64,000 nt of DNA from a virus. The notes below the pieces were generated by a model. The model was not told the DNA's origin, did not search any database, and was given only the letters and a program-made list of their open reading frames with translations. The position numbers and the translations under genes were made by a program. The stretch is taken from the IMG/VR virus record IMGVR_UViG_3300031521_000015; one strand, written 5' to 3'. Of the stretch, positions 1 to 64,000 are shown one piece after another. Every line of letters begins with the position of its first letter. Within the stretch, counting starts at the first letter, position 1.

Positions 1-1082
1 ATTCAACTAAATATGTATTTAATGGAATTGTTGTTGAAGTGTTGGTATGACTTGTCTGTAGGGTTTTATGTTGTGAATTAGTGGTTATTTAATGTGGTTG
101 ATAATGGTTATTAATGTTTGGTTATTTGTTTTAATACATAGTATTCCTATAGGGGCGGTGCATTTACATTGTTATGTTCATTATCTGAACGCAATAGTCG
201 GACATCACATATATCGGCATACCAACTTTGGAGTGTAGCGATTGGTAAAACACGAACGTTAATCAAAATGTGTATCGGTTGTGCTTTCGTTCAGCCTTGT
301 TATACCAATACTTTAACTTATTTTTAAGTCATATATTTTACCATATTTACTACCCAATAACCCTCAAACCCACTAATACCAACCACTCACACGAACTCCA
401 CTCTATAACAGTTATATAGCACACATCGTAAAATAAATTCAAACAACCTCAACCTGTTACTATCACTACTCTAACACCAATTATTCACACCCTATTAAAA
501 CCCCGTCACGACAACTCCCTATCGTTAATTAAAATTCAAAAGATAATTAAAAAACAATTCAAAATAAAAAAGAGCCTACAGAAAAATATTCTGCAAACTC
601 AATTTGCTAATTATTTAATTATTAATATAAACTCAAAATATCAAAATCAACTACAACCACTCTCTCACAAATTCTAAACCCTATCTACACTTATACCTAA
701 AATAATCTATACCCTACTTACAATCCATCTCTAAGCTTGTCTAAATTACAAATCTATAAAAATAAATATACCAATCAAATAATTAATTCAGCAAACAAAA
801 AAGAGACTGCTCTAAATTAATTAAAATTCAAAACAGTCCCAATTGGAATAGAATGTTTACACAACTACATTATATCATTTTGTCTATATCTTAACAACAT
901 CCTATATAGGATAAGGGAGGGGGTATATTTTTAAATCCAGAATCTAAGTACCTAATATATAATACCCTACCCTATATAAAATTGGACATAAAAATAAGAC
1001 CATACTAATTAAATATGATCTCAACTTAAATACTAAAAGCCAATACATTATTACTCCTACTATATAATCTACCAACCAATAA

Positions 1083-1388
1083 TCAAATCCTAGCAATTTC
1101 AATATAACTTTTCATTAACTCCTTAACATCAGTATCACTAAGCCTATTTACAATATCAACTGTAATATCATTGAATTGGTTTACCTCATTACTCATAAAA
1201 ATTAAAACCAATACTTGTACTAAAAACATTAATTCTAATCCAACTATACCAATTAGATTCTTATTTGTTATTATCTTAATTAAACTATTATTCATTTTAT
1301 TGCTATGTTCTTTTCTTATTTCCTTTAATGTAATTTCACCTGATTTATATTTATTGTATTGGGCTATTGTCATTGTTGTTGTTTTCAT
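1083..1388 (-). CDS. Hypothetical membrane protein
   Basis: 101 aa, one hydrophobic segment, GGAGAG RBS. Confidence 0.7.
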   Translation of the reverse strand: MKTTTMTIAQYNKYKSGEITLKEIRKEHSNKMNNSLIKIITNKNLIGIVGLELMFLVQVLVLIFMSNEVNQFNDITVDIVNRLSDTDVKELMKSYIEIARI

Positions 1389-1421
1389 ATTAATATTCTC
1401 TCCATTACTTTATTATAGTAT

Positions 1422-1449
1422 ATACTATGAGTCAAACTTTTAATTTGTG
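1422..1449 (-). promoter_or_regulatory. SigK-like sporulation promoter
   Basis: Minus strand CACA-N16-CATAGTAT matches mACm-N16-CATAnnnT. Confidence 0.55.
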
Positions 1450-1511
1450 CTATATTGTTAAATTAAATTTCTAGTATCTAAATCTCATAATAATATAGTA
1501 TTAAATAACTT

Positions 1512-1832
1512 TTAACTTTCGTTTGTAATAAAGTATTCATTACTACTTTCCTTAACTAATACTATCTTAGATTTAGTTCTTTCTGTTAATAAAAAATATC
1601 CTTCTAAAATGCACACCTTATCATAGATTAATATTTGATACCAGTCTATCTTTTCCATAAGTAACCTAATAACTTGAACCTTATCATAATTATTAAAATC
1701 TTCTATATTTATGTTCTTTAATGTAAATTTAAAATCTCCAATAGTAAATTCAATATTTGTATAAAAAGATACACCTTCTTGTATCTCTTCATCTGTCATT
1801 TCTTTTATTGATTTAGTTTGTCCTTTCGCCAT
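1512..1832 (-). CDS. Hypothetical protein
   Basis: 106-aa ORF; upstream AACT-N15-CATATACT promoter-like site at 1869-1895. Confidence 0.65.
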   Translation of the reverse strand: MAKGQTKSIKEMTDEEIQEGVSFYTNIEFTIGDFKFTLKNINIEDFNNYDKVQVIRLLMEKIDWYQILIYDKVCILEGYFLLTERTKSKIVLVKESSNEYFITNES

Positions 1833-1897
1833 ATATAATACAACTCTTTATATAATTAATTACTATATAGTATATGCAATAGTATACTTAAAGTTTC

Positions 1898-2308
1898 TTA
1901 AAATAACCTTAACGCCATATCAAAAACACAAATAACTAATAATACCCATCCAACAATCTCAATTGCTTTATCAAAGATTCCACCTGTTAAGAATAATCTC
2001 AATCCATATCTCTTATTTTTTAATGGCATAAATAATGGTATTCCACTTCTAGTCATGCTATCCAATACTAAATGACTTGAATAGGACACAAACCAAATTA
2101 AGGCAATTTCTTTGCTAAATATATTTATAATTAATGTTGTAAATAACAAAAATATCAAACTATGTGTAAATGTTCTATGGAATGTCATACCAAGTTTACA
2201 ATCCAAATCTGGAGCAATTGAACCAAAAATTCCCAATAACCCTAATGGACTTGCCAGCATGGGAATACTTACCAATGTACCTATAACTAAATGTGTTTTC
2301 TTTGTCAT
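1898..2308 (-). CDS. YdjM/DUF457-type membrane metal-dependent hydrolase
   Basis: Motifs TH, GSIAPDLD, HRTFTHSL, SHLVLDSMTRSGIPL. Confidence 0.85.
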   Translation of the reverse strand: MTKKTHLVIGTLVSIPMLASPLGLLGIFGSIAPDLDCKLGMTFHRTFTHSLIFLLFTTLIINIFSKEIALIWFVSYSSHLVLDSMTRSGIPLFMPLKNKRYGLRLFLTGGIFDKAIEIVGWVLLVICVFDMALRLF

Positions 2309-2798
2309 CGTAAAATCACGCTCCTTTTGTCGCTACGCAAGCCATGCCACTCCTACCCTTCCTATCGCTTAGGCTTTTTATTAGGTTAAATAGGGCTTTA
2401 TACTTGTACTATTTGTCTAGTTATACTTTATGTCCTATAGTCTATATTTCCGTATCTATCGTATTACTGTACCTTATATCGTAGTTTACTATATAAAGCT
2501 TATTGTATTATTTCTTATCTTCTATATAGTATTCTCTATTTTACTTAAAACTATACTATGTATTTAAATTTAAACGCAAAAAATAAGACCATAACTTAAT
2601 ATGATCTTAATAATTTAAGTATTATATAATTTAAAATAGTACCTGACTAAACAACAATGCATAGTATTATAATTAATATTGTAAATAATAAATGTGCTAT
2701 TGTTTACATATCTAGTTTTCTTTCTATTTTATAGATTACAAGCATCATAAATTACTTTTTTAAGTTTATACGTATAATTTTCCTATCTCTTAAAACTA

Positions 2799-3023
2799 TT
2801 AACTTGCAAAACTAGCTAACCATTTTATAAAACTACCAACCCAACCTTCACTTATACTGAAGCTAACACTATTTAACCATGTAAAAAGGTATATTCCTGT
2901 TCCAACCCAACCACATAACACCATTAATTCTCCAAATTCTTTTTTACCCATACATTTAAATATTTTAGATGATATAAAACTAGCTGATCCAACTACTATG
3001 ACATTTGATATCATATTAAACAT
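2799..3023 (-). CDS. SpoIIIAC/AD-like two-TM small membrane protein
   Basis: TM-(IFKCMGKKEFGELMVLCG)-TM resembles the SpoIIIAC loop ILDQMGKKEYAQWVTLLG. Confidence 0.55.
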   Translation of the reverse strand: MFNMISNVIVVGSASFISSKIFKCMGKKEFGELMVLCGWVGTGIYLFTWLNSVSFSISEGWVGSFIKWLASFAS

Positions 3024-3031
3024 ATTATCAC

Positions 3032-3220
3032 CTATCCTATATGTGAAATTACTTGAATTAATTTTACTACTCCAGCAATTGCACTTATAGCTATTTGACT
3101 ATACCCTGCAATGCTTACATATTGTCCCATTTCTGTTTTCCCTAAATTGTTTAATATTTTTTCTCCTACTATTGAAGCTACTCCTAAAGATGTTAAACCT
3201 GCTATTACTACTGCGTTCAT
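3032..3220 (-). CDS. SpoIIIAC/AD-like two-TM small membrane protein
   Basis: TM-(ILNNLGKTEMGQYVSIAG)-TM; GAGGGAG RBS favours the second Met (MNAVV). Confidence 0.6.
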   Translation of the reverse strand: MNAVVIAGLTSLGVASIVGEKILNNLGKTEMGQYVSIAGYSQIAISAIAGVVKLIQVISHIG

Positions 3221-3530
3221 ATTATATCTCTCCCTCATTATTATTTATTATTTAATACAATTCTATTATTTTTCTGTCATAATCTACCTCATAAGATTCC
3301 ACACTATATAAATCATAAATTACTTCTTCCATATCTTGTTCAGTGTTTATTTTAAAATCATTACATTCATTATAATATTCTCTATAGTCTTTTATAAAAT
3401 TTTTAAAAGCAATTGTTTTCATATTTATTTCACCTCACATGTATATTATCTAAATTTAAGGTAATACTATTTATCATAAGGGATACAAGAATTTGAATAT
3501 CATCAGTTTTCAAATTCTTGTATATGAACA

Positions 3531-3836
3531 TTATTTTACGTTGGCTTTTGGAAATTGAATCACATTAGATTTAGCCTTGGACTGAGATTGGGACTTTTTA
3601 GTTTTAGTCTCAGTTTTTGCTTTAACTTTTTTAGGTTGCTCAATTTCTTTATAATTTGCACACATGTTCTTGACAACTTTCCTAAGTTGAATTGTTACAA
3701 AATGAGTAACTTTATATGCAGTTTTAAATGTTCCTATAATTAATCTTCTTACGCTTCTTGGTACAAGTAATAATGCTACATTGACAAGAACCATCATTAA
3801 TATTAATTGACCTAGTGAGTTTATTATGTATTTCAT
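3531..3836 (-). CDS. Hypothetical membrane-anchored basic protein
   Basis: AGGAGG RBS before MKYIINS; N-terminal TM, Lys-rich tail. Confidence 0.7.
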   Translation of the reverse strand: MKYIINSLGQLILMMVLVNVALLLVPRSVRRLIIGTFKTAYKVTHFVTIQLRKVVKNMCANYKEIEQPKKVKAKTETKTKKSQSQSKAKSNVIQFPKANVK

Positions 3837-4218
3837 AAGAAATACCTCCTTCTTAAAGTTTATTTCATATCTCAAAAAGTGAGATAGCTTATCGTAAGTT
3901 TACTGAAATTGATTTGCTAATTACCAATAACTTATAATATAAATATCATTACAATGATTCATCTAGTATATAGTCAACTATTTATACTGAATACCAATTA
4001 AGATTAAGTATTCAAACTTGACTTTCATTGCATATCTAGTATAAATAATCAAGCCATATACTAGATAAATATTGTAGTGATACCATATCATAAGTCTAGT
4101 AATTACATATCAATTCTTAAACTTATGATATATATCTATCTTTTGAAATTAGAATAATCTTATTCAGAATATTCTTTCTTTTGTGATATGTATTCCTCCT
4201 TCAAGGAGGGGTATTTTA

Positions 4219-4845
4219 TTAATAGCATAATACTTTTGCTATATCTTCCATATTCACATCTAATTGAGTTATTTTAAATTGAGTATCATTTTCTGCTTCA
4301 TAATCTTTATTTGTATTTTGGATTATTATAAGTCGTGGCATTGTTAGTTCTTCTTCCCCTGTTTCTTCGTTTATTGCCCTTGTTTTATCCAATATGGCAT
4401 TTATAGTATCGTTATCTTTAAATCGTTTTAAATCTATATAATCATGTCTAATTTGCATTTCTACAATTTGATAATACATGTTTCCATCAAATTTAAAAGA
4501 TACATATAGATCTGGTTTAATATTATTAAATACAGGTTCTATCTCTATTTCTTGAATATCACATCCTAAAGTTTTCAATCCACACAAATATTCTAAAACT
4601 TTTATATTATGAATAGATACTCTTTTTATTTTAGAATCATATGGTACATAAACGAGTTCGTTGGTTTCTTGATTTTTAAAAACTCTGATATATTCTCCCA
4701 TTTCAGCAATCTTTTTAAGTCTCTTTCTTGCAACATCATATGCATAACGTTTTTTTGTAAAATACATATCTGCTATATTTTTTATTGTTGCGTAGCCAAT
4801 AGTCTCTATAAAATCTATTATCAGTTTATCTCTTTCAACTATCAT
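4219..4845 (-). CDS. Replication-relaxation (Replic_Relax)-family wHTH + PD-(D/E)xK nuclease
   Basis: N-terminal ERD..II...ARKRLKK wHTH; H, IKPDLY and IVEMQ motifs; overlaps the FtsK stop (ATGA). Confidence 0.7.
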   Translation of the reverse strand: MIVERDKLIIDFIETIGYATIKNIADMYFTKKRYAYDVARKRLKKIAEMGEYIRVFKNQETNELVYVPYDSKIKRVSIHNIKVLEYLCGLKTLGCDIQEIEIEPVFNNIKPDLYVSFKFDGNMYYQIVEMQIRHDYIDLKRFKDNDTINAILDKTRAINEETGEEELTMPRLIIIQNTNKDYEAENDTQFKITQLDVNMEDIAKVLCY

Positions 4846-6332
4846 AATTTTCTTTTCCCTTCATTAATTGATTTTTTAGTATTACTAGGTAATTTAGTCT
4901 TATCAATAATAGTCATTCCTGTATAATTATCATAAGGAACACAATTAGGTATCTTAGACATGCCTTCTTCTAGCATTTCCTTTTCTGTTTTAATACGAGT
5001 GCCTACTTCTACTAACTTTCTCTTTCCTTGTTTAACTCCATCCCTATGTTGTAATTTCTCTAAGTCATCAAACAATGTTCTGTGATTAGGTTTAATAAAA
5101 GGTTTTATATATTCATATATTTTTTTATTATCAACTATTGGAACTAATCCGTATTCCCATGAATCCAAATGATAAACTATTTCTCTTCTCTTTAAATCTA
5201 ACGCCCTTTTGCTATCATCTGTGGCTATTTCACTTGACTTCTGATTTGCCTGTCTATATGATATATTTATATTTGACATTGCTTTTATGAAGCTAGGGAT
5301 ATTATCAACTGTACTTCTTTGTACACTACTATAAAGAAAGACTGAAAGTGAAGCCCCGTATTGTGCAATGGATTCGATATATCCACTTATTTCTTCTTTA
5401 AGTTTCTTTTCATCACTACCATTACCTTTTGTTTGAAAAAGTGCCATCATTTCATCAAAAGCAATCAGTATCATAGGTTCTTTTGTAAAAACCTTCTTTA
5501 ACTCATTATATTCAAAGATATTATCAACTATTGCTTTTTTCCTATAAGGTTTTATTTTTGAAATTCTATCAGGTATAATTACTTCTTTTATATATTTCAA
5601 TACGTCTCTTGTTTTCTCTAAAGTATCTGCAAAAGCTTTAGTATGAATTACATCCTCATATAGGCAGAGATCATTTTTTGCCACTTGACACAAGTACAAT
5701 TGTAAATCTTCTGGACTACAATTTACTATTAAATTAGTTATCGTACAATCTTCTCCTTTTGATTTTCCGCTTCTTGTAGTTCCTGATACTAATAGATGTG
5801 GATTTTTTCTCAAATCTCCAAATATAGCATTTCCAGCAAAATCATTGCATATAAATAGCTTATAAGGACTTTTCTCTTTAATAATTTCAAATCCCTTTTT
5901 GTCATTTTGATTAAATATAAACTTAGCATTTATCCATTTACTAGCCTTTGAATGATTAAATATAATACAACAACCTAAATTCTCTTCTATCATATCTCTT
6001 TGAGAGTCTAATTTATCAAATGTTAAAGGTGGAACTATATATATCTGTCCAGATAAACCGTAGGGTGTGAATTTGATTTTATTAAGAGCATAAGTAAAAT
6101 ACATTTTGTTATAAAGCCCTGATAAAGTCATAATATCTAACCATGTATTTTTAAATTTATTTATAACCGAAGATTTTTTAGATTCTTTTATTTCTTCTTT
6201 TTCCATTATTGCTATACATATTTTTTTGATTTGTTGTTCTAGTCGCCCTTGGCATTCTTTTTCTTCAGTGTTATCAGGTATTGTTTTAGGTTCTTTTACT
6301 TCTTCTTTTATTTCTTGTTTTAATAATTGCAT
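4842..6332 (-). CDS. FtsK/SpoIIIE-family ATPase
   Basis: PHLLVSGTTRSGKS Walker A, IAFDE Walker B, SVQR motif. Confidence 0.9.
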   Translation of the reverse strand: MQLLKQEIKEEVKEPKTIPDNTEEKECQGRLEQQIKKICIAIMEKEEIKESKKSSVINKFKNTWLDIMTLSGLYNKMYFTYALNKIKFTPYGLSGQIYIVPPLTFDKLDSQRDMIEENLGCCIIFNHSKASKWINAKFIFNQNDKKGFEIIKEKSPYKLFICNDFAGNAIFGDLRKNPHLLVSGTTRSGKSKGEDCTITNLIVNCSPEDLQLYLCQVAKNDLCLYEDVIHTKAFADTLEKTRDVLKYIKEVIIPDRISKIKPYRKKAIVDNIFEYNELKKVFTKEPMILIAFDEMMALFQTKGNGSDEKKLKEEISGYIESIAQYGASLSVFLYSSVQRSTVDNIPSFIKAMSNINISYRQANQKSSEIATDDSKRALDLKRREIVYHLDSWEYGLVPIVDNKKIYEYIKPFIKPNHRTLFDDLEKLQHRDGVKQGKRKLVEVGTRIKTEKEMLEEGMSKIPNCVPYDNYTGMTIIDKTKLPSNTKKSINEGKRKL

Positions 6333-6357
6333 ATCGTTTCCTCCTTTCTTTTAATAT

Positions 6358-6385
6358 ATACTATGATATTTCTTATTGATGTGTT
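6358..6385 (-). promoter_or_regulatory. SigK-like sporulation promoter of the FtsK operon
   Basis: Minus strand AACA-N16-CATAGTAT directly upstream of the AGGAGG RBS. Confidence 0.6.
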
Positions 6386-6399
6386 ACAACTTTTTTATT

Positions 6400-6573
6400 T
6401 TAGAATGTGGAATTTTTAGATTCTTTATTTAGTCTATCTATTTTCCTTACTCGTGATCTAACATTCATCATTTCTATTTTATTCTCTTTGCTATTACCTT
6501 TAAAACAATAAACTGTATATGCAATGGTCATAGAAGCTAACCATCCACCTGCTAATATTAATATTTGTTGCAT
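6400..6573 (-). CDS. Small membrane protein (57 aa, not in ORF track)
   Basis: AAGGAG RBS; MQQILILAGGWLASMTIAYTVYCF... Confidence 0.55.
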   Translation of the reverse strand: MQQILILAGGWLASMTIAYTVYCFKGNSKENKIEMMNVRSRVRKIDRLNKESKNSTF

Positions 6574-6776
6574 TGTCTTTAACTCCTTATTGATTTCTTA
6601 TAATATATACTATTCGATAATGATTTAAATGATACCCATTTAATGAAAATAATCATTAAATAATTACAAAAATCAGTCAAAAACATCTAAATTTACATAA
6701 TTTTTAGTAGTTTTAAATGATTATTTTGATTAAAATAGATATAAACTATAATCAAAACAAATTAATATAATAACAA

Positions 6777-6805
6777 TTGACAAGTAATATTCTTTGTGAT
6801 ATACT
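6777..6805 (+). promoter_or_regulatory. SigA promoter of endonuclease cassette 1
   Basis: TTGACA-N17-TATACT with extended TG. Confidence 0.85.
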
Positions 6806-6811
6806 AATCTT

Positions 6812-6918
6812 AAGGGATAGTTTAGTCTGATCAACTAAATGATAAAGGAGTATCAATCGCCCTTCCCTACTATATTTAGGATTGATAACAAATTAAAATA
6901 CATATTGAAAGGATTGAT
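6812..6918 (+). ncRNA. Structured leader RNA, copy 1
   Basis: P1 AGGGA/TCCCT; P2 loop TGATCA; P3 loop ATCAATC complementary to GATTGAT at 6880 and 6912. Confidence 0.7.
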
Positions 6919-8333
6919 TGTTAATGGAAGAAAAGAAAATTAAACAAGAAAAATTTAAAAAGGTGTTTTTAGATGATTTACCACATGGAGGTAAAGGTGT
7001 TAAAAATTCAAGTATAAATTGGTTGGAATCTAAAAATTATAAAGTAAGATTCATTTATAACAATGTTGAAGGTTGGGTAGAAATTACAGAAGTTAAAAGA
7101 GAAAATGGAAAAACTATGTTAGGTATAAAATATTTAGATAATGATATATTTTATATATTTACAGGTCACTTTCAACAATGTAAATTAAAAGAATTACTTG
7201 GACTAATAAACCATGATTACGTATATAAAGTTAATGAAATAATAAAAGACGAAAAAAGAAATCTATTAATATTAGAACAATTTTATATAAACGGATATAG
7301 ATATTATAAATATGAATGTTTGAATTGTAGATATATTGGTACTATAGCTGAAAGTCATTTAAAAGAAGGAAAAAATTGTTCAATTTGCTCACATCAAAAA
7401 GTTCAAAAAGAAATTAATTCAATATGGGCAACTGATAATGAATTAGTTAAATATTTTGTTAATGAAGAAGAAAGTTATAAATATCCACATTATAGTGAAC
7501 AATCTATTAAAGTAAAATGTCCTGATTGTGGGTCTATACGAAAAATATCAATAATATCTTTATATATAAATGGATTCACTTGTCCAAAGTGTGGTGATGG
7601 AATTTCTATGCCTAATAAAATGATGTTTAACGTATTAGAACAATTATTAGAATTAGACAATTTCAAAAGAGAATATTCACCAGAATGGATAGGCAGAAGA
7701 TTATATGATTTTTACTTCATATATAATGAAAAAGAATATATAATTGAAATGGATGGTGGTTTAGGTCATGGTAATATGGTATATAATGAAAATAATATGA
7801 CTTCAGAAGAATCCTTAGAAATTGATGACTACAAAGATAAAATGGCTGTTGAACATGGAATGCAAAAACCTATTCGAATTGATTGTAATCCCAGCAAATT
7901 TGATTATATAAAAAATAATATATTAATGGATGATAGACTAAATAAACTATTTGATTTGTCTAAAATTGATTGGAATAATGTTTTTCAATATACTTTAACA
8001 AATCAAATGAAAGAAGCTTGTGATTTATGGAATGATGGTAAAAATGTTAAAGAAATAAGTAATGTTTTTAAAATTAGTACAGGTGCGATTCGTAGATATT
8101 TGAATGATGGAAATAAGTTAAATTTGTGTCATTATAATGGATCTGAAAATAGTAAGAATAGTAATATAAGAAATGTAATATGTATAGAATATAATTTGAT
8201 GTTCAATTCCATAACAGAATGTGTAGAACAATTATCAAAAATGTTAAATTTAAAATTCAATATATGTAATATATCAGAGGTATGTAAAGGTAATAGAAAA
8301 ACTCATAATAAATTACACTTTGAATTTGCATAA
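6918..8333 (+). CDS. Zinc-ribbon + PD-(D/E)xK-like (YDFY..IIEMDG) + NUMOD1-like free-standing endonuclease
   Basis: Multiple CxxC; YDFYF..IIEMDGGLGH; C-terminal ISEVCKGNRKTH; paralogous to 46764, 53932 and 62821. Confidence 0.75.
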   Translation: MLMEEKKIKQEKFKKVFLDDLPHGGKGVKNSSINWLESKNYKVRFIYNNVEGWVEITEVKRENGKTMLGIKYLDNDIFYIFTGHFQQCKLKELLGLINHDYVYKVNEIIKDEKRNLLILEQFYINGYRYYKYECLNCRYIGTIAESHLKEGKNCSICSHQKVQKEINSIWATDNELVKYFVNEEESYKYPHYSEQSIKVKCPDCGSIRKISIISLYINGFTCPKCGDGISMPNKMMFNVLEQLLELDNFKREYSPEWIGRRLYDFYFIYNEKEYIIEMDGGLGHGNMVYNENNMTSEESLEIDDYKDKMAVEHGMQKPIRIDCNPSKFDYIKNNILMDDRLNKLFDLSKIDWNNVFQYTLTNQMKEACDLWNDGKNVKEISNVFKISTGAIRRYLNDGNKLNLCHYNGSENSKNSNIRNVICIEYNLMFNSITECVEQLSKMLNLKFNICNISEVCKGNRKTHNKLHFEFA

Positions 8334-8340
8334 ATTTTTA

Positions 8341-8371
8341 AAGCTTAGATTAATTTCTAGGCTTATTTTTT
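8341..8371 (+). terminator. Intrinsic terminator
   Basis: AAGCTTAGA/TCTAGGCTT stem followed by T-tract. Confidence 0.65.
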
Positions 8372-8439
8372 AATTGAAAACAAAAAAGCACCTACAATTA
8401 AAAAATGTAAGTGCTTGGACTGTTATTATTTATATTTGT

Positions 8440-9522
8440 TTAACTCCAAAAATCTGCATTCATCATATCTCGTAATTTTTGTTTTGTTGCAACTGGCTCT
8501 TCCTTGTTTGTATCTTTAGATGTGGTATTATTACTTTTATTTTTACTACCATTTTCTCTAAATTCAAATACTTTTTCTTCATCTTCTAATTCTTCGTCTT
8601 TCATATTATCATAAGCTTCTTGAAGAGTTTGTATATATTCATCTGGACTTGTTACCCCACCAAGTACCATTAAATTCTTACTGCCATAATCGGTCTTTCC
8701 CCACATTTTAGCTTTAAATAATTCTTTCCATTCATCTTTATCATATATACCCTTTTCAAATATACCTCCCATATAAGAACAATCTAAATTATTAGGCATT
8801 ACAAAAGGAGAATTATCCATACTATAATCTACTGCATCTACTAATGATTTGAATTTATCAGCCAATGGTAATATTACTTTATATTTGTTTGCTGAATTAA
8901 TCATTTTAGTATCATTAATATCTACTGCCCCTTCTTGTAATTCATATGAATCTAAAATTAATTTCATACATAGTTTGTTAAATTCGTCTTCATTTTGCAT
9001 TTTGTCATTGTCTATATATTGATAAGAATTGACTACCCCTTGAACTCTTAATTTTGTAATTTTTGAATGTAATTTAAGTGCATTTCCTATTGTTGTCTTT
9101 CCTTCTGACAATGCTGGCATAGCAACAACTAAATTAATTGCTAATTTTGAATTTAAATGCCTTAATACGTTAGTTAATGTTGTAAGTGAACCACCTCCAA
9201 ATCCGCCACCACTAGCTAGATATATTGACGCAACATCATAATTATCTGTTTTATTAGCAAGGAAATTTATAAATTTACTTCTATCTTTTGATATGCTTTC
9301 TTGTGCTACATCTTGATTCCTTCCTGTACCACCACCATTTATTGCCAAGCCATTAATAGTTGAATTATAGTGTTTTAATCTCTTCATTTCATTTATGTTA
9401 GAGTTCACAAATACACCATCGTATACCGATTGTAATACGTTTTCTGAATTATCTAATAAATCCATGAAAGTATCTAATAGTTTATTACCTGTACCACCTG
9501 TCCCAATATTTAGTACGTTCAT
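8440..9522 (-). CDS. tubZ: TubZ tubulin/FtsZ-like partition GTPase
   Basis: IGTGGTGNK, GGGTGRN and SGGGFGGGS tubulin signature; follows a wHTH gene. Confidence 0.9.
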   Translation of the reverse strand: MNVLNIGTGGTGNKLLDTFMDLLDNSENVLQSVYDGVFVNSNINEMKRLKHYNSTINGLAINGGGTGRNQDVAQESISKDRSKFINFLANKTDNYDVASIYLASGGGFGGGSLTTLTNVLRHLNSKLAINLVVAMPALSEGKTTIGNALKLHSKITKLRVQGVVNSYQYIDNDKMQNEDEFNKLCMKLILDSYELQEGAVDINDTKMINSANKYKVILPLADKFKSLVDAVDYSMDNSPFVMPNNLDCSYMGGIFEKGIYDKDEWKELFKAKMWGKTDYGSKNLMVLGGVTSPDEYIQTLQEAYDNMKDEELEDEEKVFEFRENGSKNKSNNTTSKDTNKEEPVATKQKLRDMMNADFWS

Positions 9523-9525
9523 TTC

Positions 9526-9789
9526 TTAACACATCCCCTTTAATTCTAATAATTCTTTCATTCCCTTTTCAGTAACAATATAACTTTTTGCATTTTTAAC
9601 TGATAATCCGTTTTCAATCAATCCTTGGTTGAAAAAATTCAATAATGTATTAGTTACTTTTGTTATACTCATTCCTGTTTTATCCATAATTTCTTTTTTA
9701 GTAGTACCATTTGTTTTTATATTACCTTTGGTTTTATCATTTTCACTTAAAATACTTTGAAGTATTTTAAAATCGTTTTGCGTTATCAT
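9526..9789 (-). CDS. tubR: TubR centromere-binding winged-helix protein
   Basis: 87-aa wHTH (GLIENG..YIVTEKG) immediately upstream of tubZ. Confidence 0.8.
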   Translation of the reverse strand: MITQNDFKILQSILSENDKTKGNIKTNGTTKKEIMDKTGMSITKVTNTLLNFFNQGLIENGLSVKNAKSYIVTEKGMKELLELKGMC

Positions 9790-9905
9790 TATTGTGATTT
9801 CACCTCACTTTTAGATAAGTATAACAAATATATAATTATAAATCAATAGTAATTTTAAAAATATCGTATCTGTATAGTATTTTAATTTTGTAACTGTTTT
9901 AATAT

Positions 9906-9933
9906 ACTATATGTTTAATATACAAATAGTGTT
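9906..9933 (-). promoter_or_regulatory. SigK-like promoter upstream of tubRZ
   Basis: Minus strand AACA-N16-CATATAGT. Confidence 0.5.
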
Positions 9934-10205
9934 ACTATAGTTGTTAAATACTTTATAAATAGTGTAACTATAAAAGTATAGTAGTTTATATATACTATAT
10001 GGATAGTGTATGATTAGTTTATAAATAGTGTGTAAGTAAATCTAAAGTATCTCATTTAGTAAGTAAAGTAAAGTGAAACTTAAAATATCAAAAACTTAAC
10101 TAAATATAAATTATCATAAAAACAAATATAATAATAGTGATTACTTTTTATTACTTTATGGTATACTTATAATATAATTAGAATTCATAAAGGAGTGATT
10201 TAGAT

Positions 10206-10949
10206 TTGGATAACTTTAATGATAATGACAAACATATTGTAGATACTGACTTTATAGAAGTTGACATAGAAGAGAAATTAGAAAATATGAATATAAATAA
10301 AGAACCGTTATATTACACAAGGGTTCAAACAGCTAAAATATTAGGAGAGAATGAAAGTACTATTTCATATTGGAGCAAGCAATTTCAACCATTATTAAAT
10401 TTAAAAATTATTAATATGACTAGGAAATATACAAAAATAGACATAGAAAACTTAATGTTTATTCAAAAATTACTTAGACAGGATCATTTAACTATCCAAC
10501 AAGCACTGGAGTACTGCTCAGAAAAAGGTTTTAATTCAGAATCAGGCTTAGTTGATAGTTCAAATCCATTAGCTGTTCAAACATTTATATCAGCTATGAC
10601 GGTAGAGTTTGATAAAAAGGTATCAGAAATGCAGAATACTATTATTCAGCAACAACGAGAAATGATAGAAAATTTACAGAGTATAATCCTTCAAAATAAT
10701 GAAGAACTCAAGCAAGAAATTTGTTTAACAGTAGATGAGGTGGTCACAGAAAAAATTAATGATTTTGAAAAGAATCTTATAGAAGATCAGTCACAACAAA
10801 TCCAAAATAACTTTAATAACATGAGTAATAAAATCATTAATGAAAATACTAAAATGATGAATGAGTTCAAATGTATCAAATTAGAAGAAATTCAAAAACA
10901 AGAAGAACCAAAAGGATTCTTTAGCAAAATATTCAATTTTAAGAACTAA
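10206..10949 (+). CDS. tubY: TubY-like MerR-HTH/coiled-coil partition regulator
   Basis: MerR HTH (TISYW..RKYTKIDIE), coiled coil, amphipathic tail KGFFSKIF; divergent from tubRZ. Confidence 0.75.
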   Translation: MDNFNDNDKHIVDTDFIEVDIEEKLENMNINKEPLYYTRVQTAKILGENESTISYWSKQFQPLLNLKIINMTRKYTKIDIENLMFIQKLLRQDHLTIQQALEYCSEKGFNSESGLVDSSNPLAVQTFISAMTVEFDKKVSEMQNTIIQQQREMIENLQSIILQNNEELKQEICLTVDEVVTEKINDFEKNLIEDQSQQIQNNFNNMSNKIINENTKMMNEFKCIKLEEIQKQEEPKGFFSKIFNFKN

Positions 10950-11115
10950 TAACTCAACATAAACATTAAATATAATATTAATGTCGAATATGGTATTAAT
11001 TTCTAACCATCAGACAGGTCGTAAGAATGGAGATAGGATTAAAAGAGTATTAGTTGTTGTCTTAAAATTTTAAGTCTCAGATTTGACGAGAAGGGCAATA
11101 TAAGCGATATCTAAT

Positions 11116-11469
11116 AAACAGGACTAATGTAGGACGAAAAATTCAATATTAACTCTTTACATTGCAATATTGTGATTAAAACTATTAATAATTATAGTTT
11201 CGTACTATATCCGTCCTTTTTATCTACCCCAAAAAGCCTTTTTACGTACACCTAGAGTAGCTTTCATGTACTATATCCGTCCTTTTTATAAATATAGAAC
11301 CGTTGATATCACTTAATTAGAAGTGTATGGTAATATAGAATAATTAAAGTTGTTGTAAAGCAACAACAAATATATTTATTAATAGTGGCTTAAAAAGGAT
11401 TGATTTAGTAGATAAAAAGGACTAATATAGGACGTGACAACAATAAAAGGGACTGATGTAGGACGAAAA
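11116..11469. repeat. Iteron cluster / replication origin
   Basis: Six ~23-bp copies of AAAAGGACKRATRTAGKACGAAA at ~11116, 11392, 11414, 11445 (+) and 11198, 11265 (-), upstream of rep. Confidence 0.8.
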
Positions 11470-11489
11470 TATATTGAGGTGGGCTATTT

Positions 11490-12659
11490 ATGGCATATGA
11501 ACAAATATCAATGTTAATGGATAATACAAAACAATTAAATAACGTAAACTATACTTATAAATCATCGGCACTTATAGAAAGCTCTTATGAATTAACAATT
11601 ACAGAACAAAGAATAATCGCATTAGGATGTAAAAAATTACAGCCAATATATATAGAAAACAGACTAACACCGAATGATTTACAAAAAGTTTTAGGAGCAA
11701 TGAAATTCAGTTTGATTGAAATATCTGTGTCGGAATACAGAGAAGAATATGGAATTGTTGGTAATAAAGTATATGATTCAATACAAAATGCTACTGATGA
11801 TTTATATGAAAAAGAAATAGTATATTTTGATGATAATGGTAAACTTTGCAAAAGACGATGGATGTCATCGGTTAATTTTGATAGAAAAAATGGCAACGTA
11901 CAAATAACCTTTAATATAGATCTTATTTTAGATTTATTAGTTTTTAACGGTAAATTTGTTGCTTTGTTTTTTGATATGTCGCAAGATATAAAAAGTAAAT
12001 ATTCATTTCGTATGTATGAAATATTGAAAAATAGTGCTTATTTAGGAAAAATGAAAATTTCAGTCGAAGAATTTAAATTTAAGCTAAAGATAACGGATAA
12101 GTATACTGATTTTGCAGATTTAAATAAAAAGATAATAAAGCCCAATTTAGAAGTAATAAATTTATATAGTGATATATCTCTAGAATATAAAACAATTAGG
12201 TCTGGAAGGAATGTAAAGTGGTTATGTTTTAATATAACTAAAAAAAGAAATACTACTTTTTCAGTAGATAGCAAGTTTAAAGAAAAGATACCTTCGGCAT
12301 TTAATGAAATTTCTACTGCATTAGAAAAATATAATTGTGAATTAACTTCTACTGACGCACAAACATTATTCGATACAGCTATTGAAGTGACTAAAGAGAA
12401 ATATCCAGATACAAATCCTGTTAATTACATTTTAGAAAAAATCAACTATATGGATAGCTATATTACAAAAAAACCTATAGATAATATCATTGGATTCTTA
12501 AAAAACGCAATGGAAGAAGATTATGGATTAAAATCAATTGAAGTTCAACAAAAACAAACTAAATTCAATAATTTTGAAGGAAGAGAATATAATTTTGATA
12601 AACTTGAAGCTGGGTTATTAGGATATGAAGAAGTTGCAATAGAAGATGTAACTAAATAA
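11490..12659 (+). CDS. Rep_3/RepB plasmid replication initiator
   Basis: KSSALIESSYELTITEQRII, KSKYSFRMYEIL, SVEEFK motifs. Confidence 0.9.
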   Translation: MAYEQISMLMDNTKQLNNVNYTYKSSALIESSYELTITEQRIIALGCKKLQPIYIENRLTPNDLQKVLGAMKFSLIEISVSEYREEYGIVGNKVYDSIQNATDDLYEKEIVYFDDNGKLCKRRWMSSVNFDRKNGNVQITFNIDLILDLLVFNGKFVALFFDMSQDIKSKYSFRMYEILKNSAYLGKMKISVEEFKFKLKITDKYTDFADLNKKIIKPNLEVINLYSDISLEYKTIRSGRNVKWLCFNITKKRNTTFSVDSKFKEKIPSAFNEISTALEKYNCELTSTDAQTLFDTAIEVTKEKYPDTNPVNYILEKINYMDSYITKKPIDNIIGFLKNAMEEDYGLKSIEVQQKQTKFNNFEGREYNFDKLEAGLLGYEEVAIEDVTK

Positions 12660-12947
12660 CCCTTACATTAAATTCATTTACTTAAACGCCAAAATACGCC
12701 TCAAATTTAAGACTTGTCCTATCAAAGGTAATAGTTGTTGTCTAAAATTAGAACGTCTTAGAGAGTCGAATAAGGGTAAATAAATCCTATATATAGATAT
12801 ATGAGAATGTAGTAGAAATTATTACATTCTTTTTTTATGTTTTGAATTAAATTGATAATTATATTATTTTAAAACAAATTAATGTATAAATGATTGACAA
12901 ATAACTTCAACAGGTTTAATATGGTAATTGAGGAAGGAGGGGAAAAT

Positions 12948-13925
12948 ATGGACGAAAATCTATTCGCAAAGATACCAACAATTTTATTCTATGAAATAAT
13001 TGAAGATGAAATAACAGAAAGAAACAAATGCGTAAAAGAGAATAGTATCTTAACTAATATAAGAGATAGTAAGGTTCTACTAATACTATATCAATTATAT
13101 ATAAGAACAAATTATACTAATGAATGTGATACATCTGTCAGCAAGCTAATAAATAAATGCAACTATTTCAGTAATACTAAAACCAAAGATGAATTTAAAT
13201 CTATATTAAATAATCTGTGCAATTTAAAATATATTAATACAAGTGATGATATAAATAAATTAAAGCATAATGATTTAATAACATTTGGCACAAGTAAGTT
13301 AATTGATATGGATAGCTTTGTAATACTAGAACAAAAAGAATTAAATACAATAACTTCAAGTAGTACAAGTAATAAAGAAATATTAAATCTTTTAAAAGTA
13401 TATTTATATCTCAAGTGCAAATGTAATAAAAGAAAAGATGGAGATAATATTCAAAAGGCTGGTGGAAGGGCACAAGTTGCTTATCCTAGCTATAATAACA
13501 TAACTGAATATACATATACTAGTGAAAGCCATATAGTTGAATACATAACCAAACTTAAAGAGTTAGGGATGATAGAATATAGAAATCTAGGTAAAAAGTA
13601 TCTTGAGAATGATCCTAATAAGAAAATAACTGATTGCACTAATTTATATGTTATAACAAATTTAGTGCAGGGAGAATATGTTGATTTAGAATTTAAAGAA
13701 GGATTAAAACAACAAAGAAATTTTTATGAGAAAGATGGATATATAATAATTAATGATAATAGCATAAATGATAAATCTATATATGGACGCAAAGGTTATT
13801 TAACTAAGAAACTAAATAATAATACTATAACAGAAAAAGAAATAAAAGAACTTGAATTGATAGATACTGATATAGAAGAATATAAAACAAAATACAAACC
13901 TAAAAAAGAAAAGAAGAGAGAATAG
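12948..13925 (+). CDS. Hypothetical wHTH/replication-type DNA-binding protein
   Basis: GGAGG RBS at 12948; AYPSYNNI..YITKLKELGMIEY wHTH-like segment. Confidence 0.6.
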   Translation: MDENLFAKIPTILFYEIIEDEITERNKCVKENSILTNIRDSKVLLILYQLYIRTNYTNECDTSVSKLINKCNYFSNTKTKDEFKSILNNLCNLKYINTSDDINKLKHNDLITFGTSKLIDMDSFVILEQKELNTITSSSTSNKEILNLLKVYLYLKCKCNKRKDGDNIQKAGGRAQVAYPSYNNITEYTYTSESHIVEYITKLKELGMIEYRNLGKKYLENDPNKKITDCTNLYVITNLVQGEYVDLEFKEGLKQQRNFYEKDGYIIINDNSINDKSIYGRKGYLTKKLNNNTITEKEIKELELIDTDIEEYKTKYKPKKEKKRE

Positions 13926-14005
13926 TCTGGGCGACTTCCAAGGCGAACAGGAGAGTCTTACTAATTCTTATTATATATTTATTAGTTCTTATTACACCTC
14001 CATTG

Positions 14006-14070
14006 TAGTCTTGTCATAAGACTGTTACATTAAGGGTAAGCTTGAACTAATAGTCTTGTAATGAGACTAG
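14006..14070. repeat. Pair of palindromic sites
   Basis: AGTCTT-GTCAT-AAGACT and AGTCTT-GTAAT-GAGACT. Confidence 0.6.
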
Positions 14071-14132
14071 AATTGAATTCGGCTTGAGAAGTGTGATTAA
14101 ATGGTGAATAAAACAAATTAATATATAAAGTG

Positions 14133-14161
14133 TTGACAAATTAATAGAATTATGGTAAGAT
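14133..14161 (+). promoter_or_regulatory. SigA promoter
   Basis: TTGACA-N17-TAAGAT with extended TG. Confidence 0.7.
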
Positions 14162-14241
14162 AATACTTGTAAGGAGGAAATAAGAAATTTAGTAATTCAA
14201 CACATTTAAATAAATTAATGTATAAAAAGGTGGTGAAAGAT

Positions 14242-14406
14242 ATGAGTAATGTAATAGAGTTTAAATCAAGAAGTAATGATATTATAGAAACGCACTTAAT
14301 CAGGTTTTATCAATTAAAGGTTAAAAATTTCAGTGGAACTCTTGAAGATAATGAGATAATAGAGTTTGATAAAGAGTGTGAATGGTTAAAAATACATATA
14401 GGTTAG
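14242..14406 (+). CDS. Hypothetical protein
   Basis: AAGGTGG RBS before MSNVIEFK. Confidence 0.6.
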   Translation: MSNVIEFKSRSNDIIETHLIRFYQLKVKNFSGTLEDNEIIEFDKECEWLKIHIG

Positions 14407-14446
14407 TAGTAAATAATAAAATAATACAAACAAAGGAGATTAAAAA

Positions 14447-15055
14447 GTGAAAATAGTTATTGATATAGATAGTTCAACCATAGATACTTGCAGGAGTATA
14501 ATAAACTTACATAACAAACTGTATGATAATAAAATTGAATATCAGGAAGATTATTCGTGGAATTTCTACCCCATGATAAAAACTATAGAAGAATTAAAGG
14601 AATTATTCAAGTTATTTGACCACAAAGATTTTTATAAAAGTGATACATTGGTTGTTTTTGACAAAGCTATTCAAGTTATAAATGGATTATCTATGCAGAA
14701 TAAAGTGATTTTTTGTAGTAAACACGATATAGCTAGAAGACCTATAACGAGTAAATGGATATATGAGATATTCCCAACTGCCAATTTAGAATTCACAGAC
14801 ACGTTTAATAAAAGTATAGTTGGAAAAGTTGATATAGTTATCGATGATAAACCTGAAGCACTTTTGAGTGTAGATGCTGATTATAAAATACTGTTTGGAA
14901 CATATGACTGGAATAAAGACTACAATGGACTAAGAGCAAATAATTGGAAGGAAGTAGATAATATGATTAAAATAATAGAAAATACAACTAGAAATAACAA
15001 ATTAAATGACAAAGTAATAAATAATAAAAGGATGGTAGGAGACAATGAAAGATAA
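14447..15055 (+). CDS. HAD-family 5'(3')-deoxyribonucleotidase-like protein
   Basis: IVIDID motif I, K..IVIDDKP motif IV, WN..R.NNW tail. Confidence 0.8.
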   Translation: MKIVIDIDSSTIDTCRSIINLHNKLYDNKIEYQEDYSWNFYPMIKTIEELKELFKLFDHKDFYKSDTLVVFDKAIQVINGLSMQNKVIFCSKHDIARRPITSKWIYEIFPTANLEFTDTFNKSIVGKVDIVIDDKPEALLSVDADYKILFGTYDWNKDYNGLRANNWKEVDNMIKIIENTTRNNKLNDKVINNKRMVGDNER

Positions 15056-15263
15056 TTACGGTTGTACAAATGAGAAGTTTGCGAATGAATTTAGACAATA
15101 CATAGATGGTTTTAACGATACATATGATAAGGACGAGCACTATAGCAATAATGATAGAATTACTGAAGCGTTTCTAATTGGGGCTGATATAAGTGATTAT
15201 AATTTGAGTAGATGGGACAAAGGTAAGTTAGCAAGATATAGAAATGATATGGATAAAAGATAA
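15045..15263 (+). CDS. Hypothetical protein
   Basis: AGGAG RBS, overlaps upstream gene. Confidence 0.6.
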   Translation: MKDNYGCTNEKFANEFRQYIDGFNDTYDKDEHYSNNDRITEAFLIGADISDYNLSRWDKGKLARYRNDMDKR

Positions 15264-15302
15264 TACATATTACATAAATTAATACATAAAGGAGAGAATA
15301 AA

Positions 15303-15776
15303 ATGAATAAATACATAGGTACATATAGAATATCATGTGAGTTTGATAGAAGAAATTTAGAACCAATAAAAGAAGATACATTTATAATTTGTGCTAGTAA
15401 TGGACAAATATACAGAGTAAGTGATAATTTACTCGCTTATTATAAGCCAAAGCGAGGTAATTCAGAACAGTTTGCAACTAAACTAATAGATAAGGGAGTT
15501 AAAAGTGTTAATAATTGTTCTAGCGATGGAGATATGTTGATTTATTTTAGTGAAGATAGTTTAGACATAGTTGCTGAAGAAGTAGGTGCTAGTACAAATG
15601 GTGCAGATATAAAACCAAGCAGTATAAAAAACCTTAGAAAATTAGATTGGTTCAAAAAGAATAAACAATATTATATAGATAAAGGATATTATAAAGAAAA
15701 AGAAGAATTGACCGAAGAAGAGAAAGAAGTTTATAGACAACGATTTGTAAATAATATTAATAAGAGTGTGGAGTAG
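15303..15776 (+). CDS. Hypothetical phage protein
   Basis: 157 aa, AAGGAG RBS. Confidence 0.7.
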   Translation: MNKYIGTYRISCEFDRRNLEPIKEDTFIICASNGQIYRVSDNLLAYYKPKRGNSEQFATKLIDKGVKSVNNCSSDGDMLIYFSEDSLDIVAEEVGASTNGADIKPSSIKNLRKLDWFKKNKQYYIDKGYYKEKEELTEEEKEVYRQRFVNNINKSVE

Positions 15777-16169
15777 TTAAAATTGTTCGATAGAAAGTCG
15801 ATTACAGGCTTAAGATGAGGTTTTAGAGTAAATAAGGTACAAGTTGTCTAGTTAAGAATCTAAATCGAAATAAGGCATTATTTTTGAGTTTCTTGTAATA
15901 AACTTTAGATGCCGATGAAGAGTTAAAAATATGGGTTGGTTTTAATTTTAAAATGTAAGGTGATAAGTTCTTCGTTAAATTGTGTAGAACGTCTTAGAAA
16001 GTGGGAAGTCGAGTTTTTGTCGAAGAATGTGGATAAGGTATGATAATAGTAAAAGCATTAAGCATTATTATAAAACAAATTAATGTATAAAATAAAACCC
16101 GATATAATGCGTGTTTTATTGGGATTTTGAAATGAGATGGATAATAAAAAAATAAAGGAGAGTAAAATA

Positions 16170-18740
16170 ATGGATAATATAAATATTTGGTTTGCCAGAA
16201 ATAAAGATGGTGATATAGTTACAATAGACAAAGTTAATGAGGATAATAGATATGAAGAATATAAGTGTCCAATATGTGAAAGTAAACTTATTTCAAAATT
16301 AGGTGATATTAATAAACATCATTTTGCACATAAAGATGCTAGTAAATGTGATAGTGAGGCTCAAGTCCATTTCTTTGTTAAGAACGAATTAATAAAACAA
16401 GGATATGTTTTTAAAGTTAAATTAGATGATGAAATTAAAGAATTTGTCTGTAAAGAAGTTTTAATAGAACAATCTTATGAAACTGAATTTGGTACGTATA
16501 GACCTGATATAACTATAATAACTAAAAATGATGAAACTATTTACTTTGAAATAGCCAACACTAATAAAAAGAAAATAGAAGAGTATTTGGATATTTGGGT
16601 GAAACTCAATAATATAGTTGTTGAAGTTGAAACGAAAGAATTGATAGATGGAAATATAACTAATGAATTTAAAGCTTTATTCTATGAGGGGAAATGCTTT
16701 AATATCAGCAAAGACGAAAATGAATATTACGAACTAATAGGAAAAGTTAAATTAAACAAATATAAATATCCAATAGAGCAAGTTAATAAACTAAGCTGGT
16801 TATGGAAAGATATTAATAGATATTTATTAGGAGAATTAGAAATATCTGAGTTAAGTGATTTGATACAAGCTATAGAAGATGAAGAATTAAGAGAAATAGT
16901 AGTTTCCATATTGAGAAAAAATAAATGTACAGGAATTATGGAAGATTATATTAATTATAATGTGAATAATTTAAAAAATATTGAAATAAGTGAAAATTGC
17001 AATATTTCAGTAGATATTCCAACAAAATATTGTGATAAAATTTATGGATATTATGATTTGAAATATCTACTAATCGACTATGATAAAACGTTCTACGATA
17101 GGGTTAAATTTTATTCTATAAATGAAATAAGTAAGAAAACATTAAAGAATATCGAAAGATATAAGAAATTTATAGCAGTAAGTAATATAATAAAGGAAAA
17201 ATATATAGAAGACGAAATAAAAATAAGTTTCCATGAAGATTCAAATATATATCTATTTTATTATACAACATTTATATCTAATATAAAAATGGATGATGAA
17301 ATAGATGATATTGTGACTAATATTAAGAATGAAATAAACAAAGTAGATAAAAAAAAGATTAAAGCACAATTTGAATTCAATACATTATTAAATATGTGTA
17401 AGAATGGTGAGATAAGTTTGGAAGCCCTTGCAGATAATATAAAAAATAACAAATATAAAGAATATGTTGAAACAACATTAAAAATTAATAAAAATATTTT
17501 AAATGATTATCTAGATTTTAATATAAAAAAACACACAGAAATTTTAAATAATATAAATAGTTCAATATCATTTAAAACAGAATTACCAAGATTAATTCAT
17601 GATAGAATTTATGAATATTTTATTTTATCAGTGTATTGGGATGATTCTATTATTTTAAGTAATAAAATTATAAATTATGATACAAAAAATATATTATATG
17701 TATTAAACTATTTAAATGTATTTAATTACATTAAAGAAAAATATAATGAATATACTATTAAATATACTTCTTGTCGTGATAATTTTGAATTATATAAAGA
17801 TTCCATAAAGATATTTGATTATAGTTTAAAGGAAGATATTAAAAATATATATAATAAAATAGATAAACAGATATATTCTAGGGATAATTACATTAAAGAT
17901 ATGCAAGTTTTATGTAATTATATAAATAATAACTACAAATGCATATGTGATGCAAATCTAAATGATTATAATACATTATTGTCATTTACTTATTATTTTA
18001 CAAATGACGTATGTAGGAAATATAGTTTAGGAATAGGAAGATGTGTAGATTATAATTCAAATACAGAATATTATATAGATCATATAAACAGAATGATTAG
18101 AAATGACTATGATGAAATTGTATGTGAAGAAATAAATAAAATAGATTCTAATGTAAAAACCATACAATTAAATAATAGAGTATATTTAACATATGATACT
18201 GGATCGGTTATTACAGAAGATTATTTTGTATTTAATGAATATATTGAGGAAAATACCTTAAATACAATAATAAATTTTTATTATGAAAATATAAAAATTT
18301 CAGAAAAATATAATAATATATTTAAAGATTATTATATAACATGTAAAAATATTAAAAATAATTATTCTATTATATTACTAAATAATGGAATAGAAATTTA
18401 TTACAAAGAAGATTCAGTTTTTAAATCAGCTTATTTTAATATAGATTCTATAGATAATATCATTAATAATAAAGAATTTAAATTAGCATTAATTGAAAAT
18501 GTTGAAGATTTTGAAAATTATAATAAAATAAAAGAATTAGTAGATAATTTAAATCATAAATATATTAAAGTTAATAAACAGTGGAGATTTAAATTCAATG
18601 TAAGACGTAATACTATAGATATATATGAATCTATATCTAACTTTTTTAACTCTATACAAATTAATGAAATTAAATTTCAAGATATAGAAAAGAAAATAAG
18701 TGATAAGATAAGAAATTATGTTTATAAGATGGAGGAGTAA
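16170..18740 (+). CDS. CoiA-like nuclease with long C-terminal extension
   Basis: CPIC..HHFAH..C zinc motif, YRPDI and YFEI PD-(D/E)xK core; RBS favours second Met. Confidence 0.7.
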   Translation: MDNINIWFARNKDGDIVTIDKVNEDNRYEEYKCPICESKLISKLGDINKHHFAHKDASKCDSEAQVHFFVKNELIKQGYVFKVKLDDEIKEFVCKEVLIEQSYETEFGTYRPDITIITKNDETIYFEIANTNKKKIEEYLDIWVKLNNIVVEVETKELIDGNITNEFKALFYEGKCFNISKDENEYYELIGKVKLNKYKYPIEQVNKLSWLWKDINRYLLGELEISELSDLIQAIEDEELREIVVSILRKNKCTGIMEDYINYNVNNLKNIEISENCNISVDIPTKYCDKIYGYYDLKYLLIDYDKTFYDRVKFYSINEISKKTLKNIERYKKFIAVSNIIKEKYIEDEIKISFHEDSNIYLFYYTTFISNIKMDDEIDDIVTNIKNEINKVDKKKIKAQFEFNTLLNMCKNGEISLEALADNIKNNKYKEYVETTLKINKNILNDYLDFNIKKHTEILNNINSSISFKTELPRLIHDRIYEYFILSVYWDDSIILSNKIINYDTKNILYVLNYLNVFNYIKEKYNEYTIKYTSCRDNFELYKDSIKIFDYSLKEDIKNIYNKIDKQIYSRDNYIKDMQVLCNYINNNYKCICDANLNDYNTLLSFTYYFTNDVCRKYSLGIGRCVDYNSNTEYYIDHINRMIRNDYDEIVCEEINKIDSNVKTIQLNNRVYLTYDTGSVITEDYFVFNEYIEENTLNTIINFYYENIKISEKYNNIFKDYYITCKNIKNNYSIILLNNGIEIYYKEDSVFKSAYFNIDSIDNIINNKEFKLALIENVEDFENYNKIKELVDNLNHKYIKVNKQWRFKFNVRRNTIDIYESISNFFNSIQINEIKFQDIEKKISDKIRNYVYKMEE

Positions 18741-18741
18741 T

Positions 18742-18903
18742 ATGGATATTCAAAAAATATTTAGTAAAAGAGTGGCAATCCAATTACTCAATATGGGAAA
18801 TATAATACTATACACAGAGCAGAATAAAAAGTTCCCAAAACTTAAAGTATTCTGTTTTGTGAATACTAATAAATTAAACAATGATTGGAATTTGCTAAAA
18901 TAA
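18742..18903 (+). CDS. Small DUF5659-like protein
   Basis: IFSKRVAIQLLNMGN..VFCF; similar to 27178. Confidence 0.55.
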   Translation: MDIQKIFSKRVAIQLLNMGNIILYTEQNKKFPKLKVFCFVNTNKLNNDWNLLK

Positions 18904-18944
18904 ATATACAAAATTCAAATTATAATTCAAAGGAGACAAAATAT

Positions 18945-21713
18945 ATGGCGATGAATAAACAAATTAAACTATATTCTATAAACTTAGGAATGGTTAAAAC
19001 AGGAGATGAAAAGCAATTATATTCAATGAAGTATGTAAATGATGGCTCTATGTTCAGAATTAAGCAAAATTTATCAAATAGAATAAAGAATAAACTGGAT
19101 ACTACAGAGTGGACAAGCGAATGTAATACTATTTTTAAAAAGGAATTAAAAGAAAATATATTATATAAAATTATTAATCGAGAAAATAAAAAAATAACTA
19201 AAATGATACATAACACAATTAATGATTTTAATGAAGTTAGATACGTAGATAGTAAATATTTTAAAGAAACTAATGTAATTGCATTCTTTGATAATGTGCT
19301 TACAAGAACATTAAAATTAGAAAGTGAAGAACCTACTTTAGACTTTATAGTAATTGAAGTAGGAAATACTGATATGCTAATAGTAAAACAAGTAATAGAA
19401 AAAGGATTAATTATAATAAGTAGAGAAATGGAATATGATAAGGTAATTTCAGTTGATAATAAATATAAATTCTTTACTGCTGGAGCTGGGCAAACTCGTC
19501 AAAAGAAATTTATGATGATAAAGGAAGATGTTTGGAAAACTTACGAAGAAACATTAATGTGTGGATTGACTATAGAGCAAGTCAATAAAGTAGGGGGAAT
19601 GAACATAAATAAGTTTAATGCATATTTAAGTTTGAATAATTCGGCTTCGGAAGTGGTAGAAAATTTTGATATAGATAAATGTATTGTAGTGGACGATTTT
19701 ACAGAAATAATAAATGATACAGTTGATTATATTACAAGAGATGATGAAGTAGATAACGGGATAACAGAATATACTACAAAAGGAGGCAAGAAAGTCAAAC
19801 GAAAAAATAAAAAAACTGATTGGAGTATAAAAAGAGAAAAGAAAGATATATCTTTTGATTTTATGGATGGAGCAGGAATTTGTTTAAGTAATGTATTCAA
19901 TAAAAATACTCAAATAAGATTACCTTGGTTTAAGGGCTTGTTATGTCCCATAAATTATAAAAAATACATAGAAGAAAATAAGGATTGTTCTGTAAAGGTA
20001 AAAGACATATATGGAAAAGAGTATGATATTTTAGAAGATGATATTCAAGTTATATTTACAAAAAGTCAGTTCAAAATGTGGAAATTCTATAAAGATTGGA
20101 ATGAATATAAAACATATTTCAAGAAATATGAATGCACATGTAATAAATGTATGGAAGATGAAGACAAATTAAAGAATATGAGAATAAATTATCAAATGCT
20201 TCAAACTCTTACAGAAATGAGTGATGAAGAAATAGAATATTTAACTAAAGATGTTAAATCGTTAGTTAATGAAGTACATAGTAGTAAAGATAAACAACTT
20301 GAATTTTTAGGAGCAACCCTTGAAACAAAATATAGGGATTATATGCAAGAAATAATAAGGTTGTACCCCGAGATACTAACAAGCAAGTACATAAAAAAAC
20401 AACTAAGTGATACAATTACAAGCTTTAAGAAGGAAGCAAATAGTGGAAGAATCAAACTTCATGCAAAAAGAACTTTTATAATACCAGACTTAATACATTT
20501 TATGAGTGTATTATTTGGAAATGGACAAGACTATGCACTAGGTGAAAATGAAGTATTCTTCAATACATATAAAGATAGTAAAAGACTAGCATTATTACGT
20601 TCTCCTCATTTAAGCCGAGAATGGTGCTTAAGAAACAATATAAGTAATGAAAAAACAAAGTACTTTAAAACTAATGGAATATATGTGAGTGCTAAAGATT
20701 TGGCTTATTTGGTATTAATGTTCGATGTAGATGGAGATGAAGCCTTAGTTGTTGAGGATTGTGAGGAACAAAAATGGTTATTAGATTTGGCTGAAAAACA
20801 AATGAGTGAGTTAGTTCCTTTATATTACGAAATGGGTGGGGGAGAAGGAAAAGTTATAAATCCTATAAACATATTCAACTCTTTAAAATTTGTATATGAG
20901 AAGTCCAATATAGGTAAGGTTAGCAATACATTGACAAATATATTTTCAAAAGATGATTCTGAAAAAAATATGGATAACATAAAAAAGCTATGTGCATATA
21001 ATAACTGGATAATTGATAGTGCAAAAAAATTAGAGCTTCCTAAACTGCCAAAAGATATAAAACAACTAATGAATAATAAATTATATCCATACTTTTTTCA
21101 ATTTGCAAAGAACAAAAAAAGAAATGAGTGTAGAGATATAGGAAACGGAGTAATTGATAGAATTTGTAAGAGTATTAGCAATATAAAAAATACAGATTTT
21201 GATTATTCAAAAGGGTTTGGAAGATTTAATTTAAAGAAATTATTACATAATAACAAAATAGAAATAGATTATAATGTTATTGATTTTTATTTGAAGTTAG
21301 AAAATAGTACAAGAATACTTATTAATCAATATGCAACTAAATATAAGGAGGAAGATGCAGAATTTAATTATAAAGAATTAGCTTATAATCAAGCTAAAGA
21401 AGATACCTTAAAATATTCAAAAGAGATGAATATTGATTATTTAGATTTAATAGATATGATAATTAAATATGCATTTAATGAGGACGAAATGAAACTAGCT
21501 TTTATATTTAATGTATTTGGAGCAGTAATAATCAATAATCTAAATAACAATTTAGAATTATCATTAAATGATGAGACTGTTGAAATGTGTGATTGTTGTG
21601 GCAAAAGATTTGAAAAGAAGTCAAATAATGCAAAATATTGTTATAAGTGTGCTAAAGACATAGAAAAAGAACTAACAAAGGAAAGAGTAAGAAAATTTAG
21701 AAATAAAGAATAA
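18945..21713 (+). CDS. yonO: YonO-type single-subunit phage RNA polymerase (RdRP-like fold)
   Basis: AGQTRQKK, DGAG, QIRLPWFKG, RSPH and catalytic FDVDGD; AGGAG RBS before 18945. Confidence 0.9.
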   Translation: MAMNKQIKLYSINLGMVKTGDEKQLYSMKYVNDGSMFRIKQNLSNRIKNKLDTTEWTSECNTIFKKELKENILYKIINRENKKITKMIHNTINDFNEVRYVDSKYFKETNVIAFFDNVLTRTLKLESEEPTLDFIVIEVGNTDMLIVKQVIEKGLIIISREMEYDKVISVDNKYKFFTAGAGQTRQKKFMMIKEDVWKTYEETLMCGLTIEQVNKVGGMNINKFNAYLSLNNSASEVVENFDIDKCIVVDDFTEIINDTVDYITRDDEVDNGITEYTTKGGKKVKRKNKKTDWSIKREKKDISFDFMDGAGICLSNVFNKNTQIRLPWFKGLLCPINYKKYIEENKDCSVKVKDIYGKEYDILEDDIQVIFTKSQFKMWKFYKDWNEYKTYFKKYECTCNKCMEDEDKLKNMRINYQMLQTLTEMSDEEIEYLTKDVKSLVNEVHSSKDKQLEFLGATLETKYRDYMQEIIRLYPEILTSKYIKKQLSDTITSFKKEANSGRIKLHAKRTFIIPDLIHFMSVLFGNGQDYALGENEVFFNTYKDSKRLALLRSPHLSREWCLRNNISNEKTKYFKTNGIYVSAKDLAYLVLMFDVDGDEALVVEDCEEQKWLLDLAEKQMSELVPLYYEMGGGEGKVINPINIFNSLKFVYEKSNIGKVSNTLTNIFSKDDSEKNMDNIKKLCAYNNWIIDSAKKLELPKLPKDIKQLMNNKLYPYFFQFAKNKKRNECRDIGNGVIDRICKSISNIKNTDFDYSKGFGRFNLKKLLHNNKIEIDYNVIDFYLKLENSTRILINQYATKYKEEDAEFNYKELAYNQAKEDTLKYSKEMNIDYLDLIDMIIKYAFNEDEMKLAFIFNVFGAVIINNLNNNLELSLNDETVEMCDCCGKRFEKKSNNAKYCYKCAKDIEKELTKERVRKFRNKE

Positions 21714-22302
21714 TCATGTAACGGAATAGAAAGTATACTCTAACACGCATGGTTATCACGTTTATAAGTGGTCAACATAAAAAATATATTTTATAAAAAT
21801 GGGTTATAAGCTAGTGATACCAACGTTTGTAGCGTTTTGGTCAAATTCTGTAAATGGAAAAGAAAAGACTGAGAAGTCGTAAATTATCAGCACAATGTCT
21901 AAGTGTGCAAAGGAGTTGTATTGATATTAAAGTACAATCCAGTAGGGTAGATTATGCCTAGCATATTTGCCCTACATAAAAAATAAAACAAATTAAAATA
22001 AAATAAAAAGATAGTATTGCTCAATTTTGAGTTTATTATACCAACGCCCTTAAGTGGGCGAAATACCTTTCATTAATTCATTTTTCATAACTCCCTTTAT
22101 TAATATTTTAATCTCTCTCCTGACATTGGCAAGGTACAAACAGGTATTCTTGCCTTGTTGGAGAAAGAAATAAGTAGGAGTAATATGAGTTTGTAATAAA
22201 TTAATGTATAAAGAAATACAGATTTAATAAGATTAATTCAACTTAATTGTTGTTTTAAATAAATTATAGGGTTGCGAACTGATTACGCAAGGAGGAATAG
22301 AA

Positions 22303-22773
22303 ATGGATAATAAAACAATTGAACAAAATAGAGATTCTTTAATTGAATCACTGATAACCGAAGAAAATGAATTACTACAAAAGATCAAACATTCAAGAGA
22401 TAATAAGGATTTTGGTACTTATAAGAATCTAATTAGAGCTTTAGCAGATGTAACTTCTTTGAAACAAAAGGAATTAGCTAATATACCTAGAGAAACTTGG
22501 ATAGAAAAGAGTTCTCATTATTACGAGGGTAGAGAAATAGAAAAAGGCGATAATGAATATATTGCCACTTGGGAACAAAAAGGTGATGAAATAAGAAATC
22601 ATAGAACATTTAAAGTAGAAAAAGAAGTACCTACTATAAAAATTGAGCTGAGTAATGATTATATTATAGAAGAAGATAGATTAACTATTCCTATGAAGAT
22701 TGGGAAGTATAATTATGAAATTCATGCTAGAAAAATTGATAATAAGTGGGTTACTGAAAGCAAAAGTATATAA
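22303..22773 (+). CDS. Hypothetical protein
   Basis: 156 aa, AGGAGG RBS. Confidence 0.7.
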   Translation: MDNKTIEQNRDSLIESLITEENELLQKIKHSRDNKDFGTYKNLIRALADVTSLKQKELANIPRETWIEKSSHYYEGREIEKGDNEYIATWEQKGDEIRNHRTFKVEKEVPTIKIELSNDYIIEEDRLTIPMKIGKYNYEIHARKIDNKWVTESKSI

Positions 22774-22880
22774 AATATAACTTTTAAATGACAAATTAAT
22801 GTATAAACAAATAGTAAATATCCCTAATTAAAGGGTTATAAATAAATTAAATTAAAACAGAGAGAAAGAGGAGAAATATT

Positions 22881-23132
22881 ATGTTATTAAATAAAGATAG
22901 AAAAGAAGAGTTGTTCGCACAAGGAGAATTTAAGTCAAAAGCTGAAAGATCAAGAGTCGCTAAAGCCAATGAAGAAGCTCGAGGTGCAGAATTAAATGCA
23001 GTTATAAAAGAATATACAGATTTCTTAAAAGTTGGTGAAAAATTAGTAATTGGTAATTTACATATAGAAAAGAAGCTAAAAGATGAAGAAGTAATTATTA
23101 AAGTTAAATATGTAGAACCAAAGGTTAAGTAA
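22881..23132 (+). CDS. Divergent HU-like protein lacking the DNA-binding arm
   Basis: AVIKEYTDFLKVGEKLVIG resembles the HU core; position similar to SPbeta yonN. Confidence 0.4.
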   Translation: MLLNKDRKEELFAQGEFKSKAERSRVAKANEEARGAELNAVIKEYTDFLKVGEKLVIGNLHIEKKLKDEEVIIKVKYVEPKVK

Positions 23133-23249
23133 TTAAATAAATTGGATATATCAAAAGAGATTTAATTGAGTTTTACTTATATTAAGTCTCTCTTTGACTA
23201 TTATTCACTTTGTCAATAGACATAATATATAATAGAGGGAGACTTACTT

Positions 23250-24725
23250 ATGAGCAAAAAGAATAAGGATAATGATATAATTTTAAGTTTTGTCGGTGGA
23301 AGTAGGGACGATATTTGTGGATCTGCTTTATTAATTAGCTATCCTATAGGAAATGACAAACATAAATGCGTTTGTCTAGAATGTGGCATGATACAAGGAG
23401 AATCAAAACCAGAGATAGAATATTCAATGAATAAAAAAATGGTTGAAAATATTCCAGTAGGAGGTATTTCGGGAGTGTTTTTAATGCACTCCCACGTCTG
23501 AGTAGACCATATTGGGAACACACCTATATTTGGACAAGATATATTCAAAGGTGAAATAATTACAACAGAAGAATGTTTAATGATATCTAAAGAATTATTA
23601 AAAGATAGTGTGTATTTACATGATTGTTTAATAAAAGGTTTAAAAGCAAAAGGGAAAAGACCTAAAAACTTATATACTGAATTAGATATGTATAAGATGT
23701 TAGAGAAGGTAAAAACAGTTGAAACACATCAAGTATATAAATTTGATGATTGGTTAAGTTATGAATTTTATAATTCTGGACATGTATTAGGTGGTACTCA
23801 ATTGAAACTTACTTTTAGACTACCTAACAATAATATAAAATCCTTAGTTTACACAAGCGATTTGGGATCAGATTACAATTTAAAATATAAACCATTTGTA
23901 AAGAAAAGAGATATAATTCCTAAGGCTTCAATGTACGTTTTTGAGGCAACTTATTCAAACTCTGAAAAGTGCTTTGATAAAAATTTAGTAGAAAAAGAAA
24001 GAAATGAACTAAAAGAAACTTTAACTAAATATTTAAAAAGTGGACACCGAGTATTTTTTCCTTCCTTTTCTTTCGGGCGTACCCAAGAGTTACAATTTTT
24101 AATAAATTCGTTTTTTAAAGATGAAGAATGGTTTAATGAAATACCAGTAACAATTGATGGAAGATTAACTAATTCTATATGTGATACTTATAGCAAGATA
24201 TTAAAATATGATGAATTTGAGGACTGGGAGAGAATAAAAAACTGGAAGAATTTTCGTTATAATAAAGAATATAAAGGTACTTTGGGAATATTATCTAAAA
24301 GAGAATGTGGAATTTACATAAGTTCTAGTGGATTTGTTCAACCTAAAACACGTAGTTGTGACTATGTTAAAAATTTTATGGGAGTTACAGGAGATCTAAT
24401 TTGTTTCGTAGGATATTACGGAGCTGAAGGTTCAATTTCTCATGAATTAGTTACTAGACCAATAGGCACTCCTATTAAAATTGATGGAAGTACATTAATA
24501 AAAAGTTGTGATGTTCTTACTCAGAAAACATTTTCGAGCCACATTCAACAAGAAGAAATTTTTAGCTACTGGAGTCAAATAAACACAAATAAGATTCTAA
24601 TACACCATTGTACTGAAGAAGGAAAAATTGAAATGAAAGAAAAGGGAACTGAATATCTACAAAGTAAAAATAAAACAACTAAAATTGTAGGAGTAAGTAA
24701 ATTTGCTTCACAATTCATTTTATAA
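23250..24725 (+). CDS. Metallo-beta-lactamase/beta-CASP nuclease interrupted by in-frame TGA (23499-23501)
   Basis: GSALL..LECG, HSHV*VDHIG, SGHVLGG, YTSDLG, EATY, GRTQE, FSSH; both ORF halves are in the same frame. Confidence 0.85.
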
Positions 24726-24758
24726 ACAAATTAATGTAGAAATAAGGAGAGAAATAGA

Positions 24759-24881
24759 ATGAAAAATTCAACTAAGCGTACATTATCAGGATTTAACTAT
24801 CAGTCCTTAAATAATTTACAAAACCAACCAATTAAAATGTTAAATGAAAAGAAAAAGAATAACGAAAAGGTGGAGAAATAA
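24759..24881 (+). CDS. Small hypothetical protein (40 aa)
   Basis: AAGGAG RBS; fills the gap before the yonK-like gene. Confidence 0.4.
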   Translation: MKNSTKRTLSGFNYQSLNNLQNQPIKMLNEKKKNNEKVEK

Positions 24882-24883
24882 TT

Positions 24884-25075
24884 ATGAAAGAAACTAAAAA
24901 TGTAAGTTTTTCAAAAGCAGTAATAACTGAGGAAGATGGAGAATTTAAGATTACAGAAGTTGGAAAAGATGATTCTAAAACATACAATCTAACAAATCAA
25001 ATTAGAAAATGGATTGGAGAAGACGGACTAACTGTAACAATTAAAAAGGATAATGATATACCATCTGAAGAATAA
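24884..25075 (+). CDS. yonK: YonK-like protein
   Basis: ITEVGKDDSKTYNL..IRKWIG..LTVTIKKDNDIP resembles SPbeta YonK; syntenic. Confidence 0.6.
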   Translation: MKETKNVSFSKAVITEEDGEFKITEVGKDDSKTYNLTNQIRKWIGEDGLTVTIKKDNDIPSEE

Positions 25076-25080
25076 AATGT

Positions 25081-25730
25081 GAACAAAGGCATGTACTAGA
25101 AATAGACGTGACCTTTCATTAAAAGAACTGTTTTATTTGCTTATCTACCATGTGTAGAATAAGAGCGTTGGAATTCGTATTCGATAACCAACTATTTAAA
25201 GTGGAAGTTTAGACTAAGTTGAAATATGCTTAGTTAATCTTCATACCTCAGTATTGCAAACTAAGGGTTTTTGTGATAATAGAATTGTGTATTCTTCGGA
25301 AATAATTCTATATTATTGGCTGATGATACTTATGAGATTGATAGAATTGTAAGTGGAAGTCTTCTAATGGTTTTAGGTGATCCATTGATATCTTACTCAT
25401 ATTATGAGGAAATAGAAAAACCTATGATACAATTTACGCTTCACAATGTGCGACAAAAATACATTGTATTAGTGGTGAGAACGATACAATTGACGTTCAA
25501 AAGGCACAAGGAGTTGATATAGGTTGTCTTCTTAAGAGTGGATGGATATCCCACAAAACCTACTACAAAATAATTCTTCACAAGGCTATGACTTTACTAC
25601 TTAAAGTTAACCCTCAAATAGTGCCGATTATATAATAGTTGAAGTACAAAACTATTACTGCATAAGATTAGTGGTTTTCCATACGGGTGCAGATTCTTAA
25701 ATAATTCCAGATAAGTTTATGGAATATTAT
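25081..25730 (+). ncRNA. Candidate large structured ncRNA
   Basis: More than 10 consecutive hairpins, a UUCG loop, long-range GGCAC/GTGCC pairing, no credible CDS. Confidence 0.55.
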
Positions 25731-25855
25731 CTCAATTTATATTATAAACTAAAATATTCAATATGTAAATAGAAAATAAATTAAATATATAATAAAACTC
25801 ACATAGGTATTGTGAGCTTTTAATATGTTTAAAATTAATTAAAAATTAAAATAAG

Positions 25856-26083
25856 ATGGAGAGATATGAGATGGTTATGAAAAACGATGGTAGGGAATCA
25901 ACTAAAATGAAAAAGAATAAGCAACACAAAAAATATAAGGATAGAAAATGTAGTAATAAGGAATGTGGAAATTTGTTAAACATTGATGAAATGGTAATTA
26001 ACAATGATTATGATATATTACCTGATGGTAGTTATGCTTTTTATTGTTCTTATTGTGACAATACTGAAATTGTAAAATTATAA
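25856..26083 (+). CDS. Small zinc-ribbon protein
   Basis: CSNKEC and CSYC. Confidence 0.55.
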   Translation: MERYEMVMKNDGRESTKMKKNKQHKKYKDRKCSNKECGNLLNIDEMVINNDYDILPDGSYAFYCSYCDNTEIVKL

Positions 26084-26136
26084 TCTAAATAAAATAAAAG
26101 ATTAAATAAGAATATAATAATGAGGGAGAAATTATT

Positions 26137-27153
26137 ATGAATGATGAAAAGTTAAAAATAAGACAAAATGAAGAAAAAGAAGAATATATTTGGAGAATGT
26201 ACGAAAATAAAATTGCCAATGAACTAACTAATAATCAAGTTAGAGATGTAATATGTAATATGTTAAACATCAATGTCAGAGAAAGTTATTTAAGAGGAAT
26301 AGCAAAAAACTTCGGGATAGGATATAAAAAGAAAGAAATAAATGATAACTTTGACAAATCAGTTATGATTATTAATGATATTCACGCACCTTTTGAAAGA
26401 GAAGATTTATTAGAGATAATAACAAAACATGCGAATGAAATTGACACCTTAGTTATTGGTGGAGATTTTATGGATTGTGAAACCATTTCTAGTTTTCCTA
26501 AGATAAATAGAAGTAGTCTTAATGAAGAATTGATCTATTCATATAATTTAATGAAGAAAATCAGAAAGATATTAAACAAAGGTCAAAGAATTGTATTAAT
26601 AAATGGAAACCACGAAGAAAGGCTTAAAATGATGATTTCTAAAATGCATGAGAAAGACTTACAAAAATTTATCAATCCTAATATTTTAGAAATGTTGGTA
26701 GATGGATTTACCATTTATGAAGATAACAAGAAAATAAAATATGAGGGTGTTCAAGGGGTCACATATATACCACATTGGTATGTTAATATTGATAATAAAA
26801 TAATAATATCACATCCAAAAGATTTTTCAGGTGTTGATGGTAAGATGTGTGAGAAGATAAGTGAACATTTTTTAAATAAACATGAGGAATTTGAGATACT
26901 TTTATTTGCACATACTCATAAGTATAGTCAAATGAAAGTTAGCAGAAGACAAGGCGTTTATGTAGTTGAAAATGGTTGCTTGTGTAAAAATCACGAGTAC
27001 GCTGATATAGGGAAGCTTGGCTACACACCACAGGACTATTGCTATACAATTATAAAATATAATAATGAAGAGAAAATAAATTATAACAATATTCAAGTTT
27101 ATCATTTAGATGACTTAGAAACAAAACAAGAAAATTATAAAGTATTTATTTAA
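26137..27153 (+). CDS. Calcineurin-like metallophosphoesterase
   Basis: DIH, GDFMD, GNHE, HTH motifs. Confidence 0.85.
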   Translation: MNDEKLKIRQNEEKEEYIWRMYENKIANELTNNQVRDVICNMLNINVRESYLRGIAKNFGIGYKKKEINDNFDKSVMIINDIHAPFEREDLLEIITKHANEIDTLVIGGDFMDCETISSFPKINRSSLNEELIYSYNLMKKIRKILNKGQRIVLINGNHEERLKMMISKMHEKDLQKFINPNILEMLVDGFTIYEDNKKIKYEGVQGVTYIPHWYVNIDNKIIISHPKDFSGVDGKMCEKISEHFLNKHEEFEILLFAHTHKYSQMKVSRRQGVYVVENGCLCKNHEYADIGKLGYTPQDYCYTIIKYNNEEKINYNNIQVYHLDDLETKQENYKVFI

Positions 27154-27177
27154 CAAATTAATTTAATGAGGTGTAAT

Positions 27178-27342
27178 ATGAATACAAAAATCATAATAAA
27201 TCCAACTATAGCTAGGCAACTTTTACATAAAGGACATGCTATAGTAGATATTAAACCTAAAAAAGAAAATCAAAAAGAAACTGTATTTGTATTTGATAAT
27301 ACAGAACAATTTAAAAATGATTTGACTTCTATTTCTAAATAG
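27178..27342 (+). CDS. Small DUF5659-like protein (54 aa)
   Basis: GAGGTG RBS; IARQLLHKGHAIVDIKPKKEN..TVFVF. Confidence 0.65.
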   Translation: MNTKIIINPTIARQLLHKGHAIVDIKPKKENQKETVFVFDNTEQFKNDLTSISK

Positions 27343-27389
27343 GAGTCTTTTTATTATAAAAAATTCATAGAAAGAAGGAATATATAGAA

Positions 27390-28187
27390 ATGGAGAAATA
27401 TTATGGATTTGTTTATATAACAACAAACATGATAAATGGAAAAAGATACATAGGACAACATAAATTTAAAAAAGATTGGAAATATTATTTGGGTAGTGGA
27501 GTAATAATAAAAAGAGCTATTAAAAAATATGGACGAGAAAACTTTGTACGTGATATAGTGGCATTAACCTATACAAAAGAAGAATTAAATCATTTAGAAG
27601 AAGAATTTATAAAAAATTATAATGCAGTATATGATGATAATTATTATAATATATCAAGTGCTTCAATGGGTGGCAATGGAACTATGGACGGAAAAACAGA
27701 GGAAGAAATTAAAATTATAAGGCATAAGATGAGTGAATCACATAAAAAGTATACTCAAGAAAATAGCTATTGGTTTGGGAAAAATAAAACAGATGAAACA
27801 AAAGATAAAATAAGCAATTCATTAAAAGGAAGATTTGTAGGTGATAAACACCCTTTATATGGAATAAGAAGATTAGACATGGAGGGAGAAAATCATCCAC
27901 AAGCGAAAAGAGTAATTTGCATTACAACTGACAAAGTATTCAATACAATAAAAGAAGCAGGAGAATATTATAATATTAAATCTCCTTCTCATATCGGAGG
28001 ATGTTGTAGACGTGAAAGAAATTATTGTGGAAAATTAGATGATGGAACTAGACTAGAATGGCAGTATTATGAGGATTGTGATAGTGTTGATAAAGTTCAA
28101 TGTACTACACACGCAAGTCAATCACTGATTGTAGTTAACTATGATGGTGTTGAATATATTAGAGATATAAATTTACAAATCAATTAG
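27390..28187 (+). CDS. GIY-YIG homing endonuclease with NUMOD3/NUMOD1 domains
   Basis: GFVYITTNMINGKRYIGQ, YLGSG, ETKDKIS, KRVIC..F.TIKEA. Confidence 0.9.
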   Translation: MEKYYGFVYITTNMINGKRYIGQHKFKKDWKYYLGSGVIIKRAIKKYGRENFVRDIVALTYTKEELNHLEEEFIKNYNAVYDDNYYNISSASMGGNGTMDGKTEEEIKIIRHKMSESHKKYTQENSYWFGKNKTDETKDKISNSLKGRFVGDKHPLYGIRRLDMEGENHPQAKRVICITTDKVFNTIKEAGEYYNIKSPSHIGGCCRRERNYCGKLDDGTRLEWQYYEDCDSVDKVQCTTHASQSLIVVNYDGVEYIRDINLQIN

Positions 28188-28210
28188 TTAAAAAATAAAA
28201 TAAAGGATTA

Positions 28211-28807
28211 ATGGTGAAAGTAATGGGAGAATATCAAGTAATAAATCCGATACATAATGAAATAAAGATAAATTCTGCTTTAAGGGATAAAACAGTATAT
28301 TTAGTAGGACAAATTGATGATGATACTTCATTAGAAATAACTCATTTTCTACGTAGGATCAATGACAATGATTTAAAATCAAACAATATAAATAAACAAA
28401 TCACAATAATCATTGATTCCTATGGTGGTTCAGTGTGGTCTGGAAATGCAATTATTGGAATGATGAATTATTTAAAATCTAAAGGATACACAATTACAGG
28501 AATAGTACAATCTATGTGCTTCAGCATGGCATTCGATATTTTATGCAACTGTGACAAAAGATATGGATATTCTCATTCTGAATATATGATACACCAAAGT
28601 CAAGGTGGTAATCCTTATGGGGCATTAGTGAAAGCTGAAAGAATGGTTGCATATAATAAAAAGCAATGGAATAAATCTGTTGAATATTATATTAAAGATA
28701 CTAAAATCACAAGAGAACAAATAGAAAACTTATACGAAACAGATTTAGAATGGTTTATGTTGAGTGAAGAAGCTTTGGAATTAAATGTTATTAATAAAAT
28801 AATATAG
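28211..28807 (+). CDS. clpP: ClpP-like protease subunit
   Basis: IDSYGGSV, FSMA (catalytic Ser), MIHQ, LSEEALEL. Confidence 0.8.
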   Translation: MVKVMGEYQVINPIHNEIKINSALRDKTVYLVGQIDDDTSLEITHFLRRINDNDLKSNNINKQITIIIDSYGGSVWSGNAIIGMMNYLKSKGYTITGIVQSMCFSMAFDILCNCDKRYGYSHSEYMIHQSQGGNPYGALVKAERMVAYNKKQWNKSVEYYIKDTKITREQIENLYETDLEWFMLSEEALELNVINKII

Positions 28808-28817
28808 AAGGATATAG

Positions 28818-29201
28818 GTGAGAGAAATGTGTGATATTAATGAAAATGAATTAAATGAAGATATGGAAGATGATACATCATTGGAATCTTTATCTAAAGA
28901 TGAATTGATTGATGTAATTGAACAGCTAATGAACTCAAAAGATGTAGAAGTTAATACTGAAAATATACAAAACCTTGGTTTAAACGAAAAAGAATTTGCA
29001 AAAGGATTGTCATCAGTGTCTCTAATAGCTGGTCAATATACTGGGCTAAAAAATGTTGGAATTGATAGTGCAAGTGCTATTGATATATTAATTAATATGG
29101 CTAATACAGAATTCAATCTAAAATTAAATGAAATGACATGCACTAATAATAAAGCAGTTGCAGGAATTCAACAAACAATATCTGAACAAAATCAAGTATA
29201 A
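28818..29201 (+). CDS. Hypothetical protein
   Basis: 127-aa ORF in operon. Confidence 0.65.
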   Translation: MREMCDINENELNEDMEDDTSLESLSKDELIDVIEQLMNSKDVEVNTENIQNLGLNEKEFAKGLSSVSLIAGQYTGLKNVGIDSASAIDILINMANTEFNLKLNEMTCTNNKAVAGIQQTISEQNQV

Positions 29202-29219
29202 AGGTGAGGTAAAGAATTA

Positions 29220-29879
29220 ATGGATTATAAATTTAAAATTGATAAGTTAATTGGTTTAATACTAGATTCGGTAGAAAATGAACAAAATACTAATCTAATA
29301 CTAGATAGTTCTATTGCATATGATGTTTCAAAAGAATTATTATATAAATTTAATGCTAACTTTGAATATCAAGATGGTAATTCTTTTGATGAATTATTAA
29401 AAGAAAATGACGTATTATCATTATTTACTACATGTAGTGAAGATGGAAGAGTTAGACATTTTTTAGGAACAGTTTTTGATGAAGATGGTAATACATATCC
29501 AGATGAAGATTCTGAGGTTATTTTTATTCAAGATAGTTTATATGACTGTATTGATACGGATGTATTTGAAGGGCAAATCGGAATATTAATAGATAATGAA
29601 GAAGAATTTAAAAGAATTGTTGAAGCATTGAGAGAAGATGAGTGCGATGGAGATTGCGATAATTGTACATTACACGATGATGACGAAGATTACGAAAAGG
29701 AAATTAATGAGGATTTATTTGAAACTTTAGCAGATGAAATGTTAGTAAGTATTGGAGAATATGCTGAAAATGATAAAGAATTAGCATACGAAATTATCTG
29801 TGATAAGTTAGAAGAAGCTTATTTTATGGGAAGAGAAGATTTTAGAGATGAACTACAAGATAAATTATATAAAATCTAA
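29220..29879 (+). CDS. Acidic hypothetical protein
   Basis: 219 aa, CDGDCDNC motif, very acidic. Confidence 0.7.
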   Translation: MDYKFKIDKLIGLILDSVENEQNTNLILDSSIAYDVSKELLYKFNANFEYQDGNSFDELLKENDVLSLFTTCSEDGRVRHFLGTVFDEDGNTYPDEDSEVIFIQDSLYDCIDTDVFEGQIGILIDNEEEFKRIVEALREDECDGDCDNCTLHDDDEDYEKEINEDLFETLADEMLVSIGEYAENDKELAYEIICDKLEEAYFMGREDFRDELQDKLYKI

Positions 29880-30006
29880 CAAATTAATGTAGAAAATACA
29901 GAATAAAAGTGACTAGAATATTATTTTATTCTAGTCTTTAATATTTTATGAAACTTGTAAAAAGGTAACTTAAAGTTATCTTAATTAACTCATAAATAAT
30001 CATATG

Positions 30007-30079
30007 AGAAATTGAGAGAGCCGACTTTCAGTTTCTTTTTTAGAGGTTTATTTGTTATCGGCAAATTAACAAATAAGTC
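30007..30079 (+). promoter_or_regulatory. Two-hairpin kissing-loop leader
   Basis: Loop GCCGA of hairpin 1 is complementary to loop TCGGC of hairpin 2. Confidence 0.5.
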
Positions 30080-30095
30080 ATAAAATACGAAAGGA

Positions 30096-31496
30096 ATGAT
30101 TATAATTATGGGTAAAAATAACAGATTTATAGTAAATAAAGAAATATTGACAAAAACAAAACAAGGTGGAGTAGATTGGTTAGATAATAAAGAAATTGAA
30201 GTTTACTTTACAGACACAAAAGAAAGTTATATTTTAAAAGTTGAAGACACACTAAAGGACAAAAATAACATCACAAAATTATTATTGTCTTATAGTGGAA
30301 TAAATTATAAAAAGTATTTACAAGTTGGACAAGTATTAAATGGGAACTTAGAGCACTTATTTAGTCATTGGGATATAAGGGGCAATAAATTAAGACCATA
30401 TAGGTTATCTGATGATGGTACATATTGGATTGGTATAGCAAGCAATGATAAAGAATTCTATTTTAATGGAAAAAATTCAGAAGAAATAATGAAGCATAGT
30501 TGGTATATATCTAATGGATATTTAGTGTGTACATTCACAAAAGATAATATATATAATACTATAAGATTAAATCGGTTGGTTCTAAATGCAATAGATAGAA
30601 ATGTTGTAGTAAATCATTGTGGTGGTAACAAAATGGATAATAGAATAGAAATGTTATCATTGTCAGACCATGAAGATAATATGAAAGAACTATTGCCTAG
30701 TAAATTAAATAATACCGGAATTACTGGATTATCGTTTAAGAATAATAAATATAATATATCTTGTAGCGTAAATGGATTTAGTTATACTTGCGAATATTAT
30801 AATACAGACGAAGCCTTAAAAGATTTATTAATAATTCAAAGAAATTATGGCTATAGGCACAATGAAAATTTATATTATATGTTAGATAATATAACTGAAG
30901 ATTATATAGATACTTTAGTTAGTAAAGTAGAAAACAATATAAGTAAAAGAAAAACAAACCCAATAGTATGCAAGAATACATTTGAGTTGTCTGAGGATGG
31001 TTTGTTTTATTGGATGTATGATAAGAACAATAAAAGATGTAAAATATCAATTGAAGACTTAGAATTAGTTAAACAAGGTAATTGGAGATATGCTTTAAAT
31101 AATTCTAAAGAATACTTTAGTGGTGATATTATATGTGATGGGAAAAGAAAAGGTATATTTTTACATAGGTATTTGATGGAGCTAATTGATACTAAATATA
31201 AACATTGGTATGTAGACCATTTGAATAGTAATGGTTTAAATAATACTAGAGAGAATATAGTGATTACTGATGCACAAGGAAATGGTATTAATAAGAATAG
31301 AAAAGATATTAAAATTGAAGATAATAATACATATAGGTGTAAGATAGTTCTAAATAAAAAGAAATATTTCAAAACTTTTCATACATACGAAGAAGCAATG
31401 AAATGCAGAGATGAAATAATAGTAGAATTAATGAAAAATAGAGTTGAATTTAGAACAAAAGAAGAATTAGATAACTATTTAAAGACAATAAAATAA
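30096..31496 (+). CDS. Tandem HNH homing endonuclease with AP2-like domains
   Basis: VNHCGGNKMDNR and LHR..VDHLNSNGLNNTRENI. Confidence 0.8.
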   Translation: MIIIMGKNNRFIVNKEILTKTKQGGVDWLDNKEIEVYFTDTKESYILKVEDTLKDKNNITKLLLSYSGINYKKYLQVGQVLNGNLEHLFSHWDIRGNKLRPYRLSDDGTYWIGIASNDKEFYFNGKNSEEIMKHSWYISNGYLVCTFTKDNIYNTIRLNRLVLNAIDRNVVVNHCGGNKMDNRIEMLSLSDHEDNMKELLPSKLNNTGITGLSFKNNKYNISCSVNGFSYTCEYYNTDEALKDLLIIQRNYGYRHNENLYYMLDNITEDYIDTLVSKVENNISKRKTNPIVCKNTFELSEDGLFYWMYDKNNKRCKISIEDLELVKQGNWRYALNNSKEYFSGDIICDGKRKGIFLHRYLMELIDTKYKHWYVDHLNSNGLNNTRENIVITDAQGNGINKNRKDIKIEDNNTYRCKIVLNKKKYFKTFHTYEEAMKCRDEIIVELMKNRVEFRTKEELDNYLKTIK

Positions 31497-31609
31497 ATTA
31501 TTAGGATTAGGTTGAAATATATCTAGTCCTTTTTATTGTTTTGTAATGTTTATCTACATGGTAAGCAATTAGAATAATAATTATTTAAAAAATTAAAGGA
31601 AGTGAAAAA

Positions 31610-32815
31610 ATGGCAGTTAGTAAAACAACTAAAGGCACTGCAACTAAAACTACTGTCATAAAGGACAAAATAGAATGTAGTTGTTGTGGGAAAGAAAAAG
31701 TGTTAGCTGAATTTTATAAATCTAATTCTAGGCTAAATAGGTATAGGAAAAAGATACATATTTGTAAATCATGTTTATGGGATTTGTGTAGAGATTTAAT
31801 AGAAGAAAGCAGAGATATGCAAGTAGGAATATACAGAACTTGTATGTATATTGATGCTCCGTTTTTTGAAACTCCTTTTTCTTCGGCAATAGATGAAGTT
31901 TGTATGAAAGATGGATTAAAATTAGATATATCTGATGATATAGAAAGTCAAGTTAAAGTTTTTCAAAAATACATGAAGAATATAAATTCATTAGGACAAT
32001 ATGAACAATATACTTATGAAAATGGAGAAAGTATTGATTCAAAATCAGTAGTAGTTAAAAAGGAAGAAAAAGAAATAGCGTTAAATACAACAGATAGAGA
32101 TAAACAAAATGAAAATGATGTAATTTCTATGTTGGGATATGACCCTTTTGAAACAGAAAATAAAAAAGATAGAAGATATTTATTCAATCGTTTAGTAGAT
32201 ATGCTTGATGATAGCGTTCTTGAAGATAATTTATTATTAATGAGCATTATAGAAATAGTAAAGGGATTTAATCAGATTGATAAAATAAACGAAGGAATAT
32301 CAATGTATACTACAGATGTTGAAAAATTAACAAAAAACAATGGAAGTATTAAATCATTGATTGATACAAAGAAAAATCTAATGACTACTATATTAAAAAC
32401 TGCTGAAGATAATGGAATTTCAACTAAATTTAATACAACAAAATCAAAAGGTTCGGGAACTTTGGCTGGTATTATGAAGAGATTACAAGATATTGGATTA
32501 GATGAAGCAAAGGTTAATTTATATGATATTGAAACATCACAATCGATGAGACAAATAGCAGATATAAGTCATCAAAGTATAATGAGTCAATTACAGTTAA
32601 ATGAATCAGATTATACTGATATGATAGCACAACAAAAAGATGCTATATATAATATGAATAATGAATTAATAAAAGCAAAAGAAGAACTAAGAAAAACTAA
32701 AATTTACTTAAAATCTCAAGGATTGATTTTAGAAGAAATCAATAATGTGGTAGAAGTAGATTTTGAAGAAGATAATAATAATTTTGGATTGGGTAATAGA
32801 ACATTGTTAGAATAG
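31610..32815 (+). CDS. Zinc-finger phage protein upstream of terminase (possible small terminase)
   Basis: CSCCG..FYKS..CKSC; position before terL. Confidence 0.5.
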   Translation: MAVSKTTKGTATKTTVIKDKIECSCCGKEKVLAEFYKSNSRLNRYRKKIHICKSCLWDLCRDLIEESRDMQVGIYRTCMYIDAPFFETPFSSAIDEVCMKDGLKLDISDDIESQVKVFQKYMKNINSLGQYEQYTYENGESIDSKSVVVKKEEKEIALNTTDRDKQNENDVISMLGYDPFETENKKDRRYLFNRLVDMLDDSVLEDNLLLMSIIEIVKGFNQIDKINEGISMYTTDVEKLTKNNGSIKSLIDTKKNLMTTILKTAEDNGISTKFNTTKSKGSGTLAGIMKRLQDIGLDEAKVNLYDIETSQSMRQIADISHQSIMSQLQLNESDYTDMIAQQKDAIYNMNNELIKAKEELRKTKIYLKSQGLILEEINNVVEVDFEEDNNNFGLGNRTLLE

Positions 32816-32831
32816 ACAAAGGAGATTAAGT

Positions 32832-33038
32832 ATGGATAATAAATATATAATATTTTCAGTATTGATTGAATGTGAAGAAAATGGAATAAAAAGATATGAT
32901 TCTACAACTTTAAGTGACTATATGAATGGGCAATCAGAAGAACAATGTTGGGAACAAACAAGAATATTTTGCGAAGAAGCTGGGAAGAAATTTAATGCAA
33001 AATGGATATTATGTGGTAGTCATATAGTAACTTTTTAA
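32832..33038 (+). CDS. Hypothetical protein
   Basis: AAGGAG RBS. Confidence 0.6.
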   Translation: MDNKYIIFSVLIECEENGIKRYDSTTLSDYMNGQSEEQCWEQTRIFCEEAGKKFNAKWILCGSHIVTF

Positions 33039-33058
33039 CAAATTAAAACAATAAATTA

Positions 33059-33087
33059 TTGACAATGATATCCTAATAAGGTATTAT
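33059..33087 (+). promoter_or_regulatory. SigA promoter of endonuclease cassette 2
   Basis: TTGACA-N17-TATTAT. Confidence 0.8.
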
Positions 33088-33092
33088 TATAT

Positions 33093-33198
33093 TAGAAACT
33101 AGATAAGGAGTTATAAACCGTATCGAAAAGGAGTATCCGAACTCCCTGTTTCTATTTTTATAAATTTCGGAAAATAAATTAAAGTACGAATCGGAGGT
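33093..33198 (+). ncRNA. Structured leader RNA, copy 2
   Basis: P1 TAGAAAC/GTTTCTA; P2 loop TTATAA; P3 loop TCCGA complementary to TCGGA at 33167 and 33191 (RBS). Confidence 0.75.
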
Positions 33199-33206
33199 AT
33201 TACATT

Positions 33207-34304
33207 ATGGAAACTAAAACATGTACTAAATGTGGACAAGAGTTCCCAATGTCTAAAGAATATTTTGAACCCAGAAAAGAATCAAAAGATGGATTCAGAA
33301 ATCAATGTAGAGATTGCAGAAATATCAATAGAAGAAATATATATGATGATAAATATAAAAGTGAAGATAATAGAAGATGGCAACAAGAAGAAATAGATAT
33401 ATTGAATAAATATTATGAAATTATGAGTAACAATGAATTACAAGAAAAGTATTTAAACACTAGAACTATTTCTCAAATAATAGATTATGCAAGTAAAAAA
33501 TTAAACTTACATAAACATGATGACGTTAAAATATATTATAGTGATGGTACAACAATGGGGTGGACAAAAGAAGATGATGAATATTTATTAAAAAACTATC
33601 CATCAACAAATTTTAAAGAAATGGAATTAGCTTTAGGAAAAAACAGTTTTACAATAACAGCTAGAGCTATTAAAAAGGGAATACAAAGAGATAATAAGTA
33701 TTCTGAAGAAGAAATAAATATCGTAAAAAAGTATTATGCAGACAATGAAAACAAATGGATTATTGATAATTTTATGAGTAGTAGAAGTAAGACTGAAATA
33801 ATAGGATTAGCAAATCGTTTAGGAATAAATAAAAATGATGAACTGATATTTCAAATAAGAGTTGATACTGGCTTAAAAAATTTAAAATGTATACCTGACC
33901 AAACAGGTTCTAATAGTCCTTGTTGGAAAGGTGGAACAGACGTATTAAGATTATATGTAAGAAACCATATTAGAAAATGGAACAAAGATAGTTTAAAATA
34001 TTATAATAATAAATGTTTTATTAGTGGAGATTCAGAAAATTTGATAATCCATCATGGATACTCTTTTAAAGACATATTGAATGAGACTATAAAAGAATTA
34101 GGACTTACTTATAATAATGATTTATCTAATTATAGTAATGGTGAACTTAGAAATATAATAGATTTATCAAATGAAAAACACTATAAATATGGTTTTGGAA
34201 TCCCTTTAACCAAAGAATTACATTTATTATTTCATAAAACTTATGGTTTTGTAAATTACACAAATGAACAGTTAATAGAATTTAAAAATAATTATGCTAG
34301 TTGA
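33207..34304 (+). CDS. HNH-type endonuclease with zinc finger and Myb-like repeats
   Basis: CTKC..CRDC; W..EE repeats; CFISG..IHH..LHLLFHKTYG. Confidence 0.75.
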   Translation: METKTCTKCGQEFPMSKEYFEPRKESKDGFRNQCRDCRNINRRNIYDDKYKSEDNRRWQQEEIDILNKYYEIMSNNELQEKYLNTRTISQIIDYASKKLNLHKHDDVKIYYSDGTTMGWTKEDDEYLLKNYPSTNFKEMELALGKNSFTITARAIKKGIQRDNKYSEEEINIVKKYYADNENKWIIDNFMSSRSKTEIIGLANRLGINKNDELIFQIRVDTGLKNLKCIPDQTGSNSPCWKGGTDVLRLYVRNHIRKWNKDSLKYYNNKCFISGDSENLIIHHGYSFKDILNETIKELGLTYNNDLSNYSNGELRNIIDLSNEKHYKYGFGIPLTKELHLLFHKTYGFVNYTNEQLIEFKNNYAS

Positions 34305-34400
34305 TAATAAATAAGCTTCAATAACTGAAGGCGTGGTAACACGTCTTTTGTTGCGTTTATGCAAACTTTATTGATATAAAAAGGTGGTGTGGGCAAAAAG

Positions 34401-36252
34401 ATGGGAATTGGAAAGCAAAACTTATCACAAAGAAAATTAGAAGGATATATGAAATATGTAGAAATGATACAGTGGGGCAGAAAAAATCCTGCACGAACGA
34501 TTCGTTGAGGATTTCATGGGAATTCAATTTTTAGATTTACAAAAATATATATTTATGAATATGTGGACTACGCCATTTGTATTGTTATGCCAATGTAGGA
34601 ATAGTGGGAAAAGTACGATTTCAGCTCCATTTTTGATGGCGAAATCCATATTATACCCAAACTTTTATAGTTATATAATATCAACAAATGGTAGTCAAGC
34701 TCAGGAAACTTTCTTAAAAATAGAAAAAATAACCAAGAGACAATTATCTTCATTTACGGGTTTAACAGATTTCTTTCAAAATGAAATAATTACTTCAAAT
34801 GCTAACAAAGATGGGTTCACTCATAAACCAGAGTCATTTACTTTCGAAGTATTTAATGGTAGTAAAGTACATACATTGAACTCAAACTATGATGGATCAC
34901 GTGGGAAAAGAAGCATGTGCAATTTTTATGACGAAACTGGATTTATGTTAGAAAAAGCTTTTGGTGCAACTGAACCATTTACAACACAAAATGCAGACTT
35001 TAAGTTAGGAGGAGATATTGACGTATCACTAGAACCACAAAGTTTTCCAAACCAACTTATATACGCTTCTTCGGCATCAAGTATAGATACTTATTTTTTT
35101 AAAAAATATAAAGAATTTAGTAAACAAATGCTATTAGGAAATAAAAATTATTTCTGTGCTGATATTAAGTGTGATTTAGTTTTAAATCCTATGTTTAATG
35201 GTAAATTATATCCAGTATCTTTGCTAACACAAGAAAAAATAGATAATGCTATGAGAGAAAATAAAGAACAAGCTCTTAGAGAATACCATAATATGTTTTC
35301 TAAAGAAGGTGGAGAACAACAACCATTTAAAAGAGGACAAATAATAAAAAATAGTGAAGTCAGAAGACCAATGTTGGTAAACGAAGGAAATATTGAACGA
35401 CATATCACAGCTTTTTATGATCCTGCAAGAAGTTTTGATGACTCTGCTGTATTGTTTGCTGAATTTATGAAAGATAAGGAATTAGGATGGACTTGTAAAA
35501 TAATAAATGCAGTAAGATTAGTAGATATAGGAACGAAGAAAAAAATACCAATGAGAACACCTGAACAAATAGAGTATATTAGAAATTTATTAGTAGATTA
35601 TAATGGTCAAGGATTTGGAGAATATGAAAATATAGGTGCAATATTGGTAGATTCAGGAGCTGGTGGAGCAGGAGTTAATATTGCAGATTATTTTATGGAA
35701 GAGTGGACAGATAAAAAAGGAATGAAAAGAAAAGGTTTGATAGATGCTATAGAATCTAAAGAATATACAAATAAATTTCCTGAAGCTGTAGATAAAATGC
35801 GATTAATTTCTCCTAAAAAATATAGGACTGAAATGTTTGATGCCTTGGTGGAAATGATTAATTTAGATTTAGTTTCGTTTACGGAAACATATGACATGAA
35901 AGGATTTATAAGTATTCCTGTAGAAACAGAAATAATATATAAAGACGAAAAAACAAAAACAGATAAAAAACAAAAAGAGATAAAATATAAGCAAGCAAAT
36001 TTATGTTTCGAAGAACAATTGGCTTTAAAAACTATAGATAAACTAAAAGAACAATTGGTGCAAATATATAGATTCGATAATGCTGAAAGAACTTCACATA
36101 AATACGCTTTATCTCCTGAAAAACAAAATACTATGCATGATGACTTGGCTTATTGTGGAGCAATGATGGGTTGGTATTTAAAACAATTAAGGAGAGAAAA
36201 TATAACTAATGAAGATGATGATGATGAAGACCGTCAATGGGTATTTTGGTAA
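34401..36252 (+). CDS. terL: Terminase large subunit; N-terminal segment out of frame because of a 4-nt insert at 34497-34500
   Basis: RNSGKS Walker A, FYDE Walker B, YDPARSFDDS and HDD nuclease motifs; upstream frame reads ..QWGRKNPAR, downstream frame FVEDFMG. Confidence 0.9.
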
Positions 36253-36310
36253 CCTTATTATCTATTTAATAAACAACAAAATAAACAAAGAAAGAAGGTG
36301 ATTAGCAAAA

Positions 36311-37939
36311 ATGACAACTTCTAAAAAAATAAACTCTACAGATAATAAAAAATCAGCAGGCAGACCTGTCGGTTCTAAAAACACTTTTACAAAAAAGCAA
36401 GTGTCTGATATGCAACTAAAAATAGATGAATTAGAAAAACAATATAATTCTTATAATGATGTTGTAGATAGTTTTGTAGATGGATTTGTGTTGGAAATGA
36501 CGCAAAATATAAAAACGATAGATATGGATACATTGCAAAGATGGTTTAGTAATCCTGATGATTATATGCAACAAATTAGTAATTTACTTACATATTATTA
36601 TATAATTGATGGGAATATATCTCAACTATATGATTTAATATTTTCATTACCTGAACTTAATTATAAAATAAAAACTTATAAAAGATTAGGTAGCTATGAA
36701 AATGATATGTTAGCTATAAAAATAGCTTTAGAAAGAAATGTTAAACATAAGACATTAACTAGAGAATTACTTGTTCAATTAGCTAATAATGGTTCTGTTG
36801 TTGGCACATGGTTAGGTAGTAAAAAAGAACCTTACTTCAATGTATTTGATGATTTAGATTATATTTATCCATATGGAAACTATAAAGGAAAGATGGTTGG
36901 AGTATTTGATTTATCATACATTGATACACTCACCCCAGAACAAAAAGTAGCTTTATATGATAACTTGAAACCATTGGTTACAGAAAACTTATACAACAAA
37001 TGGAAAGATGAAAGAGATACTGAAAAGAAAAAAATATTACAATTAATTGTATTGCCACCAGATAGGTCATTAGTTGCTAGAACTAGGGTATTATCACATA
37101 ATCAAAGATTAGGATTGCCTCACGGTACTCAAGCAATTTTTGATTTACAACACAAACAAAAGATGAAAGATTTAGAGCGTTCTATGGCTGATAAAATTAT
37201 AAGAGCAATAGCCGTAGTAAAAATGAGAGATAAAGATGATAACGACGTTAAAGTTAAGGAAACTGTACAAAGGAAAGTATTTGAAAAAATAAAGAAAGCA
37301 TTAGAAAAAAATACAAGTGGGAAGAATGGATTAACTTGTATATCAATGCCGTCCTTTGCCGATTTTTCATATCCTGAATTCAAAGGAGCAGACGAGATAT
37401 TAAACCCTAATAAATATGATAGTGTTAACAATGATATTACTATGGGGACTGGTATCTCGTCTGTATTGGGAAATGGATCAGGTGGTAATTATTCAAGTGC
37501 GAACTTAAATCTTGATATAATTTATAGTAAGATAGCTACAATGTTAGAACAAATTGAAGAAATATATAATCAATTAATAGTTATTACACTAGGTCAAAAT
37601 AAAGGTTCTAATTATTACTTTGAATATGATAAACAAAAATCATTAACCAAAAAAGAAAAATTAGATATTTATAAAGGATTATCAGATAAAGGATTTAGCA
37701 TTAGACCTATGATTGAATTAGTTGGTGGAGACTTTGAATCATTTATAAATGAAAGTATATACGAAATAGATGATTTAAAATTAAGAGAAAAAATTATCCC
37801 ACAATTGACATCATTCACATCTACTGATACAGATTCAAATCAAATAGGAAGGACCACAGTGGATAACCCTACTAATGAGTCAACAATTACAAGTAAAGAA
37901 ACTGGTGGGAACAACAATCCAAAACCTAGTACAACATAG
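36311..37939 (+). CDS. Portal protein (putative)
   Basis: 542 aa directly after terL; GISSVLGNG..NYSSA. Confidence 0.75.
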   Translation: MTTSKKINSTDNKKSAGRPVGSKNTFTKKQVSDMQLKIDELEKQYNSYNDVVDSFVDGFVLEMTQNIKTIDMDTLQRWFSNPDDYMQQISNLLTYYYIIDGNISQLYDLIFSLPELNYKIKTYKRLGSYENDMLAIKIALERNVKHKTLTRELLVQLANNGSVVGTWLGSKKEPYFNVFDDLDYIYPYGNYKGKMVGVFDLSYIDTLTPEQKVALYDNLKPLVTENLYNKWKDERDTEKKKILQLIVLPPDRSLVARTRVLSHNQRLGLPHGTQAIFDLQHKQKMKDLERSMADKIIRAIAVVKMRDKDDNDVKVKETVQRKVFEKIKKALEKNTSGKNGLTCISMPSFADFSYPEFKGADEILNPNKYDSVNNDITMGTGISSVLGNGSGGNYSSANLNLDIIYSKIATMLEQIEEIYNQLIVITLGQNKGSNYYFEYDKQKSLTKKEKLDIYKGLSDKGFSIRPMIELVGGDFESFINESIYEIDDLKLREKIIPQLTSFTSTDTDSNQIGRTTVDNPTNESTITSKETGGNNNPKPSTT

Positions 37940-37945
37940 AAGTAG

Positions 37946-38131
37946 GTGATAAATATGAACATACTAGTTGCAAAGAGAAACGATTTAATTACTATTAGTG
38001 CAGGTAGTAATAGGTTACTAATTAATAAAGATAATGAATTGTTTGAAAAACTAAATAAATTATCAAAAGAAGAAATTAAAACTTGGTATGAAATTAATAG
38101 ATTTAATGACTTATTAGATTTAAATAATTAA
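37946..38131 (+). CDS. Hypothetical protein
   Basis: 61-aa ORF in head operon. Confidence 0.55.
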   Translation: MINMNILVAKRNDLITISAGSNRLLINKDNELFEKLNKLSKEEIKTWYEINRFNDLLDLNN

Positions 38132-38206
38132 ATATTCAATTAATATAATTGTTTATTATACGTATTTTAATATTTAATATACTCAACATTGAAAGGTGGT
38201 GATAAT

Positions 38207-39790
38207 TTGGAAGAACAAAATAAAAAGTTAGGACAATTTAAAATGTCGTTAAATTCATTAGAAACAGTCCCAAATGATCCAACAATTTTAAAAAGCGATA
38301 TAGTAATATTTGACTTTGAAAAAAGTGGAAATAATCAAGTGATTACCAAAGAAGTAGCACTAGATAATATGAAGTTTTTAATAGGAAAAAGGTTATGTTG
38401 TAAATATATTAATAAAGAAGATAATGGTGGGGCTTTAGATGCTCTTGGAACACATGAGCAATATGAAACCACTAATAGATTGGGAGAAGATGTAATTTAC
38501 ACCGCAACCGAGGGAATTGGATTTATTGAAGATGTTTATATTGGAACATATACAGATGATAGTGGAATAGAAAAAGAAGCTGTTATAGGTAAGTGCATAT
38601 TTTGGTGTGATGACCATTATAGCGATGTCATAAATTTAATGAAGCAATGGATATCAGATAGCATCAAAATCCACTTTTCAGTAGAATATTACTACTATAA
38701 TTATACAGTAGAAAATGGAATTGAATATATTCAGAGTCCTATAATTTTCAATGCCTTAACGGCTTTAAATAGTGAAGATAGGGGCAATGCGATTGAAGTA
38801 TTACCAGCATATGACTGTGCAACATTAACAAGTTTTAATGAATTAAAAGATCAATGGAATAAAGCAGTAAACAGTTTAAAGTCTAACAATGAGTTAGATT
38901 CTAATAAATTAAATAATGACCAAAAGGAGGAAACAAAAACGATGGAAAATAAATTTTTAAAAGCCCTAAATGAATTATCTGTTGGTGATTTAAGATCAGC
39001 AATAATAAATGCGTTAGGTGATATTATGACAGCTAATGAGTACGAAAATATGTGGATTAGCAACTATGGAATATTTAGTGAAAGTAAATATTTTATATAT
39101 GAAACTTATGAAGATAATAAATGGGTGAATTATAAAGTTGCATACACACTAGGAGAAGGTGATTCTATAATTGTAGACTATGCGAATAAGGAAAAGGTAG
39201 AAGGTCAATATACTTATGTTTCAGTAAACGAATTACAAGAACTTGAAACTTCTAAAAACGCAAAAGCTGATTTAGATACTGCTAATGCAAAAATTGAAGA
39301 ATTGAATAGTGAAATCGTATCTTTAAATGAAAAAGTGATTGAGAAATCAAATAATTCTAAAGTAGATACTGATAAATTTAATGAATTAACAAATAAATTA
39401 GTTGCTATGAATTCTATGATAACAGAAATGCAACCAATTGTAGATCAATACAATAAAGAAGTATTTGAAAAATCATTAAATGAAGCAACAGAATCTTATA
39501 AAATTAAATTCACTAGTGTAAATGCTTTAGAAGTATTTGAAGAAGAAGCAACACAAGAATTAGTTAAAGAATCTGTTAATTCTGATAAAAAGAAAGCAGA
39601 TAAAGCTAAATACAGTTTAAATGCTTTAATTGTTGAAAATATTAAACCGGTTGAAAAAGAGATAGACGCAGATGACATAATGTCAAATGTACCTAAAATC
39701 AGTATTAATCAAATAGTTAAGTTAGAAGATAATGAAGATTTAATACCTGCTGATGAAAATGTTTTATCAAAATATGGATTAAAATATTAA
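38207..39790 (+). CDS. Prohead protease/scaffold (YonD-like)
   Basis: H..G..FSVEY protease-like N-terminus, coiled-coil C-terminus; internal AGGAGG RBS at MENKFL could give a scaffold-only product. Confidence 0.65.
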   Translation: MEEQNKKLGQFKMSLNSLETVPNDPTILKSDIVIFDFEKSGNNQVITKEVALDNMKFLIGKRLCCKYINKEDNGGALDALGTHEQYETTNRLGEDVIYTATEGIGFIEDVYIGTYTDDSGIEKEAVIGKCIFWCDDHYSDVINLMKQWISDSIKIHFSVEYYYYNYTVENGIEYIQSPIIFNALTALNSEDRGNAIEVLPAYDCATLTSFNELKDQWNKAVNSLKSNNELDSNKLNNDQKEETKTMENKFLKALNELSVGDLRSAIINALGDIMTANEYENMWISNYGIFSESKYFIYETYEDNKWVNYKVAYTLGEGDSIIVDYANKEKVEGQYTYVSVNELQELETSKNAKADLDTANAKIEELNSEIVSLNEKVIEKSNNSKVDTDKFNELTNKLVAMNSMITEMQPIVDQYNKEVFEKSLNEATESYKIKFTSVNALEVFEEEATQELVKESVNSDKKKADKAKYSLNALIVENIKPVEKEIDADDIMSNVPKISINQIVKLEDNEDLIPADENVLSKYGLKY

Positions 39791-39892
39791 TAAAACAAAT
39801 TAAATATTTATTAGTTGAAATGATATATATTAATAAATATTAAATAATAAATTAAAAATAATAACAAAATAAAGAAACTAGGAGTGATATAT

Positions 39893-40414
39893 ATGGCTAC
39901 AATACTTAGAGACGCATTGACAGTTATACCAAATCATAATATTTCAGAAATCAATACTATTTGGGCTAAACCAGTTGCAAATGGTGCTATTCTAACAGGT
40001 TCAAATATGGACAATGGTGGATTAGTTGAATTTGCAGGAAGAAATGCTGATGGAAATAGACAATGCAAACCATTTGATGGAACTGGAGAATATTTTATTC
40101 TACAAACTCATGTTGAAGACCAATTATTAGTTGATATGGGAGAGACAGATTATAAGTCATTCTACAATAAAATTGGAGAACCTGTAAGATTAGTTAGAGC
40201 AGAAAAAGGAATTAATCAAGAATTATCAGGATATACAGTTAAAGGTGGAGTTACTTTAGCTTTAGACTTACCTGTAATTTGGGACGCTACTAATAAAGTA
40301 CACCAAGTAATAGATGTTATAACAACTGAAACACAAATAGCAACTGTAGTAGGGTTAGATACTGACTTCGGATACAATGCTGGAGCTACAACAATCAGAA
40401 TTGAATATAAATAA
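39893..40414 (+). CDS. Head decoration/capsid-associated protein (putative)
   Basis: Lies between scaffold and capsid genes. Confidence 0.55.
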   Translation: MATILRDALTVIPNHNISEINTIWAKPVANGAILTGSNMDNGGLVEFAGRNADGNRQCKPFDGTGEYFILQTHVEDQLLVDMGETDYKSFYNKIGEPVRLVRAEKGINQELSGYTVKGGVTLALDLPVIWDATNKVHQVIDVITTETQIATVVGLDTDFGYNAGATTIRIEYK

Positions 40415-40447
40415 TAATAAATTAAAAAAAGAAAGGATGATATAAAA

Positions 40448-41509
40448 ATGGAATTAAATAAAGATTTCCTACAACTAGGGAAAAGAGTATACAATAACAA
40501 AACATCAGTAAATGCAGAAGGAGTAAACGAGGACGAGAATGTAGTAATTGAATTAGCTCATAAAGCTATAAATGCAAATGGAACTATAAATAACATTCAA
40601 GCGTATAGAGATTTAAACCAATTAATAATAAATACAGCAGAAAAATTACAACAACCAAACAGACAACAATATATAGACATAGTTTCTGACTATAAAAAAG
40701 TTGGTGCTAATGACATCATGCAATATAATGTAGAAGATAAAATAACTAAAGTAACTACTGCTGTAACAGCAACAGGCACAGGAGTTAATTTTACTAAAGT
40801 TCCTTCATTCGCAAGCAAAATATATGCAACACCTGTAAAACACCAATTCGGTATTAAATATTCTATTTCAGAAATGTATTCTGATCCAATTAACCAATTT
40901 AGAAATGCAGTAAATTTAGTTAGCGAAGAAAAAACAAGATATATCTTATCACAAATATTTGTTGCCGTAAGAGAAGCTTCTGCTAATGCTAAGATTCCTT
41001 CAAGACAAAAATATAGTGGTGCAGGTATTACTTTTGCAGGATTTAAAGGGATTGAAAGTTCTCTATTAAGATATGGTAGAAATGTTAAGCCAGTTATGAT
41101 AGCTGACACTGCTCTTATTGGTTCTTTGGCTGATAAGCAAGCAAGCGTTACTGTAACAGGTGCATCTACTATTCCTTTATATTTAACAGATGCTATGAGA
41201 GAATCCTTATTAAGAGATGCTACTCTAGAACAAATTTCAAAAACACTTGCTATTTCTATAGATAATCCTTATACAGATAACATGAACTCTAAAGTTGACT
41301 TACCAGTAGATGAAGCAATTTTAATTGCAGGTGGTTCTGCTTCTCCATTAAAAGTTACAGAATTTGGGGATATGGCTTTACTTTCAGATACTATTCAAGA
41401 ACATATTGAAAATGAAGAAGCTTATGTGAAGATTTCTTATAAGGTAGACATAACTTTATTATTAAATAGAGCTATTGGTTACATAAAGGACACTTCTGTA
41501 ATTCTTTAA
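40448..41509 (+). CDS. Major capsid protein (putative)
   Basis: 353 aa, expected position, followed by a terminator. Confidence 0.75.
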   Translation: MELNKDFLQLGKRVYNNKTSVNAEGVNEDENVVIELAHKAINANGTINNIQAYRDLNQLIINTAEKLQQPNRQQYIDIVSDYKKVGANDIMQYNVEDKITKVTTAVTATGTGVNFTKVPSFASKIYATPVKHQFGIKYSISEMYSDPINQFRNAVNLVSEEKTRYILSQIFVAVREASANAKIPSRQKYSGAGITFAGFKGIESSLLRYGRNVKPVMIADTALIGSLADKQASVTVTGASTIPLYLTDAMRESLLRDATLEQISKTLAISIDNPYTDNMNSKVDLPVDEAILIAGGSASPLKVTEFGDMALLSDTIQEHIENEEAYVKISYKVDITLLLNRAIGYIKDTSVIL

Positions 41510-41518
41510 TAAAATAAT

Positions 41519-41549
41519 GGGACTTCTTTAATTAGGAGTCCTTGTTTTA
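41519..41549 (+). terminator. Intrinsic terminator after capsid gene
   Basis: GGGACTTCT/AGGAGTCCT stem plus T-rich tail. Confidence 0.7.
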
Positions 41550-41577
41550 ATAATTTAAATTTGAGGAGAGAAAAATA

Positions 41578-42120
41578 ATGAGTAAAAATACAGTAACATT
41601 AATAAGAAAACAATCTGATCCATTTGAGGTTAATTATCCATTTGCATTACCAGAAGGTAAACTAACACACTTTGATTGGGTGGGAACTAAAGGAAGTATT
41701 ATAAGTAAGAGAGATATACCAATTGAAGTATTCCAATGGTTAAAAGATAGTACAACAACTTTTGCAAATGGACATTTGATAGTTGAGGAAAAAGACAATG
41801 AGGATTTAGAAGAAGATGCTAAATATTTAGTAGAAGACGTAGAAGAAAAACAAGCAGAAATTAGAGAAGCTATAAAGACTAAAGATGAAATACAAACAAT
41901 GTTAACAACAGGAAATCAACAAGTATTAAAGAAAGCATTAAATGAATTAATTAAAGATATTACAGACGAAGATCAAATTAAAGAAGTAAAAAGTTATATA
42001 TATAGAACTGCAATAGATATCGGTATTGATTCTAGTGCTAAAAGAAAAGTAATCTGTGAATGGTATGGATTATCTAACGTTGAAAATTGTGGTTACATAT
42101 TCGACGAAGAAACAAAATAA
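41578..42120 (+). CDS. Phage structural-region hypothetical protein
   Basis: GAGGAG RBS; follows capsid gene. Confidence 0.65.
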   Translation: MSKNTVTLIRKQSDPFEVNYPFALPEGKLTHFDWVGTKGSIISKRDIPIEVFQWLKDSTTTFANGHLIVEEKDNEDLEEDAKYLVEDVEEKQAEIREAIKTKDEIQTMLTTGNQQVLKKALNELIKDITDEDQIKEVKSYIYRTAIDIGIDSSAKRKVICEWYGLSNVENCGYIFDEETK

Positions 42121-42143
42121 GTAAAGGAAGGTGAGGTATTATT

Positions 42144-42557
42144 ATGGCTGTAACAGATTATGATACTATATGGGAAACCTTTCGAGATATCTCAGGATTA
42201 GATGATGAATTATTACCTAGTGACGAAAATGGAATATATATAGAAATTCATAATGCAGTAAGAAAATATAATATCAAAACCGATGATAGTGAAGAAAAGT
42301 TAACCTATGTAGATTCAACAGAAACTATAAGTAGGTTGTTAGACGATAATAGATTAGAATTACTTGCATTATTTATTAAACAAAATATATTAGAAAGTAA
42401 ATTGGAATACTTTGAGCAAATATATCAATACGATTTGAAAGAAGTTAAAAGTAAATTCTTTAAAGATCAAGTTTCTACTAGGCAATCCACTATTGAAAAA
42501 GTAGAAAAAGATATACTAGAAAGACTGAGTTATATGGATACTCATGATTTAAACTAA
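42144..42557 (+). CDS. Head-tail adaptor (putative)
   Basis: Size and position. Confidence 0.5.
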   Translation: MAVTDYDTIWETFRDISGLDDELLPSDENGIYIEIHNAVRKYNIKTDDSEEKLTYVDSTETISRLLDDNRLELLALFIKQNILESKLEYFEQIYQYDLKEVKSKFFKDQVSTRQSTIEKVEKDILERLSYMDTHDLN

Positions 42558-43789
42558 TGAAAGATTTTAGTAATTACAAAAAGCATATTGAGATTGATAT
42601 GAAAAGTTATAGTGGTAAATTTCATTTTAATGAACAACTAAAACAAGAAGGCACTGATATAAAAATAAATAAACAAAGTAGCCAAATGATAGATGGATTG
42701 GATACTCCTATTAGAGCAATCGTAAGAAATCATGGTAATGAGTATAATGAATTAAAAGAAGAACGTTCTGTAATGATTGATAAAAAGTATAATTATAAAG
42801 TTGGAGATTATATTGAATATTTAGGTGATATATATTTAACCAATGCTTTTATAGATAAAGATAATCCATTTTTTAATACTACTAAAATGACAAAGTGTAA
42901 TTATATTCTAAAATGGATGGATGATGGCATTTTATATCAACAACCTTGCATTATCTATAATAATACTAAATATACAGGTGGAACTAAAGTTCAAAATGGA
43001 TTTACAGAAGTTGATGCTATGGTTAATATAACTATACAAATGAATGATAATACAAGGAAGATAAACTATGGTAAAAGACTATACACTATGAAAAATGCAT
43101 GGCAAGTTACGTTGATTGATAATATTACAACTGGAAATGTTTTTTCATGGACACTTGGTAAAGATAGTATAAATACCAATGACGATATAGTTAATGAAAT
43201 TTGTGATGCATTTTTACATAACTATGCAATTACTTTAAGTTCGAATTCTGAATCAATAGTTGAGACATCTACTTATCAAATAGTTACAAATGTTACTGAT
43301 AATAATGTAAGTGTACCAAACCCTATAATCACATATACTTCATCAGATGAAACTATTGCTACAGTTAATTTAAATGGCTTAGTTACTGCTTTAAAAATTG
43401 GTAATTGTACTATAACTGCAAGTGTGGGTAGTGTTTCAACTAGCCTAGTATTAAATGTTACTGCTAAGACAATAACTCCTGTGATATCTTATGGATATAA
43501 ATTCAGTCAAGGTGTGAGTATCAAACAGTACGTAACTTCAATTTTGACTTGCACAGAGACTACCGATTCTGTAACAACTCCTTTAAATATTTCATGTAGT
43601 TGGGATAGTGTAGGACAATCGTTGATTAGTACTAATAAGATAGTTGTAACAACAAAGAGTTCTTCAAGTATAGGTATTAAAAATGCATTAATTACTTCAA
43701 GTATAGTAGCACATTTAACTGTAACTGATATTGATACTGGTGCATTAATTCTTGACAATGTTGCTATAACATTTGTTAATGGATTATAA
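42557..43789 (+). CDS. Head-closure-like protein with C-terminal Ig-like (Big_2) domain
   Basis: TYTSSDETIATVNLNGLVTALKIGNCTITAS. Confidence 0.7.
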   Translation: MKDFSNYKKHIEIDMKSYSGKFHFNEQLKQEGTDIKINKQSSQMIDGLDTPIRAIVRNHGNEYNELKEERSVMIDKKYNYKVGDYIEYLGDIYLTNAFIDKDNPFFNTTKMTKCNYILKWMDDGILYQQPCIIYNNTKYTGGTKVQNGFTEVDAMVNITIQMNDNTRKINYGKRLYTMKNAWQVTLIDNITTGNVFSWTLGKDSINTNDDIVNEICDAFLHNYAITLSSNSESIVETSTYQIVTNVTDNNVSVPNPIITYTSSDETIATVNLNGLVTALKIGNCTITASVGSVSTSLVLNVTAKTITPVISYGYKFSQGVSIKQYVTSILTCTETTDSVTTPLNISCSWDSVGQSLISTNKIVVTTKSSSSIGIKNALITSSIVAHLTVTDIDTGALILDNVAITFVNGL

Positions 43790-43919
43790 AACAAATTAAT
43801 ATAATAAGGAATTGATAAAACAGAACTTTTATTGGGTTTTTAAGTTTTGAGAATGTGGCTATAGGCTAGGTGTAGAAAATTAAAATTAATTAAAATGATG
43901 GAGGTGATAGTAAATAATT

Positions 43920-44480
43920 ATGAGTTTAGATAGTTTTAAGGTATTTAAAGATTACATAAGAAAAATGGTTCTTGAGGATAGTGAATTACAAAAACTCATT
44001 TACTATCCTTACTCAGATGCACTTGATAGAGCTGATTTAGAAAATCCCTACGATATATTTTCAGAAGATACTGCAACAAATAGTAGTAATGGTGTGCATG
44101 GAGTCTTATTGTTTAAAAGGCAAGCAGATATTATCATGAACGCAGAAATGCCATTGGTTCTAATATCTTTTGAAACAACAAAGAGAAGTAAATATATATC
44201 AAATGTTTATATTATATGTAAAATAATATGCAAAGGAACAAATATTCAAGAATTAAATGATGGTAGTAGTAGGATTTATAGTATTAAAAGAAAAATTAAT
44301 GATAATCTTGAAACAGCTAATATAAATAATATTGGGGAATTTACTGAGAACTCTTTTCAAGAACTTTCCATTAACAGTGAAAATGATGCCATGTTGTTGA
44401 TGTATAAAGGGTTCGGAACTAATGCAGAAATATCATCGAATAAAAATTATCAACTTAGAAAGTATGGTAAAACATTATGA
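43920..44480 (+). CDS. Neck/tail-terminator protein (putative)
   Basis: LQKLIYYP motif; position. Confidence 0.5.
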   Translation: MSLDSFKVFKDYIRKMVLEDSELQKLIYYPYSDALDRADLENPYDIFSEDTATNSSNGVHGVLLFKRQADIIMNAEMPLVLISFETTKRSKYISNVYIICKIICKGTNIQELNDGSSRIYSIKRKINDNLETANINNIGEFTENSFQELSINSENDAMLLMYKGFGTNAEISSNKNYQLRKYGKTL

Positions 44481-45355
44481 TTACTGAAATAAATGATTTA
44501 GATAATTATTTTATGAGACCACAATTTATTGAAGGTATGGGTAATATATATCCTATTAGTATTTTTGACCATGACGTATTTTCTAAGTTAGCAGGCAAAT
44601 ATATCACACAAGGTATTACTACATTGCATAATTTATATAAGGTTAATAAAAAAACTAACGTGTTAGATTACTTTGTAAGCACATCGTTAAAAATGGATAA
44701 GGAAATTGAATATTTAAATAATATAAAACAATATACTCCTATTAATGAAGATGAACAGTCTAAATATAATGAGTTAATGCAATTGCTTAACTTATATAAT
44801 AGTGGACAGGTAATGACCTATTCAATATATGAATTAGAACAACTATTTTCTTTATTATTTAAAAAACAAGTAATGTTTAAATGTTTAAGTCAAGAAGAAT
44901 TAAATTATGTTTTTCAAATAGAAAATGATGGTTTATATATTACTAGAGATAATTTTAAAGAATTGCGTGGTATTGTAATGTGGCAAAATCTTCTTTATGA
45001 AATGCCTACATCAAAAGATAAACGAATTAATGAAGAAATTCAAAGAACAATTAAATCTCAAACTAAAGATAATAAAGGTGGAGATTTATGTGCAATGTTA
45101 TCAGTTGTAGGTTCTGAAAGAGGATTATCAGATGAAGAAATATTTAAATATACATATTATAGATTACGATTTGATTATGAAATTATAACTAGAAAAAATT
45201 ATAATATATTTATGTTTATGTTAAGAAGCCAAGGATGTAATGATGCTAAAATAATAGAACTTAGCGAACAGGTGAACCTTAGATTTAATCCTTATGACAT
45301 GATAGTTGGTGATTTTAAAGTTAATTCGCTAGATAAAATATTGCAACAAAAATAA
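44477..45355 (+). CDS. Tail-region hypothetical protein
   Basis: Overlaps previous stop; EIFKYTYYRL chaperone-like motif. Confidence 0.55.
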   Translation: MITEINDLDNYFMRPQFIEGMGNIYPISIFDHDVFSKLAGKYITQGITTLHNLYKVNKKTNVLDYFVSTSLKMDKEIEYLNNIKQYTPINEDEQSKYNELMQLLNLYNSGQVMTYSIYELEQLFSLLFKKQVMFKCLSQEELNYVFQIENDGLYITRDNFKELRGIVMWQNLLYEMPTSKDKRINEEIQRTIKSQTKDNKGGDLCAMLSVVGSERGLSDEEIFKYTYYRLRFDYEIITRKNYNIFMFMLRSQGCNDAKIIELSEQVNLRFNPYDMIVGDFKVNSLDKILQQK

Positions 45356-45427
45356 TAAAGATATTTATTTGGGAAACCAAATTAATAAATAAATTAAATG
45401 AAAAAATTAAAAGGAGGAATAATAACA

Positions 45428-46537
45428 ATGAGTAAAATAATAGAAGACTCTTTAATGAAAGACGTTGTTGAATTTAAAATTGGTCGAGTATTTTTATATG
45501 ACGCTAAGACTAAAATAGAATATGCTACAGCAACGGTAAAAACTTCAGAAATGAATGCAAAAGCAGACCAAATAGAGGTAAAATCAGGTACGGATAACGA
45601 TATAACATATATTATCGATAAACCTAAAACAGTAGTATTTACAATAGAAGACGTTATTCAAGATCAAAACTTATTTGCATTAAAAATGGGTGATGGTATG
45701 AAGGACGCTGACGCTACGGTAGACGGATTTCATATGCCAGAATTATACGCAGTTGAATTATCAGGTGCAGATAAGATTGTAACCTTATCAGAAGAACCAA
45801 AATTAGGGGAAGAAGTTACTTTTACTAATCCAATAACAGGAAATCAAATTGATTCTGTAAATGTAACTCAAGATACAGTAAATAAAAAAGTATTTAAAAT
45901 AGTAGACGCTAGTATTGCAGTAGGAGATAATATTCAAGTTGGTGGATTTAAGTTCATAGGAAAACTTGGAGATAAGTATTTCAATCTAACATCATCTAGT
46001 TCAGTGCCAGAATTATTTGCAGTAGTAGAAATTCCATTAGTAAAACCTGATATGAGTGCATTATGCGATAAATTATATATATTGCCTCGTTGTAAACTAA
46101 GTGCAACTACTGATTCAAAAAATGAGTCCGATCCAAAAGAAGTAGATGCTAAACATGAATTAACAGTAATGAAACCAGTAGGTGCTAAATACTTAGGAAC
46201 TGTATATTATAAATTCCCAAATTCAGTTGCAGATCCAACTCCAATTACTGATTTAACAGGCATATCTACTTTAGCTGGTAAAATTGATTTAACATTCACA
46301 GCACCAGCAGATGCAGATAATATAGAAGTACAATATAAGTTATCAACAGATTTAAATTGGGTTGAAACAAATATAGGAGGAACTACAGGTGTAAGAGTTG
46401 CTACGGCTGTATCTGAAACCGACATTTCTAAAACAATATTAGGATTATCATCGGGTACATATGACGTAAGACTAGTTGTTGACGGTGGATTATATGAAGG
46501 AATAAGTAATTCAGTAACTTCAATTGTAGTAGCATAA
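45428..46537 (+). CDS. Major tail (tube) protein with C-terminal FN3-like domain
   Basis: AGGAGG RBS before MSKII; C-terminal IDLTFTAP..VQYK..GLSSGTYDVRL. Confidence 0.65.
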   Translation: MSKIIEDSLMKDVVEFKIGRVFLYDAKTKIEYATATVKTSEMNAKADQIEVKSGTDNDITYIIDKPKTVVFTIEDVIQDQNLFALKMGDGMKDADATVDGFHMPELYAVELSGADKIVTLSEEPKLGEEVTFTNPITGNQIDSVNVTQDTVNKKVFKIVDASIAVGDNIQVGGFKFIGKLGDKYFNLTSSSSVPELFAVVEIPLVKPDMSALCDKLYILPRCKLSATTDSKNESDPKEVDAKHELTVMKPVGAKYLGTVYYKFPNSVADPTPITDLTGISTLAGKIDLTFTAPADADNIEVQYKLSTDLNWVETNIGGTTGVRVATAVSETDISKTILGLSSGTYDVRLVVDGGLYEGISNSVTSIVVA

Positions 46538-46623
46538 TAAAATTAAAATTAAACAATGAATAAATAGACATCTTTCTAGGTGTCTATCCTTGATTGTTTA
46601 AAAACAAATTATAAATAATCAAT

Positions 46624-46652
46624 TTTACAATAATACCTAAATATGGTATTAT
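46624..46652 (+). promoter_or_regulatory. SigA promoter of endonuclease cassette 3
   Basis: TTTACA-N17-TATTAT with extended TG. Confidence 0.7.
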
Positions 46653-46756
46653 TGTAATGTAGGATAAATAAGGAAGTCATGAGCCTTATTGAAAAGGAGT
46701 ATTCCGAACTCCCTTCCTATATTACATATAAATCGGAAAATAAATTCAACGGAGGA
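46653..46756 (+). ncRNA. Structured leader RNA, copy 3
   Basis: 12-bp P1; P2 loop TCATGA; P3 loop TTCCGA complementary to TCGGAA (46733) and CGGA of the RBS (46750). Confidence 0.75.
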
Positions 46757-46763
46757 ATTAGTG

Positions 46764-48293
46764 ATGGAAGAAAGGGAATATCAACAAATTATTGAACAAT
46801 GGGAACTAGAACATAATGAATTAATTGAAAGTGGAACGTGTAGAAAGATATTTTTAGATGTATTACCTAAATCAAATCACAATGGTGGAAGTATAGATTG
46901 GAAAAATAGCAACGACTATAAAGTATATTTTATAGATAAAAATGTTGCAGGTTATGTAATGATAATAAATTATAGAAGTATTGGACAAGAACTACAAATA
47001 TCTTATCTACAAGATATATATAAAATAAATACAGGAGATTTTACACAATGTAAATTAGGGAATATAGTTGGTACAAAAACAAGTAATTTTAAATATAAAA
47101 TTGGGCAAATAATAAAAGATAATAAAAGAGATATAACAATAACCGATTATAAAAATGAAAAAGGAAAAAGTAAACTTTATAAATACAAATGCAATACGTG
47201 TGGATTTGATTGTGGAGAACATTATTCAATAAGAGATAAGGAATATAAAGATGAATTTTGGATACCAGAACATAATCTACTTAGTCGAGATACAGGTTGT
47301 GCTTGTTGTAATAGTACAATTATAGTAAAAGATATAAATAGCATATCTAAAACAAATCCAGAAATGGCGAAGTTCTTTTTAAATATTGAAGATACTTATA
47401 TTCATAGTGAATGTAGCAATAGAAAAGTATATGTAAAATGTAAAGAATGTGGGAAAATAAAGAAGAAAAAAGTTTCTGTAAATTCTTTTGTTTCAAATGA
47501 AAGTATTGGTTGTGAATATTGTGGCGATGGGAAAAGTTACGCTGAAAAATTCATGTTTAATATTTTAACTCAATTAAATATAGAATTTATTCCAGAGTAT
47601 TCTCCGGATTGGATAGGCAAAAGAAGATATGATTTTTACATTCCATCAATGAATTTAATTATAGAGATGGATGGTGGTTGGCATGAAAATGACAACAAAA
47701 TGAGTGGACAAAGTTCTAAGGAGTCAAAAGCAATTGATGATTATAAAGAAGAAATGGCTATGTTACATGGAATAAAGAAACCAATTAGGATTAATTGTTA
47801 TTTTAGAATTAGAAAATATGAAAATATAAAGAATAATATACTAAATAGCGATTTAAATTATTATTTTGATTTAAATAAAGTTGATTTTAAGAAAGCTGAT
47901 GAACAATCTCATAAGCCAATAGTAAAAGAAGCTTGTGAATTATGGAATAGTGGGATTAGAAGTACAGGGGAAATAGGTAAGATTTTAAAAATATCAAGTT
48001 CATGTGCACTTAGTTATTTGAAGAAAGGTAAAAATCTCGATTGGTGCGATTATACTGTAGAAGATAGTGAAAAATTCAAAATAGAACATATTAGAAAAGT
48101 CACAAAAAACAATTGTAAACCAGTTGAAATATTTAAAGATAATATAAGTCAAGGAATATTTCCATCAGCACAAGAATTAGATGAAAAAAGTGAAGAATTA
48201 TTTGGAGCAAAGCTAAACTTTTGTAAAATATCAGCAGTATGCCGAGGTAAAAAGCCACAATATAAAGGATATACTTTTAAATTTGTAGCCTAA
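46764..48293 (+). CDS. Zinc-ribbon + PD-(D/E)xK-like + NUMOD1-like endonuclease
   Basis: RRYDFY..IIEMDGG.H; GGAGG RBS puts the start at 46761/46764, not 46689. Confidence 0.75.
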   Translation: MEEREYQQIIEQWELEHNELIESGTCRKIFLDVLPKSNHNGGSIDWKNSNDYKVYFIDKNVAGYVMIINYRSIGQELQISYLQDIYKINTGDFTQCKLGNIVGTKTSNFKYKIGQIIKDNKRDITITDYKNEKGKSKLYKYKCNTCGFDCGEHYSIRDKEYKDEFWIPEHNLLSRDTGCACCNSTIIVKDINSISKTNPEMAKFFLNIEDTYIHSECSNRKVYVKCKECGKIKKKKVSVNSFVSNESIGCEYCGDGKSYAEKFMFNILTQLNIEFIPEYSPDWIGKRRYDFYIPSMNLIIEMDGGWHENDNKMSGQSSKESKAIDDYKEEMAMLHGIKKPIRINCYFRIRKYENIKNNILNSDLNYYFDLNKVDFKKADEQSHKPIVKEACELWNSGIRSTGEIGKILKISSSCALSYLKKGKNLDWCDYTVEDSEKFKIEHIRKVTKNNCKPVEIFKDNISQGIFPSAQELDEKSEELFGAKLNFCKISAVCRGKKPQYKGYTFKFVA

Positions 48294-48421
48294 TAACTTA
48301 AACCAAGCAATAGAAAATTAAATAACTAAACACAAAACAACCTAAGGCATCTTATTAATTAAGGTGTCTTTTATTATACCTAAAATGAAATACATTAATA
48401 ATATAAAGGAAGTGACAATAC

Positions 48422-48868
48422 ATGGCAGATTTTAATAGTCTAGAAGCATTCTATTCTCAATTACAAACGAATGTAGGAGAAATATTAAGAGATGAAGCAG
48501 AAAAAATAAAAGGAATTATACAAGACTATGTTATAACTGTTATCTATAGTTCATATTCTCCTCAAGTCTACTCTAGAACGTCAGAATTGTTAAATTCGAT
48601 TATAATTGATTATAAAATAGTAGGAAATGAATATATAGCAGAAATAAAACTTGATCCAAGTGCTATGCAATCTCCTTCAAACTCAGAAAATAAAAATCCT
48701 TTACCAATTACAGATATTGCAGAGATGTTTGCAGAAGGTCTAGGGTATAAAAGAGGTGGAAAAGAAATGGATATGATTGGAGATACTTATGAAAATTATG
48801 TGGTAACTGGAGATGCAATTAAAGATATTATTAGTATGCTAAAATCAAAAGGATATGATTTTTCATAA
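48422..48868 (+). CDS. Tail completion/HK97-gp10-like protein (putative)
   Basis: YSPQVYSRTSELLNSI motif. Confidence 0.55.
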   Translation: MADFNSLEAFYSQLQTNVGEILRDEAEKIKGIIQDYVITVIYSSYSPQVYSRTSELLNSIIIDYKIVGNEYIAEIKLDPSAMQSPSNSENKNPLPITDIAEMFAEGLGYKRGGKEMDMIGDTYENYVVTGDAIKDIISMLKSKGYDFS

Positions 48869-49205
48869 AACGATAACAACATAAATTGTTCATTTTAAAG
48901 GAATATAATTATTAAAACAAATTAATATAAATATGTATTGACTTTATAAAGCGATGGTATTATAGTATAAATATACCAATTAACAAATTAATATATAAAG
49001 TCAATACATAATTTTCAAAGACGTATATTTTAATGGTGATTCCAACACCAAAATTTATTTAGAATACATGCAATGAGTAATTTATGACTAAGGGTAGCTC
49101 CCTTAGTCGGATTATTCTAACTAAATAAACAGTAGAAATACGATTAAAGTATATGCAGAAACGCATGTATTAAGAATAAATTAAAATAAAAAGGAGTTGT
49201 TTTGA

Positions 49206-50177
49206 ATGGAACAAAACAAAATTATCAAATTATTTACAGAAGGAAAAGTACAAGTAAAGGAGCGAGAATTTACAAAAGTATTAGGTGGATTTTCTGAGTC
49301 GAGTCCAATTATTACTGATAGACAAATTGCAGAATTATTAGAATATGCAAAAGGAGCTAGAAGTGTAAGGCAAAGATTGTCCGATAATTTACAACATTTT
49401 GAATTTGGAGTTGATATTTTAGATTTAAAATCTAGTGTCCCACAGCAGGACACTACAAAGGAAGCATTGAAAACACTAGGTTATACAGATCAAGCTATTA
49501 ATTTAGCTAAAAATATTTATGTATTTTCTGAAGCAGGATTTTTATTATTTTTAAAATTTGCAGAAGGAGATAAAGCAGTAGAGTTATATAAAGATTTCAT
49601 TGAAGATTATTTTAAAATTAAGGCAGAGAACATTGTTATGGAAAAGACTTTACAAGAAAGTAAAGAATCTTTTATAGAAGAAAGAAAATATATATTAGGT
49701 AGTGTAATAATGGAATCTGATACTTCTAAGAAATTAGTATTATTAGAAAGAGATAAAAAATTAGAAGAACAAATTAAACAAATAGATATAACTTTAGCAA
49801 AAGAACAATTAATGGAACAAGTACAAGATAGTTTAGCTATCGCAGATAGATTTACTAACTCAAATAAGTTATATGACGTAGGTGAATTTAGTAAGATATT
49901 AAATATTCCAAAGTTTGGACGTAATAAATTATTTGAATGGATGAGAGATAATAAAATATTAAGAGCAAATAATGAACCTTATCAAAATCAAGTAGACATG
50001 AACCATTTTAAGGTTATACCAATAGAAGGAAACAGATTTGCTGATTCAAAAACACTAATAAAATCACAAGGCATTTCTTACATAATTAAAAAGTTGATTA
50101 AAGATGGTAAAATACAATCTAAATCTTATGAAGATATTATAAAGAATATAGATGAGAACTTGAAAGTTGCTAATTAA
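49206..50177 (+). CDS. Phage antirepressor with KilAC-type C-terminal domain
   Basis: IYVFSEAG N-terminal domain; VGEFSKIL..GRNKLFEWMR..PYQ. Confidence 0.8.
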   Translation: MEQNKIIKLFTEGKVQVKEREFTKVLGGFSESSPIITDRQIAELLEYAKGARSVRQRLSDNLQHFEFGVDILDLKSSVPQQDTTKEALKTLGYTDQAINLAKNIYVFSEAGFLLFLKFAEGDKAVELYKDFIEDYFKIKAENIVMEKTLQESKESFIEERKYILGSVIMESDTSKKLVLLERDKKLEEQIKQIDITLAKEQLMEQVQDSLAIADRFTNSNKLYDVGEFSKILNIPKFGRNKLFEWMRDNKILRANNEPYQNQVDMNHFKVIPIEGNRFADSKTLIKSQGISYIIKKLIKDGKIQSKSYEDIIKNIDENLKVAN

Positions 50178-50214
50178 AAATAAATTAATATATAAATAGG
50201 AGTAGTGATAAATA

Positions 50215-50391
50215 ATGAATAATCAAAAATGGGATAAAGAATATCCAACACAATATTTAAAAGAAGTTGACTTTTTAACTGAAAAGGGATTTAGATGGGC
50301 TTTTGTTAAAACTAATGATTTTGGTGTAAGAATTTATAAGTATACAAAGTCAAAGGAATTGTTTAAAGCATTAAGTGAATTTTATAACTAA
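50215..50391 (+). CDS. Small DUF5659-like protein (58 aa)
   Basis: AGGAG RBS; DKEYPTQYLKEVDFL..YKYTKSKELFKAL. Confidence 0.6.
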   Translation: MNNQKWDKEYPTQYLKEVDFLTEKGFRWAFVKTNDFGVRIYKYTKSKELFKALSEFYN

Positions 50392-50481
50392 ATTAAAATG
50401 ATTAAGACAAGTTAGAGATAGTTTTATAGCTATCTCTTTTTGTTGTGCAAAAATAATTGATTGATAGGAGAAGCGATAAAT

Positions 50482-51222
50482 ATGGAGAAAATAAATAAAA
50501 AGCAATTAATGGACATTTTAGGTGTTAAAGATCGAGCATTAACCGTTATAGAACAAAGAAATACATTAGAATCAAGACTAGATGAAAAAGGATATAAATT
50601 GATTAATAAAACAAAAGAAGGCAGAAGTAATACATATGAAATAGAGAAGATAAATGATAGTAAGAAATTATTAAATGATATCTCAAAAATTATGTTTGGA
50701 ACTAAAAATGATTACTCTTTTGGTGACTATTTTATGTATAGATTATTTAATATTAATAAACCAATTACAAAAGAAATGTTATCTAAATGGTGTAAAGTTA
50801 ATAGAAAAACAATAACTAGGTGGGATGAAAAAATGTTAATGAATAATATATTATCAAAAGATGGTTATTTTTATATTGCTATGGAATTTGATAATGATAA
50901 GAAACCTACATACAGAATAACATGCAAAGAAGAATATTCTTCTTATATTAAATGTAGTAGATTCGCAAATAAGAAACAGGAAATAGCACAAAAATATAAA
51001 AAAGATGAAATTGATTATGATACTATGCAAATGCTAATGGATAGTGTTACTGCATATGCTCAAACTATTGAAGATAAATTCGTATATAGAGTTAGTAAGT
51101 TTCAATTGCAAAAGGAAAATCAACTATTTAAAGATATTTATAAATTAATTACTGATACATATGAATCTAAGAAGTTTAATGAATATTATATTGATTGGCT
51201 TGAAAGTGTTAAAGAAAATTAA
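50482..51222 (+). CDS. Hypothetical HTH-containing protein
   Basis: AGGAG RBS before MEKINK; TKEMLSKWCKVNRKTITRW HTH. Confidence 0.65.
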   Translation: MEKINKKQLMDILGVKDRALTVIEQRNTLESRLDEKGYKLINKTKEGRSNTYEIEKINDSKKLLNDISKIMFGTKNDYSFGDYFMYRLFNINKPITKEMLSKWCKVNRKTITRWDEKMLMNNILSKDGYFYIAMEFDNDKKPTYRITCKEEYSSYIKCSRFANKKQEIAQKYKKDEIDYDTMQMLMDSVTAYAQTIEDKFVYRVSKFQLQKENQLFKDIYKLITDTYESKKFNEYYIDWLESVKEN

Positions 51223-51545
51223 TACATGCACATTATGCCTCGTATTAATATAACTAGTAAGGTCTATAATGTGCATATATAAAATAAATTAAGAAAAATC
51301 ATACTTGGATTGTGAGGTACGAACAAGACAAAATTGAGTCCCTTTAGGGACGCCTTAAGGCAGGGCGTATAGATATTAAACATCATTTAGTGAATATATA
51401 AGTCTTGTAGCTAACGCTACGCTTTCTTCCACCTAACGGTGTCAGATAAATTTATTTTCTAACTCCGTAAACTTTACCTTTTTTAAAATATAAAGGTGAA
51501 AATTATAAATAATTTCAACAAAATATGTAAGACTAGAATTAACTT

Positions 51546-52307
51546 CTAGTCTTTTTGTTTATCTTCACTATTAAGGAATTCAGCAGTGTCTTTTAATTTT
51601 TCTAATTCATTATCTGTTAGTTTGCCAAGTCCACCATTTTCATAAATGTGTTGTATATCATCTAAAAATTTTATAAATCGTGCATTATCTTTGTCTGAAT
51701 AGTGTTTTAGAAAACGATGAAAGGCGTCATAAAATTTTTCAACTTTTAAATTAGTTGTAAAATAATCATATCCTTTGTATTTTTCAAAAATTTGTATTAC
51801 AGATGGTTCAAAATTCAAATTTGTAAAAAGTCCGTCTAATAAATTATCAATAAAGTTTGAAATTAGTTTATCAAGTTCTAATTCAGAATCGAATCTTTTG
51901 TGATACTCTGATGAAATTTTTCTAACTTCTTCGATTTCATCAGGACTCATTCCCTCCATAGGGTCTTCGAACTTATTTGGTTCAAGGTATGTTATAATTC
52001 TTTCTTGCATTGTATTTAAGTCTACACCTTTTGTAACTACTAAATTTTGTGGAACAGGTATATTTTTTATTGATTGTTCAATTACACTAGATGGATATTT
52101 TATTGGGAAATTATAGTTAGTTTCAAATAAAGATTCAAAAGAAACTCTAAAGAAACTGCACAGAGCATCAATATGATTTTTTGGAAGACTTTCAAAAGTG
52201 TCGTTGCAATATCTCCCTATTGTATTCCTATTAATTCCTGTTCCCTCTGATAATTCTTTTTGAGTAATATTATAAAAGGTCATATATGTGTTTAATCTTG
52301 ATTTCAT
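51546..52307 (-). CDS. XRE-family HTH repressor-like protein
   Basis: ITQKELSEGTGINRNTIGRYCN. Confidence 0.85.
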   Translation of the reverse strand: MKSRLNTYMTFYNITQKELSEGTGINRNTIGRYCNDTFESLPKNHIDALCSFFRVSFESLFETNYNFPIKYPSSVIEQSIKNIPVPQNLVVTKGVDLNTMQERIITYLEPNKFEDPMEGMSPDEIEEVRKISSEYHKRFDSELELDKLISNFIDNLLDGLFTNLNFEPSVIQIFEKYKGYDYFTTNLKVEKFYDAFHRFLKHYSDKDNARFIKFLDDIQHIYENGGLGKLTDNELEKLKDTAEFLNSEDKQKD

Positions 52308-52567
52308 ATTACATTCACCTCTTAATTAATTATATACTATATCAAGAAATGTTTCAATAATGATATTTAGAAGTTTAAATAAAAAACATAAAAGTTTTTA
52401 AAAAGGTATTGCAATGTTTCTAAAGTGGTATTATAATGAACATATGGTAAACAAAACAAACATTACCAAATAAAAATAAGGCGATAACTAAATAAGCTAC
52501 CACCAAAATACCTCGCAAGTATTATTGTAGCATAGTTATTCCTGAAAAATCAAGGGAGATGTGTTAA

Positions 52568-53257
52568 ATGGGACAAGTATTAACAACTGAAAATGTAATG
52601 GAAATGAATTGTACAAAGGAGTTATTTATTCAATATGGTCGTTTTTGTGAAAGACATGGGATTAAAAATTATAGTGATATAAATAATTATGAAGATTATT
52701 TAAATTGTAATGCAACTAATTGGGAGAAATATATTGATCTAAATAAACAAGGTAAGAAGTGTTATATAAAAATTATTATCAAACAACAAATAATTAATTT
52801 TATTGAAAAACTAATTTCTAATGAATATAAGGTGATTTTAATAGATGGTAAAAGTCCAATTCTAATAGATGATGATTTAGAATATTATTTATACGAGTTA
52901 TTAGATGATATATTGTATATAACAAGACAAGGTGACGAATTGAAGGTCATACATAATGATAAAACTAAAATAAAATTAACAGGCTATAAAGATATGAGTG
53001 GTGTAGAAATTTTTGCTAGACAATATCTTGATACTTGTCAGTATGGGGATTTAATTGTAAAGGACTCATTAGAACAAGTTGAATTTAGAGATGATAATTT
53101 TAGGCATACAAAGGATCTTTACAATAGATGCAAGGATATAACTAATATAAGAACAGTTTCAGAAGATAATGAACATTATAGCATGAATTGGGATTGTATT
53201 ATCGTTGGATATAGAAAAGATAATAATTATATAGAACAAATTTGGCAAAGATGCTAA
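52568..53257 (+). CDS. Hypothetical protein divergent from the repressor
   Basis: 229 aa, GGGAG RBS, TTGCAA-N17-TATTAT-like promoter upstream. Confidence 0.65.
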   Translation: MGQVLTTENVMEMNCTKELFIQYGRFCERHGIKNYSDINNYEDYLNCNATNWEKYIDLNKQGKKCYIKIIIKQQIINFIEKLISNEYKVILIDGKSPILIDDDLEYYLYELLDDILYITRQGDELKVIHNDKTKIKLTGYKDMSGVEIFARQYLDTCQYGDLIVKDSLEQVEFRDDNFRHTKDLYNRCKDITNIRTVSEDNEHYSMNWDCIIVGYRKDNNYIEQIWQRC

Positions 53258-53387
53258 ATAAACAATTAAAATTAAATATTGCAAGAAGTATAAACTATGG
53301 TATACTGGATATAATAATAGAAAAAGGACGAATTGCAGTTCGCCCATAGATTCTAAGTCTTATGCTCTTGCGTTAGGTTTCCGTGTT

Positions 53388-53525
53388 CTACTTCAGAAAA
53401 CCTAAAATGAGAGCTATTATTATGTCTTTACTTATACCGTTCTCATTAGCATAAATAATTAGTTTGATGGTTATAGCGAATAAAATTACCTTTATAAGAC
53501 TTTCAATTATGTACCCCATATTCAT
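53388..53525 (-). CDS. Small hydrophobic peptide (45 aa), candidate type I toxin
   Basis: AGGAGGTG RBS; MNMGYIIESLIKVILFAITIKLIIYANENGISKDIIIALILGFLK. Confidence 0.6.
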   Translation of the reverse strand: MNMGYIIESLIKVILFAITIKLIIYANENGISKDIIIALILGFLK

Positions 53526-53809
53526 TTAAAAAACACCTCCTTTTAAGTATTTTGCCATAAAAACACTTATTAATAATTTATATGGTAAAATACTTAAAAG
53601 AATTAGGTAGAACATTATTAGGGGACACAAGACTAATATTATATAGTTCAAAATTTATAGTTTTAATAAAATGTAAATCCCTTTATTTATATTTTAACTT
53701 TCTCTATACAATACAGTGATTATATTATACCATAAATGTATAAAAATGGATATGAAATTGAAAATAAAATTGATTATAATTTGCTCGTAAGAGTGTTATA
53801 ATATATAGT

Positions 53810-53923
53810 AGGAAGAAATAAATATAATAAGTAGTCGACGATTTGTTATATTGAATGGGTTAGCTCCAATTAACCTTTCTTCCTTTTTTATTTAATATTG
53901 GAGAAATAAATTATATTGGAGGA
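53810..53923 (+). ncRNA. Structured leader RNA, copy 4
   Basis: P1 AGGAAGAA/TTCTTCCT; P2 loop GTCGAC; P3 loop CTCCAAT complementary to ATTGGAG at 53897 and 53915. Confidence 0.75.
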
Positions 53924-53931
53924 ATTTAAGA

Positions 53932-55551
53932 ATGGAAGGAAATAGACAATTAAATCAAGAAGAATATATGGAGATTATTGAAAAATTTAAGGAAAATAAT
54001 AGAGAAGATTATGAGAGTGGTAAATGTAAAAAGATATTTTTGGAATGTTTGCCTAGATGGGGAAAAGGTGGAAAAGCAAAAGAAGGTAGTATAAATTGGA
54101 TTGAATCAGTGAATAAAAATTATTATATATTTTTTATATATGGTGTTCATGAGGATTATATAAGATTAATAGATTATTCATATGATAAACAATTAAAAAT
54201 AACAATTGAATATTATGGTGAAAACTTAAGTTTAAATGCAGGGAGCATTAATAATTGTCAAATAGGCAAACTATTCAATATAAGGAATAAAGAATATTTA
54301 TATAATAGAGGTGATATTGTCAAAGGAAAGCATTCAAATTTATTGATATTAGAACAATTAATTATTAAATCAAACTATAGTTATAAAGTTAAAGGATATA
54401 AATATAAATGTTTGTCATGTGGAGATATAGATGAAATTTCTCAAAGAGATATTCTACGTGGAGTAGGTTGTGAAATTTGTTGTCCAAATTCTCAAAAAGT
54501 CGTAAAAGAGATAAATTCTATATGGAAAACGAACCTAGAACTAGTTAAATACTTTGTAAACGAAGAAGATACTTGGAAATACACAATTGGTAGCCATAAA
54601 AAAGTGTGGTTTAAGTGTTTGGACTGTTATTATAGAAAAGAAATGACTATTGATAATTTTGTAAGGAACGGATTTTCATGTAATAAATGTGGGGATGGTA
54701 TTTCAGTGCCAAATAAAATAATGTTTAATGTGTTAGAACAACTAAATGTTCAATTTGAAGCAGAAAAGAAAGTAGAATGGTGTAAATTTTTATATAAAAA
54801 TAAACGAAGACAAGGTTATTATGATTTCTATTTTGAGCAAGATGGCAAAAAATACATTATAGAAATGGATGGGGGTCTAGGTCATGGTAAGGGGAATTTT
54901 AAGAATAATATGACTGCTAAAGAATCACAATTTATTGATGATGAAAAAGATAGATTAGCTATTGAACATGGAATTGAAGTAATTAGAGTTGACTGTGACC
55001 ATCGTATGTACTATGGATTTGATTATATAAAAAATAATATATTATCTAATGTTAATATAAATAATTTGTTTTTATTAGCCAATATTGATTGGAGTAAGGT
55101 TTTGAAATTTGTTTCGTCAAGTAGAATCAAAGAAGCTTGTGATTTATGGAATATCGGTATTCATAGTACAACTGAAATTTCCAAAATTATGAAGATGAGC
55201 AGAACAACAATTTGCACGTATTTAAAAATAGGATTTGAACTGAAAATAACAGATTATACTGTGGAAATTTCAAAAAATATTAATAATAATAATACTATAG
55301 AAAGAAATAAACAAAAGTTAAGTACTAAAATAATTTGTATAGAAAATGGTATTATATTTAATTCCATTTCTGAATGTGAATTAAATAGTTTTAAAATATT
55401 TGGAATAAAAATGTTTAATAGTGCTATAACTAAAGTATGTCAAGGGAAACAGCAACATCATCAAGGATATCAATTTAGATACTTAAAAGACCTTACCGAA
55501 GAACAAATAAAAGAAATTCAAGAAAATGCAAAATTAAATCAAGCAATATAA
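53932..55551 (+). CDS. Zinc-ribbon + PD-(D/E)xK-like + NUMOD1-like endonuclease
   Basis: YYDFYF..IIEMDGGLGH; paralogue of 6918. Confidence 0.75.
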   Translation: MEGNRQLNQEEYMEIIEKFKENNREDYESGKCKKIFLECLPRWGKGGKAKEGSINWIESVNKNYYIFFIYGVHEDYIRLIDYSYDKQLKITIEYYGENLSLNAGSINNCQIGKLFNIRNKEYLYNRGDIVKGKHSNLLILEQLIIKSNYSYKVKGYKYKCLSCGDIDEISQRDILRGVGCEICCPNSQKVVKEINSIWKTNLELVKYFVNEEDTWKYTIGSHKKVWFKCLDCYYRKEMTIDNFVRNGFSCNKCGDGISVPNKIMFNVLEQLNVQFEAEKKVEWCKFLYKNKRRQGYYDFYFEQDGKKYIIEMDGGLGHGKGNFKNNMTAKESQFIDDEKDRLAIEHGIEVIRVDCDHRMYYGFDYIKNNILSNVNINNLFLLANIDWSKVLKFVSSSRIKEACDLWNIGIHSTTEISKIMKMSRTTICTYLKIGFELKITDYTVEISKNINNNNTIERNKQKLSTKIICIENGIIFNSISECELNSFKIFGIKMFNSAITKVCQGKQQHHQGYQFRYLKDLTEEQIKEIQENAKLNQAI

Positions 55552-55607
55552 AATAATTGGAATTTTTACCTAATATATGGTATATTATACTATGAGGTGA
55601 TTATTCT

Positions 55608-56231
55608 ATGAAGGGAAAATTATTAAAATTAAAAGGTTTTATAAAAGAACATAAAAAATCGAGTATTATAAGTTTGATTGTAATTGCATTAATATTAGTT
55701 GCAAGTTATATAGGATATTTTAATTATGGAATAGGAATGTCAGAGAAACAAAAGACTAATAGAATAAATTTAACATTGTCAACTAAAAATTATAATAAAG
55801 CTAGGGATATGACAAATATATACTTCAAAGGAACTGATGCACAATCGTCAGCAATAAATAAACTTTTCGTATCAACAATTGACCTATGTGAACAATCTAA
55901 TACTGGAAGTTTAGAAGAAGCTATGAATCAATATAAGGCTTTAAAAGATCATATTGATTCATTAAAAATAATTAAAACAGAAATAGTTAATCCTAAATAT
56001 TCTAGTGGCTATCAAAATATTGAAATAACTGTACAAAATAATGGCAAAGAAAATATAAGTTATGTAAAAATAGGCTTAGATTTCAAAGATAAAAATGGTA
56101 ATATAATTCAATCAGATTGGACGAATGATGACTCTATTATAAAACCAAATGCAACACAAAAATTAACTAAAATGGTATCTAAAGATATTAAATATGATAC
56201 AGTGCAATCAGAAATATTAGACTTTAAATAA
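55608..56231 (+). CDS. Membrane-anchored FxLYD-like domain protein
   Basis: N-terminal TM; ITVQNNGKENISYVKIGLDFKDKNGNII. Confidence 0.7.
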   Translation: MKGKLLKLKGFIKEHKKSSIISLIVIALILVASYIGYFNYGIGMSEKQKTNRINLTLSTKNYNKARDMTNIYFKGTDAQSSAINKLFVSTIDLCEQSNTGSLEEAMNQYKALKDHIDSLKIIKTEIVNPKYSSGYQNIEITVQNNGKENISYVKIGLDFKDKNGNIIQSDWTNDDSIIKPNATQKLTKMVSKDIKYDTVQSEILDFK

Positions 56232-56291
56232 GACTTAGATAAAATATTCTAAGTCTTTTTATTATGCAGAAATGAAGGAGAGAAATAAAAT

Positions 56292-56828
56292 ATGGGAAAT
56301 TTATTAGAAAAACATCAAAAAAATGCGTATAGATATAAAAATAAAGACCTCATTTTGTATCATCCAAGTGACGAACAATACGAGGAAATCAAACAATTGG
56401 TAAAAGATAGTATACAAATAGATAAAGAGATGAACATAAGTGGAGAATTACAATTTAAAAGTGTAAGGTTTATAATAAGGGAAATTACTTCAATTGGACA
56501 CTCCATAGATGAATACGGTGACAATGAAGTTCAAGAAAAATTAGATAATGGTGATAGAACACTAGTTTTATTATATAGAGAAATTGAAACATTCATTACT
56601 GAAATAGTAGATGATATATTCTATGATTATACACAACAAATTAAATTAATGGATAACTTATTAAATATAACAAATAGTAACGATAATTTAGAGAGAATGA
56701 AAGTAAAAATGAATAAATTCTTTAAGAAATATAAAATTAATATGCAATTTGAAGATTTTATGAAAATAGCAAATGACCCAAATGCGATACGGGAATTGAC
56801 CAAAAAATTAAATATAAAAACCAAGTAA
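56292..56828 (+). CDS. Tail assembly chaperone (putative)
   Basis: Directly precedes tape measure gene. Confidence 0.5.
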   Translation: MGNLLEKHQKNAYRYKNKDLILYHPSDEQYEEIKQLVKDSIQIDKEMNISGELQFKSVRFIIREITSIGHSIDEYGDNEVQEKLDNGDRTLVLLYREIETFITEIVDDIFYDYTQQIKLMDNLLNITNSNDNLERMKVKMNKFFKKYKINMQFEDFMKIANDPNAIRELTKKLNIKTK

Positions 56829-56891
56829 AGAAGTGCCAAATAATCGGTACTTCTTTTATTTTTGTGTAAATGAAAGGAGATAAGATTATAA

Positions 56892-59800
56892 ATGGCATAT
56901 CAAAATTCAATTAGTTTAGGGATAAAATTACAACCCACTAGTGAGATACAAACTGAATTAAAAACTGCAATAGAACAATTAAATAAAAATTCAAGTATAG
57001 ATTTAAAAATAGATACAACACAGGTCAATAAATCATTAAAGGAATTTAGTAATACATTAGATAATATTAATAATAAATTAAAGAATGGATTTAATTTTCA
57101 AGGGGTTTTTAATAATCAAGCAATTGGTGTAGAAGTAGTAACAAATAAATTAAAAGAAGAACAAAAAGCAATTGAACAAACTGAAAATGCTATGAAAACT
57201 TTATCTAGTACTAAAATGGGCAATTCTGATTCTAATGGTAATATAACAGAAACATTAAAAACTGTCGAACAATTGCAAATTGGTATTGGTAATACAACTA
57301 AATTAACTACTGATTTAGCAACTGGTTTAAAAACTGCTAGTAATACAGAAAATTTTCAAAAATTAGAAAATATAATTGATAATTTACAAAGCAAATTAAG
57401 TAAGTCTAGTAATAATAAATTTATAAATGAATCAGTAATTACTGAATTACAAAATCGATTAAATTCAATAAATACAAATTCTGCCGACAAAGAATTTAAA
57501 GAATTACAAACTACTATTAACAACTTAGGCAGTTCAGATAGCCAAATAGTTCGTTTGCAAAATACAATAAGTAAAATGGAATCTAGCCTTACTTCTATGA
57601 AAAGCAAGTATGGAAGTTTAGTAGGTGATAGTAGTTCAAAATCTTCACTAGATGCTTATATATCTGAAATAGAAAAGTTAAAAACATTAATGGCTAGTTT
57701 GCAAAATGGAGGCACTATTAGTGGAAGTAAGTTAGCCTCTGAATTAAATCAAGGAACTGAAGCGAGCAGAAATCTATCTAATTCGGTAAAAAATAGTAGT
57801 AATGCATTAAAATTAGCGACTACAGATAGTGAAACGTTTGGACAATCAATTAAACGTGCATTAAGCAATACTGGACTTTACCTTGGAACTTATCAAGCAG
57901 TTCAAATGTTATCTAATTCTTTTAGAGACGCTATCACTTATGTAGTTCAATTAGATAGTGCAATGACAAATTTAAAAAAAGTAACTCAAGAAACAAATCA
58001 AACATATTCAAGTTTTTTAAATCAAGCACATGATATTGCTATGGAATATGGTTCTCAGGCTGATAAAGTTGTTGATGCAACTACTTCTTGGGCAAAAACA
58101 GGAGAATCTTTAAAAAATGCTACAGAATTAGCTAAAAACACTATGCTATTAACAAAAGTTGGTGATATTGATAGTGTCGCAATGGCTCAACAATATATGA
58201 TTGCCCCACTAAAAGCATTTCAGATAGAAGCAAGTAAAAGTATAACATTAATTGATAAATATAATAATATTTCTAATAATATGGCTACAAGCACTACAGA
58301 TTTAGGCGAGGCCCTTTCAAAATCTGCAAGTAGCATGTCTACTGCTGGAAATACCTTAGACCAAACATTGGCTATAATATCAACTGCTGAATCACAAACA
58401 AAATTAGGTGGAGATGTTGTGGGTCAAGCCCTAAAATCTGTCTCCCTTAGAATAGCATCATTTAAAGATGAGAATGGAGAATTAATACCTAAATTTGAGA
58501 AACAGTTAAGTGCTTTAGGTGTTACTATGAGAGATACCACAACTGGACAAATACTACCAACTTTTGACATATTACAACAAGTTGGAGAAAAATTCAAAAC
58601 AATGAATACAAACGATAAATTAAATGTAAGTGAACTTTTAGGTGGTAAATTACAGGCAAATGTAATTAGTTCCGTATTGAATAATGTAGATGAATTGAAT
58701 AGAGCGTATAGTTTAGCACAAAATAGTTCAAATAGTGCGATGAATGAATTTAAAACCTATCAACAAGGAGTACAATATAGTATTGACCAATTGAAAGAAT
58801 CTATTTCAAATATGTATAAAGAATCAATGAACTCATCTAGTTTAAAATCGTTTGTAGACTCTTTAACAATAATGGTTAGCACATTTGGAAATTTAAAAAC
58901 GGTAATAGCAGTTGCAACTACGGCTTTTTTATTATTTAAAGGGCAAGCTATTACAAGTGCAATTGCCAGTTTAGGTTCGTATATATCAACTTTATTTTCA
59001 GTAGTGAAAGCAGAAGGTGCATTAACTGTTGCGACAGCAGAATTAGATATAGCTCTATCTACTAATCCTTTTGGATTAATTGCAATGGCTATTACAGGAG
59101 TTATTGTTGTTATGGACGCTTTAACAACTTCCCAAAATAACTTAAAACAATCTAATGCAGAATACGTACAATCACTACAAACTAGTAATCCAAACCAAGG
59201 ACAAGAATTATTAAATAATTATAAAAAATTAGAGTCTGAGCTATCAACATTAAAACAAGGTACACAAGAATATAAAACTAAAGAAGAAGAATTAGCAACT
59301 GCACAACAATCGTTAATAAGTTTATATCCTCAAGCTTCTTCGGCAATAGATGAAAATACAGGTAAAAAGAAATTAAATGCAGATGCGACACAAAAGTTAA
59401 TTGACAAAGATAAAGAATTAGCACAGGCAAAAGCAATTGAAACATTGAGCAATAACAAAGTTGGCAATACTGACGATGTAGCAAAGATGGTTGAAGCGTA
59501 TAAAAAAGCACAGGAAGAAATGAAAAGATTGACTGAGGATTATAATAATGGAGTAACAAGTCAAGAAGTAATTTCAATAGGAGCTAACGGACCTCATAAG
59601 AGTTCTGTTAGTACAGATAGTCAATTAAAAGATACAACCAAAGAATATGAAGATTATAAACAAAAAATATTAGCAGTTCAGTCTGCATTGAGTTCTCTAG
59701 ATAGTAAGAACACAAAATTTGCAGGTTCTTTAGATGAAGTAAATAATGCAATGGGAAATAGTTCAGAAAAAACTGATGATAACACTAAGGTTATAAATGA

Positions 59801-62627
59801 TAATACTCAAGCAAAAAATGATAATACAAATGCAGATAATGGTGCAAATACTCAAGCAAATGCAATAACAAAAGCAACAAAGGCTTATTCAGAATCAACT
59901 CAGGCAATAGCACAAGCACAATCTTATCTCGATAAACTTAATAAATCACAAGCAGTAACGCCTGCTTTAGTTAAACAAATGAGCAAAGCATATGGTACAG
60001 ATGTTACAGAAAGTTTAAATAGTGCTTCCACGGCACAAGAATATTTAACTGGCAAGATAAAAGAACAACAAACTGCACAACAGGATGCTTATTTAATAAT
60101 GAAACAGGACGACGAACAATTTTACCAAGACAAAATTAAAAACAATGAAGGATATGAAAATCAAATAAACTCATTTTTAAATAGTTTTGTTTCTGATAGT
60201 AATGGTGCATACAATGTTGACTTGTCCAATTATACTACATTAAACGGGCTCAAGAGTGGTGCTATGGGGGAATTGAGCATTGCTGTAGATAGTTGGATGA
60301 GTAAGTATGTAGATGTCACTGCGTCTGGATATAATGTAGATTATAATAATTTCACAAATTTGATTTCAGCAAAGTCAGAAATATTAAAACAATTTGCAGG
60401 ATCTATGGCTCAATTTTGGGACGATACTAGTCAAGCGTTTACTGAAGGTGCTTATGGTGGAATAGATTTATCTGGTGGAGCAAATAATGAACAATATGAA
60501 GATTTTACAAAAAAGGCTTCGGGAATATTAGCTACAGGAGATAAAATTAGAAGTGCTTATAAAGATTTGGATAAAATATATGCAGGTGGTGGACTGAATC
60601 TTGATAAATTTGGTGGAGGCATGGGAAATTCTGACTTCAGTGGTACGGGTAGCCCAAATAAAGGTTCGTCTGGGAAATCAGATGCCGAAAAAGAAGCCGA
60701 AAAAGCACAAAAATTAGCAGAAGAAATATCAAAATTAAAAAGTGAAATAGAACCTGACAGGTATCTAGATTTCAATAATGCAGTAAAACAAGCAGATAAT
60801 GAATTATCTTTAAATAAAACATTATTAGATTCATTAAAAGAAGGTAGCCCAGAATACCAACAAGCAGAGTTAAAAAATATAGAGATATATAAACAAAAAC
60901 AAACTGCTTTAAAAAGTTTAAATGATGAACAAAAAAAAGATGCAGAAGAGAAAAAAACAAAATTGGCTAATCTTGGCTTTGAGTTTGACGCCAATGGCAA
61001 ATTAATAAACAGCCAACAAAAATTATTATCTTTACAAGAACAAGTAAATTCAATGGGTGGTAATACAGAAGCTGATAAGCAAGCAAAAGAAGATGCAATA
61101 AAAAATCTTAAAGATATTAATGATGAAACTAAAAAATATATAGAGTTAGTCGGAGATAAAATTCCTAAAACTACTGCTGAATGGCAAGAGCAAGCTAATG
61201 AAATTTCTAAAGTTAACGAACAAATTAAGAAAGCCAACATAGATATTCTTAATAATGCGAAAGAAGAATTAGCACAAGATATTCTAAAAGACGCACAAGA
61301 AAAAGTTGATGAATTAAAAAAACAAGCAGATGAATCAAGAGAAGATGCAAAGCAATCGTTAGAAGATGAAAAGACAAGTAAATTAGCACTTTGGGACGAA
61401 AAGATTAAATCTAAACAAGCTGAATTAGATGCTATGAATGATGAAACGTCTGATAATGAAACTAAACTCAAGAAACTTAAAGTAGAGTTGGCTAACTTAC
61501 AAAGAGATAATTCTACAGAAGCACAAGGAAGAATACAAGATGTAAATACCCAGATTACCGATTTACAAAAAACTATTAAAAAAGATGCATTATCCAAAGA
61601 AATTGATAGTTTAAATAATCAAAAGCAAATTCAGAGCGATAATTACGATCAGCAACTAAGCGATTTAGAAAAAGCAAATAAAGAACAAGAAGCAGAAGAT
61701 GAAAAACATTATTCGGAGTTATTAAATGAGAAGAATGCCTATAATAAAGCTGAAAAAATGATTAATAAAAATCAACAAAGCGATATGTATGATTTATACT
61801 CAAAATATAGCGAAGATTATAAAAAGATGGGTGTAGATTTATCAACAAGCGTTGACGCTTCTTTGAAAAAAATAACTGAAGCTATTAGTAATTTAAACAA
61901 TGTTAAAATTAGAAACAATAATTCTAGTGATGGTGGAAACGGTGATGGTGAGTCATCATCAAACCATTATGAAAATACAACTAGTAGTGGAACGCATTAT
62001 ACTGATATAGGTTCTGGAATAATATCAGATCATCCATTAACCAATGATGAGATAAACACTATAAATAAAGGGTCAAGTGGTAGTTCTAGTTCAAGTAAAC
62101 CATCTACAACTGTTACTAATAGCAATGGTTCTACAACTACTACTCATAGTGATGGAACTAAAAGTTATAGTAACGGAGATTATACAGATTCCAATGGATA
62201 TTATCATACAGCTGGATATGATACAGGTGGAAGAACTCCAAGTAATATTGATTCTAATGGTAAAATAGGTATATTACATGCAAGTGAAAAGATATTAAAC
62301 GCCAAAGATACTGTTCAATTTGATAGTTCTATGTTGAAAATTGATGAAATTTATAATTCCCTTAAAGAGTCGGGGGCTTTACTTGGTCAGTTATCACAAT
62401 CATATTCTAATATTGGCAATTTAGCTATGCCAACACTAGGTATTGATTTGAATAAAATAGCAAATAGTGTTGTTAATAATAGCAATGCTGATAATAGTAG
62501 TTCTAGTAATATAAATATAAATAATAATTATCAAGTCGACGCTACTTCTGATTTTAATACAAAAAACTTTAGTAATAATCTAGATAAACAGTTAAAACAA
62601 ACATTGAGAAAATACGGAAAAATATAA
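56892..62627 (+). CDS. Tail tape measure protein
   Basis: 1911 aa, TP901-type core (LDSAMTNLKKV..GQALKSVSLRI), coiled coils, GYDTGG..LHASEKIL tail. Confidence 0.9.
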   Translation: MAYQNSISLGIKLQPTSEIQTELKTAIEQLNKNSSIDLKIDTTQVNKSLKEFSNTLDNINNKLKNGFNFQGVFNNQAIGVEVVTNKLKEEQKAIEQTENAMKTLSSTKMGNSDSNGNITETLKTVEQLQIGIGNTTKLTTDLATGLKTASNTENFQKLENIIDNLQSKLSKSSNNKFINESVITELQNRLNSINTNSADKEFKELQTTINNLGSSDSQIVRLQNTISKMESSLTSMKSKYGSLVGDSSSKSSLDAYISEIEKLKTLMASLQNGGTISGSKLASELNQGTEASRNLSNSVKNSSNALKLATTDSETFGQSIKRALSNTGLYLGTYQAVQMLSNSFRDAITYVVQLDSAMTNLKKVTQETNQTYSSFLNQAHDIAMEYGSQADKVVDATTSWAKTGESLKNATELAKNTMLLTKVGDIDSVAMAQQYMIAPLKAFQIEASKSITLIDKYNNISNNMATSTTDLGEALSKSASSMSTAGNTLDQTLAIISTAESQTKLGGDVVGQALKSVSLRIASFKDENGELIPKFEKQLSALGVTMRDTTTGQILPTFDILQQVGEKFKTMNTNDKLNVSELLGGKLQANVISSVLNNVDELNRAYSLAQNSSNSAMNEFKTYQQGVQYSIDQLKESISNMYKESMNSSSLKSFVDSLTIMVSTFGNLKTVIAVATTAFLLFKGQAITSAIASLGSYISTLFSVVKAEGALTVATAELDIALSTNPFGLIAMAITGVIVVMDALTTSQNNLKQSNAEYVQSLQTSNPNQGQELLNNYKKLESELSTLKQGTQEYKTKEEELATAQQSLISLYPQASSAIDENTGKKKLNADATQKLIDKDKELAQAKAIETLSNNKVGNTDDVAKMVEAYKKAQEEMKRLTEDYNNGVTSQEVISIGANGPHKSSVSTDSQLKDTTKEYEDYKQKILAVQSALSSLDSKNTKFAGSLDEVNNAMGNSSEKTDDNTKVINDNTQAKNDNTNADNGANTQANAITKATKAYSESTQAIAQAQSYLDKLNKSQAVTPALVKQMSKAYGTDVTESLNSASTAQEYLTGKIKEQQTAQQDAYLIMKQDDEQFYQDKIKNNEGYENQINSFLNSFVSDSNGAYNVDLSNYTTLNGLKSGAMGELSIAVDSWMSKYVDVTASGYNVDYNNFTNLISAKSEILKQFAGSMAQFWDDTSQAFTEGAYGGIDLSGGANNEQYEDFTKKASGILATGDKIRSAYKDLDKIYAGGGLNLDKFGGGMGNSDFSGTGSPNKGSSGKSDAEKEAEKAQKLAEEISKLKSEIEPDRYLDFNNAVKQADNELSLNKTLLDSLKEGSPEYQQAELKNIEIYKQKQTALKSLNDEQKKDAEEKKTKLANLGFEFDANGKLINSQQKLLSLQEQVNSMGGNTEADKQAKEDAIKNLKDINDETKKYIELVGDKIPKTTAEWQEQANEISKVNEQIKKANIDILNNAKEELAQDILKDAQEKVDELKKQADESREDAKQSLEDEKTSKLALWDEKIKSKQAELDAMNDETSDNETKLKKLKVELANLQRDNSTEAQGRIQDVNTQITDLQKTIKKDALSKEIDSLNNQKQIQSDNYDQQLSDLEKANKEQEAEDEKHYSELLNEKNAYNKAEKMINKNQQSDMYDLYSKYSEDYKKMGVDLSTSVDASLKKITEAISNLNNVKIRNNNSSDGGNGDGESSSNHYENTTSSGTHYTDIGSGIISDHPLTNDEINTINKGSSGSSSSSKPSTTVTNSNGSTTTTHSDGTKSYSNGDYTDSNGYYHTAGYDTGGRTPSNIDSNGKIGILHASEKILNAKDTVQFDSSMLKIDEIYNSLKESGALLGQLSQSYSNIGNLAMPTLGIDLNKIANSVVNNSNADNSSSSNININNNYQVDATSDFNTKNFSNNLDKQLKQTLRKYGKI

Positions 62628-62707
62628 AGAAATTTATTAAAACAATTATCTTATTTGTAATTTATTAGTTATAATTACTCTTAAAGTATGTTATAATATA
62701 TAGATAT

Positions 62708-62812
62708 GGAAGGATAGATTGAAAAGTCGCGAGTTCAATTGATAAGCTCTCTCCAATGAGTTTCCTTTCCTTTTATACATATTGGAGCAATAAATTAAAT
62801 TATATTGGAGGA
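62708..62812 (+). ncRNA. Structured leader RNA, copy 5
   Basis: P1 GGAAGGA/TCCTTTCC; P2 loop TCGCGA; P3 loop CTCCAAT complementary to ATTGGAG at 62781 and 62804; TG-TATAAT at 62689-62697. Confidence 0.75.
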
Positions 62813-62820
62813 ATTTATTA

Positions 62821-64000
62821 ATGGAGAGAATTAGCCAAGAAAAGTATTTAGAAATTATAAATAAATTTAAAGAAGAAAATAAAGAAGATTATGAGAATAG
62901 TAAAATTAGAAAAGTATTTTTAGATATTTTACCACATGGAGGAAAAGGTAAAAAGGGAGGAAATATATCTAATAAATGTATTAATTGGGATTACTCAAAA
63001 AACTTCAAAATATATTTCATATACAAGGACAGAGAAGGATATATTAAAATTATTGATTATGAAAGAGATAAAAAGAATTATATATTAATAGAATTCAATG
63101 ATAAGGAAGATGAGGTTTTTACTTGTGATTTTCAAAGATGTAAAATAGGAAAAATATTAGGTAAAGCAACTGGAGATTTTAAAATAGAAATAGGAATGAT
63201 ATTTAAAGATAATAAAAGAAATATCACCATTACTGATGCAAAGAAAGATGAAAAAGGGCTAAAATATTATAAATATAAATGTAACGAGTGTGGGTTTGAA
63301 TGTGGCGAACATTATTCTACTAGAGATAAAATATATAAAGAAGAGTATTGGATAACAGAAGGAAATTTAAAAGATGGAAAAGGTTGTTCTTGTTGTTGTA
63401 GTTCATCACATATTGTAGTCAAAAATATTAATTCGATTGTTATTACTGATCCTTGGATGATACCTTATTTTCAAGGAGGATATGAGGAAGCTAAGAAATA
63501 TACTGCTAGAAGCAATGAAAACATAATACCGTTATGTCCTGACTGTGGAAAAGTAAAATCAAAGAAAATGAGGATAAATACAATTTATGAACATCATTCA
63601 ATAGCTTGTATTTGTAGTGATAAATTTCCCTATCCCGAAAAATTTGTTTTTAGTATTTTGATACAATTGGGGCTAGATTTTGAAACACAATTGAATAAAT
63701 CTTCGTTTAATTGGTGTAAAAAATACAAATATGATTTTTATTTTGAATATAACAATGAACAGTATATTGTAGAAACTCATGGTATGCAACATTATGAAGA
63801 AGGATTTACGCATTTAAAAGATTCTAGAATGCTTAAAGAAGAACAAGAAAATGATAGATTAAAGAAAGAATTAGCTTTAGCAAATGGTATTAAAGAAGAA
63901 AATTATATAGTGATAGATTGTAGGAAAAGTACATTAGAATGGATTAATAATAGTATATTAAACAATGAAAAGATGATAACTAAATTTGATTTGAGTAATA
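62821..64000 (+). CDS. Zinc-ribbon + PD-(D/E)xK-like endonuclease, cut by window edge
   Basis: MERISQEKYLEII..RKVFLDILPHGGKG..KYDFYF..IVETHG; paralogue of 46764 and 53932. Confidence 0.75.
   Translation, partial: MERISQEKYLEIINKFKEENKEDYENSKIRKVFLDILPHGGKGKKGGNISNKCINWDYSKNFKIYFIYKDREGYIKIIDYERDKKNYILIEFNDKEDEVFTCDFQRCKIGKILGKATGDFKIEIGMIFKDNKRNITITDAKKDEKGLKYYKYKCNECGFECGEHYSTRDKIYKEEYWITEGNLKDGKGCSCCCSSSHIVVKNINSIVITDPWMIPYFQGGYEEAKKYTARSNENIIPLCPDCGKVKSKKMRINTIYEHHSIACICSDKFPYPEKFVFSILIQLGLDFETQLNKSSFNWCKKYKYDFYFEYNNEQYIVETHGMQHYEEGFTHLKDSRMLKEEQENDRLKKELALANGIKEENYIVIDCRKSTLEWINNSILNNEKMITKFDLSN

Follow-up and report, generated by a model that had tools for sequence, protein, structure and literature searches.

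The DNA analysed here (the window) is a 64,000-nt stretch from an uncultured, SPbeta-like phage from peat, in which two essential genes, encoding a beta-CASP nuclease and the large terminase (TerL), are each interrupted by a few extra bases. The nuclease region contains the following features.

23250..23498, + strand: beta-CASP/MBL nuclease part 1, 83 codons, the last being the proposed take-off codon GTC (23496-23498)
23471..23493, + strand: 8-bp stem-loop (GGGAGUGU / GCACUCCC), separated by 2 nt from the take-off codon
23499..23504, + strand: candidate coding gap of 6 nt, made up of the stop TGA (23499-23501) and the proposed landing codon GTA (23502-23504); decoding would resume at GAC 23505
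23505..24725, + strand: second part of the beta-CASP nuclease, 406 codons and a stop, beginning DHIGN; PF10996 Beta-Casp

The interruption reads cac tcc cac GTC TGA GTA gac cat. The ORF at 23250-23501 ends with ...FLMHSHV at the in-frame TGA, and the same frame is then open to 24725. Removal of the 6 nt gives HSHVDH and restores the HxHxDH motif, whose spacing was unaltered in all 83 distinct uninterrupted homologous alleles examined. Both flanking codons, GTC and GTA, specify Val. GTC accounts for 4.2% of the Val codons counted in the window and was found at the take-off position in none of 78 uninterrupted nuclease alleles. The site recurs with identical sequence in two IMG/VR contigs of other samples.

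The nuclease gap in related phages

Of roughly 60 close homologues of the nuclease in the protein database, 14 are truncated forms. Eleven distinct gap variants of 3 to 24 nt were found at exactly one position of the gene, in alleles that are 39-90% identical; the position is conserved while length and interior vary. Forms are given below as the codon before the gap, the intervening bases and, where a landing codon is proposed, the final 3 nt of the gap.

GTC, TGA, GTA: window, G001, G002 and L047
GTC, CCCA, GTA: L040
GTC, TGACG, GTA: L043
GTT, TGAAA, GTA: L094
GTC, TGACGACTCA, GTT: L041
GTC, 21 nt, GTA: L042
GTC, TGAG: L038
TGT, TAGC: L039
TGT, TGA: L035
CTG, TGATA: L044

A Val take-off codon is combined with a Val landing codon in 7 of the 11 forms (GTC is the take-off codon in six), and a stop directly follows the take-off codon in 10. 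Four forms, all of 3-5 nt, have no synonymous landing codon, so classical re-pairing cannot account for every case; when the unmatched gaps of both genes were inspected by hand, mostly two of three positions could pair.

Both the N-terminal and the C-terminal part are open in all 11 interrupted alleles, which carry no other lesions. The dN/dS values of the two parts were 0.088 and 0.043 between the window and L034, and 0.066 and 0.065 between the window and L040, at dS of 0.3-1.0; purifying selection on the two halves is thus strong. At least eight gains or losses of the gap are required on the nuclease tree, and the gap thus behaves as mobile. Taken together, the comparison of alleles strongly supports the site as a conserved coding gap.

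These data bear on two other readings. If the ribosome read through the stop, shifted frame by +1 or +2, or used a host code in which TGA is a sense codon, 1-8 extra residues would be placed in the motif. TGA terminates only 2 of the 39 long ORFs in the window, and UGA is a leaky stop in Bacillus. However, all 83 uninterrupted alleles keep the strict HxHxDH spacing, the forms would require shifts of 0, +1 and +2 adding anything from 1 to 8 residues, one form has TAG and another has no stop at all, and each of the two genes has a single in-frame TGA, with no suppressor tRNA in the window. We regard this as the least credible of the explanations, with hardly any chance of being correct.

The interruptions could also be lesions that inactivated the genes, in an element that is decaying or depends on a helper, or could be footprints left by endonuclease cutting; the genes would then be dead. 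Consistent with this, the TerL insert described below is an ordinary ACGA-ACGA tandem duplication adjoining an HNH-like gene, all peat alleles of the window-type TerL share at least 99.9% identity, and G001 has several interruptions, including a TGC-to-TGA change in ClpP. Against it stand the dN/dS of 0.04-0.09 on both sides of the nuclease gap at dS of up to 1.0 with all alleles gapped, eleven forms at a single codon boundary with other lesions absent, and the same TerL insert in a 14% divergent background at a dN/dS of 0.08. Dead genes therefore seem very improbable.

A hairpin precedes the nuclease take-off codon

The 45-nt region containing the stem-loop 5' of the take-off codon folds at -16.8 kcal/mol (z -3.7). 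For the 33 nt that end with the take-off codon, folding energies ranged from -5.8 to -14.3 kcal/mol among the 11 interrupted alleles, and the 83 uninterrupted alleles had a median of -2.4 kcal/mol (Mann-Whitney p=7e-8, a value inflated because the interrupted alleles share phylogeny). The nearest uninterrupted alleles encode an almost identical peptide, and their fold reaches just -2.6 to -3.6 kcal/mol. Compensatory changes were seen at two base pairs of the hairpin, and its covariation score was reached in none of 500 shuffles. Take-off and landing codons, stop and 5' hairpin thus co-occur with the interruption.

The hairpin around the insert itself is short, at 4 bp (GUCU/AGAC), and by itself lacks significance (z -0.16). 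The sequence-only reading centred both inserts in hairpins; the TerL insert does sit at a hairpin apex (z -2.9), and at the nuclease the strong stem lies just 5' of the insert.

Interruption of the TerL gene

The second site contains the following features.

34401..34496, + strand: TerL part 1, 32 codons, ending in the proposed take-off codon CGA (34494-34496)
34486..34512, + strand: hairpin carrying the gap in its apex, AUCCU..ACGAA CGA UUCGU..AGGAU, -9.2 kcal/mol, z -2.9
34497..34500, + strand: candidate gap of 4 nt, A plus the proposed landing codon CGA; second copy of an ACGA tandem duplication (34493-34500)
34501..36252, + strand: TerL part 2, FVEDFMGIQ... to the stop, containing GAGGA 34507-34511 and ATG 34516

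The frame from ATG 34401 reads ...QWGRKNPAR (CGA 34494-96) and then TIR before a stop at 34506-08. In the +1 frame, R (CGA 34498-500) is followed by FVEDFMGIQ..., which leads into a 578-aa ORF. Removal of 4 nt from CGA-a-CGA gives WGRKNPARFVEDF, and the restored ...NPARFVEDF... fits the spacing P-x-[RK]-F-x-[ED], which is fixed in 26 relatives that lack an interruption. Both flanking codons, CGA and CGA, specify Arg. No stop follows the take-off codon; the next zero-frame codon is ACG, a rare one (4.5% of Thr codons), which is weaker evidence than a stop.

The sequence is identical in eight independently assembled contigs and in L175. Since both sites recur identically in other contigs, they are not assembly artefacts. 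The TerL gene of L175 differs from that of the window by 14% of nucleotides (dS 0.94, dN/dS 0.08; dN/dS 0.015 in the first 100 codons). The two do not differ at all in the 100 nt just 5' of the insert (34401-34500) and show only 2 mismatches in the following 50 nt, so the segment may have been transferred recently. The gaps in both genes are real. For TerL, the comparative evidence moderately supports reading the insert as a coding gap that is bypassed.

It had been proposed from the sequence alone that two genes carry inserts of 4-6 nt, that these are flanked by codons for the same amino acid, and that their exact removal restores the protein. Each point was confirmed: in the nuclease with 6 nt, GTC/GTA (Val) flanks and HSHVDH as judged against the 83 alleles, and in TerL with 4 nt, CGA/CGA (Arg) flanks and NPARFVEDF as judged against the 26 relatives. 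No further interrupted gene was found in the part of the window syntenic with relatives, as that reading had also held. Both interruptions are real; however, the sites are unequal as evidence, TerL having a plain duplication, no stop and an alternative in restart. A tandem duplication of 4 nt would by itself produce matched codons and the hairpin.

In the restart alternative, which concerns TerL only, the duplication splits the gene: ribosomes would stop at TGA 34506 and begin anew at ATG 34516 through the Shine-Dalgarno sequence GAGGA, giving a 35-aa peptide and a TerL without its first 38 residues, functional alone or together with the peptide. The arrangement is suitable, as GAGGA stands 4 nt before the ATG (GAGGA-N4-ATG, 34507-34518) and the stop is 7 nt upstream. 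Moreover, Met is present at this position in the window, L175 and L176; in P0129 and P0131, close relatives without an interruption, the residue is Phe. However, these Met-bearing alleles are mutual closest relatives, and the correlation may be inherited. In L176 the gap lies 31 codons farther upstream, and the intervening GYLKYCDIIQWGRKNPARFVEYF is conserved and free of start codons, which means that it must be translated through in that phage. The N-terminal QWGR..NP..F.E is kept in all 26 relatives, which argues for its need in cis. Overall, restart appears unlikely.

TerL gaps in relatives and a possible mobile-element context

In the TerL genes of relatives, further gaps with lengths of 5-11 nt were found, at least five in all.

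CTT, TGACAA, CTT: 9 nt, G001
AAT, CGGTGCTA, AAC: 11 nt
ATG, TGA, GTG: 6 nt, near-match
GGC, TGAGT: 5 nt, inside Walker A
GAG, CGGTAA: 6 nt

Two of the five have synonymous flanks, one has a near-match (ATG/GTG) and two are unmatched; three thus have matched or near-matched flanking codons. Different gaps are carried by near-identical phages. The mini-gaps of both genes lie in the nuclease HxHxDH motif and in the Walker A motif and N-terminal region of TerL. The search of relatives suggested by the earlier reading thus produced both the eleven nuclease forms and these TerL gaps. That reading would have been weakened by close relatives with uninterrupted alleles; the inserts are kept in close relatives.

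Other interruptions were also seen. G001 has four within 18 kb, one of them in ClpP, where a Cys codon TGC has become an in-frame TGA that would need readthrough and not a hop. The TerL genes of L023, L024 and L026 have larger inserts (272 and 1131 nt), which are a different thing from the mini-gaps.

A gene for a putative homing endonuclease lies near the TerL gap.

33207..34304, + strand: HNH/EndoVII-like putative homing endonuclease gene, between a YonG-like gene and TerL; weak matches to phrog_2255 and to phrog_1035 (E about 1e-6 each)

It is located 190 nt upstream of the gap. The gene is missing from this place in L175, L172, L038 and L041, and L175 nevertheless has the TerL gap. No endonuclease gene was found beside the nuclease gap. 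The eight or more gains and losses, the differing TerL gaps and the HNH-like neighbour favour an origin that is mobile or selfish, like that of T4 gene 60 with MobA. Most likely, mobile or gene-conversion events created and spread the gaps within a group of phages in which homing endonucleases abound, and they may be tolerated because ribosomes can hop them. The same observations turn against the earlier suggestion that the gaps gate lytic genes in the lysogen, which was pure inference; a regulatory role is possible but unsupported.

Proposed mechanism

Both genes probably hold short non-coding gaps that are skipped by programmed translational bypassing. At each site, two ORF parts meet at a junction that restores a conserved protein, the flanking codons in the window are matched (GTC/GTA synonymous, CGA/CGA identical), a stop or slow codon would occupy the A site (in TerL a rare codon only), and a potentially stimulatory structure is present at or 5' of the take-off codon; for the nuclease, this hairpin is specific to interrupted alleles and shows covariation.

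In the nuclease, peptidyl-tRNA(Val) would sit on the rare, wobble-paired GUC (23496-98) as the weak stop UGA enters the A site. With the 8-bp hairpin re-forming behind the ribosome, the tRNA would unpair, the mRNA would slide by 6 nt, and the tRNA would re-pair on the cognate GUA (23502-04). Decoding would then restart at GAC and yield the intact HSHVDH zinc site. This would be a natural stop-hop, in which 9 nt give one residue, with the predicted junction peptide ...MHSHVDHIGNTPIFGQDIFK. In TerL, tRNA(Arg) would move from CGA 34494 to CGA 34498 (+4) while the A site held the rare ACG, and the product ...NPARFVEDF... would contain the junction peptides ...NPARFVEDFMGIQFLDLQK and NPARFVEDFMGIQ. 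A hop is quite likely the mechanism for the nuclease; for TerL we put its chances at about even. The ribosomal step, its efficiency and its biological role are what we infer from these comparisons. The earlier preference for bypass-type recoding over random lesions thus gains strong comparative support for the nuclease and moderate support for the terminase.

The same reading had also offered hairpin-directed cut-and-ligate editing. The inserts would be removed from the mRNA before translation in this way or as micro-introns. Hairpins do lie at or beside both sites, and removal from RNA makes matched codons unnecessary, in keeping with the gaps that are unmatched, four short ones in the nuclease and two in TerL. 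However, searches of the 64-kb window found neither an RNA ligase nor a tRNA or Rfam family. Such removal would also leave unexplained why flanks are Val/Val, Leu/Leu, Asn/Asn and Arg/Arg, why take-off codons are rare and why the stop comes exactly after the take-off codon. We know of no precedent for excision of 3-24 nt from RNA in bacteria or phages. RNA removal is accordingly given a very low probability.

Several known arrangements were considered and rejected. A group I or II intron, with a self-splicing RNA longer than 200 nt, or an intein, with its in-frame protein-splicing domain, does not fit inserts of just 4-6 nt, and no Rfam match was found in the window. An RF2-type +1 frameshift does not fit inserts of 6 and 4 nt (3-24 nt in relatives) and would add residues inside invariant motifs. 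A phage with stop reassignment or a suppressor tRNA does not fit one in-frame TGA per gene, the lack of a tRNA in the window and the frame-shifting forms.

More broadly, we consider it somewhat better than an even bet that SPbeta-like phages of Clostridia-type hosts carry, in codons of catalytic motifs, a family of mini coding gaps (3-24 nt) that are mobile and are hopped by ribosomes. If the bypass reading is correct, bypassing would be a common phage route to tolerating insertions and not an oddity of T4, and the gaps might protect endonuclease targets or tune expression. The natural length series at one boundary (3, 4, 5, 6, 7, 8, 13 and 24 nt), each with its own 5' hairpin, would together with the terminase gaps be a ready mutational series for what the ribosome needs in take-off, slide and landing. 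Gene callers split or truncate gapped genes, and such phages could be misjudged as defective.

Comparison with known systems

Synthetic stop-hops in E. coli are inefficient, at about 1%. The classic one is reportedly CUU UAG CUA, of Weiss et al. in 1987. The window GUC UGA GUA and the G001 CUU UGA CAA CUU have exactly the same design, but the E. coli stop-hops are artificial constructs, with matched codons around a stop and 9 nt giving one residue (PMC5009743, ref. B54). Natural in-frame stop-hops had long been presumed and none was known in 2016 (PMC5009743); the gaps described here, including the 9-nt-for-one-residue GUC UGA GUA, would be the first.

Like the Byp elements of Magnusiomyces capitatus mitochondria, the gaps are many short, mobile-looking inserts in coding genes that would be corrected by translation, with matched flanking codons. 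Byp elements are 27-55 nt in length. Unlike the gaps, they are mitochondrial, longer, GC-rich and unrelated in sequence; 81 such bypassed inserts are known in coding genes (PMC5009743). Bypassing is experimentally known in T4 gene 60 and yeast mitochondria (PMC5009743), and has been proposed for one Streptomyces phage terminase (PMC10732093).

In the latter case, that of Streptomyces phage phiHau3 and prophages related to it, the large terminase carries inserts of 10 nt (and 7 nt) for which a bypass triggered by UUA was proposed (PMC10732093). As in phiHau3, the inserts are short and frame-breaking, lie in a phage large terminase and have flanks that join to a conserved protein; a slow-to-decode codon opens the gap, and a 5' stem-loop and a landing codon are proposed. 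In phiHau3 the gap is headed by the developmentally regulated UUA, whose decoding varies with host physiology (UUA/bldA). The present gaps would instead be triggered mostly by a stop (UGA, in one form UAG) or by a rare ACG, CGG or CCC, and no UUA-type trigger logic was seen at them. The hosts here are AT-rich, and natural variants are far more numerous. Reporter and mass-spectrometry data in E. coli exist for phiHau3 (PMC10732093), whereas the present gaps are known from sequence.

T4 gene 60 contains a 50-nt translational bypass within a MobA homing-endonuclease cassette (PMC5009743; Manning and Atkins, bioRxiv 10.1101/2022.08.31.505936). Unlike it, the gaps here are of 3-24 nt, some forms have no matched codons, the genes are those of a beta-CASP nuclease and TerL in SPbeta-like phages of the low-GC Firmicutes type, there is no sequence homology to the cassette, and no endonuclease gene adjoins the nuclease gap. 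Like T4 gene 60, they are apparently non-coding gaps inside essential phage enzyme genes, with codons for take-off and landing that match, an immediate stop and an mRNA stem-loop 5' of or at the take-off site. Gaps have likewise been inserted repeatedly at one site in different phages, and an HNH-type gene adjoins the TerL gap of the window.

Interrupted nuclease and terminase genes

Two genes of the window carry an insert close to the 5' end:

23250-24725, beta-CASP nuclease gene
23471-23493, 8-bp stem of the hairpin preceding the nuclease take-off codon (z -3.7)
23496-23498, GTC, nuclease take-off codon (the codon before the gap)
23499-23504, nuclease gap (extra bases to be skipped), 6 nt
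34401-36252, TerL (large terminase) gene
34497-34500, TerL gap, 4 nt

As the sequence-only reading had proposed, exact removal of either insert restores the expected protein, namely HSHVDH in the nuclease and the RFVE spacing of 26 relatives in TerL. An assembly artefact is excluded at both sites. Two other samples yielded IMG/VR contigs with the same nuclease insert (100% and 90.7% nucleotide identity), and the TerL insert was the same in eight separately assembled contigs (JGI, ENA, Logan) and in the related contig L175.

Gaps in nuclease genes

The nuclease frame is unbroken but for a TGA, in the context cac tcc cac GTC(23496) TGA GTA GAC cat. Skipping 6 nt gives the HxHxDH spacing that all uninterrupted homologues examined have kept. 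Many of the homologues retrieved by a protein search were full length (about 491 aa), and 14 were truncated. In the DNA of the truncated forms, each is interrupted at one codon boundary, x/D of HxHxDH, and the gaps are all different.

Gaps in nuclease genes of the window and its relatives (L-numbers, DNA relatives; G001 is L033, IMGVR_UViG_3300028664_000009; G002 is L034)
Allele; codon before gap; gap; length
window, G001, G002, L047; GTC; TGA GTA; 6 nt
L040; GTC; CCCA GTA; 7 nt
L043; GTC; TGACG GTA; 8 nt
L094; GTT; TGAAA GTA; 8 nt
L041; GTC; TGACGACTCA GTT; 13 nt
L042; GTC; 21 nt + GTA; 24 nt
L038; GTC; TGAG; 4 nt
L039; TGT; TAGC; 4 nt
L035; TGT; TGA; 3 nt
L044; CTG; TGATA; 5 nt

Val codons flank the gap on both sides in 7 of the 11 nuclease forms, and a stop directly follows the take-off codon in 10. 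Among Val codons GTC is used least (4.2%), and none of 78 uninterrupted alleles has it at the take-off position. In the unmatched forms with gaps of 3-5 nt, the landing triplet pairs at about two of three positions by inspection; these may use a looser slide.

Every interrupted allele keeps both its N and its C half open. Among gap-bearing alleles dN/dS was 0.04-0.09 on both sides of the gap (dS 0.3-1.0), which indicates that the product of the interrupted genes is required, the part encoded between the gap and the next ATG included.

In each of the 11 interrupted alleles, the 33 nt ending at the take-off codon form a hairpin, with energies from -5.8 to -14.3 kcal/mol. The equivalent 33 nt of 83 distinct uninterrupted alleles had a median of -2.4, and one reached -9.5 (Mann-Whitney p=7e-8, a value that ignores phylogeny). 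Uninterrupted alleles specifying nearly this peptide, L171 (VEGVFLLHAHV) among them, folded at only -2.6. The stem sequence differs by clade (GGGAGUG/CACUCCC, GGCUGUG/CACAGCC, GGGCGUG/CACGCCC), with compensatory changes at two stem pairs and 94% of cells paired; the observed score was reached by 0 of 500 shuffles. In gene 60 bypassing, a 5' stem-loop forming as the mRNA exits the ribosome is a known stimulator (PMC5009743).

The gap state, mapped onto a quick IQ-TREE phylogeny of 60 nuclease alleles (12 of them gap-bearing rows), needed 9 changes, 8 of which were forced by well-supported branches, and several gap-bearing alleles were sister to an uninterrupted one. The gap thus looks mobile. 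No endonuclease gene adjoins the nuclease. A scan of genome contigs found only distant, uninterrupted homologues, in Clostridia, and gave no cultured organism with a gap allele. Two further distant homologues (L071 and L078, IMG/VR 3300045988 contigs) carry an in-frame TAG at about 1660 in place of the Gln of their sisters (GEY*ANN vs GEYQANN), which suggests that these phages read TAG as Gln.

Gaps in terminase genes

The TerL frame from ATG 34401 stops at ...NPAR TIR-stop, and the +1 frame reads R FVEDFMGIQ.... None of the 26 TerL relatives (44-57% identity) is interrupted at this point; they read W-G-R-x-x-P-x-[RK]-F-x-[ED], so exactly 4 nt have to be skipped, from CGA 34494 to TTC 34501. 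Two closer relatives (P0129 and P0131, 78-80%) are likewise uninterrupted, with NPA[KR]FVEEF. A gap read as 'cgt TGAG gat' (34506-09), on the model of L038, was rejected because the conserved RFVE is encoded in the +1 frame.

L175, which shares the ACGA insert, has a TerL with 86% nucleotide identity to that of the window (dS 0.94, dN/dS 0.08; over the first 100 codons, dS 0.56 and dN/dS 0.015). Were the insert lethal, its presence in two such diverged, otherwise intact genes would be unexpected. L175 lacks the HNH-like gene found ahead of TerL in the window (33207-34304). The two sequences have no differences in the 100 nt 5' of the insert (34401-34500) and 2 in the next 50 nt. Among the peat contigs, dN/dS has no power to test selection on TerL, since the alleles are identical. 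The insert is a tandem ACGA ACGA, and the duplication alone yields both CGA-a-CGA and the hairpin at this site. Besides skipping, GAGGA with ATG 34516 offers a restart route into the gene.

The relatives compared mark the 5' part of TerL as a hot spot for gaps.

Gaps in TerL genes of relatives (slash, junction after skipping)
Allele; sequence; length; position
G001; ggc TGAGT aaa; 5 nt; inside Walker A
G001; CTT TGA CAA CTT; 9 nt, in frame; after DTFL
L171, L174; AAT CGGTGCTA AAC ggg; 11 nt, rare CGG first; SRN/GGKST
L172, L173; ATG TGA GTG gac; 6 nt; EFM/DYQ
L176; gag CGG TAA ggg; 6 nt; KLE/GYL

L171-L174 have an identical nuclease protein and differing TerL gaps, with divergence highest around the gaps. 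The 7-mer CTGAGTA, shared by the nuclease gap of the window and the Walker A gap of G001, showed no overall enrichment. Larger TerL inserts at about residue 170-178, in L023/L024 (3438-3711, 272 nt) and L026 (1869-3001, 1131 nt), are probably introns or endonuclease-bearing elements, distinct from the mini-gaps.

Genome context

The window is AT-rich (26% GC). A blastn search against GenBank phages gave no match and tblastn only distant Bacillus-phage terminases. The gene order follows that of Bacillus phage SPbeta (yonO, yonN, yonK, yonJ, yonG, yonF, yonE, yonD): beta-CASP nuclease, YonK-like ORF, metallophosphoesterase, GIY-YIG endonuclease and ClpP, then tandem-HNH protein, YonG-like protein, HNH-like protein, TerL, portal and structural genes. 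The YonK, YonJ, YonG and YonD Pfam families are present in relatives. The 1.4 kb or so past the nuclease (24726-26136) holds short ORFs only, including the YonK-like one (24884-25075), and had no Rfam match at the gathering threshold.

A 3177-nt block that includes the nuclease (window 21960-25136, L033 1-3177) is 100% identical to G001; outside it, identity is 64-86% or there is no match. The pattern is one of sharp mosaicism among co-occurring phages. At least 18 peat metagenome DNA runs contain a large part of the window or at least half of it, and six bioreactor RNA runs contain up to 22% of its sampled words.

Two other interruptions were seen in these relatives. In G001 the ClpP-like gene contains a TGA in frame (L033 6098-6100, 'tta atg TGA cac caa'). 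This codon immediately precedes the catalytic His of the M-x-H-Q motif and corresponds to TGC (Cys) in G002, which is 86% identical. There are no extra bases, so readthrough rather than a hop would be needed, or this is a nonsense mutation. In G002, the counterpart of window ORF 29220-29879 loses its frame within an A8 run (gaaaaaaaattgagg; about 16,880-16,900 on the reverse strand of L034); it was rejected as a gap, the run pointing to an ordinary homopolymer indel, slippage site or sequencing error.

Upstream of the late genes (4842-12659) lie an FtsK/SpoIIIE ATPase, a TubZ-like tubulin, a MerR regulator and a Rep3-type plasmid initiator. The Rep3, tubulin and FtsK genes point to a possible phage-plasmid in place of an integrated prophage.

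Proposed mechanism and known systems

Programmed translational bypassing (hopping) is the probable mechanism for the nuclease; for TerL we hold the chances to be even. A rare, weakly paired take-off codon would occupy the P site and a stop or hungry codon the A site, with the hairpin behind the ribosome; the peptidyl-tRNA would land on a cognate codon and decoding would continue at the resume codon. Hopping would yield the junction peptides ...MHSHVDHIGNTPIFGQDIFK and ...NPARFVEDFMGIQFLDLQK. The sequence-only reading had offered bypassing or RNA cut-and-ligate editing, gating lytic genes in the lysogen. The codon pattern, stop and hairpin make bypassing likely; the editing and gating parts are unsupported. 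Excision of the inserts at the RNA level would leave the codon pattern unaccounted for, and no RNA ligase, tRNA or Rfam RNA was found within the window.

Our literature search turned up no account of gaps of this kind in SPbeta-like phages, in beta-CASP nucleases or in these terminases, and natural in-frame stop-hops were not known to a 2016 review (PMC5009743). The three cases closest to the window gaps are T4 gene 60 with MobA (bioRxiv 10.1101/2022.08.31.505936), the phiHau3 terminase with its 10-nt inserts (PMC10732093) and synthetic stop-hops.

What the first reader, a model, noticed from the sequence alone, without database searches (positions are those of the whole stretch)
34484..34514. 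Terminase frameshift with matched Arg codons CGA-A-CGA at a hairpin apex
Seen: the ORF from 34401 reads ..WGRKNPAR(CGA 34494) and stops at 34506; a +4 slip to CGA 34498 continues FVEDFMGIQ into the 578-aa ORF. The site folds as AAATCCT-GC-ACGAA-[CGA]-TTCGT-TG-AGGATTT. Alternatives: an inactivating ACGA duplication, or independent initiation at ATG 34516 using GAGGA.
Basis: partly seen in the sequence, partly recalled or inferred. Interest (0 to 1): 0.8.

Follow-up and report, generated by a model that had tools for sequence, protein, structure and literature searches.

The report
Four-base coding gap in phage terminase
The DNA-packaging enzyme gene of this uncultured phage is split by a real four-base duplication, and its relatives carry other tiny stop-containing inserts near the same gene start, which suggests but does not prove that ribosomes hop over such gaps.

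Summary
The small ORF 34401-34508 ends NPAR(CGA 34494)-TIR-TGA. CGA 34498 opens the +1 frame into the 578-aa ORF, and the site folds as described.

It is a 4-nt tandem duplication (ACGA ACGA) in codon 32/33 of an SPbeta YonF-like large terminase (TerL). More than 100 homologues read QWGRKNPA[R/K]FVE.. without a break. It is not a sequencing error: the same allele occurs in 8 JGI contigs, one ENA contig and one Logan contig, on two different gene backbones.

The main new result concerns close relatives. They carry five other short inserts (6, 7, 9, 13 and 9/29 nt) in the first 105 codons of TerL. All but one start with a stop and end with a codon matching the one before the insert, so an exact hop restores the family protein. 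Both sides stay under purifying selection. The window's beta-CASP nuclease has the same design (GTC TGA GTA inside HxHxDH).

I read the site as the smallest and weakest member of a set of translational hop gaps, possibly homing-endonuclease scars (confidence about 0.4). Its matched codons follow automatically from a duplication, and no stop follows the take-off codon. Restart at ATG 34516 (0.3) and a recent dead allele (0.2) remain open.

This scan has noted similar terminase stop-hops on other DNA.

The parts
32832..33038 (+). 68-aa ORF, first gene of a ~1.5-kb cassette inserted between the YonG-like gene and TerL
   Evidence: The cassette (about 32816-34308) is absent from L001 and L054 at the same junction.
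33207..34304 (+). Free-standing HNH-type endonuclease gene (365 aa), a homing-endonuclease candidate
   Evidence: PHROG matches to HNH endonuclease and endonuclease VII families. HH...H motif near residues 280-345, read by eye. The gene is absent from relatives L001 and L054. L037 carries an unrelated NUMOD1-type gene at the same place.
34327..34348 (+). Terminator-like hairpin followed by a T-rich tail, upstream of TerL
   Evidence: The same intergenic sequence is conserved in L001, L003, L036 and L037.
34401..34508 (+). TerL first piece: codons 1-32 of the family protein, then 3 off-frame codons (TIR) and TGA
   Evidence: Its Shine-Dalgarno sequence is GGTGGTG at 34383-34389.
34494..34496 (+). 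Proposed take-off codon CGA (Arg 32), a rare codon at 1.6 per 1000
34497..34500 (+). The 4 extra bases (second copy of ACGA). Bases 34498-34500 are the proposed landing codon CGA. The A-site codon after take-off, ACG (34497-34499), is rare at 2.5 per 1000.
   Evidence: Alignment with relatives and codon usage.
34484..34514 (+). Hairpin with CGA 34498-34500 at its apex. Its 3' arm covers TGA and GAGG.
   Evidence: -11.7 kcal/mol, z = -1.85, weaker in L001.
34506..34518 (+). TGA stop (34506-08), GAGG (34507-10) and ATG (34516-18): geometry for termination-coupled restart
   Evidence: The GAGGA motif occurs only in the window, L001 and L003. The Met is present in most close relatives.
34516..36252 (+). 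TerL main ORF (578 aa): Q motif, Walker A (CRNSGKST), ATPase and nuclease domains
   Evidence: Fold matches include T4 gp17, Sf6 gp2 and HK97 TerL.
36311..37939 (+). Portal protein gene
   Evidence: phrog_2739, E = 7e-89.
23250..24725 (+). Second element of the same design: a beta-CASP/MBL nuclease gene with CAC GTC [TGA GTA] GAC CAT (insert 23499-23504) inside the HxHxDH motif

Best explanation
The site is a heritable 4-nt tandem duplication (ACGA to ACGAACGA) after codon 32 of an SPbeta YonF-like large terminase gene.

It belongs to a series of very short coding gaps. These sit in the first 105 codons of TerL in this phage clade, and in the HxHxDH motif of the window's beta-CASP nuclease.

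At the sister sites the insert begins with a stop codon and ends with a codon cognate to the one before the insert. The only reading that restores the conserved protein is a peptidyl-tRNA hop (translational bypass) from the take-off codon to the landing codon.

I infer that the same process makes full-length TerL here. Peptidyl-tRNA-Arg on the rare codon CGA 34494, with rare ACG waiting in the A site, would detach and re-pair on CGA 34498. Translation would then continue as FVEDFMGIQ.., probably at low efficiency.

The gaps probably arise as changes to the target site of homing endonucleases, whose genes occupy the YonG-TerL junction (HNH gene 33207-34304).

What is shown: the duplication, its inheritance, the allelic series, the selection on both sides of the sister gaps, and the neighbouring endonuclease genes. 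What is inferred: the hop itself, its efficiency, and the link to the endonuclease.
For: 1. The family norm is one unbroken protein of about 600-630 aa reading QWGRKNPA[R/K]FVE. Removing 4 nt restores it exactly.

2. The allele is real. It occurs in 10 other contigs from three data sources. In L001 it sits on a gene that is only 86% identical in nucleotides, yet has 0 mismatches over 34401-34511.

3. Sister gaps, with the insert in brackets:
- L036: TCT[TGAC TCC]GCT, 7 nt, inside the P-loop helix.
- L037, L039 and L045: CTT[TGA NNN CTN]AAA, 9 nt.
- L038: TTA[TAG + 5-bp GC hairpin + TAG TAG AAG TTG], 29 nt, at the same ETFL|KIEK site.
- L003: CTC[TGAAGACAGA CTT] and ATG[TGAGAA ATG].

Six of seven non-duplication inserts have matched codons and a stop first. 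Under random inserts P is about 1e-14.

4. dN/dS is 0.02-0.1 with dS of 1 or more on both sides of the ETFL gap among its carriers.

5. The gaps fall inside predicted helices H10-28, H30-38, H44-55, H69-83 and H96-114. That is a poor place for a functional two-piece protein.

6. In the same window, GTC[TGA GTA]GAC lies inside HxHxDH. The identical 15 nt occur in L057, whose protein is only 39% identical, while 58 of 61 homologues have an intact motif.

7. CGA, ACG and CGT are all rare codons here.

8. The first 37 residues hold 3 invariant and 9 nearly invariant positions of the family.

9. Precedent exists: two 10-nt gaps in the phiHau3 terminase, with bypass shown by mass spectrometry in E. 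coli (PMC10732093).
Against: This site is the odd one out in the series. No stop follows the take-off codon; the TGA comes three codons later. A hop must therefore compete with ordinary decoding of ACG.

The matched codons are an automatic result of the duplication.

The hairpin is weak (z = -1.85), is not kept in L001, and holds the take-off codon in its own 5' arm. That differs from the gene 60 take-off stem-loop.

The allele is young. There are no substitutions in the 32 upstream codons among carriers, so selection since the insertion cannot be measured.

All carriers are metagenomic contigs of unknown viability.

A textbook stop-SD-ATG restart arrangement lies 10 nt downstream.

Confidence: 0.4

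Rival explanations
1. Split gene with termination-coupled restart. Ribosomes translate the 35-codon ORF, which opens the hairpin, and terminate at TGA 34506. They then reinitiate at ATG 34516 using GAGG 34507-10. The working terminase would be the 578-aa protein lacking residues 1-37, with or without the free N-terminal peptide. This could also act together with a low-level hop.
For: The stop, a 4-nt Shine-Dalgarno core and the ATG lie within 13 nt, and the hairpin's 3' arm covers the SD. GAG GAT/GAA here replaces the GAA GAA or GAA TAT of most relatives, so the SD-like GAGGA is found only in the window, L001 and L003. The 578-aa product keeps the Q motif and Walker A.
Against: The Met is older than the insertion: it is present in unbroken relatives. 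Residues 1-37 hold 3 invariant and 9 nearly invariant family positions, and F33 and E35 would be lost from both products. The break lies within helix 30-38. The SD core is only 4 nt with a 5-nt spacer. Sister gaps cannot be explained by restart, because their landing codons CTA, CTT, TCC and GTA are not start codons.
Confidence: 0.3
2. Recent inactivating lesion. The duplication killed TerL in a prophage, or in a phage propagated by a helper, and has not yet been followed by further decay.
For: The allele is young, with 0 to about 2% divergence around it. The eight JGI contigs are 100% identical and could be one clonal prophage. A 4-nt duplication is an ordinary slippage or fill-in mutation. 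L002 carries an in-frame TAA insert with no matched codon pair, which shows that some alleles in this clade may simply be broken.
Against: The allele is found on two backbones that differ by 14% in the rest of the gene, and in three independent data sources. All other large ORFs of the 64-kb window are open. The clade shows insertion-only lesions, stop-first and codon-matched, rather than random decay.
Confidence: 0.2
3. Another recoding route: a +1 frameshift at CGT TGA G (antizyme or prfB style), or a +1 slip on the A6 run 34481-34486, or transcriptional slippage.
For: A stop in the A site at 34506 could stall ribosomes one base before the +1 frame. The +1 frame is open from 34468.
Against: CGU cannot re-pair on GUU, and there is no SD upstream of that site. 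The products (..PARTIR-EDF.. or ..RK-ILHER-FVE..) would replace the invariant P30 or the conserved F33. Six A's is short for polymerase slippage.
Confidence: 0.05
4. Sequencing or assembly artefact.
For: None found.
Against: Identical sequence occurs in independently assembled JGI, ENA and Logan contigs.
Confidence: 0.01

Closest known systems
Streptomyces phage phiHau3 large terminase: two 10-nt UUA-first inserts proposed to be translationally bypassed (Smith et al. 2013; PMC10732093)
   Same: Same gene (TerL). The inserts are short, disrupt the frame, are absent from relatives, and their exact skipping restores conserved junctions. More than one gap occurs per gene in some genomes (L003 has two).
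   Different: There the trigger is the host's developmentally limited UUA tRNA. Here the sister gaps begin with TGA or TAG, and this site has no stop, only rare codons. The host is a low-GC Firmicute-type organism (window GC 26.6%). The gaps are 4-29 nt long, cluster in the first 105 codons, and lie beside endonuclease genes.
Phage T4 gene 60 50-nt coding gap with the MobA homing-endonuclease cassette (Bonocora et al. 2011, from my own knowledge; Manning and Atkins, bioRxiv 10.1101/2022.08.31.505936)
   Same: Matched take-off and landing codons. A stop or slow codon sits at the start of the gap (in the sister elements). There is a hairpin at take-off: in L038 the stem brings UUA next to UUG. 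An endonuclease gene is the neighbour, and the distribution among relatives is patchy.
   Different: The gap is 4 nt rather than 50 nt. There is no stop after take-off at this site, no demonstrated nascent-peptide signal, and no SD in the gap. The endonuclease gene lies upstream of the interrupted gene rather than within it.
Synthetic 'stop-hops' in E. coli (Weiss et al. 1987, as reviewed in PMC5009743)
   Same: X-stop-X' geometry, in which 9 nt (or here 6-12 nt) give one amino acid. The window's GTC TGA GTA and the relatives' CTT TGA NNN CTN match this exactly.
   Different: Those were engineered and inefficient. The 2016 review states that no natural occurrence was known. The TerL site in this window has a sense codon rather than a stop.
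Magnusiomyces capitatus mitochondrial 'byps' (cited in PMC10732093 and PMC5009743)
   Same: Many short inserts in essential genes, with matched flanking codons, hairpins and a mobile-looking distribution.
   Different: Those are 27-55 nt long, mitochondrial, and often start with unassigned codons. Here the inserts are mostly shorter and occur in a phage using the standard bacterial code.

Membership tests
Phage large terminase (TerL) | ATPase domain with Walker A, plus a C-terminal RNase H-like nuclease fold | tested here: met
   Walker A CRNSGKST. The AF2 model of intact relative P0005 matches T4 gp17, Sf6 gp2, HK97 and D6E TerL at E = 1e-14 to 1e-11. phrog_5989, annotated as terminase large subunit.
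Phage large terminase (TerL) | Packaging-module synteny, next to the portal gene | tested here: met
   Portal phrog_2739 lies directly downstream. The order in relatives follows SPbeta: YonJ, YonG, TerL, portal, YonD.
Programmed translational bypass (gene 60 / phiHau3 / stop-hop type) | Take-off and landing codons cognate to one tRNA, whose use restores the conserved protein exactly | tested here: met
   CGA 34494 and CGA 34498. This is uninformative here, because a tandem duplication guarantees it.
Programmed translational bypass (gene 60 / phiHau3 / stop-hop type) | A stop or very slow codon in the A site directly after the take-off codon | tested here: not met
   The next codon is ACG (sense, 2.5 per 1000, the 14th rarest of 61). 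The TGA comes three codons later. Six sister elements do have a stop there.
Programmed translational bypass (gene 60 / phiHau3 / stop-hop type) | Conserved mRNA structure at or after take-off | tested here: inconclusive
   The hairpin folds at -11.7 kcal/mol with z = -1.85 and is weakened in L001. It contains the take-off codon in its 5' arm.
Programmed translational bypass (gene 60 / phiHau3 / stop-hop type) | The gap is retained while both flanks stay under purifying selection | tested here: inconclusive
   No substitutions have accumulated since the insertion at this site. The feature is met for the ETFL-site gap in relatives, with omega 0.04-0.1 and dS of 1 or more.
Programmed translational bypass (gene 60 / phiHau3 / stop-hop type) | A joined protein product is observed | not testable with these tools
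   This needs mass spectrometry or reporter assays.
prfB/antizyme-type +1 programmed frameshift | The P-site tRNA can re-pair in the +1 frame next to an A-site stop, with a stimulator (upstream SD or downstream structure) | tested here: not met
   At CGT TGA G, CGU to GUU cannot re-pair. There is no SD 5' of that site, and the product would alter conserved F33.
Translational coupling (termination-reinitiation) | A stop within a few nt of an SD-preceded start codon | tested here: met
   TGA 34506, GAGG 34507-10, ATG 34516. Whether the truncated product works cannot be tested here.
Free-standing homing endonuclease with a protected target site | An endonuclease gene present or absent at one intergenic locus among close relatives | tested here: met
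   The HNH ORF 33207-34304 is absent from L001 and L054. L037 has an unrelated NUMOD1-type ORF at the same junction.
Free-standing homing endonuclease with a protected target site | The enzyme cuts the insert-free allele and not the insert-bearing one | not testable with these tools
   This needs a cleavage assay.

The most novel reading that the evidence does not exclude
This clade of uncultured SPbeta-like phages uses natural ribosome hops as a routine way to tolerate tiny inserts in essential genes. These comprise 4-29-nt gaps at six sites in TerL and one in a nuclease catalytic motif, and they may be left by or selected against homing endonucleases. On this reading the 4-nt CGA-A-CGA gap would be the shortest natural programmed hop. 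It would also be the first triggered by a weak P-site pairing on a rare codon rather than by a stop.
Probability: 0.35. Interest if true: 0.85.

Novelty: new variant of a known kind. Interest (0 to 1): 0.7.

Why it matters
Translational bypassing has one well-studied natural case (T4 gene 60), one mitochondrial system and one candidate phage terminase. Natural stop-hops were stated to be unknown in the 2016 review.

This locus offers an allelic series: six gap sites in one conserved, assayable gene, ranging from 4 nt without a stop to 29 nt with a hairpin, together with intact alleles as controls. That makes the requirements for short hops directly testable with reporters and mass spectrometry.

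There are practical consequences too. Gene callers split or truncate these terminases, producing called ORFs of 39, 73, 104, 442, 505 and 578 aa, so annotation and viability calls for uncultured phages are affected. If the endonuclease link holds, it extends the MobA/gene 60 logic to a different phage group.

Tried and rejected
- Sequencing error: rejected, because identical contigs come from three sources.
- Whole genome of the window: none is held.
- TGA recoding or a suppressor tRNA: the window has no tRNA gene. Conserved Trp positions use TGG, TGA ends genes at ATGA overlaps, and recoding cannot explain the 4-, 7-, 13- and 29-nt inserts.
- Known RNA family at the site: none in Rfam at E up to 1.
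- Pfam on TerL: no hit. Identity rests on PHROG and the fold match.
- Cultured relatives: none closer than 26% identity in the GenBank phage collection.
- Blind scan of the window for further stop-plus-matched-codon junctions: swamped by ordinary gene junctions in this AT-rich DNA. Only the beta-CASP site stood out.
- L002's 6-nt CGGTAA insert: no matched codon pair found, so it does not fit the hop pattern.
- Restart codons at sister gaps: rejected, because CTA, CTT, TCC and GTA are not start codons.
- Split-protein reading of sister gaps: disfavoured, because the breaks lie within predicted helices.
- Hairpin as a strong signal: rejected on z-score and on its weakening in L001.
- Complex prediction of the N-peptide with the truncated TerL: not run. 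The two pieces of one fold would be expected to dock by likeness, so the result would not discriminate.

Full report
**Observation.**
- An ORF with a GGTGGTG ribosome-binding site starts at ATG 34401. It reads ..QWGRKNPAR (CGA 34494-96), then ACG ATT CGT, and stops at TGA 34506-08.
- The +1 frame is open from 34468. It reads CGA (34498-500) TTC GTT GAG GAT TTC ATG (34516) and continues for 578 codons to 36252.
- Bases 34484-34514 fold as a 7-bp stem, a 2x2 internal loop and a 5-bp stem, with CGA 34498-500 as the loop (-11.7 kcal/mol).
- The fold is only marginally better than shuffled sequence: z = -1.85, and 10 of 200 shuffles fold as well.

**What the gene is.** The large ORF is a large terminase.
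- It matches PHROG 5989, and a portal gene (phrog_2739, E = 7e-89) follows directly.
- Relatives show SPbeta-type synteny: YonJ, YonG, TerL, portal, YonD.
- An AlphaFold model of the intact relative P0005 matches T4 gp17, Sf6 gp2, HK97 and D6E terminases at E = 1e-14 to 1e-11.
- More than 100 homologues at 50-60% identity, and all 30 IMG/VR and GTDB loci that cover the N-terminus, encode one protein of about 600-630 aa reading QWGRKNPA[R/K]FVE.F.GI.
- Against them the window has four extra bases, gc ACGA ACGA ttcg, which is a tandem duplication.

**Is it real?** The same allele is present in three independent sources.
- Eight JGI metagenome contigs are 100% identical over the gene.
- One ENA contig has one mismatch.
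- Logan contig L001 has it as well.

L001 is only 86% identical to the window over TerL, and by its C-terminal part it groups with L036. Yet it has no mismatch across 34401-34511 and only about 2% divergence across 34309-34571. The allele therefore sits on two backbones through recombination. It is also young, so selection on the 32 upstream codons since the insertion cannot be measured.

**The decisive context.** Close relatives (72-90% identity) carry different short inserts in the same gene, all within the first 105 codons and all insertions. The insert is shown in brackets.
- L036: ATA TCT[TGAC TCC]GCT, 7 nt, in the helix after the P-loop.
- L037, L039-L044 and L045: TTT CTT[TGA NNN CTN]AAA, 9 nt. 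The middle triplet is free to vary (CAA, TCA, CCG).
- L038, same position: TTC TTA[TAG CTGCCgcagGGCAG TAG TAG AAG TTG]AAG, 29 nt. Its stem (-15.7 kcal/mol, z = -2.6) brings take-off UUA next to landing UUG.
- L003: CTC[TGAAGACAGA CTT]GAT and ATG[TGAGAA ATG]AAT. The two inserts pair with each other (-21.4 kcal/mol, z = -2.85).
- L002: an in-frame CGGTAA with no matched pair.
- L004: ATT where the others have the start ATG.
- L054: intact.

In six of seven non-duplication inserts, counting the window's beta-CASP insert described below, the insert starts with a stop and ends with a codon cognate to the preceding one. A hop therefore restores the family protein exactly. For random inserts the joint probability is about 1e-14. 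That figure is rough, because insert placement can slide and survivors are selected, but selection of survivors is precisely the argument.

- Restart cannot explain these gaps, because CTA, CTT, TCC and GTA are not start codons.
- Readthrough cannot explain the 7-, 13- and 29-nt gaps.
- Among carriers of the ETFL-site gap, both flanks show dN/dS of 0.04-0.1 with saturated dS.
- That gap is distributed patchily across both subclades of the tree.
- All break points but one fall inside confidently predicted helices. That argues against functional two-piece proteins.

**A second element in this window.**
- This gives H-S-H-V-stop-V-D-H where the family has HxHxDH.
- Of 61 IMG/VR homologues, 58 have the intact motif.
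- The identical GTCTGAGTAGACCAT occurs in L055, L056 and L057, and the L057 protein is only 39% identical.

**Endonuclease neighbourhood.**
- In the window a cassette of about 1.5 kb (68-aa ORF plus a 365-aa HNH-type ORF, 33207-34304) is inserted between the YonG-like gene and TerL.
- L001 and L054 lack the cassette.
- L037 has an unrelated NUMOD1/zinc-finger ORF at the same place, and L036 has a helix-turn-helix remnant.
- The high-identity tract shared with L001 begins exactly at the right edge of the cassette.
- This resembles the T4 MobA/gene 60 arrangement, in which the coding gap protects against the endonuclease. Here that link is an inference only.

**How this site most likely works.** By analogy, peptidyl-tRNA-Arg on rare CGA (1.6 per 1000), with rare ACG (2.5 per 1000) in the A site, would re-pair 4 nt downstream and give NPAR-FVEDF.

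Two further points favour it. The first 37 residues contain 3 invariant and 9 nearly invariant positions of the family, and the break lies within helix 30-38.

Several points weigh against it:
- This site alone has no stop after the take-off codon.
- Its matched codons come automatically from the duplication.
- The hairpin is weak and loses a pair in L001.
- TGA 34506, GAGG 34507-10 and ATG 34516 form a standard restart arrangement, although the Met predates the insertion.

My estimates are: hop 0.4, restart 0.3, recent dead allele 0.2, other recoding 0.05, artefact 0.01. A hop and a restart could also coexist.

**Comparison with what is known.**
- The closest case is the phiHau3 terminase, with two 10-nt UUA-first gaps and bypass shown by mass spectrometry in E. 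coli (PMC10732093).
- The next closest are T4 gene 60 with MobA (bioRxiv 10.1101/2022.08.31.505936), synthetic stop-hops, and mitochondrial byps (PMC5009743).
- The 2016 review says no natural stop-hop was known, and my literature searches found none reported since.
- Notes from this scan report similar stop-hop gaps in terminase and dnaE genes of other phages. Those notes are unchecked here, but they agree with this reading.

**Limits.** No reads, transcripts or peptides could be examined.

Noticed in passing
window 23250-24725 (insert 23499-23504): The beta-CASP/MBL nuclease gene carries an in-frame GTC TGA GTA inside HxHxDH. The identical 15-nt core occurs in L057, whose protein is only 39% identical. 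Several more distant homologues (P0198, P0226, P0232, P0233) are called as ORFs that begin just before 'VDH', which suggests frame-shifting gaps at the same spot.
   Followed up: partly
L038:2873-2904: A 29-nt gap at the ETFL|KIEK site of TerL: UUA, UAG, a 5-bp GC hairpin, two more UAGs, then landing UUG. This is a miniature of the gene 60 layout.
   Followed up: partly
L003:2393-2446: Two gaps 27 nt apart (13 nt and 9 nt) whose sequences pair with each other, enclosing the codons for LDLQKYVFM in a hairpin of -21 kcal/mol.
   Followed up: partly
L004:2851: An otherwise intact TerL has ATT at the position of the start ATG, 5 nt after GGAGGTG. This may be a weak-start allele.
   Followed up: no
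L002:445-450: An in-frame 6-nt insert CGGTAA (stop) after KLE, with no matched codon pair. It may be a broken allele or a readthrough case.
   Followed up: no
window 34309-34571 versus L001: A tract of about 260 nt at about 98% identity lies inside a gene that otherwise differs by 10-20%. The tract starts at the right edge of the HNH cassette, so it resembles a co-conversion tract.
   Followed up: partly
window 34350-34383: The intergenic TTGCGTTTATGCAAACTTTATTGATATAAAAAGG is conserved in L001, L003, L036 and L037, after a terminator-like hairpin (34327-34348). It is probably the TerL promoter or leader.
   Followed up: no
P0007, P0050, P0089, P0097, P0116, P0120 (relatives): Some TerL homologues are 926-995 aa long and carry a LAGLIDADG domain (PF14528), presumably inteins. 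This is further sign that the gene is a hotspot for selfish elements.
   Followed up: no
L028, L029 (IMG/VR): The TerL match spans about 2050 nt instead of about 1830 nt. The extra segment was not identified.
   Followed up: no
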